Assembly (NCBI GenBank): GCA_043228905.1
Contig: JBHGNT010000007.1
Coordinates: 10,664,001 to 10,728,000, forward strand
Source: Azolla caroliniana
Lineage: Eukaryota > Plantae > Polypodiophyta
Direction of reading: 5' to 3'
Length of the DNA: 64,000 nucleotides
How positions within the stretch are numbered: the first letter of the stretch is position 1; every line of letters begins with the position of its first letter. This document shows positions 1 through 64,000 of the stretch, one piece after another. A program made the translations under genes and the position numbers. A model generated the notes under the pieces. It did not search any database and was not told where the DNA came from. It was given only the letters and a program-made list of their open reading frames with translations.

Positions 1-178
1 CCTATGGGACTAGAGTATACATGTGTTCTTGATATGTGTCTCCTTCCTAAGAAGGGCTATTCATACATTGAAGCACAAAGGCTCTATGTGTGAATAAAGC
101 ATACACATATGAGCTCAACCTTCTAGGTGGTGTCTTACGTATGACACTTAAGTTATCACTCCCTCTTAGTATGTCAAC

Positions 179-1116
179 CTATCTTGAACGAATTGCACTA
201 TATGTTGAGCATGTGAAGAGCAAGTGACATTCATCTTCATTGCATACTTTACATGTCTTTAAATTCGTTACATTTTGATACGATGATGCAACTTCAATAC
301 CTAACTTGTGAGATCGAGTGTGAAGTAGTGTAAGGGCTCTATGAGCATTACTACTCATATTGGTAATGAGATAAGGTTGGATACGATCAATAGGCATTCT
401 TGGTTTATATTGAGACCAACATTCAGGGTTGACATTTGCAATGTAGTATTCTAGCTTTGTCCTCTTAGCATCTTCCCACTTCATCCTTAATGATTCCACC
501 AACCTTTCCTCAATCATTACATAATGCATAACATCGCTCGAAAGCTCTAAAAGATCATCCACCCCATCTTCTAAACCATTTCCTTATGTCAACAACCCAA
601 CCGGAATGAGAGAATCTTACTCTTATGATTCTTTTGTAGCTTACATCCAACATTCCAAGCAAGATATGGTAATCGATCATTTTGTAATGTATTTATATAC
701 TCTTTGGAGTGCCAATATTTCTATGGGTCGAACACTTATTTCCAAGAGCATAACTTGGTAAGAGGTATTGCATTTAACTCCTAATTGCCTGGTTAAAAAC
801 ATATTTTGAATTTTCTCAATCTTATCCCATGCATTAAGAGAGATGGTCCCATCCCATACTTCTACTCCATAAAGCAATACTTGAGTTACCATGGCATTGA
901 ACAAGATTAGTTTTACTTCCCATCCACAAGTATCACTTTGGTTGCATTGGTTCTCCAAAAGGTAATATGATTTCCAACCGGCTTGGAGCCTAGAATCAAA
1001 GCATGCACTCCATTTATTTGTGGTAGGTACATCAATACCAAGATATTAAAAGCTTCGAACAAATTGCATATGTTCACCTCTATATGTGAGCATAGGGTAA
1101 TGATGAGGTTGGCTGG
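179..1116 (-). pseudogene. Decayed non-LTR retrotransposon (LINE) ORF2 fragment, C-terminal to the RT core
   Basis: ORFs 677-958 (LFNAMVTQVLLYGVEVW) and 179-562 (RSHKLGIE...CKVC..DECHLLFTC) parallel ORF2 of the LINE at 22039-23745 (LFDTLVTPVLLYGVEVW; RLSSHALRCE; CTLC..EYHTLIQC). Broken by stops and frameshifts, and cut by the LTR at 1117. Confidence 0.85.
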
Positions 1117-2821
1117 TGTTGAGAGATCAGCTTAACATGGGCCGAATCGGCCGAAGAAGCCGAGAGTCGAGAGCCGAATCGAATAGAGTTCGATTCGGGT
1201 ATATGCTAAGTCGGAGGAAATCCGATAGGCCGTTAGGAGCCTATATTCCTATTATAGTAAATAGGAATATTATAGGAAAAATTAGTGTCAAGCTCATTTA
1301 TGAGCATTCAAGTACTGACAGTACTTGTGGCAGCCCATTCGTCAAGGCTTGTATATAAAGTGCATTTTGAGCACTATTGTATGTACTCAGTCTTTTTGTA
1401 ATCAAAATATTTTTTTCTGCTCCACTCAGTCTCTCCCTCTCTCTCTCATATTCTTTGTGTTTACCTAATTGCAGAGTTTCCAAATAATCGACTGTGCACT
1501 CGGTGTCTTTCGCACACGCTTCTACACATGTAACCTTTTTTCATGGTATCAAAGCGCGAGGGTTGAGACTCCTCTACAGCCAACAGAAAAGAAAGTGAAC
1601 AAGATAGAGATAAATTTTTCGTTTTCCAAAAAAGAAAAGACAACAACATGGACAGATGAAGGGGAAGCTCACTTCTGATAGAGAAGCTTGATAGGAGCAA
1701 GTACGCATCTTGGTCTTAAAAGATGCATCACTACTTGCTCGGACATGGTTACTATAGTTATGTTGAAGGAGCTAATGATGTAGCACCGGAGTCGACACAC
1801 AGAGATTTCCCGGCCTAGAAACAAGCGGCAAGCAGAGTTCTGTACTCCTTTGCATCCTGTGTGCGCGATCAGCTACTGAGCTATATCCAGGATGCTTGGG
1901 GAAATCTGAAGAAGATCTTCGCCGCGAGCACCATAGCTAGAAAGCTTCAACTTAGACAAGAGTTGACCAATGTTTGACATAAAGATATGTCGGTGGCTGA
2001 TTACACCTCCAAGATCAAGGAGATTTGTGACTCCCTCTCCTCCATCTACGTGAATGTTTGAGGAGGAAGAAATGGTGCAAGTTTTCCTCGGAGGGTTGGC
2101 GTCAACGTTCGGAGCATTCAGAACGGCAGTCAGCACAAGGGAGAATACGTCGTCATTTTTCGAACTTCAATCAATGTTGCTCTTAGAAGAAAACCACTCA
2201 GGTACGTCAATGAGTATGCACACTGATAGCAAGATGTTGTACACAGAGGCGGATCAGCCCCATGGTCGTGGTGGAGGAGGCGGGTTGGCATGCAATGGAG
2301 GTGGGCGACAAGAGCAGAACTAGAGGCACAAAGGTGGTGCTGACAGTAGTTCCCGATCCTCCACGAGTAGGGGGAGTCAAGACGGCGCCGGAAATCGGGA
2401 AGGGAAGGACATGACAGACTACTAGTATTGTGGCAAGAATAGCTAGAAGGAGAGTGAGTGTTGGAATAAGTGCGTTGATTCAGAAAAAGCCAGATCAAAC
2501 TGAGGCGACATATACATATATCAAAGATTACACTACGTGAAGGCTGAGGGCGAGCAGGGACTGGCCCAACCTTCTTCATGAAGTAAAAGCCAACTCGATG
2601 ATGGTGAGCACCTCAAAGTCAAACAAGGTGTGGTATGTGGATTCGGGTGCATCGAACCACATCACGAACCACAAGGAGTAGTTCTCGACTCTAGAAAAGC
2701 CGGAGCAACTGGGGGTTGTCGAAACTGGTGATGATACCCCTCATCCCATCGAACATATCATAGATGTCACTTTGAGCCATGTCGACCAGAAGGGAATCAT
2801 GTGGAATGTCTTGCATGTACC
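1117..2821 (+). mobile_element. Ty1/copia element A, 5' part (LTR, PBS, decayed gag-protease)
   Basis: LTR TGTTGAG...TCA 1117-1543; PBS TGGTATCAAAGC 1544-1555 (tRNA-iMet type); gag remnants (FLGGLASTFGAFRTAV) and protease WYVDSGASNH near 2630. Interrupted at 2822. Confidence 0.85.
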
Positions 2822-4898
2822 TGTTAGGAATATGTCCCTCTATGGGCGGAGCCGAATGGTCGGATTGAGAGCTGATAGTCGAAGAAAAGAAGGAGTCAAC
2901 TAGTCAGACTTTGAGCAGATAGTTGAAGACAAGGAGTAGCGACTGTTGAAGACAAGGAGTAGTCGACAATCGAAGACAAGGAGTAGCCGACTGGTCGAAC
3001 AGAGAGCCAACAATCGATGACAAGGGGGAGTAGACATGGAGAATCGACAGTATAGAAAGTGATCCTAGTCGAAGACATGACTGACTAGTTGGGCCGACCC
3101 GATGGTCGAAGACAAGGCTGCCTAGTCGGGCCAACTGGACAGTCGACATAAGAGTCGGCTAGTCGAATTGACTAATTGACCAATCGACTGATTAACTGTT
3201 ACTGCTAGCAGTTTAATAATAGGAATATAAGTAGTAGAGGCTACATTTGTAAATAGCCCATTGGTGTATAAGTATAAATACACTTAGGGAAAAACCTAGA
3301 TGTATGTGTAGAATAGAAAGAGTAGTTATGAGCCTCTATTGCAGAGTGTTACTAAGAAGAGAGAGTAGTGTGAGAGAGAGAGCGGCAACAAAAGTTTAGT
3401 GAACTTGCTAAGAACCCTGGGTGGATTATCCTCTAAGATCATCAGAGAAGATTTGTAACCATTTTTTATACTCTCGTGTATAGTTGATCTTTGTTCCCTG
3501 TGGTTTTCCCAGTTTAGGGTTTCCACATAAAACCGTGTACATCATTGTGTACTTTGTTGTTTTGCATTTTGTTTGTACGTTTCAACATATCTTATTGTGA
3601 ATCGACGCATTCGATTCATATCCAACTGGTATCAAAGCACTAAGGTAAAAGATGGAAGGAGGTGTGAGTGACTTCCCAGGCATGATAGTTCTAAACTCTT
3701 AGAACTATGCAGACTAGAAGATAAAGATGGAAGACCTTCTCATAGTTAAAGACTTGTATGCGCCCATCGACAAAGCAAAAATATCCATGGGGGTATTAGA
3801 TTCTGAATGGAAACTTCTGAACAGAAAGGTGGTGACAACCCTAAGATAGTGTGTCAATGTAAGTGTCCTTCAACATGTGGTGAACGATACAAATGCCTAC
3901 GAGATGTAGTAGAAGTTGTTAGGTCTGTACGAGAGGAAGAACGCCCTCAACAAAACATGTTTGATGTGAAAGTTTGTGAGGCTGAAATACAGGGATGCAG
4001 AAAGCATACTAGAGCATAGCACATTCATGGGGTATGTGAACCAACATGGTACAACCAAGTTTCCCCTTGAAGATGCAATGCGGGTCATGCTACTACTGGG
4101 TACCCTACTAGATAGTTGGGAGAATTTGGTGGTGACTCTCAACACCACGGGCCAAGAAGAGAACTTGTTTGTTCAAGCTGTAAAGACAAACATCTTGAAC
4201 AAGGAGACAAGAAGGAAGGACAAGGGTGTCCTAACCCAATCGGAGTCAAATCTGACTCAACATACCGGTAGAGGAAGAAATCGGCAAAGGAGTCCACAAA
4301 GGAGGCACAAATCCCATGCCAAATCCAAGTCTAGAGGAAAGCTAACATGCTTCTATTGTGGAAAGCATGGACACTTTTAGAAGAACTACTGACACATGAG
4401 GAAAAAAAAAGGTATCGGTAATGATGTCGAACCCAGGAAGATTCCTAATGAAATGTGTAAAAACGAAGGTGCGGAAGTGTCAGACAAACCGGCTCCACCA
4501 GATAGCAACAAACAAAAAAAGAGAGAATAGAAACACAGAGTGTATGCAGGAGAGACAGAGAATAAGCAGAATGTTAAAAATCTATTACAAAACAATAATA
4601 GTTATTTGTCTCTACAACAGGCTTCAACAACACTATTTATACAAGTCCTAAGAGGACTGACAGAAGTATGGTGTACTTCAATGCTCACATGAGCGTTTGA
4701 CACTAACTACGAGTCATTAACTACCTAACAGTCTAGGCTGCTACTAGGCTTCCGATTACTACTGGATCCAGCTAATCGGCTCCCCAGCTCACCGGCTTAC
4801 GTGCTCACCGGCTCACCAATCCGGCTCATCCTTCCAGATGTTGATCTGGCTCAAGCTTATTCAGCCGATCCGGATCCGGTTGAGCTTGCCGCTCAACA

Positions 4899-7800
4899 CT
4901 CCCCCTCAAGCTCAACTTGAGGTCGGATCGTAGTGTCAGTCTCCATGTCAGTCGGTCCTTCCACCCGGCTCCATCTGGCGTCACTCTGCCTCGCTCACGC
5001 TCCTCGTTCGGTCTGGTCCCGTTTGCCGCGACCCTTCTGATTCTGCGCACCTTGACCTCCTTGGTCGGCTTGTCTGCTCAAGAAGCCCAATTCATCTCCC
5101 TCGTTGTTGTGACTTCGGCGCTTGCTGATTCGTCGAATCCTTCGTGTTGGCGACGACTTTCGCTGCCTTCTCGTCCTCTTGGCCTTGAATTGATCCAGTA
5201 CCTTCGAATCCGTCTGTTGAACCAAATCGACTGTCTCCTATTCGTTCCAACTCTTGTCCAAATCGGTCATACTAGATTCCTCTTCTGGTTCCAGGCCCTT
5301 CACCACAACGGACCATGTCCGGGTCTTGGCCTTCTTCTTCTTGTTTCTCCCTTTGTCGGTTCTTCCCTCACCGGCGCAATCAGTAGTTTCTTTGCCTTTT
5401 CCTGTTCTCCCCCTCAAGTGTGGCACGTTGAGATGCTGAACACCAAGCATTTTGATGAAGTGCTGCAACTTGTCTGATCCGAGCGGTTTGGTGAAGATGT
5501 CAACAACTTGCCGATCCGTATGAACATACCGAAGTTCGACTTCACCGCTCAAGACACACTCACACATGAAGTGGTAGTGCACTTCTATGTGCTTCGTGCG
5601 AGCATGGAATACTGGGTTCTTGCCGAGCTGCATGCTGCTTATATTGTCGCAGTAGATCAGGATCGGGGTCGGCACCTCGATCCGCAGCGCAGGTCTTGCA
5701 GTAGTCGCCGAAGCCAAATGGCTTCACATGTGGCAATGGTAGTGCCCCGGTATTCAGCCTGAGTGCTCGAAAGGGCCACTATTGGTTGCTTTTTGCTGCT
5801 CCACGCAACAGCCGCGCTACCAAGGGAAAACATATAGCCGGAGGTGGATCGGCGATCCGATGCATCATTGGCCCAATCGGCATCAATGTAGATGACTAGC
5901 TCTTCGGTTATACCATGCCGGTATAACAGTCCCCGGTCCTTCGTGCCGCTCACATATCGCAAAATTCGATGCGCGCAAAAAAGGTGGTCCACAGTCAGCT
6001 TCTGCATATATTGGTTGATCACGCCGACCGGATAACTGATGTCGGGTTGGGTGATTGTCAAATATATAAGGCTTCCGACGATTTTTCGGAACTGCTTCTC
6101 ATCTCAGGCCGGTCCGGAGTCGGGACAGAGCTTCTGGTTCCGGTCCAAGGGTGGTGTGGAGATTAGTCGGCATTCGGTCATGCCGAACTTGTACAGCATA
6201 TTCAACACATAGTGTCTTTGTGAGAGCAATATGCCGTCAGGGGTTCGGATCACCTCGATCCCAAGAAAATAGTGAAGGTCCCCCAGATCCTTCATCTCAA
6301 ATGCTTCCGACAGCTGGGACTTGATTCTGCTGATTTCATCGAGTCCGGGTCCAAACCTTGCCAGATGACTAGATCATCAACATACAACAAGATGCAAACC
6401 GGACCGTCCGAACCTTGCCAGATGAACAACGAAGAGTCGGACTTGGAGGCCGCAAACCCCATCTTACGCAACCGGTGCGTGATCTTCGCATTCCAATCTC
6501 GGGGGCCTTGCTTCAGGCCATAAAGTGACTTCTTCAGCCGGCATACCGCCGACTTGTTCATCTTCGACTGGAAACCGGGGGATTGGGTCCTAAAGACCTC
6601 TTCTTCAAGATCGCCTTGAAGAAATGCATTCTTCATGTCCATCTGGTGAAGATGCCACCCCCTTGCCGCAGCAACCGCTAGCACCACACGAACTGTCGTC
6701 ATCTTCACTACTGGAGCGAAGGTCTCATTGTAGTCAATTCCGTGGGTTTGCGCGTATCCCTTCGCCACTAACCGAGCCTTGTACCGGTTAACCAAACCGT
6801 CGAAATTGTACTTTACCTTGTACACCCACTTACATCCGATCGGTTTACAGTGTCGAGGAGGGTCAACTAGGTCCCATGTGTCGTTGGCATCAAGTGGCTA
6901 CATTTCTTCCTCCATAGCGGCACGCCAATTGGCATCCTTTGCCGCTTCTGCGTAGCTCTCTGGCTCATGCACTTCCGCCACCTTCGTCATGTACGCATAA
7001 TGATGCGCCATGTACTCATTGTACCCGTACTGCTTCATGGGGTTCTTCTGGCGGGAAGACTGTCGTATCTTATCGTTACCTGGTTTGAGGCCCTTCTTGG
7101 CCGGTTCGAGCTTTGTTCCCGAAGGTCTGCCTTCATCCTTTCCAGAGTAGGATTCGCTCCGATCCGACTCAACGTTGCTTGTTTCGTATTCCGTCATCTT
7201 CTTCTTCCCCTTCTCTTTGCGTGTGAACCGTCTCTTTGGTTCCTTGCGCGGGGAGAGCACGATAGAGTCTCCACTACTTGCCGGTTCCTCATCCAACTGG
7301 TCATCCCGACTCAGCCACTCATTCGGTCCACTCAACCGAAACAATTCCGAACTCACATCTAGAGTCTCGAACCCTTCGTCTTCTAACTAGACCGGTTCAG
7401 GCTCACTAGCCTCATCCTCTAGTATCAGGTCGGGGTCAAAAGTTTGAGCCAGTAAGGCATACCATGATGCCGTCTCATCAAACTCAACATCTCGGCTAAC
7501 TCGGACCTGCTTCGTCTGGGGGTTATAACACTTATACCCCTTTTGCTCATGCGAGTAACCGACCAGGATGCATTTCTCTGACTTTGCATCGAACTTCCTC
7601 CGCTTCTCATCCAGCACATGCACATATGCAATGTTATCGAATATCCGAAAGTGTCTAAGATTCGGCTTGTGCCTGAAATACAACTCATGCACGGACACCT
7701 TGTCACCGATCCGGTTTTGGATGTAGATGGCCGTCTGAACCGCCTCAGCCCAGTAGAAATGGGGCATGCTCTTCTCCTCCAGCATTGCCCTGGCCGTGTC

Positions 7801-9418
7801 GACAACCGACCGGTTCTTCCTTTCGGCCACACCATTTTGCTCCGGTGTGTACCTATAGCTGAATTCTCTCTGAATTCCATTCTACTACAGATAACTGTTG
7901 AATTGGTTGGTGTTGAGAGACAAGCTCAACATCGGCCGGATTGGCTGAGCAAGCCGAGGACCGGATCGGTTGGGACCGATCGGTTAGGCCGGACCAGTGC
8001 GTAAAATGGATACGCAAACCAGTGCGTAACGAGAGGCCGTATCGGTGCGTAATCCGAAAGGCCGTTAGAGAGATATTCCTCGTAAGGAATACTTTTGGGA
8101 GTAAGTGGCGAGGCTCATTTATGAGCAGTCAAGTACTGTCAGTACTTGTGTCAGCCCGATTGTCAGGGCTTGTATAAAAGGTGCTCACTGAGCACGGTGT
8201 ATGTACAGAGAATTAGTATTTTTGAATTTACCTTTTGAGTGTTCTCTCTCTGTCTCTCCCACGTACTGTGTATTAAAGCTCTCCATTAAACCTGCGTATT
8301 TTCTCTGTGTTCGTTTTCTATTGCTTCCACACATAATCTTTCACAGCTGGAAAAGTATTCTTTCCCACCATCTAACCGTAGGCACTTGATCTTCCTCTCG
8401 GTTTCCCGTTCAACCAGGCTTTGCAGGTTCCAGAAACACTCGAAGACTTCGCTCTTCCGCTCAATGAGGTAGATCCACGTGTGCCGGCAATAGTCGTCGA
8501 TGAAGGAGACAAAATACCGACTCCCGCCAAGACTAACGTTTTGTGCCGATCCCCATACATTTGCATGAATAAGGTTGAGCTTGTTATGGCTATGGTTTCG
8601 TTCGGTGGGAATGGAAGCCGTTGTTGCTTCCCGAGTTGGCAGGTTTCACAAATTTCGACCTTCCGGCCGCTAAATTTCGGCAAACTGAAAACGACTTGTT
8701 TCAATTGTAGGTCTTGAAGCCTTTGATAATTGACGTGGCCGATCCGCTTGTGCCAAAGATCGATATCCGATTCAATCTTCTGTCCTTTGGCGAACAAATC
8801 GGTGCCGACGTCATTGGTGTCGAGGATAAACATCCTCCCGTCTCTGCGCCCTAGCGCAATGATTTGGCCCTCTTCCTCGATGAAGTACCCAAGGTGCGTA
8901 AACCGCACCTGCATCGCTTGCATCACCTGCAACCGACACCAGGTTCTTCGTGATAGTCAGAACATGTAATATGCTCATCAGCTTCCCCCTCTGTTCGACG
9001 TGGCTCAAAGGGACTTCTCCGACATGCACGATTGGGTGAGGAGTGTTGTGTCCGGTTTCGACAACTCCCTGTTGTTCTAGTTTCTCTAGGAAAGAGAACC
9101 ACTCCTTGTGGCTGGTCATGTGATTTGACGCACCAAAGTCAACGTACCACATTTCCCCTGATTTGGAAGTGGTCTTCTTCATTGAGTTAGCCTCGTGTTT
9201 CATTACCAAGGCTAGCCCTTTACTCGCTTTTCTGGTTTTGGATCCTCCTGATCCTTCTGCGTAGTGGGAGTATTGCCGGTTCTCTCTACCGGCCTTGTTG
9301 GATCTGGATCTGTCCGAATAGGCGTGCTTCTTCCAGCACTCGCTTTCTCTGTGGCCCTTTTTACCACAATACCAGCATTTCGTGTCAACCTTTGCTTGCC
9401 GGCCTCCGGTGCCGCCTT
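4899..9418 (-). pseudogene. Copia B gag-pol (zinc knuckle, protease, GAG-pre-integrase, integrase, RT, RNase H), disrupted
   Basis: CWYCGKKGHRESEC, WYVDFGASNHM, LWHKRIGH, AERKNRS, YKARLVAKG..QMDMKNAFL..LLYVDDL, DADWA..RRSTSG, HARTKHIEV. Copia domain order (integrase before RT); several stops and frameshifts. Confidence 0.9.
7911..8345 (+). repeat. Solo LTR of the copia A/E family inserted in the copia B integrase
   Basis: TGTTGAGAG...TTCACA; TSD GTTGG/GCTGG; similar to LTRs 1117-1543 and 49485-49943. The uninterrupted site is visible in copia E at ~47345. Confidence 0.88.
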
Positions 9419-12400
9419 TGTTACTCGGTCGGCAAGAAGGCTTAAGGATGTCCAAACCAGAGTACCCTAAACCCTCCGGTGCCGCCAAAAACTGTGTTAA
9501 TCCTAGGGCCGGACAACAGCCTAACACAAGGTGTCCACTTAAAACACTTCACCAAAGGGTGTTACGGCAAGATGACTTATGACACAACGCTTAATTAGAC
9601 CTTAATTGGTTACTTAGCAATACATCATTAACACGCGTAAGATATACAATAAGCACAGAACGGTAATCAATACTGAAAGGTTAAGGCAATAAGTTCTATT
9701 AATTATCCATTGTGAATTACATTGTAACCAGGCCTTTATATAGGTCTCCGGTGCGAAGTACAAAACGGTGCCAACCGGCACCTATTCGGAATCGGTTCGG
9801 ATCCGGATCGGCATACCGATTCCGGTCCTTCCGTCCCTATTACTAAAATAATTACAACAGTTCCCGAATAAACTATTCCTTTCACACTTTGGTCTGGACA
9901 TCCTTAAGCCTTCTTGCCGTCCGGGTAATACATGGCATGCCCGTGGGACAGTACCTTGTACGTTGAACCCATTATCCGGCCCTGCTACGTTGTACTATAA
10001 GTAGGAAATTTTGGTTCTACGACAACGTAGGGTGTACGATGGTTGACGTTGTTGGCTGGAAGAAGAAAAGGGCGGAGGAGCGACTTTGGGCATGTGGTAT
10101 CCTCGGCCTTGGAGAGGAAATCAACGGAGCCGTGGAGGCGGTCTCTTTCGACGATACCTTGGGGGAGCTGCGAGAGGTAGTTGGAGGAGTCCTTAAAGAG
10201 GACCGGACGATTCCGGTATGTTCGGAAAGGATGTACGAAGTCATCGCGGACTTCAGTAGAGGGCTCGAGTCGGATCGGATGGCCCGGGTGGACACGAGGT
10301 ACAAGACTGTGGACCGGAAGGTGAGGCCAGTCGCGGCTCCCTTGCCGTAGGGCAGCGAGTTCCGAATAAAGGGGGGTGCGTCGGACCCGAGTTTACGAAA
10401 TCCGGCCCACATAGGACACACGTTCACCGACATAACGTTGCGCGAGCTCAAAATAGGTGGGGGCGGCTTCCTACTGCAGGCGGAAGAGGACCGTTTTCGG
10501 GAAATGCTCGGAAGGCACGGGAAGGCTTTCGCATTCTCACTGGAGGAGATCGGGTACGTAGACCCGACAGTCGTGGAACCGATGGTGATATTCACGGTAC
10601 CGCATGTGCCGTGGAGTCTCAAACCGATTCCAGTACCCAGAGCTCACATCCCGAAGCTGATGGAGCTGTTAAAGCAGAAGGTCGAGATGGGAATCCTCGA
10701 ACCGTCGAGTGCCCCATACTCGAATCGGTGGTTTATTGTGCCGAAAAAGGACGGCACGTTGCGCTTTATACAAGACCTGCAGCCGGTCAACAAGGTGACC
10801 ATTCGAAACGCAGGAATCGGACTGACAATAGACGAGTTGGCGGAGGCCTTTGCAGGAAGGTCGATTTACTCGGTCGGTGATCTCTACTCGGGGTACGATC
10901 AATTCCAGCTTGCTGTAGAGAACAGAGACATCACGACAATGCGAACTCCTCTCGGCCTAGTACAGATGTGTACCCTGCCGCAAGGAGGGACGAACTCGGT
11001 GGCTCACATGGTGAACGCAATGAACAAAGTGTTGAGGGATTGTATCCCGGACATCACCATGCCGTTTTTGGACGACGTCCCGATCAAGGGATGCCTGGTG
11101 GAGGAAAGGGACGAGACGATCGGACCGGACAGGTGCCGGAAATTCGTGGCGAAGCACATCGATGACTGCGAGAAGGTGCTGCAGAGGTTGGAGGGCGCGG
11201 GGTTCACCTTCTCCAGGGGAAAATCGGCCTTCGGGCAATCAGAGATCATGGTCGTCAGATACCTATGCGGGCCGTACGGCCGGAAACCGTCTCCGGCTAA
11301 GGTAGAAGCCATCTCCGCGATGAAGACCGACTGTAGCTCGGTCACGGAGGTTCGGAGGTTCTTGGGAGCGTGTGCGTTCTACCACATATGGATCCCGCAT
11401 TACGCTCACGAGTCCGACCGGGATCGGATGGGTCGTCAACCAAGAGGACGAGGATGGCATGCGTTCCCCGATCCGGTTCGGCGTGAAGGTCCTCAGCGAG
11501 TGACAACGAGGATACGCCCAGGTTAAACGTGAGCTCTGGGGTATCGTTTCGGCGGTAAAGGCCGATCAAGACTACCTGATCGGGACAGAGGTAATTATCG
11601 AGACGGACTGCCTGCCGATCCTTGGCATGGTTTCCGGATGTGTCACGCCGGACCTGGCAATGCTCAGGTGGATAGCGTACATCAAGTCCTTGAATCCGGA
11701 AATACGACACATTTCCGGGAAAGACAACGCCATGGGCGACATGCTTTCAAGGGTGAGGTTCGAAAATGACGGCGGCATGGTTTCAGAGGACGAGGAAGTC
11801 GGCATGGACTTCTTCGAGGCGGCTTACGTAACAACCGGTAGGGAATGCTCTCCAATGCTTAACGATTTCGACGAGAGCAAGTACGACGGGGAGTGGCTAC
11901 AGATCGGCGGGTTCCTAAAAACAATGACACCGGACGCGGCATGGACAACGGACGAGGCCAACCGGATTCGGAAGAAAGCCTACCGATTCTTTCTCCGGGA
12001 CGGATACATATGGAAGCACCCGAAGAAGAGGAACGAAATCCCGCTCCGAGTGGTGGCGAAGAAGGAGGAACAGGAGGATTTGCTGGCGGCGTACCACGAT
12101 AGCCCGTGGGCTGGTCACCGTGGAACGTGGGCCACGTTCGAAAAGCTAAAGGGGAAGTACTGGTGGCCGGGACTATACCGGGACATGCATCGGTTCGTGA
12201 CGACTTGCGAAAGTTGTCAGGTGCACTCCATGATCTGACATCGGGACGAGCTTCACCTGACCTTCCCTCTGACCGTCCACTTCAAGTGGATGGTGGATTT
12301 GGTGACGATGCTAATGGGGGTAGGACAGATGCGGTATCTGGTGCTGGCTCGGGAAGATCTAACAAACCAGGTTGAAGGCCGAGCCCTGCAGAACAAGACG

Positions 12401-13508
12401 ATGGCAGTCGTGTGCCGGTTTTTGATTGAGGACGGAGTATGCCGATACGGGTGCGTAGGGAAGATCGTGGCTGACCGTGGTGAGTTGGACACAGAAGAGG
12501 CCGAAGAGTTGTTCGACCGGCTAGGAGTCAAACTTTTGCTCACCACAATGTACAATCCGGAGGAGAACGGGAAGGTGGAGCGCGGACACGGGGCAATTGT
12601 CAAAGCGCTAGTACGGGCGTGCGGAGGCCGAGTCGGGGACTGGCCACGGCTGCTACCTTATGCCTTGTGGGCGGACCGGACTACGTACAGCTCGGTAACC
12701 GGGTTCATGCCGGCCAAGCTTATGTTTGGACAGAAGCCGATCATGCCAACAGAGCGAACGATCTCCTCGTGGGCCACGGTGGACTGGAGGGATGAGATGA
12801 GCCGGGAGGAACTGTTGGCGGCGCGGATTCGACAGCTCGAGCGGAGGCCGGAGGACGTAGAGCGAGCCGCGGAGAAACTTCGGGTAGCGATGATAAGGAA
12901 CAAAGCCCAGTTCGACCGAACACACCGGTTCAGGCCAAGGAAGATCGAGGAAGGCGATTGGGTGCTAGTCTATGACAACAACCTTGACAATCAGCATAGG
13001 GCCACGCGGAAGTTTGCGAGGAGGTGGTTCGGGCCTTACGTAGTAACAGGCGCGAACGACAATCGGATGTACCATCTCACGGAGCTCGACGGTATGAGAA
13101 TGATGATACCGGTAGCGAGGAAGAGGATCAAAGTGTTCAAGAAATGGCACAACGGGGAGCCGGAGCTAGGGGGCATGGACAACGACGACGAGTAGCCCGA
13201 GGCGGAGGATGAACCGGTAAACGAGGAATAAAAGCAAGGATCGGTTTTCTCCCGTAGGACCCTAATTTTGGCACATACCGGTGGATGCGCGGTTAGGTGG
13301 GGGCGGATGTCGTGAAGAAAACCGTCCCTAGGCGCAAACCGTGTATAGTGTGTGTGAACCGGCCTTTACACGTGGGCACGTCCCTTGTCGTATAGTAGAT
13401 AGGTTGGCACAAAGGATAAATCCTAGGTAGCAATATTCTATAGGGGAAATCGAGGAGTATCTCTGTTCGAAAGGACAAAGAATTAATGTGATGTAAACCG
13501 GTGAAACG

Positions 13509-16500
13509 TGACGGGAACTCAACGCTCCTTATACACAATGCTTGGCCACAACCGAGCTTCTTTTCATACACAGGAAACATGAAACGAAAAACACGCGACA
13601 CAAAGGAGAGAAAAGGGTACACAAAATGTTTACGTGGAAAACCCAAAGAGGGAAAAACCACGGCAGCCCACAGGCTGCAAACTATCACTAAGTTGGAATG
13701 TACAAAACAGTGAGTTCACGAAGGCAACGACCACGTGCTCACGATCTTCGCCACATGCGGCGGTTACATCAGAGGCAGCGACCTCTTTCCCTCTCTCTCT
13801 CTCTGTACACTGTTACGTGCTCTCTCTACTTACGAATTTACGAATGTCTCTTCCTCCGGTTCGCACCGGGTCTGCGTCATCCGGCTCTCCGTAGCCGGGT
13901 GCTCCTCATCCGGTTCTCACCGGTTCTGCACCATCCGGCTCTCCGTAGCCGGGTACTCCTCATCCGGTTCACACTGGACCTGCACCATCCGGCTCTCCGT
14001 AGCCGGGTACTCCTCATCCGGTTTCCATTAGCACTGTTCTTCTCCCTTCCCATCCGGAGGGACCTGTCTCCCAAGAAACTCCCCCTTCACTCCGGCATGG
14101 GGTTTTTGATCAGTCCGATCCGCTTCCGGCATGCATCCAGCTTGTCGGGTATCAAAACTTTGGTCAGCATATCTGACCCGTTCTCGGTCGTGTGGATCTT
14201 CGTCAGCGCGAACTCCTGGTCATCTACTCTCTCCTAGATCCAGTGATGTCTTCGCTGGATATGCTTCGTCCGAGAATGGTAGGCCGCATTCTTAGCAAGG
14301 TGGATGGCACTTTGACTGTCGCAATAGAGTCGGTATTCCTCTTGCCGGATACCGAGCTCTCCGATGAAATCCTTCATCCATAATATTTCCTTGCCGGCTT
14401 CCACAGCCGCCATGTACTCCGCCTCTGTGGTTGACAATGCAACCGTCTTCTACAACCTTGACTGCCACGAAACAGCTCCCCCTGCATATGTCATTACATA
14501 CCCGGATGTAGACCGACTGGTATCCACATCAGCCGATATGTCCGAATTGGTGAAACCGTCCAATTGAGGTTTTCCGGAGCCGAATCGGAGACACATATTT
14601 GAAGTGCCCTTCAAATACCGGAGTATCCATTTGACCGCGTTCCAGTGCTCCTTGTCGGGATTGCTCATAAACCGGCTCACCACTCCGACTGCGCATCCTA
14701 TGTCCAGTCGGGTACAAACCATTGCGTACATCAAGCTCCCGACGGCAGAGGCATATGGAATCTTCATCATATCTGCCTTCTCTGCTTTCGTCTTAGGGCT
14801 TTGCTTACCGGATAGCCTGCAGTTTGCTGGAAGTGTCGATCCGACCGGTTTCGCCTCTGACATGTTAAACCGGTGAAGCACCTTTGTCACATACTTCTCC
14901 TGTGACAACCATAATTGCTTCACTGACCGGTCCCGAATGATGTGCATCCCCAACATCTGTCTTGCCGGACCCAAGTCTTTCATTGAGAAGGTCCGGTTGA
15001 GAGCCTTCTTCAGCATCCGTATTTTGACTTCGTCCCGTCCGACGATCAACATGTCATCCACGTACAGAAGGAGTATCAGGAAGTCTCCTCCTTCGAACTT
15101 CTTCACAAACACGCAATGATCGGCCTGCGTCTTGTGGTACCCTTGATCGGTCATGAAGGAGTCGAACTTCCGGTACCATTGTCGGGGAGCCTGCTTCAGT
15201 CCGTACAGGCTCTTCTTCAACTGGCATACCAGGTGCTCCTTCCCTTTCTCCACGAAACCTTCCGGTTGCTGCATGTAGATCTGCTCTTCGAGGTCGCCGT
15301 GAAGGAATGCCGTCTTCACGTCCATCTGGTCTACCTCAAGGTCCATGCTTGCTGCTATACTCAGCATTGTCCGAATGGAGGTCATCTTTACTACCGGGGC
15401 AAATATCTCGTCGAAGTCCACGCCCTTCTTCTGCTAGAACCCCTTCACCACGATCCTGGCTTTGTATCTTGGGGGGTTCCCGGCATCTCCCGGTTTCAAC
15501 TTGTAGACCCACTTGTTTCGAAGTGCCCGCTTTCCTTTTGGCAACTCCACCAATTCGTACGTATGGTTCTCATGCAGGGAATCCATCTCGTCCTGCATGG
15601 CACTTAACCATTTTCGGCTGTGGGTTTTATCCTTCGCTTTGTCGAAGCTTTCCGGCTCCCCCTCATCGGTCAGCAGAACATGCTCTGCATCCGGAAATCT
15701 CTGGGGGGCCCTTCTCTCTCTGAGAGGATATCTACGTCTTCCGGCTTCGGTAACCGGCTCCTCCATTCGCTCTTCATCCGAATCCGATTCGGGTCTTGGC
15801 CGGTTCCGGTTTCAGCTTCCTCTACTTCTTCTTCTGCCGGTTCGGTATCCTCACCGTATCCGGCTGGTTCTTCGAGTGCTAACCGGTCTCTCGCCGGTTG
15901 GGTCTACTCATCGTAGAGTCGATCCTTACCGGTCGACTCGGAGTTCATTATCTTCTTCTCCGACTCCCAGTCGGCGAGCGTCTTGTCGTCCATGAAGATA
16001 ATATCTCGACTCCGGAATACCTTCTTGTCGACCGGGTCCCACACTTGGTAGCCGAACTCATCGTCACCGTAACCGAGGAATATGCATGGCCAGGTCTTTG
16101 GATCTAACTTTCGTCTCCAGTCCTTTGCTACATGCACGTACGCGAGACACCCGAACACCTTCAGATGCCGGTAGGACACTTCCTTACCGGTCCATACTCT
16201 TTGTGGCGTGTCTCCGTCCAAGGGTACTGAGGGTGATCTGTTTATCACGTATGTCGTTGTCGACAATGCCTCAGCCCAAAACTTCTTGGGTAGTTTTGCA
16301 TGCGCTAGCATACTCCGGACCCTCTCCATTATGGTCTGGTTCATCCTCTCGGCCAGTCCGTTTAGTTCCGGCGTCTTCGGCACGATAAATTCGAGCCGGA
16401 TTCCCTTCGAGCGGCAGTACTCCTCAAACTACCCTCGGTACTCTCCTCCGTTATCTGCTCGAACCGCCTTCAGCTTCCGGCCGGTTTCTCTTTCCACTCT

Positions 16501-18795
16501 CGCGTGGAGCTCTTTGAAGACGGATAGCACCTGATCCTTCGTCTTCAACGGTGTGGCCCACAGCTTCCGGATGTGGTCATCTATGAACGTCACGAATTAC
16601 TGCGCTCCGGCATGTGACTTTGTGTCTACTTGACACACATCCGTATGCACCAACTCCAGTGGTGCATTACGTCTCACTGGTGGCCTTGGTCGGAAGGAGG
16701 TCCGGTTCTGCTTACTGGTCAGACAATCAGTGCACTTCTCTAAGTGCACGTTCTTCACTGGAATGAGGTTGTCGTCTGCAAGCCTCTTCATCCCCTTCTC
16801 GCTCATATGACAAAGCCTCTTGTGCCACAGCTCACCGGCAGTGTCGGATGCCACGTTCACTTCTTCCGGACATAACCGGGCATTCATCAGGTATAGTGTG
16901 TTGACCTTCCGGGCCTGAGCCACAATCAAGCTCCCTTTGCTGAACTTCATGACACCATTCCGGATGCTACCCGTGTAGCCTTCATCATCTAGCCGACCGA
17001 CTGATATCAGGTTCAGACGAACCTCCGGAACGTGTCGAACATCCTTCAGCAGCAACTTGCATTCGGTTGGTGTTCACAGCCACACGTCTCCTATGCCGAC
17101 AATTCAGCATGTACCTTCATTCCCCATCCGGACACAACCGTGGTCACCGACTGAGTAGGATGAGAAGCATTTCCGGTCCGGGGTAAGGTGGAACGATGCT
17201 CTAGAGTCTACCACCCAGGTCATCTCGTCGCCGGCAACATTTATCTCACTCACCTCGGTGATGAGCATCAACTCTTCTTCACTTGCCGCGATTGCCGTCG
17301 TTCCCTTGCGGTCCGTCCCCTTCCGGTCTTTACCGTTCCGGTCCGGGGTCCGCCTCGAATCGGTACCGTCGGTTTCCTTGTCTTTACGGAAATGCCGACA
17401 GTTCTTTTGGAAGTGACCCGGCTTGCCGCAATAGAAGCAAGTGGGCCTCCCCCTTGACTTTGACCGTGTCCCCGACTTCTCCCGGTTCTGGGGACTACGG
17501 TTTCTATGTCTTCCGCATTCCGATTCGGTAAGGAGCGCTTTGGAGTCGGAGCTCGTATCTTTATCTTTCCGACGCGCCTCCTCATCTAGCAAGCTCGACT
17601 TTACTCTTGCTAGGGATAACCGTTTTCCTTCCGGTCCGGCATTGCCCAAAGTGACAACCAACGTCTCCCAGCTATCCGGGAGGGAACCGAGCAAGAGCAG
17701 CGCTAGTACCTCATCGGCGAGAGGTACTTCCAATGACGTTGCTTGGTGTATCAGCCCCTGGAAGGCATTCATATGCTCCTCCATGCTGGAGCAATCTTGG
17801 TACCGGAGTCTTACTAGCTTCCGGAATACCGAAACCTGATTAACAACATTTTTGTTTTGAAACATTATGCCGATCTTCTCCCAGAGCTCATGAGCCTTGC
17901 TCTCTTCATTGAAGTTGTTGTACAGGCTCATGTCGATGAAGCACCGTATGTACGTCGTTGTCTTCATGTGCATCACCTCCCATATCGCGGCGTCGATTTT
18001 GTCCGGTCTCTTGTCCCCGAACTGAACCGGTAGCCAGAGGTCTTTAACCACGAGCATGTCCCTTATCTTCGACTTCCATACAGAATAGTTGGAGTCGGTG
18101 AGCTTGAACATGCCGCCAAACGATTCGTCCATATTTCTGTGTCGTTTCGCTCTGATACCACTTGACGGGAACTCAATGCTCCTTATACACAACGCTTGGC
18201 CACAACCGAGCTTCTTTTCATACATAGGAAACAGGAAACGAAAAACACGCGACACAAAGGAGAGAAAAGGGTACACAGAATGTTTACGTGGAAAACCCAA
18301 AGAGGGAAAAACCACGGCAGCCCACAGGCTGCAAACTATCACTAAGTTGGAATGTACAAAACAGTGAGTTCACGAAGGCAACGACCTCGTGCTCACGATC
18401 TTCGCCACATGCGGTGGTTACATCAGAGGCAGCGACCTCTTTCTCTCTCTCTCTCTCTCTGTACACTGTTACGTGCTCTCTCTACTTCTTGCACCAATAA
18501 GAAAATGACAACAACAACACCCTACAAGTTTGCCCTAAGTCATATTTATACTAATATGACTTTTCGGCTATTTACAAATGTAGCCTCGATGGGCTCTCAG
18601 AAACATATTTACGAATATGTCTCTTCCTCCGGTTCGCACCGGGTCTGCGTCATCCGGCTCTCCGTAGCCGGGTGCTCCTCATCCGGTTCTCACCAGTTTT
18701 GCACCATCCGGCTCTCCGTAGCCGGGTACTCCTCATCTGGTTTCCATCAGCACTGTTCTTCTCCCTTCCCATCCGGAGGGACCTGTCTCCCAACA
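13509..18795 (-). mobile_element. Full-length Ty1/copia element C (Tnt1/Tork-like)
   Basis: LTRs 13509-14076 and 18163-18795; perfect TSD AAACG; PBS TGGTATCAGAGC 18149-18160; PPT next to 14077. gag-pol ~14087-18133 with several stops and frameshifts. Confidence 0.93.
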
Positions 18796-19189
18796 AAACG
18801 GCCTCCCTCCTTGAGCTATAAATGAGAGGGAGACGGGGGAGAGAAGACATTGCGCGCTAGAAGGAACAAAGTGTTGTCGGACTGGGACCGAGCTCTTCTT
18901 CTCTGTCGTTCCCCATAGCTTTCTTTTGCGCAGGTTCTCAGGAGGCTGATTCTACTCCGTGCAACGCCCGTGTGCTTCCGGCAGAATCTCCATCTTGCTC
19001 TCCTGTGTGCGTGGGTGATCAGGCGTCAGCATCCACCTCACCGACCTGATCGGCTGTAACCGTTCGAGTCGTCTACATACATACAAATACATGCCTATAT
19101 TTACATACATACTCTAGTGTTCTCAACTCGTGTCTCCTGTGTTGTTGTGCCGCGTCCCCGTGCGCTTCTTTGTCTATACGTGAGTGAGC

Positions 19190-19230
<41 letters not shown>

Positions 19231-19493
19231 AAAGCTCTCTGTAAGTTCACTCCGGCCATCGTTTTCTACGTTCTATAGCTCGTTGGAAAGCTCTTTGAGA
19301 GAGGTTTCTAAAGAATGTTCATTTACTGAATTCCGTTACCGTGGCGAGAAGTTATGAGCATTTTCATCCGCAGCCATCTTTGCCCCACGGTTCCTCAAAC
19401 GGAAGGTAGATTTTGAAGCCCTAAATCGAGTGAAAGGTACATTCTCTCTCCTTCCCTCTTTGTCTCTCTTTTCCCGTACGGTTTATCCCTACA

Positions 19494-20363
19494 ATGGCAA
19501 ATACTCGTAAAACCGCCGCAAAGTTTGGGGGTATGATTGATAATGAGCCGAGATCACCAACAAATCTCGATTCTAATGCAATGGACAAAATGCTTATGAG
19601 TCACTTGATTTCTCTTCAAGAAACCATAAACAAGCAAGGTGAAGAGATTAGGATGTTAATGAAAGAGAATACTAAGCTCCAAAGTGTTGTCATTGAGAAT
19701 GAAAGTCTTAAACAAGTGGTTGCAAAACTTCAAGAAGAGATTCAAGAATGTAAAAGAGCTTCATTTGAAACAAATGAGCGCCTTAACAAGATTGAGTTAA
19801 AGGAAGCATTAAAAGAAGAAAAATTGGATACGATGAGGCGGGATGTAAGTGAGATGAAAAATGTATGTACAACGAAGTCATGGGCCGATGTATGTGGTGG
19901 GGATGTGTTATCAAACTCATCTAATATGCATGTGATGCATCAAGAGAAGAATATAGAAAGCATAGATGTCCGAGAATTGAAAGAACGCGAACGACGATCA
20001 AAGAACATTGTCGTCCGTGGGATTAAAGAAGAGAGTATGGAAACACCCGCATCCCTTGGAAAGGCCATTGGTGAATTTTTTAGCATGCATTATGGGATGT
20101 CAGATGTGAATGTATATGGGGCACACCGAGTTGGGAAACATGGTGTTACTCGCTCCGGAGAAAGGCCTATTGTATGCACAATGACAGATGATACAAAGCG
20201 GCGGATCATACTCGAAAATAGTTGGGTATACCTCAAAGGTACACAATGCTTTGTGAGTGAAGATCGTACTATCTCACAACAAAATGCTCGTCGTAAAGCA
20301 TATGAAGAAAGATTGAAAAACAAGGTTAAGGATGTGCCTAAAGATGGAAATGTAGGCAAATAG
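19494..20363 (+). CDS. LINE ORF1 protein (coiled coil plus L1/CR1-type RRM-like region)
   Basis: 289-aa open ORF; heptad-rich N-terminal half; RSKNIVVRGIKE, HRVGK, RPIV and SEDRT motifs typical of LINE ORF1p. Confidence 0.85.
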   Translation: MANTRKTAAKFGGMIDNEPRSPTNLDSNAMDKMLMSHLISLQETINKQGEEIRMLMKENTKLQSVVIENESLKQVVAKLQEEIQECKRASFETNERLNKIELKEALKEEKLDTMRRDVSEMKNVCTTKSWADVCGGDVLSNSSNMHVMHQEKNIESIDVRELKERERRSKNIVVRGIKEESMETPASLGKAIGEFFSMHYGMSDVNVYGAHRVGKHGVTRSGERPIVCTMTDDTKRRIILENSWVYLKGTQCFVSEDRTISQQNARRKAYEERLKNKVKDVPKDGNVGK

Positions 20364-20369
20364 GGACAC

Positions 20370-23300
20370 GTGATCTATGAGACTAACCCACGCCTTTTAC
20401 GACTATGCTTTTGGAATTGCAATGGATACCCATGGAATGCGGGATTTGGCATAGAGGAGTTCACCAATGACTCGGATATCACACTTCTTGTTGAAACATG
20501 GGAGCATGATACTCAAAGGATTCAAGGTTTAGGAAACTATAATGTACACTCTTTGATATGGAAGAAAAATCCAAGACAAAGAAGAGGACAAGGAGGGGTG
20601 GCATGTTTGATTAAGAAGGAAATAGAGAAATATGTGTCAATCATAAAAAATGATGAAAATAAATGCTACATATGGCTCAAAATAGAAACACCTAATGATT
20701 TGCCCACTTTTGTTGTTGGATGTTACATTCCTCATCAAGATTCTAACTTTTATGCTTGTTTGGATAAAGATCAACCGTTTGCCAATCTAGAAGATGATAT
20801 TGCTTATTTCAAATCCAAAGGGGAAGTTATTGTCTTTGGTGACATGAATGCTCGTACAAGAAGTTTCCAACTTGATTCACAAGAATCTTTCATGCCACAT
20901 ATCTCAAGGATGCAAGAGGATATGCAAATGTATAACCGCTCTTCTAGCGATGAAAAAGATCCGGACCAATTTGGGAAGTTACTCCTACAAATGTGCAATA
21001 GTACCGGATTGCTTATTGCAAATGGTATTTCCTTATGGCCCAACACTAATGGTTTTACATGTAGAAAATACAACGGAAATAGTGTGATTGATTATGTGCT
21101 ACTTTCCGAAGGTATTTTGGATCGTATACATAAATTCTCACTTGGTGAATGGACACCGGAATCAGATCATAGGCCTTTATGTATTGATCTCAAATGTATG
21201 CATAGGTTTGATTGTGAGAAGGCTATTGAAGATAATAAACAACCGCACTTGAGCATGAACCTTAAGCGAGCACCCATGTATTCCAAGATGGTTGAGGATA
21301 TGTTACAAATGACAAAGATACAACATGGTGCCACACTAGAATGCAAATGGGAAGCTTTCAAGAAAGTCATTCTCTCATGTACAAACAAATGTTTTTCGAC
21401 CAACCGCACATCTTGGAAATGCACCAAGAAACTTAGGAAAAAATGGTTTGATAAAGAATGTCGTGAAGCTCGAAAGTGCCTTATGGTTTTGGATGTAGTT
21501 AAGGATAAAGAGAATTACCAAAAGCATTTGCATGAGTATAAAAGGCTTATTCAAAGAAAGAGAAGAATATGGGAAGTTACTCAACAATTTATCCAAACAC
21601 AAGAGAAAGCACATGCATGTGCTAAATTTTGGGGAAATCTAAAGGGAAAACGTGTTGAGAGTTATGGTGACTTAACTCTTCACGACTTGTCTATGCATTG
21701 TAAGAATTTATATGAGTTATCTCTTGCCGGAAAGATGATGTGTTATGGTTCTCTTTCACATATGCCTTCCTTCTTTACAATTGAAGATATATGCATAGGA
21801 CTTAAGAAATTGGCCTCTCGAAAGGCAAGCGATCTTCAATGTATAAAGGCTGAAATGCTCAAATGGACGGGAAAGGAAGCACATATATGGATAAGCGATA
21901 TGTTTAATGATGCATTGCAACATGGTATGTCGTACGATTGGACTACAAATTGGATCAAACCTTTACATAAAGGTGGAGATATAAATAATGTAAACAACTA
22001 TCGAACCATCATGGTTGGCTCATTAATGGCAAAACTATTTGGAATGTATAATGGAATCAAAGATAAGTGTATGGGCTGAAAAAAGTGGTAAGAGAGCTTA
22101 TGGACAAGCTGGCTTTCGGAAACACCATAGCACCATTGATCACCTTATCACCCTTCGAGTATTAATGGAGGAAAGTCGCCTTAGAGGTAAAGGTTTATAT
22201 TGTTGCTTTGTAGACTTCAAGAAAGCTTTTGATATGGTACCTCGTGAGCATCTTTGGAGGCGAATGGAAGAACTTGAGGTGCCAAGTGAATATATGCTTG
22301 CAATTTCCCGAATTTATGAGAAGGTTATATGTTGTGTGCGCATGAAAGATAAACTTTCAGATTTTTTCAAAAGCACTATTGGTGTTAAGCAAGGATGCCC
22401 ACTCTCACCAACACTATTTGGTCTATGCATTGATGAATTGGAAGAAATGGTTACCAAGTTTGCAAAGGAAGAATGTGTTGAAGAAGTTGCCATTGGGAAT
22501 GTTGTGATTATGCTTTTGCTATATGCAGATGACGTAGTGCTTTTTGCAAATACTTTAGGAGATGCACAAAAGCTTATGAAGGCATTGGAAAAATTTTGCA
22601 TGCATACTAAATTAAGTGTCAATAGCTCTAAAACAAAGATTATGCTTGTGAAGAGCCAAAAAAGAGATAAACCATGCATTATGTACAACAATGAGCCACT
22701 TGAATGTGTGGAAAGCTTCAAATATCTTGGCCTTGAAGTTCCTTCAAATCATAGATGGAATGAATGTGCTACACGCCGCTTAGAGGCGGGCAAACGAGCA
22801 TACTATGCATTTGAGAACACATGCAATCTTGGAGATATTAAGTGTTGGGTCCTCAAGAAATATCTTTTTGACACTTTGGTGACACCAGTTCTTCTCTATG
22901 GGGTGGAAGTATGGGGCGGTAGCATCCCTAAGTCTACGTGGAAAGAGTTTGAAAATGTCCAAAAGCATTTTCTTACCAAGTTTCTACAAGTTAAGAAACA
23001 AACGCCCTACACCCTGCTCCTCCTTGAGACGGGATCGCTTCCCATTGAGATCATGGCCATGGAAAGGGTTGTTGAATACATGCTTAAGGTTCAAAAAAGT
23101 CCCTCACATCGACTTCCTAGAATTGCGTGGGAAGCAAGCAAAAAGATCCAAAAGACGCATAAAAGCAAAATTTTGTGTTCCGGTTGGATGCAAGATATAG
23201 AAAAATGGTTTGGTAGATGGGATGCGAGACACTTGCTTCATGATGCATCATTAGATTCCTCTGTAAATGAGGCATTTTTGCAACGCCAATGTATCATGAC

Positions 23301-23745
23301 ATGGGACAAATGTGGAGGCTCACGCTTCACACATTATACTACACATGTTGCACCTAACTACAAAACCATATTCTTTGCGGAACGGGGAAATCGTACACAT
23401 CCATACATGTTAGAGCCCATACCGTTATCTGCCATTCGAACCATTGCTTCCATGCGACTTAGCTCACATGCATTGCGATGTGAAACAGGGCGTTGGGGTA
23501 CAAGTGATGAGAGTGGTCGGCTATGCACACTTTGCCCTAAACAAGTTCGCGAGTCTGAGTATCACACTTTGATACAATGCTCTGCCTTTGATCATATTCG
23601 ACCATGCTTTCCACATCTCTTCGATCGAGCCCAATCTTTGCATGAATTCCTCTCACAACCACAATGTGCACTCTCGATTGCAACGTTCATTGGTAAAGTT
23701 CTTGAACATCGAGAGTCACTACTCACTTTCACACGTATCACGTGA
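20370..23745 (+). pseudogene. LINE ORF2 (endonuclease / reverse transcriptase / CCHC) with one frameshift near 22043
   Basis: FWNCNG, ETW, GDMNAR, IDY, SDH (APE); NYRTI, QAGFR, DFKKAFD, GVKQGCPLSP, LYADD, YLG (RT). The two ORFs join as KLFG/CIMES if one base is removed. Confidence 0.92.
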
Positions 23746-24087
23746 AATGTAATATTTTTGGTCTCATAGGTCATATTTGATCTCCGAAGACGATAATATA
23801 ATCTATCTATCTATCTATCTATCTATCTCTCTCTCTCTCTCTTTCCTCACCTATTCCTCGGTCCAAGACCCTAGTGGTCCCGCCTTGTTCTCCACGCACG
23901 CGCGTAACAACGCGACAACGTGCAACATAAATTGATATGTGCACCATAAATGTGTACCATAAATTATATATCGAATTCCTAGGTCCATTATACATGATCC
24001 TTTGCCACATCGCGTAGGCCATCTCTAGTTGAGTATTGTGGGTTAGTTGCTACCACTGTTGCTAAACCCTATCGAGTCCACCTACTG

Positions 24088-24500
24088 CCACTCTACACTC
24101 AGGGGCCGCTACTGTGCGTTCCAAGCACCATCAAAGAGTTGCTCAATCTGACGGGGTTCTCTTCTCTGTGACACTCTACACTCAGGGGCCGCTACTTTGC
24201 GTTCCAAGCATCATCAAAGAGTTGTTCAATCTGACAGGGTTCTCTTCTCTATGCCACTCTACACTCAAGGGCCGCTACTGTGCGTTCCAAGCATCATCAA
24301 AGAGTTGTTCAATCTGACGGGGTTCTCCTCTCTGTGCCACTCTACACTCAGGGGCCGCTACTGTCCAGTCCTGGATTGCTTCCACATTTCGATTTAACGG
24401 AGTTCACTCATCCAACGGCAACATTCTACACTCAGTTGTCGCCATTGGTAGGTCTTGGATTGCCTCCTCAACTGTTCGATCCAATGGAGTGAACTCCTCT
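24088..24500 (+). repeat. ~83-bp tandem repeat (about 3.3 well-conserved units, then about 2 diverged ones)
   Basis: CTCTACACTCAGGGGCCGCTACT recurs at ~24092, 24173, 24256 and 24339, and degenerate at ~24423. Confidence 0.9.
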
Positions 24501-24669
24501 ACTCTTTGGTCTTGGATTGCAATAACTTTTCTGTCTATTGATTATCTTGTGTATTGCTGTGTCTTATCTTGTGTATTGTGGAATATTTTTGTGTATTGTT
24601 GTTGCCCATAGCCATCTTAAATACTTGTTTTTTTTTCTGGAAATTTAGGGTTTTAATATGTCTAGCTAA

Positions 24670-27600
24670 ATGGAAGGGGAAGAAGGGTGTTTAGAATTAC
24701 CCCTCAATGATCATAAGGATAGGGATGATGCTATCAGGACACAACAAGCCATACGAAACTATTGGGCAGAGAAAAAAAGGAAACATCGTCAATTGTTGAA
24801 GGATGCGAAAGCCACACTCAGTAAAGGTAAGGATAGTTTAGCTGAGAATGTAAGTAATGCGACTACCATCATAGAGAGAAAGGTTGTAGACTATTTCAAT
24901 GTTCAAACCAAGCACATCAGCAATGAAGAAAAGAAGGTAGTACTTTATGGAATATGTAATGATCCATCGATAAAGGACTTAGTTGATTGTGATGGTCTTA
25001 ATGCAAACATATCATCTGTTTTAGTAAATAATCTTCGTAATAGTTTCGTATCTCTGAGCAGGTCAAAAGATGATCTTGTCTTAAAAAGGTCTAGTCTAAT
25101 GATGTTACTTAATAGTGATGTTGACGATATAAACATCACTGAGCTATCTAAGGTAATTGGTGTTAGTAGAAAAACAGTGTACAATACAATGAACCGTATA
25201 ATTTCCTCGGGTGAAGGAACTAGTCTACTAAAGCTAACTACAAGATGTAAGCCAATGACACCCAAAACATTTGAAATCAAGGATGTAATCACAATGTTTT
25301 GGACTAATGAGAGTAGGGTTTCACCCAATAAAAAGGATTTATGCAGGAAACGTGTTGGAAGAAATGAATACGAGGAGCATCCCATTCATCTTCTTGATGT
25401 ACCTCAGGTATTTACATTTATCTCAACATTTCTTTTGACTCTACACGGAAAGTTAATTAGCTTAGTTAGCAGAAAAGCTAATTAGCTTATCAATTACATT
25501 TACCTCAGTTAGCTACTAGGATAGCTACTACATAGGTAACTAGCTACTCTCAATAGCTACTACCATGATAGCTAATTAGCTATTCTCAATGGCTAATTTA
25601 GGTACTACCAGATAATTAGCTACCAAAATAGCTAACTAGCTACCAGGACAACTAATTAGCACTACTAGGATAGCTAATTTCGTTATAACCAGCTAATTAG
25701 GTACTAGGAAAGCTAATTAGCTACCATGATAGCTAATTGGCTACTAGGACAACTAATTAGCCACCATGATAGCTAATTAGCTACTAGGACAACTAATTAG
25801 CCACCATGATAGCTAATTAGGTACTAGACCAGCTAATTAGCTACCATGATAGTTAATTAGTTACTAGGAAAGCTAATTAGCTACCATGATAGCTACTTAG
25901 CTACTAGGACAGCTAATTAGTCACCATGATAGCTAATTAGCTACTAGACTAGCTAATTAGCTACCATGATAGCTAATTAGCTACTAGACCAGCTAATTAG
26001 CTACCATGACAGCTAATTAGCTACTAGAATAGCTAATTAGCTACTAGGACAGCTAATTAGCTACCATGACAGCTAATTAGCTACTAGGACACCTAATTAG
26101 CTACCATGATAGCTAATTAGCTACTAGAATAGCTAATAAGCTACTAAAATAGCTAATTAGCTCCTAGGATAGTTAGCTAGTTACGAGAATAACTAATTCC
26201 CCTTTATTACGCAGGCCGATTTATTTATTAGGTTCAAACGAATGCATCCAACTATCAAAGTTCAACTACGAACATTCGAGTCTCTTAAGACACACTTTGT
26301 GAGACGCTTTAAGGATCGATACACATGTTGTTGCATTTACCATGTACAGATGGGTTTTTTGAAGGACTCTGTTAATCTACTACGTCACCATAGCGCATCC
26401 CTAACTAATACAGTTTGCACATGTGGGTGCCCATTATGTCAAGATTATGGCCCTACTAGATTTAGGTGGTGTCCAAATGAATTGAGTAGTGAAATATTGA
26501 TCTCTGTGAAGTTATTTGAGTCAGTGAACACCTATTTAGAAGGAAAGGTGTGTAAAAGAAAGGATCTAGTTCGGAAGATGCTTAAACCAAGGGATTTTGT
26601 GTCTCTGTTTGAAGTATCTCTAGGAAAGTTCATTAAACACAACTTCATTTATTCATGGCAGGCCCATCAGTTTAAGACTTGCATATCTGATTTCCCAAAT
26701 GATGTAGTAGTCTCAATAGTAGATTTCGCAGAGAATTATACTTTCAAGCAGCAGAATGAAATTCAATCTATGCATTGGTGTTCAATTCAAGTAACCATTT
26801 TTGTGCACATAACATATTTTCGAGTTTCAGGTGATGTTAAAAAAGTAATTCATTTCTTTATTTCCGATGATAAGAAGCATGATACCTTGTTCTTCCAACA
26901 CTGTTTTAAGTTACATTGCCAGTGGTTATTAGCTCAACGTTTGGAGCTTACTCAACATTGGGTTTGGTCTGACGCAGTTGCGTCACAATTCAAGGCTCGA
27001 CGTCCATTTTATTTTGTGGGGAGGTATCCTGCTATAACAGGTTTGGAGATGAGATGGAATGTTTTTGGGTCTGGCCATGGTAAAGGTGAACATGATGGTG
27101 CAGGGGTTGTTATAAAGCGGGCAGTTACCCATGAACAACTAAAGACAAATGGTGTGCACATGAATTGTGCATCACATGTAGTTGAATTTTTAAGAACAAA
27201 TATGTCAACGAGTGCAACATGTGTTTATTCCTCGCAAGTCCAAGATATCAAACGTGAATTTTGGGAAGTGAAGATAGATGAAGTAAATAGGGAGAAGACC
27301 TGGGAGTGCCAAGGAATTCCCGAATTGTGATCTCTACATGCTGTTCGCGGTTATTCCAGGTTGGATGGTCATTGTATTGCGGTTAGAGAATTGACTTGTT
27401 TTTCCTTCCATTGTGTGCAGGGAAATTGGAGATATTGTCTAAACAAAGCATACATTCAGAATTGGGAGTATAACACTCTGAATGATAAGGAAGCAGTTGA
27501 TGGAGAAACAGGGCAGAATGCTGACTTCACATATGAGGGACTTGGAGATACTTTGAGTGATGTCGTGAACGTTGGGGATAACTTCGTTGTAAATGCTGAA

Positions 27601-27921
27601 GAAGGCAATTCAGAGGGTGCTGATTTCTATATATTGAAGTGCATGGTTAGTAAAGAGTGTGCAAGGCAGAATATTGTAGATGCATGGGGAAATTTTGTAT
27701 CGGTCGGGACATTCTACATCGAAGGCATTTTTTATGCAAAACTAGATGACTACGAATATGTGTACAGGCTGTTAGAAGACAAACCATCAGCGTACATGTA
27801 CTCTCATTTGGTCAGGTGCATCAACGTCCCAATGTCAGAATACAATAGCTGCTCAGGTTTATACACTGTTGGTGCTAATGTGTATGAATGTATTTACAAT
27901 AGTATGCCATGGAATTTGTAG
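24670..27921 (+). pseudogene. Spliced DDD/E transposase, Sola2-like (exons 24670-25407 and 26215-27921; ~814 codons, one premature TGA at 27328-27330)
   Basis: Phase-0 intron CAG|GTATTT...TTACGCAG|GCC joins ORF 24670 in frame to ORF 26242, and ORF 27361 is in the same frame. Motifs CCCIYH, VDFAENY..QNEIQSMHW, SDDKKHD, WSDAVASQFK, FGSGHGKGEHDGAG..IKR, RELTCFSFHC. Confidence 0.82.
25455..26198. repeat. Palindromic minisatellite (TAGCTAATTAGCTA core, ~20-bp units alternating as ~40-bp dimers) inside the transposase intron
   Basis: AGCTAATTAGCTACCATGAT alternates with AGCTAATTAGCTACTAGGAC. Confidence 0.95.
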
Positions 27922-29059
27922 CTACAAGTAGCAATTACCATGTTCTCTTGTAAAACAAACATGTATTTCGCGAAAACAGTTAAATAAATTCGTTTGAGAA
28001 TCAATTTCTTGTATACAGTCTCCTTCTGTGCTTCTTTCTCAATAAAATCATGTCTTTTTTGTTAAGTTTTAAGTTATAAGTTATAGCGAAATAGTCATCA
28101 GTAGCTAATTAGTTGTACAAATGCAACTAATTAGCTGTCAATAGCTAAATAGTCATCAATAGCATGAAATCAACAATCTGCAACATATTCCTCAAATTAC
28201 ACAATAGATAAGTACAATGGGAACAAGTAATTAAATTCTTCATTGAATAATGTCATCTCTTTACATATTTATAAATTACCATTGGAAATGTCTACAAATC
28301 TGCTATAAACAGCTAAGCTCTTGCTAGTCAGTGGAACGAGTCTACATATATTATCCGCATATCGAGCTCGGTATGGAGTCCACAACCATGCACCTAGTTG
28401 GCAGCTCACTGTTTGCACCAGGTACTATTCAGGCATTTCCTCGGGTAGAATGAGACAGCATCTCCGAATATTGAAGTAGTGCCAGAAATGTTATGTATCC
28501 AAAATCAATGTGTTGCCGGCATTATATTCAGGCCAAGTAGCCCAAAAATCAGAAAGTCTCTTGAATCTTGCAGCTTCCATTTGCTCACAATTTTCTCGCG
28601 CCCATTGACCTTTAAAACGACTTCGCCATTTTGGGAAGAATCTTGCTAAACACTTCCACACATCTGATTTTGGTTTTTCACTCCAAATAAACAAATCAAA
28701 GTATTGCACAACCCACTCTAGAAACTGATTCGCGTCCCTCCTTGGTTGCATATATCTCACACTCATCAAGACTTTATCAAGCTCCAAGATCAAGGCTCTT
28801 CTTTCGACTTCTAGTGGTTTAGGTTTCCATTCCTGAAACTGAGCCGTTGTTACACCATTTTCTGGTAGGACACGATCAATCTCAATCAGCTCAGGTTCGG
28901 CCGACACAATTGGCGTCCTTTTCCTCTTCAAACCCCTAGTCGACTGTGTTGGGCCTGGCTTCACATTCTGGTGCTCTTGTTTTGTCGACTTAGTTATCAA
29001 TCCTCTGATTACCTCGGTGCATGTAGCTACTGATTTGCTCGATATAAGTCCACTGGTAT

Positions 29060-29190
29060 CACATGTTGCATCTACCTGCAACATCAAGTCATCCGTGCAC
29101 CATGCTGCATCTACCTGCAACACCAAGTCATCCGTGCAACATGTTGCATCTACCTGCAACACCAAGTCATCCGTGCACCATGCTTGATCA
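29060..29190 (-). repeat. 42-bp coding tandem repeat (DDLVLQVDAxxCT, about 3 copies)
   Basis: Visible in the DNA (GCATCTACCTGCAACA.CAAGTCATCCGTGCA) and in ORF 28491-29402. Confidence 0.9.
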
Positions 29191-30121
29191 ACTTGTGTGA
29201 CCAGATCACTTGTGTCAGTTGCTACATCTACTTTCAAGATGGGGCCCTTTAAACATGCTGCAACATCAATAGTATCCACACTGCCATTGGCCTTACGAGC
29301 AATAGAATCAAACCCTTTAGACTCTGCAACATCAGAAAACACCAACATATTCACACTCACAAAGTAACTAACAGTCTCACAAAACAACATCTTGAACATC
29401 AAAGAGTTTCAGTCATAGAACAACACTCTTCAAATTATCTTGGAAAAACATCATAGAGTTCCATTACATAATGTGGATCAAGCAACAACCAATCTGAGGT
29501 TTTACTTGTCCAACGGGATAGTAAAACTTCATAAACCCTAGCAAAATCCCTAAGCTAACAATCATATCCAACTAAACAGTATTTCGCTCCACTACGTCTG
29601 GGCCCCTTGACCGAGTAACTGGTCTTGTTCCCGATCGTGGCCCCTTCTTCAGCCTTTTTCGGGTCGGTTGCCCATTTAGCCTTGCTTCTTTCACCCAATG
29701 CGCAAGTGTGTCCTCCTCCAACAACCTTCCCATCGCCTCAGCAGTTAATTGCACATCAGCCGTTTCTTGAACTAGCTTTTCAAGTACAGAGGGATCTGTT
29801 TGGACATTTTCAGTAGTTGGGCTCGGTGGGGTGGAATCAAGGTCTTGAGATTCGAAGAAATGTTGCATCAAGTGTTCATAAACACTGTTGTTGTGAACCT
29901 CAGTTTTAAATGTTGTTTCCACTATTTCATGGCATTTCACATCGTTGCCTAATTCAGTACACTGTTCCTAAAGAATAGGGTGGAGCTGATCTGAAGGAGA
30001 TGTGATAGCAGGACTCTTACTTTCAGCCACGTTGGCAGCAGTATCCTCATCTGTTGCAGCGTCATCAGCACCAGACACATCATGTGCCGTCCTTAATCCA
30101 CAAGATTCTACAATAACATGG

Positions 30122-31706
30122 CAGCTATTTAGGATAGCTAATTAGCTAGTACGATAGCTAATTACCTACTTTACTCAACTATGGTAGTAGCTAGGATAGC
30201 TAATTAGCTACTATGGTAGCTAGTACGATAGCTAATTAGGATAGCTAATTAGCTAGTACGATAGCTAATTAGCTACTTTACTCAACTATGGTAGTAGCTA
30301 GGATAGTAGCTAATTAGCTACTTTACTCAACTATGGTAGTAGCTAGGATAGCTAATTAGCTACTTTACTAACTATGGTAGTAGCTAGGACAGTTAATTAG
30401 CTACTTTACTAACTATGGTAGTAGCTAGGATAGCTAATTAGCTACTATGGTAGCTAATTAGCTACTTTACTCAACTATGGTAGTAGCTAGGATAGTTAAT
30501 TAGCTACTTTACTAACTATGGTAGTACCTAGGATAGCTAATTAGCTACTTTACTCAACTATGGTATTAGCTAGGATAGCTAATTAGCTACTTTACTCAAC
30601 TATGGTAGTAGCTAGGATAGCTAATTAGCTACTTTTCTCAACCATGGTAATAGCTAGGATAGCTAATTAGCTACTTTACACAACTATGGCAGTAGGATAG
30701 CTAATTAGCTACTTTCTCAACTATGTAGTAGCTAGGATAGCTAATTAGCTGCGAGTAGCTAATTAGCTACTTTACACAACTATGGCAGTAGCTAATTACC
30801 TAGTAGGATAGCTAATTAGTTGCCAGTAGCTAATTAGCTAGTAGGATAGCTAATTAGCTTTTTTACACAACTATGGTACTAGCTAATTAGCTAGTACCCA
30901 TAGCTAATTAGCTACTAGGATAGCTAATTAGCTTTTTTACACAACTATGGTACTAGCTAATTAGCTAGTACCATAGCTAATTAGCTACTAGGATAGCTAA
31001 TTAGCTATCCTAGTAGCTAATTAGCTATCCTAGTAGCTAATTAGATATAGGATAGCTAATTAGCTACTTTACACAACTATGGTACTAGCTAATTAGCTAG
31101 GAGTAGCTAATTAGCTAGTAGCTGACTAACTGCCAGTAGCTAATTAGTTGCCAATAGGATAGCTAATTAGCTAGTACCATAGCTAATTAGCTAGTATCTC
31201 ATTAGCTGTCAGTAACTAATTAGATAGTAGGATAACTAATTAGCTACTTTACACAACTATGGTACTAGCTAATTAGCTAGGAGTAGCTAATTAGCTAGTA
31301 GCTGACTAACTGCCAGTAGCTAATTAGTTGCCAGTAGGATAGCTAATTAGCTAGTACCATAGCTAATTAGCTAGTAGCTCATTAGCTGTCAGTAACTAAT
31401 TAGATAGTAGGATAACTAATTAGCTACTTTACACAACTATGGTACTAGCTAATTAGCTAGTAGCTGACTAACTGCCAGTAGCTAATTAGTTGCCAGTAGG
31501 ATAGCTAATTAGCTAGTAGCTAACTAGTTGCCACTTAGCTAATTAACTATTGTAGTAAACTATGGTAGTAGCTAATTAGCTAATAGGATAGCTATTAGCT
31601 GCTTTAATCAACTATGGTAGTAGCTAATTAGCTACAATGATAGCAGCAAAATAGTTTCCATACTTTTTACGGCTTAGCTAATTAGAAAAGACTAAGCTTA
31701 TTAGCT
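30122..31706. repeat. Second palindromic TAGCTAATTAGCTA array (~43-bp units, ~180-bp higher-order duplications) filling intron 4 of the accessory gene
   Basis: GGATAGCTAATTAGCTACTTTACTCAACTATGGTAGTAGCTA units; the ~31060-31240 block repeats at ~31240-31420. Confidence 0.95.
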
Positions 31707-33084
31707 ACGGTATGGTATACCTGTTAGTTTTCTCCACTCATTTGGTAGAGCTGTACTGCAATCTCCCAAACAGAATGCAACAATTCGACAGGCATGTTGA
31801 AAACAAAGCAGATGGTCTGTGTGGTTGCATGGTTGTAGGTGAACCAACAAAGACGTAGTTTTGTCCTCCACACCTAACCCGCAAGCAATGCAACGTGCTT
31901 GAACTGTCAATAAATCATTTTCTGGTTCTCCTTCATTTGGTAAGGGAGCAAGAATGTTCATGTCCAAATCCTGTCTGGTCCTTACCATTCCCTCCACAAA
32001 ATGTAGCTGCTTCTTAAGGGAGCTAACTACCTGTTCTTGATGAATGTATTGTTCCTTCAATGCAACAGAGAAATTTACCGATTAATTATTCCTGTTTGAC
32101 AATGATACACCAACTTTGCTCAGGAATCGTTAACTTACTTGAAGCTTTTCCAAATTGTAATCTGCAACAATATTTACACCTAGAAGGTCCAGGTTCATTG
32201 AAAGAACCTGGATCTCTATTTGCAGTTGTATTTTACGCTGGGGATCCAAGGGCCCCTCTAATTCAAGCTCCTGTTGCACAACCTATTCCAGATAATGCTT
32301 GGTTAGCACATTTTACCCTTAAAGTTATTTATAACACAATCACATACCAGCAAAACAATAGTTACTTGAATCTTATTTCTAATCGTTGTAACAACGGAAG
32401 TAACTTTGCTCTCCATTGCAAAAGCCATTATGGCTTTCTCTAAATCAGTCTTAAAAATTGCCAATGTGTCATAGGCTTCATGGACATTTTTTAGCATATA
32501 GCTAACCAATGTCTCACCTGTATCATCGACATTGGCTTTCCTTGGGTGTTGGTGTGGTGTATGCCCCGGGTCTTGGTGGGAGTCGGCAGTTGCATCAACA
32601 ACTACCATGCTCCAAAATCTGTCTATTTTTTGCGCCAAGGTCCCCATCTTTCGGCATCTTTTTACCGATGCCTCACCATAGACTGCCCAAGCTACCCTAT
32701 ACATTTCAGGGTCTCTAGATTCCTTCGTTGTTTTGCAGTACTCATATGCAAATGCTCTAGCAAATGAAACTGACAACTCATTGTTGACTGGGATCTCCCG
32801 ATTAACTTTCTGGTGCAGCCTCATGCAGTCATCGTACAAGTCGGCTCGTACATGCTTCAGCTTGACCTTGGCTTTGACTCTAGGCACTGTATATACTGTC
32901 ATTCAGTCTACATCACTGAACAATTTATCACTTAGGATAGTAGGGTCAACACCCTCGAGTGACACACCATAGGTGTTGTGGAAGTCCTCCTTTGTCTCGC
33001 AAAATTTTGCGAAGTTTAGCACTCTCGGATACGAAGGAACGAGCCATCTGAAATATCATTTCAAAAATAAGAAATAGTGCAAAA

Positions 33085-33600
33085 TCAGAATATGTCAGAA
33101 TCAGAAACCCCAATCAACAACAACAGAAATAGTGCAAAATCTTTAACTTAGCAAATCAGAAACCCTAATCATAATTTGTATTCAGAGATTTGAAATCAAA
33201 AACCCTAATCAAAATCTGTAATAAGAAGTTTGTAACCAGAAACCCTATTCAGAAATTCTAATCAGAAATTTATAATCAAAAACCCTAATCAGAAATTTCA
33301 ATCACAAACCCTAATAAAAAATTTCAATCACAAACCCTAATTAGAAATCCTAAATAGAAATTTATAAACAAAAACCCTATTTAGAAATTCTAATCAGAAA
33401 TTCTAATCTGTAATCAAAATTTGTAACTAGAAACCCTATTCAGAAATTCTAATCAGAAATTTATAATCAAAAACCTTAATCAGAAATTTCAATCAGAAAC
33501 CCTAATTAGAAATTTCAATCACAAACCCTAATCAGAAATTCTAATCAGAAATTTATAAACAAAAACCCTAATTAGAAATTTCAATCAAAAACCCCAATCA
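33085..33600. repeat. AT-rich array of AAACCCTAAT(CAGAAATT) units (telo-box-like) in intron 1 of the accessory gene
   Basis: More than 10 copies of AAACCCTA, interspersed with AATCAGAAATT. Confidence 0.85.
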
Positions 33601-35210
33601 TCACTAAAGACAGGATTAAACATAAAAAAAGTAATATAAACACACCTGCTGCTACTCCCTGATCTCCGAGACATCCTTGTGTGGGACTCCAAGGACTTCA
33701 CCCTATTCGATTTTGGGGAAATATGAATCGGCACCAAAGTTCAGATTGTAGTCAAAAAGAAAAAACAAATGTTTGGGGTTTCTGTAACTGAAACATACTT
33801 GGACGATGATCAAGCGGGTTCTGTGTTGTAGCTCTCAATCTGCAATGTCGATTTTTTGCTGTTGCGGGAGCTACGTTTGCGTTCGTGCTCTGAGTACTCC
33901 ATCTGCGTTCAAAATCAAACTTAGGCTAAACAGGAAATTGATGACATGGAAGTCGACCTTAGATGATGGTGCTATTCCCCAAGTTCCACTACGTTTGAAA
34001 CAGAACTTCAAATATTTGAGTTTTTTCATAAATTAGTTTTTCAAATATTTGATTTTCCCACAAAAAAGACTAGCTAAACAAATAGCTAATTAGCTATGGC
34101 CATTTTAGTAGCTAATTAGCTATACTAGTGTTTCCACTCGCATGCTTTTACCCTTCTATTAATTATCCGCTGTCAATTACATTGTAACCGGGCCTTTATA
34201 TAGGTCTCTGGTGCGAAGTACAAAACGGTGCCAACCGGCACTTATTCGGAATCGGTCCGGATCCGGATCGGCATACCGATTCCGGTTCGTCCGTCCCTAT
34301 TAATAAAATAATTACAACAGTTCCCGAATTAATTATTCCTTTCACACTCTGGTCTGGACATCCTTAAGCCTTCTTGCCGGCCGGGTAACAACCTTGACTC
34401 CCCCTGCTTGTGGAGGGTCCGGAACTGTTGTCGGCTCGATACGTTCTCTGTGCCTTTGGTCCTGCACTTACTAGCCGCTACCATTGCGAGCTGACCCACC
34501 TCGTCCACCACGCCCATGGGGCCGATCCGCTACCATTGCGAGCTGATCAACCTTGTCCACTACGCCCACGGGGCCGATCCGCCTCCGTGTACAACATTTG
34601 GTTGTTGGTGGGTGCACTTGTTGACGCACCGACGTGGTTCTCCTCTACAAGGAGCATCGAGTGTAAGTCGAAAAATGATGACGTATTCTCCCTTGTACAT
34701 ACCGCCGTTCGGAACGCTCTGAACTTAGACACTAGGCCCCCAAGACAGATTTGCACCATCTCCTCTTCCTCAACAGTGACGTTTATAGAGGCAAGTGAGT
34801 CACAAATCTCTTTGATTCGGGCCATGTAATCGGCTACCGACATGTCCTTCTGTCGGACATTACTCAACTCCTGTCCGGGCCGTAGTGCTTGCCGCGAAAA
34901 CCTTCTTCAGGTTTCCCCAAGCTTCTTTTGGCGTCTTGGCATCTCGAACATGCCTCAACAGCTGGTCTCTGACACTGGACGCAAAGCAGTACATCACTCG
35001 GCTTGCCGCTTGTTTCCACATTGGGAAGTCCTTGTGTGCCGCATAAGGTCTTGTGTCATTAGCTATGTTGACATAGGTCCAGTAACCATGCCCAAGCAGG
35101 TACTGGTGCATCTTGTATGACCAAGTTGCGTAGTTGGATCTAACGAGCTTCTCCATCGGGAGCGAGCTAGCCATTCCTCTGTCCATCACTTCTCTTTCTG
35201 TTCTTACCGG

Positions 35211-38200
35211 TGTCGTGGAGAAAACTGTCCCTAGGCGGAAATCGGGTATAACGTGTGTAAACCAACCCTTACACGTGGGCACAAGTTTTGTTGTATAGGA
35301 CGTAGATAGGTACAAGTCGGCTCAGGTGAAATCCTAGATAGCACGCATTCATTAGGGAGAAAATCGAGGCGTATCCATTTCCGAAAGGACAGGGAATAAA
35401 CATGATGTAACGGGTGGTAACGGCCTCCCTCCTTGGGCTATAAAAGAGAGGGAGAGGTATTGTAAATATACCGCATTTTGTGGAGCACGAAGTGCTGCCA
35501 GACTGGAACCGAGATCTTCTCCTCTGTTGTCTTCATAGTCGTTCAGTGTAGGTTTTTGGGAGGCTTACTCTGCTCCGTGGAGCGCCCGAGTGCTTCCGGC
35601 AGAGTCTCTATCTCGCGTTCTGAGTCTGTGTGCGCACGTGTGTGTAGGCGTCGGAGCCTATCACTCGCCGGCTTGCCGGTTGTAACTCCTTGATTTATAT
35701 ATACATATACATTTGTTCTGTCTCCTTTGTTCAGAGTTAGTTGCAACTCCTGTGAATCTGTGTGTCTGTGCGCGTGTGAAGTACATCAATAGTTTCCTTC
35801 CCCTCTTCTCATTCGGTTATTTCTCGGTCCAAGGCCCCCGTGGTCCTGCCTCGTTCTCCACACACTCGCGTATCAACGTGACATATTTGGTGAACTTGAT
35901 ATGAACATGCGGCAGAGGAATAGAAAGATGAGAGGGTTAGATCTTGCAAAAGCCATGGCTTCGGCTGTGGATCGGATAGTGAGTGCGCGCGAAGGCATAG
36001 GCGTCCTTGATAGGGCTATTGAAGCAGTTGTCGACACGATAGGCCAGTTCGGTGGGAAGGACGCTAGGAGCTATTTGGAGGCTTACCGAGCCAAAATGGT
36101 GATGAGGCACATCCCGGAGGATAGGGGCCTGGCCGGATTCCATCGGATGGCGATGCTGGGCATCCACGCGGAGGTGCTTGAGGTACGGGCTAAGAGTCGG
36201 ACCTGGGAAGAGTTTGAAGGTCGGCTCCTTGAAAAATACGGGCTTGATGACGCGCTTCGGCTATCGAAGCAGGACTTCATGGAATGGGTGGAGACCCCCG
36301 AAAAGGGGAGAAACGCGTCGGTGCTCCTTCGGGAGTTTGAAGAACGCTTCGCACGTCTTTCTGCACTGGACCAGACTGTACTGGACACAAGTCGTGTCCT
36401 ATTGTTTGTTAAATCGGTGGACGTAAGGGACCGGGAGCAAGTGGGCTTCCTGTTGGAGAATGATGACGGCCTAACAATCGACTGGGCCGTGGTAAAGAGA
36501 GTCTGCGGCCGTTTTGACAAACGGTGTGAGTGGGTCGACAAAGGCTTGACGGGGTCGGGTTCTGTTGCGACAAGGAAGGTTGAGTTACCCCCGCCGGCAC
36601 GAAGGGAAGAGCCCGAGACTGGCTCGAGACCGGCTCGCCTTCGACCAACATGGTCAAAGGCTCGTCCGGAGGAGCGTCTCTGGAGGAGCTGACTCAGATG
36701 GTGAGGGACCTCCAGATTGCACAAGCAAGGAGGGACGGCGGTGAACAAGTCAGTGACCGAAGGCCTCCGGCTAGGAACCGGTGCTTGTGGTTTGACGTGG
36801 TTGGCCACGCTTGAAACAACTACGGGGACTTCGCCGAAGCAATAAGAGCTAACGTGGTGTACTTATGGAATGGTCGGGTGCACGCTAGCGAGACCCGAAG
36901 GGCCCTAGATCTGAATGTCGGACGAGGGGGTATGAAACAGTTGATGGAAGAAGCGGCGGCTCGCCACGCGGAGACCGTCCACTACTCGGCGTCGGCTAGA
37001 ATGCGGGTCGGTAGTGATGAAGTCCGGAAGACGAAGGAAGCTGGATTCTGGCCGTTAATGCTGGAAGGCCTTGCTGGCGTACGACTGAGGAAAGAGGAAG
37101 CGGGCCACGTAGAAAGATGGGTCCGGGAGGCAACCAGGTGGGGTGACCCGGTCGAAGAGAAGACGGGCTTCGTTGAAGCCGCTTGCCAAAACTACGAGGT
37201 TCTAGTGGAGGACAAGCGTGCGGGTAAGACCGGAGGGGCCGGACCCTCACAATGGTATGAGACCCGGTTCGGGCAAAAGCAGAATGATGCTGGTGCGATC
37301 GGTGCACCAGATAAAGCCAAGAGGGCCGGGTACCGCTTGAGAACGGAGATCGAGAGGACCACGGACCTGCAAAAGGTTCTCTAGGAATGTATCCTTGATA
37401 GCAAAGTGGAGCTATCACTGAGGGAAGTGCTCGGAATCGCCAAGAAGGAGTTCCACGACTCCATCGTGGACTTGGTGAAGCGAAAAAGGCTTTTGACAGA
37501 GCCGGAGCCGGAGAAGCTGGTGGAGGTGCGAACGACGCACCTAGAAGACATGGCTCTAGAAGACAAGTTGGTGGAGAGCCACTATTCAAGGCCACATTGG
37601 GCCAGAGCAACCACGGAGATCCCCGTTAAGATCGGAGATGTTGAGGCGCCGGTGGTGGCGTTGATGAACTATGGTTCAGAAATCAACTTGATGTCCATGG
37701 ACTTCTACAAGAAGGGAAAGTGGCCGATCAACACCAAGCACGGGTGGAAAATACGGGCAGCAACTCGTGAGATGGAAGAGCTGCATGGAGCTTGCCCGAA
37801 TGTACGAGTGAAAATCGGCGATGTCGAGATCGATCAACACTTCTTCGTGCAGGAGACGTTCTCGCATCCGGTTATAATCGGGGAATCATACATCACGGCG
37901 GCACGGATGGAGACAAAGTTGCTGGACAACGGTTCGGCATATGCACGAGTCAAGAGCCAGGATGGGCGACACTCGGTCCAGTTCCTGACGGTGCAACCGA
38001 ACCATGAGCGTAACAACGAGACCCTCGGTGGCGAAAACTGAGGGGATTTTTAGAGAGGGCTATCAAGGCGTGGGGCCGCGATAGTCCGGACACCCCGGAA
38101 AAACCCCACAGATGTACTATAGGCAAAAAGACCTACACCATAGGTAGGAAATTTTGGTTCTCTGATAGCGGAGGTTGTACGATAGCCAGCGTAGTTGGCC

Positions 38201-41200
38201 GGGAAAAGAAGCGGGCGGAGGAGCGACTTCGGGCATGCGGAGTCCTCGGCCCTGAAGAGGAAATCAACGGAGTAGTGGAGGCGGTCTCTTTCGACGACAC
38301 CTTGGGGAAGTTACGGGAGATGTTCGGAGAAGGCCTTAATGAGGACCGGACGATTCCGGTATGTTCGGAAAGGATGTACGAATTCATTGCCGACTTCGGT
38401 AATGGACTCGAGTCGGATAGGACGACCCGAGTGGATACGAAGTACAAGACTGTGGACCGGAAGGTGAGGCCAGTCACGACACCCTTGCCGGAGGGCAGCG
38501 AGTTACCGATAAAGGGGGTCGCGTCGGACCCAAGTTTATGAGATCCAGCTAGCATAGGACACACGTTCACCGACATAACGCTACGGGAGCTCAAGATCGG
38601 TGGGGGTGGCTTTCTACTGCCGGCGGAAGAGGACCGGTTTCGGAGAATGCTCGGGAGGCACGGGAAGGCTTTCGCATTCTCATCGGACGAGATCGGGTGC
38701 GTAGACCCGATGGTTGTGGAACCAATGGTGATCTTCACGGTACCGCATGTGCCGTGGAATCTCAAACCGATTCTGGTACCTAGAGCTCACATCCCGAAGC
38801 TGATGGACCTGCTGAAATAGAAGGTGGAGATGGGCATCCTCGAACCATCGAGTGCCCCATACTCGAATCGGTGGTTTACCGTGCCAAAGAAGAACAACAT
38901 GTTGCGCTTTATTCAAGACCTGCAGCCGGTCAACAAGGTGACCATTCGGAACGCAGGATTCAGACCGACCATAGACGAGTTCGCGGAGGCCTTCGCCGGA
39001 AGGTCAATTTACTCAGTCAGTGATCTGTACTCGGGGTAGGATCAGTTACAACTAGCCGTGGAGAGCAGGTACATTACGACGATGCAGACTCCTCTCGGCC
39101 TAGTGCGGATGTGTACCCTCCCGCAAGGAGGGACGAACTGGGTAGCCCACATGGTGAACGCAATGAACAAAGTGCTGAGGGATTGTATCTCGGGCATCAC
39201 CATGCCATTCTTAGACGACATCCCGATGAAAGGATGCCCGGTGGAGGAAAAGGACGCGACAATTGGACCGAACGAATGTCGGAAATTCGTGGCGGCTCAT
39301 GTCGATGACTGCGAGAAGGTACTGCAAAGACTAGAAGGAGCAAGGCTCACCTTCTCCGGGGAAAAATTAGCCTTCAGGGAATCAGAGATCATGGTTGTCG
39401 GACACCTATGGGGGCCATATGGTCGGAAACCATCTCCAGCCAAGGTGGAGGCCATCCCCGCAATGAAGCAAGACTGCAATTCGGTTACAGAGGTTCAGAG
39501 ACTCCTAGGAGCATGTGCGTTCTACCATATCTGGATCCCACATTACGCCCACGTTGCGGAGCCGCTCTATGGGTTGTTGAAAAAAGGGCATAAATTCGAG
39601 TGGAGAGACGAGCATACGGAGTCAGTCTAGAAGATGAAAGAAGCACTTGCCACAGCACCGACGCTCCGAAAGGTTGTCTACGACAAAGACACTCCGATTT
39701 ACGTGACCATGGACACGAGTCCGATCGAGATCAGATGGGTGAATAACCAAGAGGATGACGATGGCGCGAGGTTCCCCATCCTATTCGGTGCGAAAGTCCT
39801 CAGTTAGCGATAGCGAGGATACGCCCAGGTTAAACACGAACTCTAGGGTATCGTTCGGCGATCAAGGCCGATAAAGACTACCTGATCGGGACAAAGGTGA
39901 TACTCGAGACAGAATGCCTGCCGATTCTCGGCATGGTTTCCGGATGCGTGACGCCAGACCTAGCAATGCTTAGGTGGATAGCGTATATCAAGTCCCTGAA
40001 TCCAGAAATACGACACATTTCCGGAAAAGACAATGCCATGGCCGATGTGCTTTCGAGAGCGAGGTTCGATGACGAGGAAGGCATGGTATTGGAGGACGAG
40101 GAAGTCGGCGTGGACTTATTCGAGGCGACTTACGTAACAACAAGAAAGGGGAACACTCCGGTGCTTAACGAATTCGACGAGAGCAAGATCGGTGGGTTCC
40201 TGAAGACAATGGCACCGGACGTGGCGTGGACGAAGGAAGAGACCAACCAGATTCGGAAGAAAGCGTACCAATTCTTCCTACGGGACGGGAGCATATGGAA
40301 GCACCCGAAGAAGAGAAATGGCATCCCGCTCCGACTGGTGACGAGGAAAGAGGAACAGGAAGAATTGATGACAACATACCACGAGAGTCCTTAAGCCAGT
40401 CACCGCGGGATGTGGGCCACATTCGAGAAGCTAAAGGGGAAGTACTGGTGGCCGGGACTATATCGGGACGTGCATCAGTTCGTGACGACTTGCGAAAGCT
40501 GTCAAGTGCACTCCATAGTCCGACATCAGGACGAGCTTCACCCGACCTACCCTCAGACCGTCCACTTCAAGTGGATGGTGGATCTGGTGACGATGCCGAT
40601 GGGGGTAGGGCAGATGCGGTATCTGGTGCTGGCTCGGGAGGACTTGACGAACCAGGTGGAAGGCCGAGCGTTGTAGAACAAAACGACTACGGCCGTGTGC
40701 CGATTTCTGATCGAAGAAGTGGTATGTCGGTACGGATGCGTAGGTAAGATTGTGGCCGACCCTGGAGAATTGGACGGGCAAGAGGCAGAAGAGCTCTTTG
40801 ACCGGTTAGGGATTAAACTCTCGCTCACCACAACGTACAATCCGGAGGCTAACGGGAAGGTGGAACGTGGACACGGGCCGATCGTCAAAGCGTTAGTACG
40901 GGCGTGTGGAGGCCAAGTCGGGAACTGGCTGCGGCTCTTACCTTCTGCGTTGTGGGCGGACCGAACTACGCACAGTTCAGTAACCGGGTTCATGCTAGTA
41001 GAGCTAATGTACGGGCAGAAGCCAATCATGCCAACGGATCAGACAATCTCCTCATGGGCCGCGGTGGACTGGAAAGACGAGATGAGACGGGAGGAGCTGT
41101 TAGCAGCACGGATTCGGCAACTGGAGCGAAGGCCGGAGGACGTGGACCGAGCCGCTGAGAAGCTACAGGTGGCGAGGGTAAAGAACAAAGGACAGTTCGA

Positions 41201-42262
41201 CCGGACTCACTGGCTGAGACCGAAGAAGATCGACGAAGGCGATTGGGTTCTAGTGTCTAATAGCAACCTCAACAACCAGCACAGGGCAATGCGGAAGTTT
41301 GCAAGAAGGTGGTTCGGCCCTTATGTGGTGACAAGCGCCAACAACAATGGGACCTACCATCTCCCGGAGCTCGACGGGACAAGGATGGTGGTACCAGTGG
41401 CGGGAAAAAGGATCAAAGCATTCAAAAAACGGCACGAGGCTGAGCCGGACCCGCACGACCTGGATGGCGACAACAACCGGTTCAGAACGGATGTCAATCC
41501 GGAAGACGAAGGATAAGCGTGGGCCGGTCTTCTCCGGCAAGAGTCTAATTTTGGCGCATACCGGTGGATGCGCGGTTAGGTGGGGGCAGATGCCGTGGAG
41601 AAAACCGTCCCTAGGCGGAAACCAGGTATAACGTGCGTAAACCGGCCCTTACACATGGGCAAAAGTTCTGTTGTATAGTACGTAGATAGGTACAAGTCGA
41701 CTGAAGTGAAATCCTAGGTAGCACGCATTCATTAGGGAGAAAATCGAGGCGTATCCCTGTCCGAAAGGACAGGGAATAAACATGATGTAACGGGTGGTAA
41801 CGGCCTCCCTCCTTGGGCTATAAAAGAGAGGGAGAGGTATTGTAAATATATCGCGTTTTGTGGAGGACGAAGTGTTGCCGAACTGGAACCGAGCTCTTCT
41901 CCTCTGTTGTCTCCGAGTCATTCTGTGCAGGTTTTGGGGAGGCTGACTCTACTCTACGGAACGCCCGAGTGCTTCCGGCAGAGTCTCCATATTGCATTCT
42001 GAGCGTGTGTGTGTGTGTGTGTGTAGGCGTCGGAGCCTATCACTCGCCGGCTTGTCGGTTGTAACTCCTTGATTTATATATACATATACATTTGTTCTGT
42101 CTCCTTTGTTCAGAGTTAGTTGCAACTCCTGTGAATTTATGTGTCTATGCGCGTGTGAAGTACATCAGTAGTTTCCTTCCCCTCTTCTCATTCGGTTATT
42201 TCTCGGTCCAAGGCCCCCGTAGTCCCGCCTCATTCTCCAGGCACGCGCGTATCATCGCGACA
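35211..42262 (+). mobile_element. Full-length decayed Ty3/gypsy element 2
   Basis: LTRs 35211-35883 and ~41590-42262 (TG..CA); 4-bp TSD CCGG. gag ~35901, protease-like ALMNYGSEINLM (catalytic D lost) ~37660, RT FLDD, RNase H, integrase to 41516; many stops. Confidence 0.92.
38044..38109 (+). promoter_or_regulatory. Putative -1 ribosomal frameshift signal (G GAT TTT plus stem-loop/pseudoknot)
   Basis: The gag-pro frame reads GGG GAT TTT TAG, and the -1 frame is open into the pol ORF at 38275. Stem GGGCTATC (38057-38064) pairs with GATAGTCC (38080-38087). Confidence 0.6.
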
Positions 42263-43957
42263 CCGGGTCTTAGGGTTTGTCTTCAGATGCTGATGTCGGC
42301 TGCAGAGGTTCTCAACCCCCGCACTCTGATACCATGTGATAACGAAGGGCGGAAGCATCAAACAAACCGGCTCCGCCGGATAGCAACAAACAAAGAGAGA
42401 GAGAGAGAATAGAAACACATAGTGTACGCGGGTGAGACAAAGAATAAGCAGAACGTTAAAAGTCTATTACAAAACAATAATAGTTCTTTGTCTCTACAAA
42501 TGCTTCAACAACACTATTTATACAAGTTCTAAGAGGACTGATAGAAGTACGGTGTACTTGAATGCTCACACGAGCGTCTAACACTAACTACGAGTCATTA
42601 ACTACTTAGCAGTCTAGGCTACTACTAGGCTTCCGATTACTGCTAGATTCGGCTAATCGTCCCCAGATCACCGGCCTACGTGCTCACCGGCTCACCGATC
42701 CGGCTCATCCTTCCGGATGCCGATCCGGCTTAGGCTTATTCAGCCGATCTGGATCCGGTTGAGCTTGCCACTCAACAAAAAGGGCACATCAGTTGTAGCT
42801 ATGAGTGCAGAGGAGATCCTATTCATTTGTGAGTAGGCAAGCACAAATCATGCAAGTGAAGAATGCACATGGGTGATTGACTCTAGGGCATCATTCCACA
42901 TAACTCTGTCGAGAGAGTGTTTCTCGACTTATACAGTCGGAGTTCATGGCTATGTAAGAATGGGAGATGATGGAGAATGCAAGATAGCTGGCATGGAAGT
43001 GTAAACTTGATGACGTCCATAGGTTGTCAGCTGACTTTGAGGGAAGTTCGACATGTTCCTGATATCAGACTGAATTTGATATCGACTTGAAGGTTGGATG
43101 ATGAAGGCTATTGTGGTAGCTTCTAAAATGGCTAGTGGAAGTTCTGTCGAGGAAACCTCATAGTGGCCCAAGCACAGAAAGAAGGCACATTGTATATGAT
43201 GCATGCCCAATTGCACAAGTCGGAAGTAAATGTCGCAGTCGACTCAAGTGGCGAGTTATGACATAAAAGGCTAGGACACATTGTAAGGAAACAATGGAAT
43301 ACTGCTTTGCCACAACCGAGTCTTGAATCACTTCAATGAGAGTGCAAACAGTAATGGGAATAGAAGTACACACAAAAGAGAGTACACAAGATGTTTATGT
43401 GGAAAACCCTAAATGAGAAAAAAAACGGGATCCCACAGACTCCAACTATCATTATGTAGGAAAAGGTACAAACAGAGACTTAGAGGCAATGACCTCGAGC
43501 TCTGTATCTTCGCCAGCCGGCAATTACAACAAAGTATCACTCTGTATCTCTCTCTGTCTCTCTATACAACAGTTATCTTAACAACAATATGACAACTACA
43601 ACAACAACCTTAGAGTGATTGCCCTAAGTAATATTTATACTTATATGAACTTAGGGCTATTTACAAATATAGCCTCAATAGGCTTACTCAAATCATATTT
43701 ACAAATATGTCATCTCTTCCGGTTCTCACCGGGTCTTCTTCATCCATCACCGGATCCCATCCGGAGGGACCGATTTCCCAACAATCTCCCCCTTCACTCC
43801 GGCATGGGATGTCTCGCAAGCCCGATCCGCTTTTGGCACGCGTCCAACTTGTCGCTTGTCAACACCTTGGTTAGCATATCCGACCCATTCTCCTCCGTGT
43901 GGATCTTGGTCAGCACGAACTCTTGATCTTCTACTCTTTCTGGGATCCAATGGTACC

Positions 43958-46900
43958 TGAAAAAGATTATGTGCGGAAGCAACATAAAACCAAACACAGA
44001 AAATACGCAAGTTTAATGGAGAGCTTGAATATACACAGTACACGGGAGAGACATAGAGAGAGAGAACACACAGAAACTCAATTCAAAATAATACTCAATC
44101 TGTACATAGAATGTGCTTAGTGAGCACTTTTATACAAGTCCATACGGACTGACAAAAGTACTTACACATACCTCAATGCTCATAACTGAGCTCTACGCTA
44201 ACTCCCAAAATATATTCCTACGCGGAATATCTTTCCAACATCCTTGTAGTTTACGCACCGCTATAGCTTCTCGTTACGCACCGGTTTGCGTACCAGTTTA
44301 CACACCTGTTTTACACACCGGTCCGGCCTAACCGATCGGCCCCAACCGATCCGGTTCTCGTCTTGCACAGCCGATCTGGCCAATGTTGAGCTTGTATCTC
44401 AACACTCCCCCTCAAGCTCAACTTGAGGTTCCATCTACTCTTCCAGATCTGCGCTCTGGTTCCTTCTGGCTTCACACCTCACTCGCGCTCCTCGACCTGT
44501 TTGATTCTACACGCCTCGACCCTTCTGGTCGGCTTGTCTGCTCACACGGCCCTTCTCAACTTCCTTGTTGTTGCGGTGTTGGCGCCTCTTCTACTGCCTT
44601 CTCTTCCGCTTGGCCCTTGGTTGATTCAGCGTATCCGAACCAAACATCCGAACCAACTCGGCTTCCTCCGATTGGTTTTCGCTCTCATCTGAGTTTGCTG
44701 TCTCCAACTCGTCTTCAGTCTTCTTGCCCTTGATGGTTTCGTCTGCCCCATGCTTGGTTGGCTTCGACTCTTTCTTTCGACTACTCTCCTTATGTCCGCT
44801 TTCGGACTCTTCCGCGGATCCACCCTCGGCTTCTTCAGCCGATCCGAAATCGAATTCGTCATCCGACTCGGTGTCATGGTCTTTTCCACTCCTTTCTTGC
44901 TCCCTTTCGTGGTCATCATGGACGTCTCTCCCCCTCAAGTTCGGCACGTCGAGGTGACGCAACCCAAGTGCACTTGAGAATTGCCGCAACTTGTCCAAAC
45001 CAAGAGTCTTGGTGAAGATGTCAGCGTTCTGCCAATCCGTCGGAACACGCTCACGGACGAAATGGTAGTGCACCTCAATGTGCTTAGTCCGGGCGTGGAC
45101 GGGGTTCTTAACTAGCTCAATGTTGTTGAGGTTGTGACAGTGGATTATCGTTGGATCGGATACCTCCACCTGCAGATCCTTAAGTAGCCACTTCAACCAT
45201 ATAGCTTCGCATGTCGTGACAACCGCTCCTCTATACTCGGCTTCAGTGCTCAATAGTGCAACTATCGGCTGCTTCCTTCTACTCCACGCGATCGCGGCAC
45301 TCCCAAGAGAGAACGCGAAACCGAACGTGGATCGGCGATCGGCGGCATTTCTGGCCCAATCAACATCGGTGTAACCAACCAATTGCACGGCAATATCGGT
45401 CTGATAAAGTAGCCCCTGGTCCTTAGTGCCACTGACGTACAAGAGTATGCGTTGTGCGCACTGAAGGTGCTCCTCGGTCAGTCGCGCCATGAATTGACTA
45501 ATCACCCCGACCGGGTAGCTGAGATCTGGCCGGGTGATGGTAAAGTATATGAGGCTTCCAACTATCTATCGGAACCTCGTCGGGTCGCATATCTTTCCGG
45601 AATCGGGGCGAAGCTTGATGGTGCTATCCAGAGGAGTCGAGACGGACTTAATCCCGAATTTGAAGAGCATACTCAACACGTAATGTCGTTGGCTGATCAG
45701 TATGCCTTCGGGGATGCGGATCACTTCGATCTCGAGGAAATAATGAAGGTCCCCCAGGTCCTTCCTATCAAATGAAGTCGCGAGCTGGAGCTTTATGCAG
45801 TCAATTTCACCAAGGTCAGCGTTGGTGATGACCAAGTCATCAACATAAAGTAGAATACTAACCGGCCCGAGTCAACCTTTCCGGATGAACAATGAGGAGT
45901 CCGACTTTGACGTCGCAAAGCCCATCCGACACAATCGTTGCGTGATCTTCGCGTTCCAAGCACGCAGGGCTTGATTTAGTCCATAAAGGGACTTCCTCAA
46001 TCGGCACACCGTCGAAGTGTTCGTTCCAGAGTGAAATCTAGGGGGTTGTAGCATGTACACCTGCTCCTCAAGCTCACCTTGAAGGAACGCATTCTTTACA
46101 TCCATCTGATGTAAGTGCCACCCCATTGCTGTAGCTATCGCGAGCAAAACACGAACGGTCGTCATCTTTGCGACCGGCGCAAACGTCTCATCGTAGTCGA
46201 TGCCGTGTTTCTACGCGTAGCCTTTCGCTACTAACCAAGCCTTGTATCGGTTGACGGAGCCGTCAGTGTTGTACTTGACCTTGTACACCCACCTACATCC
46301 GATCGGCTTCACACCTTTTGGTACGTCAACTAGGTCCCATGTTTCATTCTCCGCCAATGCGCACATCTCTTCCTCCATTGCGGCATGCCAATTTGCGTCC
46401 TTCGCCACTTCTGTGTAGCTCTCCGGCTCACGCACTTTCGCTACACGGGTCATGTACGCATAGTGATGCGCCATGTACTCATTGTATCCGAACCGCACAA
46501 CAGGGTTCTTTTGGCGGGTAGATCGGCGTAATTGCTCATTAGCCGATGTTGAGGCTATCTTAGCCGGCACGGACTTCGCTCTCGAAGACCCGTCATCACT
46601 TCCCTCAGAGTCGGACTCGCGTCGATCCGACTCGTTCCTACCCGTGCCGTAATCCGACACCTTCTTCCCTTTTTCCTAGCGCGTAAACTGTCTCATCGGC
46701 TTCCTATGCGGGGAATGCACGGCTGAGTCCCCACTACTCGCCGGCTCTTCATCGTACTGGTCGAACCGACTCAATCGTCAATCTGGTCTGCTTAACCAAA
46801 ACGAAATCAGACTCTCTTCGTGGGTCCCGATTTTGAGGCTCATTTGGAGGCATCTCGGCCTCGCTGACCTCATCGTCAGAACTCGAATTTGAGGTGAGGT

Positions 46901-49570
46901 CCGGAGTCAGAGGCAAGTACCAGGACGCGGACTCGTCAAACACAATGTCACGACTCACGCGCGCTTGTTTGGTGTGAGGGTTATAACACTTATAACCCTT
47001 CTACCGAGCAAGGTACACTTCTCGGCTTTCGCGTCCAAATTCCTCTGTTTCTCCTTCGGGACATGCACAAACGCAATGCTACCGAAAAGTCTCAAGTGTC
47101 GTAGATTTGGCTTCCTTCCGAAATACCGCTCATGCGCTGACACTTTGTCTCCGATCCTATTCTGGATGTATACTGCGGTTCGTACCACCTCGTCCCAATA
47201 GAACTTGGGCAAGCTCTTCTCCTCCAGCATTGCCCGTGCCAGTTCTACAATTGACCGGTTCTTCCTCTCGTCCAAGCCGTTTTGCTCCGGCATGTATCAA
47301 CAACTGAATTCGTGCCGAATTCCCATCTGTTGGAGATAGTTGTTGAATTGACTGGAAAAGTATTCTTTTCCGCCATCCGACCACAAGCACTTGATCTTTC
47401 ATCCTGTTTCTGTTTCCACGAACCCTTTGAGGTCCCGGAAACAGTCGAAGACTTCACTCTTCTTCTCAATGAGGTAGATCCACGTGTGCCGCGTATACTC
47501 GTTGATGAAGCAGACAAAATATCGACTCCCGCCAAGACTAATGTTCCGTGCCCGCCCCCATACATCGGAATGTATCAAGTCAAGCTTGTTCCGGCTCTGG
47601 TTACACTCGTTAGGGAAAGGAAGTCGGTGTTGCTTCCCTAGCTGGCAGGCTTCACAAATTTGCACCTTTCGGCCACTAAATTTGGGCAATCCAAACACCA
47701 CTTGTTTCAATTGCAGATCCTGAAGCCGTTGATAGTTGACGTGGCCTATTCGCTTGTGCCATAAGTCGATATCCGACTCGACTTTTTGTCCTTTTGCGAA
47801 CATTGCGGTGCCACCGTCACTATAGTCGAGGATAAACATCCTCCCGTCTCTACGCCCTTGCACAATAACTCGGACTTCTTCTTCGATGAAGCACCCGAGA
47901 TGTGTGAATCGGACTTGCATCCCCTGGTCGATGATTTGCCCGACCGACACCAGATTCTTCGTGATTGTGGGGACATGTAACACGTTCATGCTTCGTGTCT
48001 CGTCACGAAGGCCGACCCTTTTCCGGCTTTTCCGGATCCTTCGGCGTAGTGCGATCGCTGCCAATTTCCTTTGTCGGTCTGTCTGGAACCTGATCCGATC
48101 CGGTCCTCTCCAAATCAACGCGCTTCTTCCAGCACTCGCTCTCCTTGTGGCCCTTTTTGCCACAGTACCAGGATTCCGCGACAGATTTCCCTTGCCGATT
48201 CTCATCGCCTCGACTCCCCCTATTTCCGGAGGGTCCGGAATTGTTGTTGGCATCACTTCGGTGCCTTCTTCCTTGATCCCGTCGGCCCCCTCCATTGTGA
48301 CGGGAACTGGTCGTTCCTTATGCGCAATGCTCGGCCACAACCGAGCTTAGAATGATACACAGAAAACGGGAAATAGAACACGACACAAAGAAGAGGAAGA
48401 TACACAGGAGGTTTATGTGGAAAACCCCAAACTAGGGGAAAAACCACGACGTACTCACTCTTCTTCTTGCACCAACAAGAAAATGACAACTACCTTCTAC
48501 TAGTTTGCCCTAAGTCATATTTATACTAATATGACTTTTCGGCTATTTACAAATCTAGCCTCGATGGACTATCAGAAAACATATTTACGAATATGTCTCT
48601 TCATCCGGTTCTCCATAGCCGGGTACTCCTCATCCGGTTCATACCGGGTCTGCACCATCGAGCCCTCCGTAGCCGGGTACTCCTCATCCGGTCTTCACCG
48701 GGTCTGCATCATCCGGCTCTCCATAGCCGGGTACTCCTCATACGGTTTCCATCCGGAGGGACCTGTCTCCCAACACATTGTGCACCGACTCGCCTCGTCC
48801 ACCACGACCACACGGTCTATCTCCCTCCATGTACAACATCTTGTTGTCGGCATGTGTGCTCGTCTACGCACCAGTGAGCATCGATTGTAAGTTGAAAAAC
48901 GACGTCGTATTCTCCTGTGTACACACAGCAGTTCGGAACGCTCCGAACTTCGATGCTAGTCCCCCGAGACAGATGTGCACCATCTCGCCTTCCTCGACGT
49001 TCTCATCAATGGAGGCTATGGAGTCGCATATATCTTTGATCTTCGAGGTGTAATCAGCCACCGACAAATCGTGTCGGAGTTGAAGCTTTCTGGTTGTAGT
49101 GCTTGTGGCGAAAATCTTCTTTAGATTTCCCCAAGCATCTTTCGACGTTTTTGCATCCCGAATGCAGCTTAGGAGTTGTTCACCCACACAAAACGCGAAG
49201 CAGTACAGTACTCTGCTCGCCGACTGTTCCCACGTCGGGAAATCTCTATGTGTCGATTCAGGTGCTGTGTCATTTGCTCCGTCGACATAGCTCTAGTAAC
49301 CGTGCCCGAGCAGGTACTGGTGCATCTTGTAGGATCAAGACACATAGTTGTTTCTGTCGAGCTTCTCGGTAGGAAGCGAGCTAGCCATGCCTCTATCCAT
49401 TTTGTTTTTCCTGTTCCCCTTGGTTAGTTTTCTTTTCAAGCTATGTCGACTGTAGAGGTTCTCAACCCTCGCGCTCTGATACCATGAAAAAGATTATGTG
49501 CGGAAGCAATAGAAAACCGAACACAGAAAATACGTAGGTTTAATGGAGAGCTTGAATATACACAATACGC

Positions 49571-49606
<36 letters not shown>

Positions 49607-49943
49607 CCACAGAAACTCAATTCAAAATAATACTCAATCTGTACATAGAATGTGCTCAATGAGCACTTTTATACAAGTCCATACGGACTGACAGAAGTAC
49701 TGACACGTACTTCAATGCTCATAACTGAGCTCTACGCTAACTCCCAAAATATATTCCTACGCAGAATATCTTTCCAATGGCCTTGCGGTTTACGCACCGC
49801 TACAACTTCTCGTTACGCATCAGTTTGCGTACCAGTTTACGCACCCGTTTTACACACCGGTCCGGCCTAACTGATCGTCCCCAACCGATCCCATTCTTGT
49901 CTTGCACAGCTGATCCAGCCAATGTTGAGCTTGTATCTCAACA
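43958..49943 (-). mobile_element. Full-length decayed Ty1/copia element E (family of A/B/G)
   Basis: LTRs 43958-44404 and 49485-49943; perfect TSD GTACC; PBS 49473-49484; PPT 44405-44416; gag-pol fragments ~44420-49400. Confidence 0.92.
48298..48775 (-). repeat. Solo LTR of the copia C family in copia E gag
   Basis: TGACGGGAAC...TCCCAACA, as in the copia C LTRs; perfect TSD CATTG. Confidence 0.92.
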
Positions 49944-50749
49944 GTACCTCCGTTGGATATTTTTCGTCCCAGAATGGTAGGTCACGTTCTTTGCAAGGTG
50001 GATGACACTTTGACTGTCGTAGTAGAGCCGATATTCTTCCTGTTGGATCCCTAGTTCTCCGATGAAGTCCTTCATCCAGATTATCTCCTTGTCGGCTTCT
50101 ACAACTGCCATGTACTCCGCCTCCGTGATTGACAACGCAACCGTCTTCTACAACCTCGACTGCCATGAAACATCTCCCCATGCATAAGTCATGACATATC
50201 CGGATGTCGATCGGCTGGTATCCACATCAGTTCACATATCTGAATCTGTGAATCTGTCAAGTTGGGGATTACCAGAGCCGAACCAGAGGCACAGACTTGA
50301 GGTGCCTTTCAGATACCGGAGTATCCACTTGACCGCGTTCTAGTGCTCTCTTGCGGGATTGCTCATGAACTGGCTCACCACTTCGACTGCATATTCGATG
50401 TTCGGCTGGGTACATACCATCGCGTACATCAAGCTTCCGACGGTAGAGGCATATGGATTCTTCATCATATCTGTCTGCTCCGCCTTTGTCCTCGGGCTTT
50501 GTTTTCCGGACAGCTTGCAGTTTGCCGGAAGTGTCGATCCGACCGGTTTCGCCTCCGACATGTTGAACCGTTGAAGCACCTTTGTCACGTACTTCTCTTG
50601 TGATAACCACAACAACTTCTTTGAAGGAATATGCATGGTCGGGACTTCACCAGATGCACGTAAGCGAGACATCCGAACACCTTTAGATGCCGGTAGGATA
50701 CATCTTTACCGGTCCATACTTTCTGCGGTGAGTTTCCTTCCAAGGGTGC

Positions 50750-53700
50750 TGTTGGGATTACGGTCCCTTCGGATGGGATGGTCGGATGTCGGAGATGAAT
50801 GCCGACAATCCCGGTTTCGGTTTCGGATCCGGATGACGAAGACCCCGGCTTCGGTGCCGGATGACGAATGTACCCGGAGAGCGATCCGGATGCAGGGACA
50901 TATCCGTGAATATGTTCGCTATGGGCCCCTGAGGCCACAGTTGTAAATAGCCCCAAAGTCATATGTGTATAAATATGACTTAGGGCAAACAGTTTTAATG
51001 TTGCTACTCATTTTTCTGTTTTTCCACTCAAGAGGAGTGAAGAGAGAGCAGCCGTGAGAGAGAGAGAGAGATAGAGCGCGAGAGAGGAAGAGGTAGACGC
51101 CTCTGTGTATTTCCGCCGCCTGTGGCGAGGACAGCGAGCTCAAGGTCGTCGCCTTGCAGCTCGCCATTGTATACTTCTCTGTATAGTGTTGGTTTGGAGT
51201 CTTGTACTCCCGTGGTTTTTCCCGTCTAGGGTTTTCCACGTTAATCCCTGTGTGCTCGCGTTTTTTTTGTTTCTCCGTGTGGTTCCTATTTTCTGCTGCA
51301 TTGATCCGCGATTAATCGGTTGTGGCCGAGTGGTGAAGGTGAATCTAGAAGTGTCGATTCCCAACAAACTGGTATCAGAGCGACTGCTGCAGAAAATGGA
51401 AGGCGGCGGCAGCGGGCAGCCGGGGATGATGGTGCTGAATGCACAGAATTACGCCGACTGGAAGATCAAGATGGAGGATCTTCTGATTGTTCGGGACCTG
51501 TACGAACCGATTGACAGGTCGGAAATACCGAAAGGGGTACTTGAGTCGGAGTGGAAGCTCCTGAACCGGAAAGCCGTAGCGACGATCCGACAATATGTCG
51601 ATGTAAGCGTCCTACAACATGTGGCAAACGACACCAACGCATATGAGATGTGGAAGAAGCTGTCGGGCCTCTACGAGAGGAAGAATGCGTTGAACCGGAC
51701 CTCCCTGATGAGGAAGATAGTGAATCTCAAGTACCGGGACGGCGAGAGTATGGTGGAACACGTAAGCACGTTCATGGGATTCGTGAATCAGCTTGCGGCG
51801 ATCAAGTTCCCGTTGGAGGATGCAATGCAAGCCATCATCCTGATGTGTACATTGCCGGAAAGCTGGGAGAACTTGGTGGTGACTCTCAGCACCTCGTGCA
51901 CCGAAGATAACTTGTCCTTACAAACGGTAAAGACAAGTATTCTGAATGAAGAAGCGCGTCGGAGAGATAAGGAACCGGTCTCCGACCCGAAGATGCTGTT
52001 TACCGAATCGGATCGGGGAAGACAATGGAACCGGAGTCCGCAAAGACGGGAGAAGTCGGGGACCCGGTCGCAGTCAAGAGGAAGGCCCACATGCTTCCAC
52101 TGTGGGAAGCCGGGGCACTTCCGAAAGAATTGTCGGCATTACCGAAAAGACAATGGAACCGACAACACCGATTCGAAGAAGTCACCGGAGAGAAACGGTG
52201 CATACCGGGGAGCCATGGACCAGAATGGTTCGGATCGGCGAGGGCAGGACCGGAAAGGAACGACGACACTCGCGGCAAGTGAAGAGGAGATCATGCTCAT
52301 CACCGAAGAAGGTGAACTAAACATTGCCGGCGATGAGACGACCTGGGTGGTCGATTCCGGAGCATCGTTCCACCTGACCCCGGAGAGAAGATACTTCTCA
52401 TCCTACACAGCCGGCGAGCATGGCTGTGTTCGGATGGGAAATGAAGGTACGTGCCGGATTGCCGGCATCGGAGACGTGTGGTTGACAACCCCGACCGGAT
52501 GCAAAATGCTGCTGAAGGATGTCCGACACGTTCCGGAGGTTCGATTGAACCTGATTTCGGCCGGGAGGCTAGACGATGAAGGCTACACAGGTAGCATCCG
52601 GAACGGCGTAATGAAGTTCAGCAAGGGGAGCCTGATAGTGGCTCGGGCCCGGAAAGTCAACACACTGTACCTGATGAATGCTCGGTTATGTCCGGAAGAA
52701 CTGAATGTGGCAGCTGACACTGCCGGTGAGCTGTGGCACAAGAGACTGTGCCACATGAGTGAGAAGGGGATGAAGAGGCTTGCAGAAGACAACCTCATCC
52801 CAGTGAAGCATGTGCACCTGGAGAAGTGCACCGATTGCCTGGCCGGTAAGCAGAACCGAACCTCCTTCCACTCAAGGCCACCGACGAGACGTAGCGCACC
52901 ATTGGAGTTGGTGCACACTGACGTGTGTCAGGTAGAGACGAAGTCACATGGCGGAGCCCAGTACTTCGTAACATTCATCGATGATCATAGCCGAAAACTG
53001 TGGACGGCACCGATGAAGACAAAGGACCAAGTGTTGTGCGTCTTCAAAGAACTCCACGCGAGAGTGGAAAGGGAATCCGGCAAGAAGCTGAAAGCGATAC
53101 GAGCGGATAACGGAGGGGAATACCGGGGGCAGTTCCAGGAGTACTGTCGCTCGAAGGGAATCCGACTCGAGTTTACTGTGCCGAAGACGCCGGAACTGAA
53201 CGGGCTGGCCGAGAGGATGAACCGGACCATAATGGAGAGGGTCCGGAGTATGCTGGCGCATGCGAAATTACCCAAGGGGTTTTGGGCTGAGGCAATGTCG
53301 ACGGCGACATACGTGATAAACAGATCACCCTCAGTACCTTTGGACGGAGACACGCCGCAGAATGTGTGGACCGGTAAGGAAGTGTCCTACCGGCATCTGA
53401 AGGTGTTCGGGTGTCTCGCCTACGTGCATGTGGCAAAGGACCGGAGAGGAAAGCTAGATCCAAAGACCCGGCCATGCATATTCCTCGGTTACGGCGATGA
53501 CGAGTTCGGCTACCGAGTATGGGACCCGGTCGACAAGAAGATATTCAGGAGTCGAGACATCATCTTCATGGAGGACAAGACACTCGCCGACTGGGAGTCG
53601 GAGAAGAAGGTAAAGAGCTCCAAGTCGACCGGTGAGGATCAACTCTACAAGGAGCAGTCCCGACCGGCAAGGGACCGGTTAGCACTCGAGGATCCGGCCG

Positions 53701-56096
53701 AAGACGGTGAAGAAACAGAACCGGCCGAAGAAGATGAAAACGATACCGGAACCGGCCCCGATCCCGAAATGGATTCGGATGAAGAAGAATCGGAAGAACC
53801 GGTTACCGAAGCTCCGGAACGGAGATATCCTCTAAGAGAGAGAAGGGCCCCCCGGAGATTTCCGGAACCAGAGCATGTGCTGCTAACCGACGAAGGGGAG
53901 CCGGAGAGCTTTGAAGAAGCAAAGCATGACACCCAGAGCCGCAGGTGGTTGAGTGCCATGCAGGACGAAATGGATTCCCTGCATGAGAACCACACATATG
54001 AACTTGTGGAGTTGCCGAAAGGAAAGCGGGCACTTCGAAACAAGTGGGTGTTCAAGCTGAAACCGGGAGATGCCGGAAACCCCCCGAGATACAAAGCCAG
54101 GATCGTGGTGAAGGGGTTTCAGCAGAAGAAGGGCGTCGACTTCGACGAGATATTTGCCCCGGTAGTGAAGATGACCTCGATCCGGACGGTGCTGAGCATA
54201 GCGGCAAGCATGGACCTCGAGGTAGAACAGATGGACGTGAAGACGGCATTCCTTCACGGTGACCTCGATGAAGAGATCTACATGCAGCAACCGGAAGGAT
54301 TCGAGAAGAAAGGGAAGGAGCACCTGGTATGCCGATTGAAGAAGAGCCTTTACGGACTGAAGCAGGCTCCCCGGCAATGGTACTGGAAGTTCGACTCCTT
54401 CATGACCGATGAAGGGTACCTCAAAACGCAGTCCGACCACTGCGTATTTGTGAAGAAGTTCGAAGGAGGAGACTTTCTAATACTCCTCCTGTACGTGGAC
54501 GACATGTTGATCGTCGGACGGGACCAGGTCAAGATACGGATGCTGAAGAAGGCTCTTCACCGAACCTTTTCAATGAAGGACCTGGGTCCGGCGAGACAAA
54601 TACTAGGGATGCACATCATCCGGGACCGGAAGAAGAAGTAGTTGTGGCTGTCACAGGAGAAGTACGTGACGAAGGTGCTTCACCGGTTCAACATGTCGGA
54701 AGCAAGACCGGTCAGATCGACCCTCCCGGCAAACTGCAAGCTGTCCAGCAAGCAAAGTCCCAAGACAAAGGCTGAAAAGGAGGATATGATGAAAGTGCCG
54801 TATGCCTCAGCCGTCGGGAGCTTGATGTACGCCATGGTGTGTACGAGACCGGACATAGGATATGCAGTCGGAGTGGTGAGCCGGTACATGAGCAATCCCG
54901 GCAAAGAGCATTGGAACGCGGCCAAGTGGATACTCCGATACCTGAAGGGCACGGCAAACGTGTGCCTCCGATTCGGCTCCGGTAAGCCCGAACTCGACGG
55001 CTTCACCGATTCGGATATGTCGGCTGATGCAGATACCAGCCGGTCCACATCAGGGTATGTGATGACATATGCAGGGGGAGCTGTTTCGTGGCAGTCGAGG
55101 CTGCAGAAGACGGTTGCGTTGTCAACCACAGAGGCGGAGTACATGGCGGCTGTTGAAGCCGGCAAGGAAATAATATGGATGAAGGACTTCATTGGAGAGC
55201 TCGGTATCCGGCAGGAGGAGTACCGACTCTATTGCGACAGTCAGAGTGCAATCCACCTTGCGAAGAACGCGGCCTATCACTCCCGGACGAAGCACATCCA
55301 GCGAAGATATCACTGGATCCGGGAAAGGATAGAAGACAAGGAGTTCGTGCTGACAAAGATCCACACGGACGAGAACGGGTCGGATATGCTGACCAAGGTC
55401 CTCACACCCGACAAGCTGGAAGCATGCCGGAAGAGGATCGGATTGGAGAGACATCCCATGCCGAAGTGAAGGGGGAGTTTGTTGGGATTACGGTCCCTTC
55501 GGATGGGATGGTCGGATGTCGGAGATGAATGCCGACAATCCCGGTTTCGGTTTCGGATCCGGATGACGAAGACCCCGGCTTCGGTGCCGGATGACGAATG
55601 TACCCGGAGAGCGATCCGGATGCAGGGACATATCCGTGAATATGTTCGCTATGGGCCCCTGAGGCCACAGTTGTAAATAGCCCCAAAGTCATATGTGTAT
55701 AAATATGACTTAGGGCAAACAGTTTTAATGTTGCTACTCATTTTTCTGTTTTTCCACTCAAGAGGAGTGAAGAGAGAGCAGCCGTGAGAGAGAGAGAGAG
55801 ATAGAGCGCGAGAGAGGAAGAGGTAGACGCCTCTGTGTATTTCCGCCGCCTGTGGCGAGGACAGCGAGCTCAAGGTCGTCGCCTTGCAGCTCGCCATTGT
55901 ATACTTCTCTGTATAGTGTTGGTTTGGAGTCTTGTACTCCCGTGGTTTTTCCCGTCTAGGGTTTTCCACGTTAATCCCTGTGTGCTCGCGTTTTTTTTGT
56001 TTCTCCGTGTGGTTCCTATTTTCTGCTGCATTGATCCGCGATTAATCGGTTGTGGCCGAGTGGTGAAGGTGAATCTAGAAGTGTCGATTCCCAACA
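50750..56096 (+). mobile_element. Very young full-length Ty1/copia element F (Tnt1/Tork-like)
   Basis: 617-bp LTRs 50750-51366 and 55480-56096 look identical (identical ORF translations); TSD GGTGC; PBS TGGTATCAGAGC 51370; PPT GAAGGGGGAG. Confidence 0.96.
51396..55469 (+). pseudogene. Copia F Gag-Pol polyprotein, intact except one in-frame TAG at 54639-54641
   Basis: CFHCGKPGHFRKNC, WVVDSGASFH, LWHKRLCH, integrase HTD..DNGGE..AER, RT YVDD, RNase H DSD..EAEY..D. ORFs 51105-54641 and 54642-55469 share a frame. Confidence 0.95.
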
Positions 56097-56213
56097 GGTG
56101 CTGAGGGTGATCTGTTTATCACATAGGTTATCGTCATCAACACCTCAGCCCAAAACGTCTTGGGTAACTTGGCATGTGCTAGCATGCTTCAGACTCTCTC
56201 CATTATGGTCTGG

Positions 56214-59210
56214 TGTTGGTCGGCAAGGCAAAAGGACCGGTTAGAGTCCAGAATGTGAAAGGGGTATTTAATTAGGAATAGGGAGTTGAAATTAGTAAGT
56301 ATTATGTTATTTTGAGAGGCAAAGTAGTATGTTATTTTGAGAAGCAAAGTCTTATGTTATTTTGAGAAGCAGAGTATTATGTTATTTTGAGAAGCGGATG
56401 GACGGACCCAGAATCGGTATGCCGATTCGGATCCGGACCGGATCGTTTTCGGTTGCCGGTTGGCACCGGTTTGTAACTCAGTCGGAGACCAATAAAAGGA
56501 CCCGACAAGAACGTAATCATGGACGGATAACTAATAGAAGCGCTATTGTTTTACATATTGTTAGTGTCTATTTGGTTACCATTCTGTGCTTAATATAATT
56601 AATCCTACGCGTGTGGTATGATCATTAACAGTGCAAGTTAGTAACCGGTTAAGACCCATTCGACACCACGGTCCATCCATATCTCACCGTACCACCCTTT
56701 GGTGAAGTGTTCCATAGGGACACCTTGTGTTACGGCTTGTCCGGCCTAAAGGCTAACACAGTTTTTGGCGACCACAATTCCTGTAGTGAGCGGAGAACAC
56801 CGGGGGATGGATGTCTCAACCGACTAACGACCAAATCATCGAACGAGGAAGAAGACTAGCCGGAAGACAGCAAAGGCAGGAAGCCTTCCAACAATTGGCC
56901 GAGGAGATCCGACAGGATCAGTCTTTTCCCAGAGTGCTTTAGTGGGTCTCGGAAGAAGCACTTTGGTTCCAAAAACAACTTTCCGACAAGGGCAGTAGTC
57001 TGACGAGCCTACAAGAGGCAGAATCGCGACTGTGGATGCTTGCCGAAGGCAACGGAAACTCGGGGGCATTCTCAGCCTTAGAGTCGGAATCGGATAGTGA
57101 ACAGAGCGTTCAGTCGAATTATAAAAGTAGCCACGATACTCCGAACGATCCGGAGGACGATGAATCAGACGGCTCATCGACACCACCCATGGAGAAAGCG
57201 GAAAACCGTGCACCAACACCACCCGCAGTGCAAGAACTAGACCACACATCTCTGGTACAACCTCCCGAAGACTACACCATGCCGTACCCATATCCGAAGT
57301 ACCGCGATGACCCTGACGCGGGGACGCACGTCTATGCGTTCCTACAAACATGGGAATCAAATCATGTGTCCCAAAGGCTGACCAAACCGGAAGCCGAACG
57401 GTCAAAAATTGCCAAATTTGGCATGACATTAGAGGGACTAGCGACCCATTGGCATGCAAAGCACGTACCAGGAAACTTTGCCACATTTGAGGCCTTGAAA
57501 ACAAAATTCCTCCGACTATTCCATAGGCAAGTGAAACAACGCGAACTAGTTGGTCAATTTTACACAACCCACCAAGACGAGCAGGAGACAGTGCCCCAAT
57601 TTATCATCTGATTTCAAACACTACACAGCCAGTTAACAAGGGCACCTCTGGAGGAGGAGGCGAAAGCGGTGTTCCTGACCGCTCTACGGGAACCCCTCCA
57701 AATGATGTGCGCGGTACTAGATTTCAAGGCCAGCACAATGGATCAAGTCATCGATCGGGTGCTAGAAATGGATAAACATAGCTCCCTGATAACGATGGGA
57801 GCCCTGTAGAGGGCCCTTCCAAATAAGGAGGATCTCAGGTTTCGCCAAGCGTTGCAATGCACAACGTGTCAAAACCTGGGCCATTCGAAGGTAGACTTCA
57901 CAATGAGGACGTAGTGTATGATCTGCCACTCACGGGCACACACAACGAACCGATGCGAGTACAATCTGCTCAACCGACAAGCGGCACCGGTGCGGATCAT
58001 TGAACCACGTAGCAGCCATGAACCGGACAATGAACGGTTCCGGAGGGAGGACTAATACCGACCAGAACGTGGGGATCGGTACAATGATAGAAGATGCAAC
58101 AACTATGGGCGCGATCTCGACGACCAATGCAAGGAAGGCTACAACCAAGATCGGTATGAACGGGACTACTCCCCGGATTACAACCGGAGAAGGGATGCTT
58201 ATGACCGGGACCGGTATGATAGGAACCAAGATTATAACGGTGACCGGTATGGTTGCGATTACTCTCCAAGCTACAACCAGAGGAGGGAGGACCAACGAGG
58301 AGACTACGAAGACCGTCACCGGCAAGGTTACAAGAACAACAAACTCTTTATTAAGAAACCGAACTTTCGGAGAGAGGATCGTCGGGAGCCGGCAAAGGAG
58401 TACCAATGAGAGCTGGATAGAGGCATAAGTAGCGCCCAACCGGAACAGAGAAGAACAAAAGAACCTAATCGAGCGGTAACCGGATTTCAACCGGGTACCA
58501 GGCCAAAAGCAGAATCTAGCAATACCTAGAAGGCATATTGTTACTATTGCTGCCAGGAAGGCCATTACAACAACCAATGTCCGGTTAAAAGTAACAATAA
58601 ATGACCGGCAATCAATATGGCGGTAGTAGAAGTAGCGGATGTACAACAAGTCACCATCAGATCAAAAGGAAAGACGACGGAGTGGGAAGCACAGGAGGCC
58701 ATACAAAAATAGACCACCGAATGGATTGAAAAGGCCAACAAATGCATTGTCACTGAAATGAAAGAGCGCACGAATGATGTGGAGGAACTCACCATAAAGG
58801 CACAGCCGGAGAACCCCATGTGGCAAGCACTTCAGGAATGCCAAATCATGTTACCACTAGGCTGGTTACTGCAACTAGTGCCCCGGTTCACCGACGGCTT
58901 GAAATCGGCGATGGCTCCGTTAAGTCCTACACCGGCTCCCCGGCGGTGGTGGATACCAGCAATCCTGCAATCACTGCGATTATTAAACGACGGGAGCTGC
59001 CCGATACGATAGTCGATGGCGGATCAGGAGTAAACGTGATAAGCCTCTAGACATGCGACACTTTGGGAATTCAGGAGTGGGAACCATGCCCATTCTGCCT
59101 CCGGATGGCGGACACCAGCTCAGTCCGACCGGTCGGCTTGATCCGTGACTTGGAGGTGACGATCAGAGGCCATGCTTTCTGAATTTCTGTGGTAGTCCTC
59201 CAGTTCTCCC
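56214..59210 (+). mobile_element. Ty3/gypsy element 3, 5' part (LTR, PBS, decayed gag and protease)
   Basis: LTR TGTTGG...AACACA 56214-56760 with ~23-bp internal repeats; PBS-like TGGCGACCAC at 56766; retrotransposon gag (FEALKTKFLRLF..Q.EQETV); D/R/Y-rich low-complexity tract; CYYCCQEGHYNNQC; protease IVDGGSGVNVI. Confidence 0.82.
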
Positions 59211-59256
59211 CGGTCAACTACTATCTTTCCTACGCACCCGTACCGGCATACCACCT

Positions 59257-61022
59257 TGTTGAGCGGCAAGCTCAATTGGAGTCGGATCGGCTAGATAAGC
59301 CTGAGCCGGTGAGCGAGAGGGATCAGTAAGCCGGTGAGCAACCAAGCTGGCAAACAACCGAGCCGGTTAGCCAGATCCAATTGGTAACCGGAAGCCTAGT
59401 ATTAGTTTAGACTACTAGGCAATTATAGTCTCATAGTAAGTGGTAGATGCTCGTGTGAGCATTGAAGTACTCGGTACTTCTGTTAGTCCCACGAGGACTT
59501 GTATAAATAGTGCTACTGAGCATAGTTGTATGTACAGAGTGATTATATTGTTTTGAATAGTGCTTTTACGTTCTACTCTCTCTGTCTCTCCCGTGTACTC
59601 TGTGTATTCTCTACTTTCTCTATTTTCTAACGCTTCTGCAAGTAATTGTTCACATGGTATCAGAGTGTGAGGGTTGAGAACCTCCTCTACAACCGACAAA
59701 CGCTTGAAAGCAAACCCTAACAGGTCGTAAGAACAACAGACAGAGAAGTGATGGATAGAGGGATGGCTAGCTCGCTCCATGTGGAGAAACTCGACAGATC
59801 CAACTACGCATCTTGGTCGTACAAGATGGACCAGTACCTGCTTGGGCATGGCTACTGGAGTTTCGTCGAAGGAGCCAACGAAACAACACCTAATGCGGCA
59901 CATAAGGACTTCCCAGTGTGGGAACAATCAGCAAGCAGAGTGATGTACTGCTTCGCGTCCAGTGTCGGAGTCCAGCTGCTGAGCCACATCCGAGACGCCA
60001 AGACGCCGAACGAGGCTTGGGGGAACCTGAAGAAGGTTTTCGCCACGAGTACTACAGCCCGGAAGCTGCAACTCCGATAGGAGTTGAGCAATGTCCGACA
60101 GAAGGACATGGCGGTGGAGGATTACACGGCCTGGATCAAAGAGATCTATGACTGGCTTGCCTCTATCATCATTACCGTAGAGGAAGACGAGATGGTAGAG
60201 GTTTTTCTTGGGGGCCTAGCATCTAAGTTCAGAGCGTTCCGAATGGCGGTGTGTACAAGGGAGAATACGCCGTCATTTTTCCACTTACAGTCGATGCTCC
60301 TTGTAGAGGAGAACCATGCTGGTGCGTCAACTAGCTCACCCACTGATAGCCGGATGTTGTACACGGAGGCGGATCGGTCCCGTGGGTGTGGTGGACGAGG
60401 CGGGTCGGCACGCAATGGAGGCGGCCGGCAAGAGCAAGAACGAAGGCACAAAGAACGTGTGCCGACAGCAATTTCGGGACTTCCACAGGCAGGGGGAGTC
60501 AAGGCGGTGTCGAAGGCTGGCAAGATAAATCTGCAACGGAATGCTGGTACTGTGGCAACAAGGGCCATAGAGAAAGCGAGTGTTGGAGAAAGCGTGCCGA
60601 TTTGGACGAATCCAGATCCCGCAAGGCCGGAAAGGATGGCCAGCAAAGCTTGCACTACGCGAAGGGATCGGGAGGATCCAAGAACAGTAACAGGCCAGCC
60701 TTGGTGGTGATGAAGCACGAGGCGAACTCGATGAAGAAGACCACTTCCAAATCGAAAGAAGTATGGTATGTTAATTCTGGTGCGTCGAACCACATGACGA
60801 CCCACAAAGAGTGGTTCTCCTTTTTGGAGAAACCGGATCAACCAGGAGTAGTCGAAACCAGAGACGACACTCCTCACCCAATCGTGCACATTGGAGAAGT
60901 TCCTTTGAGCCACGTCGGACCGAAGGGGAAGCTAATGAATGTATTACATGTTCCGACAATCACGAAGAACCTGGTGTCGGTCAGACAGATTGTCGACCAG
61001 GGGATGCAGGTGCGGTTTACGC
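59257..61022 (+). mobile_element. Ty1/copia element G, 5' part
   Basis: LTR TGTTGAGCGG...TTCACA 59257-59654; PBS TGGTATCAGAGT; gag from 59748, CWYCGNKGHRESEC, protease WYVNSGASNHM. Ends abruptly against gypsy 4. Confidence 0.88.
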
Positions 61023-64000
61023 CGCATCCAACACCAACGTCCTCAAGAACCGGCTGATCTGGAGCCACTCCCCGTCGTACTTGCCCTTGTTGAACTCATT
61101 AAGCGTCGGAGTGCTCCCTGACCTCGTTGTCACGTAAGCCGACTCGAAGAAGTCCACGCCGACTTCGTCATCCTCCGAAATCATGCCGTCCTCATCATCA
61201 TACCGTGCTCTAGAAAGCATGTCGGCCATGGTGTTGTCTTTTTCAGAAATGTGTTGTATTTCCAGATTCAGGGACTTAATGTACGTGATCCATCTGAGCA
61301 ATGCCAAGTCCGGCGTTGCGCATCCGGAAACCATACCAAGGATTGGCAGGCAGTTCGTCTCGATTATCACCTCCATCTCGATCAAGTAGTCTTTATCGGC
61401 CTTGACTGCCAAAACGATACCCCAGAGTTCGTGTTTAACTTGGGCGTATCCTCGCTGTCGCTCACTCAGCACCTTCGCTCCGAACCAGATGGAGAACCTC
61501 ATACCAGTTTCATCCTAATGGTTGACCACCCATCCTATCCCGGTCAGGCTCGTGTCTACCATTATGTAGATTGGGACGTCCTTGCTGTATACCGCTTTCC
61601 GGAGCGTCGATGTCGTGGTTAGCACCTCCTTCATTTTAGAAACCGACTCCGCATGCTCCTCACTGCACTCGAATTTACGCCCCTTCTTCAACAACCTGTA
61701 GAGCGAGTCAGCGACATGCGCGTAATGCGGAATCCAGATATGGTAGAACATGCATGTACCCAAGAACCTCTGCACCTCCGTAATTGATTTGCATTCTTCC
61801 TTCATTGCGGAGATTACCTCTACCTTCGCGGGAGACGGTTTCCGGCCGTAAGGCCCGCACAAGTGTCCGACCACTAGGATCTCCATCTACCCGAAAGCCG
61901 ACTTCTCTCCAGAGAAGGTGAGTCGCGCATCCTCTAGCCTTTCCAGCACCTTCTCACAGTCGCCGATGTGGTCCACTATGAATCTTTGGCATCCGTCCAG
62001 CCCAACCGTTTCGTCCTTCTCTCCCACCGAACACCCCTTTATCGGGATGTCATCCAAGAATGGCATGGTGATGTCTGGGATGCAGTCCCTCAGCACCTTA
62101 TTCATTGCATTCACCATGTGCGCCACCGAGTTGGTCCCTCCTTGCAGTAGGGTACACATCCGTACTAGCCCGAGAGGAGTTCGCATCGTCGTCATGTCCC
62201 TGCTTTTCACAACTAGTTGGAACTGTTCATACCCTGAGTACAAATCCCCAACTAAATAGATCGACCTTCAGGTGAAGGCCTCCGCGAACTCATCAATGGT
62301 TGGTCTGATACCCGTGTTCCAGATGGTCACCTTGTAGACCGGCTGCAGGTCTTGAATGAAGCACAACGTGCCATTCTTCTTTGGCACGGTAAACCACCGA
62401 TTCGAATATGGGGCACTTGACGGCTCGAGAATGCCCATCTACACCTTCTGCTTTAGCAGCTCCATCAACTTTGGGATGTGAGCTCTGGGCACCAGAATTG
62501 GCTTGAGATTCCACGGCACATGCGGTACCGTGAAGATCACCATTGGTTCCACGATCGTCGGGTCTATGCACCCAATCTCCCCCGACGTGAATGGGAAGGC
62601 CCTCCCGTGCCTTCCGAGCATTCTCTGAAACCGGTCCTCCTTCGCCGGTAGTAGAAAGCCACCCCCACTGACCTTGAGCTCCCGTAGCGTTATGTTGGTA
62701 AACCAGTGTCGCAAAAATATGACGAGGATACGCGAACTTGAGGCAGGACCCCGGGGCCTCCGATCGGAAGATATGAGATTCGTGCTTTTATTTTTTTAAC
62801 AATTAACGGAAATAAGAAATTTCATAATTTTCATTAACAAAGGAAAAGAAATTACAATATGTCTCAAGATTGGGATTCAAAAGTTTTAGCTTATGGAGAT
62901 TACTCGAATAATAAATTAGAAGAAACAAAATATGGATTCAATAGAAATTTAGGGTTTTTGGCTTTGATAAGAGATTTTAGATTTTGAGAGATATGGCTTC
63001 CGTAGGAAAATTTAGGGTTTATGGCTTCCGTAAGGAAATTAGGGTTTTTGAGTGTTATGGCTTCCGTAGGGAAGATTAGGGTTTACTTGAGAGATAACTT
63101 CCCCCTCCTCATCGAAAAATTATGAGTTTATGAGTCCTTAGCCCCCTTGATTCACGGATTCTTTCTTCTTCTTTTTTTGTCCTTCCCTTGCATGTGTCTC
63201 ACATGGCGTTTACTTTAGTTTTCTTCACTTTACTTTAGTTTGTTGCATGATCTCCACCTTTTGTTGCACACCTTCCACATCACCTTTACTTTTTGCATAC
63301 ACTCCCACTTTAGTTGCTTGCATCCACATGGCCTTTACTTTAGTTCTCTTCACTTCACTTTAGTTTGTTGCATGATCCAATCTTCCGTCCGTCCATGTCC
63401 AACCTCGTCCGGCAGCCGGTTCCGCCCGATCGCCGAATCCCTCGCCGACCGGTTCCATTTTGCTTGCCAGCCGGTTCTGGTTCTGGTTCTGGTTTTGCTT
63501 ACTAGCCGGTTTCCAGTTTTGCTTACTGGCCGGTTTCCAGTTTCCAAATTTGCATACCGGCCAGTTTCCGGATGTGCATACCGGCCGGTTTCTAGATTTG
63601 CTTACCGGCCGGTTTCCAGATTTGCATACCGGCCGGTTTCCGGATTTGCTTACCCGCCGGTTTCCGGATTTTGGGAACTTGGCCACCATAATCCATCAAG
63701 AAAAAGTGGCCAAACTGCTCTTAGCACAAATGATAAATGAGGGATCCCAATGTGCCTATATAGCCAGGGCCTTAAGTTTCCTATCTAGGTGGGATAAATA
63801 ATAGTTCTATTTTTCCCTATCTTCTCAAGCATCCATCTTTCTATAACATGCCATTAAGCTAATATAAAGTACTTATTTTATTATTTATTTTTTTACATAG
63901 TGTGAGAAGATTCACACGACACCGGTGTCCTATGCCGGCCGGATTCCGTAAACTTGGGTCCGACGCGACCCCCTTTTTCCGCTCCCCGCTGCCCTCCGGC
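61023..64000 (-). mobile_element. Ty3/gypsy element 4 pol fragment (family of gypsy 1/2), running off the window
   Basis: TVPHVPW, FLDD and RNase H ORFs at 61017-62714; the sequence continues at 63922-64000 after the solo LTR. Confidence 0.88.
62707..63921. repeat. Probable solo LTR (1.2 kb) with internal 24-bp tandem repeats
   Basis: TGTCG...CGACA ends; 4-bp TSD CCAG/CCGG; gypsy 4 is continuous across it; CCGGTTTCC.GATTTGC.TACCGG units at ~63505-63670. Confidence 0.78.

Follow-up and report, generated by a model that had tools for sequence, protein, structure and literature searches.

A decayed two-gene Sola2-type transposon with intronic palindrome arrays and a convergent partner gene in Azolla caroliniana

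The locus described here raises two questions: to which kind of mobile element does a transposase gene belong that faces a second, convergent gene, and what would this second gene do for the element? The window, which is the whole stretch of 64,000 nucleotides of Azolla caroliniana DNA that was analysed, holds a two-gene element, a decayed member of a many-copy family of Sola2-type DNA transposons (Table 1). An intact copy probably measures about 10.4 kb, and neither protein can be made by the window copy. A preliminary description had proposed a Sola2-type transposase gene joined to a CACTA-like end, with borders at 23918 and 34130, and neither border is an end of the element.

Table 1. Features of the element and its borders (positions in the window)
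Feature	Position	Strand	Remarks
gypsy LTR end	23845..23917	+	outside the element; removed its left end
Transposon remnant	23918..34153	.	10,236 bp
13-bp micro-repeat	23918..23964	+	ties the window copy to left-type ends
83-bp tandem repeat	24086..24364	.	3.4 copies, upstream of transposase gene
Transposase exon 1	24670..25407	+	weak HTH match inside
Transposase intron	25408..26214	+	predicted GT..AG; 20-bp-period array, 16 exact palindromes
Transposase exon 2	26215..27921	+	catalytic Asp codons, premature TGA, probable deletion inside
Spacer	27922..28268	.	separates the two convergent stop codons; one degenerate palindrome
Partner last exon (predicted)	28269..29326	-	39-bp repeat, basic stretch, FCP1/NIF-like domain
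Partner exon 5	29572..30107	-	acidic, low complexity; 3' border unsure
Partner large intron	30108..31721	-	array; 37 exact palindromes at periods near 20, 42 and 180 bp
Partner exons 3-4	31722..32282	-	predicted 32282-32139 and 32091-31722; heptad-like stretch and RING-H2 pattern
Partner exon 2	32366..33047	-	conserved N-terminal domain; stop at 32905
Partner intron 1	33048..33645	-	13-bp-period repeat, 11 AAACCCTA (telo-box-like) words
Partner exon 1	33646..33674	-	predicted ATG at 33674
Two subterminal AGCTAATTAGCT copies	34082..34123	.	
CACTA string	34126..34130	-	spans inner TIR border, 23 bp inside one end only
Right TIR	34129..34153	-	25 bp, GGGTAAAAGCATGCGAGTGGAAACA; other copies have it unchanged at both types of end
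Host LTR	34154..34388	.	outside the element; its insertion target; LTR sequence resumes at 34154

The true right end is position 34153, where other copies end with GGG/CCC, and not the CACTAG, where the string CACTAGTATAGCTAATTAGCTA finishes at 34130 on the minus strand and where the terminus had first been placed. Of the 17 metagenome loci that carry the end pattern, 12 start at the identical GGG with 12 different flanks; L004, L008, L013, L016 and L017 were left out of this count and are treated as chance matches, since they diverge directly after the pattern. The 12 loci form two classes (three right-type and nine left-type ends, which came from separate contigs) that have in common one perfect 25-bp terminal inverted repeat (TIR). 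Three contigs of run X4 also break off at 34153, with other flanks beyond. Only the window copy has the G of CACTAG (34125 C>A, more than 99% of the summed depth, 4/4 runs). The left end was cut away by a gypsy insertion with a loss of about 160 bp or more, and position 23918, formerly given as the left terminus, lies directly after the gypsy LTR end. The left TIR is not found inside the window with up to three mismatches or by BLAST, while left-type ends connect to positions 23936-23959 with 22 of 24 bases identical, a join that scores 38, where 30 shuffles reach 33 at most. The 4-mers adjoining the ends have A or T at 39 of 52 bases, against 58% in the flanks, and none of the 13 is AWWT. TTTT, common to L001 and L002, was dropped as a target-site duplication (TSD), since the flanks of these two loci have no link. 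The end pattern has no match in viral contigs.

EnSpm/CACTA elements also combine two genes with subterminal repeats, and they are defined by CACTA/CACTG as the terminal sequence at both ends, by TnpD (Transposase_21) and a TnpA-like protein, and by a 3-bp TSD. The locus could be read as two separate adjoining elements, or as a chimaera of Sola2 and CACTA with a CACTA right end, given that CACTA lies near the right end beside subterminal repeats, that the left end is tied in through a 24-bp match only and that, among the contigs listed, none covers both stop codons. Such a reading is very improbable, as copies end with GGG...CCC 23 bp further out, the other end has no CACTA, and the catalytic motifs differ from those of EnSpm/CACTA. 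Pfam gives no match to Transposase_21 or TnpA families at E<=1 in seven pieces and then in four window pieces, and the CACTA-like end that had been described does not hold. The two genes are also connected in other copies, as the preliminary description expected: P0104, from a contig of 2,019 bp, passes from the partner end into the antisense of the last transposase codons, and spacer-deletion variants connect the transposase side with the partner side, the spacer length between the convergent stop codons differing from copy to copy. Coverage is present in 30/30 bins in 4/4 runs, and a single motif, described below, marks both genes and both ends.

The two transposase exons splice into 814 codons with the motifs DFAENY, WSD..SQFK and HGKGEHDG.G..IKR, which agrees with what had been described, but the frame is not open, being interrupted by a TGA at 27328-27330 (codon 618). 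An in-frame deletion has probably also affected the Cys-rich region at 26434-26440. Predicted catalytic Asp codons lie at 26722, 26971 and 27094, and D169, D252 and D293 are invariant in 15/15 aligned rows. Motifs common to Sola2, according to the portion of PMC3627910 that was available (Additional file 10), are DF[AS]ENY, QxEIQSxHW, ISD..H, SDG..Q[YF]K and HGK..DG.G..KR, and the D-D spacing of 83/41 in the window compares with 84/41 counted by hand in Sola2-1_HM from the same source. By this motif comparison with the published alignment the transposase is classed as Sola2-type, in line with the first assignment. A tree built without labelled Repbase rows places it with green-alga and liverwort sequences, away from the animal-type ones (100/100). 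The predicted structure (pLDDT 74.3) superposes on IstA (Z 10.5, rmsd 3.3, 152 aligned) and Mos1 (Z 10.2, rmsd 3.2, 168 aligned), and in this model the protein has an RNase H-like DDE/D fold (integrase/Mos1/IstA-like), a fold by which superfamilies are not separable. Foldseek returned no match to the model at E<=0.001, and a transposase search of prokaryote genomes gave no locus. A weak HTH match, under the Pfam cut-off, covers residues 143-181 (about 25096-25212).

The partner is a multi-exon gene convergent with the transposase gene. In the window copy it has at least four in-frame stops and a frame break near 32090, by the start of exon 4. The stop in exon 5 (29970-29968) is private to this copy (29969 T>A, 4/4 runs), and the stops at 28493 and 28427 in the last exon are missing from P0046 and P0102. 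Of the RING/FCP1-like character that had been proposed for this spliced gene, the FCP1-like part is recovered as a family match and the RING part as a candidate, by its pattern. A RING-H2 pattern, C-x2-C-x17-C-x-H-x2-H-x2-C-x10-C-x3-C, is present at 31892-31758; its last pair is C-x3-C, and it aligns with RING-like parts of Adiantum proteins. Pfam has no match for the RING exon of the window and gives weak RING support (E=0.013) in the Adiantum homologue P0063, and none of 52 candidates is a homologue of this exon. The NIF/FCP1 family (PF03031) matches with E=1.7e-07 and 31.5 bits, the cut-off being 21.8. Active FCP1/SCP phosphatases have a DxDx[TV] motif with the catalytic nucleophile. The partner shares their domain and instead reads ELDKV at this position (LILELDKVL starts at 28793), as do P0046, P0102 and P0104, and DxDxT occurs in one of the 34 relatives where the motif was located, among 68 examined. 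In the Atlas, P0042, a homologue, falls among clusters of the FCP1 domain (score 0.95, TM 0.68). The fold prediction of the NIF-like domain reaches a pLDDT of only 38, and a PDB sequence search with this domain gave no match.

The N-terminal domain of the partner is 32% identical to that of P0063 over 160 columns (E=1.5e-16). It matches no known family in Pfam, the N-domain of P0063 has no usable Atlas match, and the search for a DNA-binding family or fold was negative. The partner matches a 752-aa Adiantum protein in three collinear regions with about 30% identity, and six Ceratopteris proteins are related to it, with locus tags that indicate five chromosomes. Relatives with open frames have 60-74% identity, or about 92% (318/347 aligned positions identical). 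These relatives bear on the reading of the partner as a captured passenger, which would spread with the element and render it no service, the arrays described below being functionless slippage products of a subterminal motif. Both genes are broken in the window copy, among the NIF-like relatives is a Sphagnum family that resembles a host gene and has a similar NIF domain lacking DxDxT, and tandem arrays expand by slippage according to the consulted sections of PMC5735166. Against this, frames stay open in subfamilies that are 60-92% identical, the three-part architecture is kept in Adiantum, and several stops are private to the window copy, and a mere passenger is improbable. The partner would rather be a selected accessory protein, and the earlier term accessory regulator may be apt.

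The motif that marks the whole element is a 12-bp palindrome, AGCTAATTAGCT, with 55 exact copies, none of which lies beyond the limits 25476 and 34121; the rest of the window, 53,764 bases, lacks it even at one mismatch. The repeat proposed to unite both genes and the right end is confirmed. Arrays are found only in introns and ends, with 20, 40-42 and 56-62 bp as the most frequent spacings, and 53 of the 55 copies are intronic, at least 2.4 kb from either end. Left-type ends carry one full and one half copy, and the distance of the palindrome from the terminus is 33-59 bases on the right and 46 on the left.

We tentatively favour, short of even confidence, the explanation that this is a decayed, many-copy, two-gene Sola2-type transposon with 25-bp TIRs starting with GGG, likely of the fern, whose partner likely binds the palindrome arrays and would counter silencing. 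Its observed basis is the ends, the transposase motifs and the fact that other copies also link the two genes. The transposase would cut at the TIRs and insert at AT-rich sites, with an expected 4-bp duplication; the cutting role follows from what is known of DDD/E enzymes and from the fold match. The palindrome just inside each TIR would be a putative protein-binding site, which may have been multiplied into evenly spaced arrays, one intron in each gene. In the partner, recognition of these arrays would fall to the N-domain; the FCP1-like domain would serve for binding and have no catalytic activity, and the RING would direct ubiquitination at a silencing factor, on the model of VANC proteins, whose targets are repeated motifs within the introns of VANDAL elements. 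By this analogy with Arabidopsis VANC, an anti-silencing role of the partner is suggested. CpG is depleted in the exons of the element, with an o/e of 0.3-0.59, and stands at about 1.0 in the LTR elements nearby, a comparison in which protection and age are not separated, as the element and the LTR elements may differ in age; the depletion speaks for no lasting shielding from methylation and counts against an anti-silencing role.

The position of the palindrome just inside both TIRs, which is usual for transposase sites, and the HTH of the transposase also weigh against the favoured explanation. They agree with another account of the same two-gene Sola2 element, in which the arrays are amplified transposase-binding sites with a decoy or autoregulatory role and the partner makes contact with proteins alone; it could, for instance, be a scaffold or a ubiquitin ligase whose target is the transposase or a host factor. 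The recognisable parts of the partner, RING and NIF-like, are protein-interaction modules, and the failure to find a DNA-binding family in it points in the same direction. The placement of nearly all palindromes in introns far from the ends fits the VANC pattern better than a synapsis of ends, and this account is possible but rather unlikely.

Comparison with published systems sets the element apart from its nearest relatives. In a conifer, Sola2 reportedly exceeds all other DNA transposon superfamilies in abundance, and Sola elements that carry a further gene have been published, so the earlier view of Sola2 as mainly single-gene elements of animals and protists was overstated. The G-starting short TIR (25 bp) resembles that of Sola2-1_Ec32 (26 bp, GGCGG), whereas the latter has 4.6 kb and a single ORF (PMC12477816) and the element described here adds the multi-exon partner gene and has palindrome arrays in its introns. 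Where consulted, PMC3627910 describes a Sola2-Fanzor1 cargo in Dictyostelium and Polysphondylium, and PMC12477816 a ParB-methyltransferase in Sola1-1_Ec32, with the suggestion of its authors, who studied Ectocarpus, that such accessory proteins act on the element that encodes them, by binding and modifying it. These cargo elements likewise join a Sola transposase to one accessory gene; the cargo described here differs from theirs in its N-domain, RING-H2 and FCP1-like parts and its convergent orientation. Pfam shows no match to TnpB or methyltransferase families in the element, and this combination was not found as Sola cargo in the literature, as far as the sources could be consulted.

The VANDAL elements of Arabidopsis with VANC follow the same plan, an accessory gene and a short motif that is tandemly amplified in non-coding sequence. 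VANC binds motifs that recur in introns, between genes and in the terminal regions, and its binding and demethylation have been demonstrated (PMC5735166, in the text available); its origin has been traced to MAIN, as stated in the available portion of PMC13547354. VANDAL elements are MULEs, a different superfamily, and the partner has no Pfam match to VANC or MAIN/PMD. That a fern Sola2 lineage evolved its own sequence-specific anti-silencing independently of VANC, by means of a protein that joins a novel DNA-binding domain to a RING ubiquitin ligase and to a dead FCP1-like reader, and that would sit on helically phased intronic arrays and remove a host silencing factor there, is a doubtful proposition.

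Sequence-specific anti-silencing by the accessory protein of a transposon has been demonstrated chiefly with VANC in dicot MULEs. If the proposition is true, ferns would have a second, unrelated design with a defined 12-bp target and a protein family, and repeated origin would become testable; homologues exist in the model fern Ceratopteris, and the system might provide a new module for targeting. Transposon cargo may account for many of the fern genes that bear the annotation 'FCP1 homology domain'. Even if the partner has no anti-silencing role, a many-copy Sola2 family of ferns is defined.

The window consists of nested retrotransposons (copia, gypsy and one LINE; the identical LTRs of the copia element indicate a recent insertion), and in it lies the remnant of a real, many-copy, two-gene element of Sola2 type, whose features are listed in the table. 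The two transposase exons, joined across a GT..AG intron, give 814 codons with the motifs DFAENY, WSD..SQFK and HGKGEHDG.G..IKR, so the length and motifs of the preliminary description hold, while its open frame is interrupted by a TGA at 27328. The Sola2 assignment proposed there is borne out, since the motifs agree with the accessible part of the published Sola2 alignment (PMC3627910 Additional file 10) and the D-D spacings are 83 and 41, Sola2-1_HM having 84 and 41 by manual count. No Pfam family matched the transposase core, and Sola is without a Pfam family according to the available text of PMC5751038.

Coordinates of features in and around the element
Feature	Position	Strand	Remark
One LTR family	9421-9928		starts twice, in opposite orientations; 9421-9463 and 9886-9928 are reverse complements of each other
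TC tracts	19191-19227, 23827-23843		
LINE	19434-23843		ORF1, endonuclease and RT frames, (ATCT)n tail; nested in (TC)n tract of gypsy LTR
Tandem repeat, 83 bp, 3.4 copies	24086-24364		upstream of transposase gene; unrelated to palindrome
Transposase exon 1	24670-25407	+	
Transposase exon 2	26215-27921	+	
Partner gene, six predicted exons		-	gene prediction
Partner first intron	33048-33645	-	11 AAACCCTA words within 13-bp-period repeat
Copia element	50750-56096		617-bp LTRs, 100% identical; polyprotein with one stop, near 54641

Exon 2 as query found 16 matches from 1017 candidates (proteins of 649-2000 aa), the named ones being from Klebsormidium, Calypogeia (3) and one rotifer, and its residues D169, D252 and D293 are invariant in a 15-row alignment. 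A tree of 17 rows, built without labelled Sola references, groups the window copy with the alga, the liverwort and four unnamed rows, away from animal-type rows (100/100). The structure model (pLDDT 74) matches integrases, IstA and Mos1 at Z about 10, and Foldseek gave no match to it at E<=0.001. At the second Asp the window copy reads SDA, an unusual sequence private to it (26975 C>G in 4/4 runs). Loose ends at 26434 and 26440 (7 contigs, 2 runs) translate by hand into a Cys-rich segment that homologues keep and the window copy lacks, so the window transposase probably carries an in-frame deletion at 26434-26440 as well. Two unnamed homologues (P0003, P0004) start at 26215, the first base of exon 2, and the intron position before it may be conserved among related plant transposases. 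The Klebsormidium model P0001 bears N-terminal leucine-rich repeats and may be a merged gene model.

The search for other copies covered sequencing runs, metagenome contigs and protein collections. Part of 26220-30100 was found in 20 runs from 11 studies among the matches listed, with at most 0.44 of its words in each. Four of these runs, one of which may be the window's own source, were examined in detail, and each of the four covers 30/30 bins across the two genes and the spacer. Single-contig depths of 3,000-8,600, alongside many at 7-90, suggest that the element is present in many copies, depth giving no count. Among the contigs listed for the four runs none spans both stop codons, and variants connect 27940 with 28125 and 27988 with 28160. 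The claimed co-occurrence of the two genes is supported by P0104, a protein from a 2,019-bp contig: it matches the partner last exon, continues through the spacer and goes on into the antisense of 27989-27897, a stretch overlapping the last transposase codons; at least one other copy therefore has the genes tail to tail.

The host LTR, also found at 9694-9928, begins exactly at 34154. Loose ends before this position are the LTR's own continuation in 3/4 runs, and three contigs of run X4 end at 34153 with other flanks. An 18-base end pattern searched in metagenomes gave 17 loci, five of which were dropped as they diverge at once past the pattern. The other 12, from six assemblies and possibly all one study, start at the same GGG, each behind a different flank. 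Three run on like the right end seen here (96.8% identity over 554 bp for L014), and nine share 25 bases with it before passing into another sequence. The inner 24 bases of two of these, L010 and L015, match 23936-23959 best within the window (22/24; score 38, the highest of 30 shuffles being 33, a modest margin). This match lies 18 bases from the gypsy LTR end (23917), and we read the nine as the putative left end, cut off in the window by the gypsy insertion. At locus L009 (1083-1529) the right end shares only 75% identity with that of the window copy over 449 bp, yet it has the identical 25-bp TIR and also carries the palindrome, so both signals are kept in a diverged subfamily.

The CACTA-like right end earlier placed at 34130 is wrong for this element: copies begin at GGG, the right end is 34153, CACTA lies across the inner border of the TIR at the right end alone, and the final G of CACTAG arose as a change private to the window copy. 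Beside these ends and the tail-to-tail copy, separate elements or a CACTA chimaera are very improbable. The bases adjacent to the ends are A/T in 39/52 cases, and 0/13 of the adjacent 4-mers fit AWWT, which the accessible text of PMC3627910 gives as the pattern of amoebozoan Sola2. From the enzyme class and the ends, the element would move by cut-and-paste.

Stops at 32905, 29970, 28493 and 28427, together with a frame break near 32090, disrupt the window partner; 4/4 runs lack the one at 29970, and the homologues P0046 and P0102 lack the two in the last exon (28493, 28427). A profile search found 56 proteins, and the best-scoring named relatives, from Ceratopteris and Adiantum, suggest a fern as the likely host; the 20 looked up include nine clusters labelled with a species (Ceratopteris 4, Adiantum nelumboides 3, A. 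capillus-veneris 1, Sphagnum 1). The A. nelumboides protein P0063 (752 aa) matches exon 2 (E=1.5e-16), exons 3-4 including the RING (E=1.7e-6) and the last exon (6e-17), with E-values computed for the 64-kb window, and the collinearity of the three matches indicates that the whole partner architecture is old. That such a partner is a passenger gene seems rather improbable. Its C-terminal domain is NIF/FCP1-like and reads ELDKV at the catalytic motif position; this motif was located in 34 of 68 relatives examined, with Glu first in 7 and DxDxT in 1. Pfam and Atlas searches found no family for the N-domain. The Adiantum model P0099 starts with a copia integrase piece and may be a merged gene model.

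The repeat motif claimed for both genes and the right end is indeed common to them: the palindrome AGCTAATTAGCT is present in 16 copies in the transposase intron, in 37 in the large partner intron, in two at the right end and in one at left-type ends, with none in the 53,764 bases of the window outside the element. The commonest spacings (20, 40-42 and 56-62 bp) are close to whole helical turns, which we infer to reflect protein binding. The AAACCCTA words of the partner first intron are telo-box-like, and their repeat may offer host telomere-repeat binding proteins a second place to dock. A VANC-like reading of the arrays, with an anti-silencing role, is tentatively favoured, because VANC21 binds a short motif repeated in the introns, intergenic and terminal regions of its own element, which it demethylates (PMC5735166, in the part available). 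Against this reading, searches with the partner gave no DNA-binding domain, the palindrome also sits at the usual transposase-binding place, and the element's exons are CpG-depleted. Arrays bound by the transposase, with a protein-directed partner, are a less likely alternative.

In the accessible portions of the sources, Sola2 ranks first in abundance among the DNA transposon superfamilies of Cupressus (10.64898/2026.07.23.736688), and Physcomitrella and Capsicum (PMC10741241, PMC9033089) and Ceratopteris (PMC6890710) are listed with Sola. The same partial texts give two-gene precedents, Sola2 with Fanzor (PMC3627910) and Sola1 with a ParB-methyltransferase (PMC12477816), from which the present element differs in its RING/FCP1-like cargo. 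No Sola element with such a cargo was found in the literature covered in part here; the original Sola paper, Repbase reports and bioRxiv supplements lie outside that scope and may describe plant Sola2 elements with second ORFs. The cargo and the palindrome arrays are what sets this element apart from known Sola2 elements.
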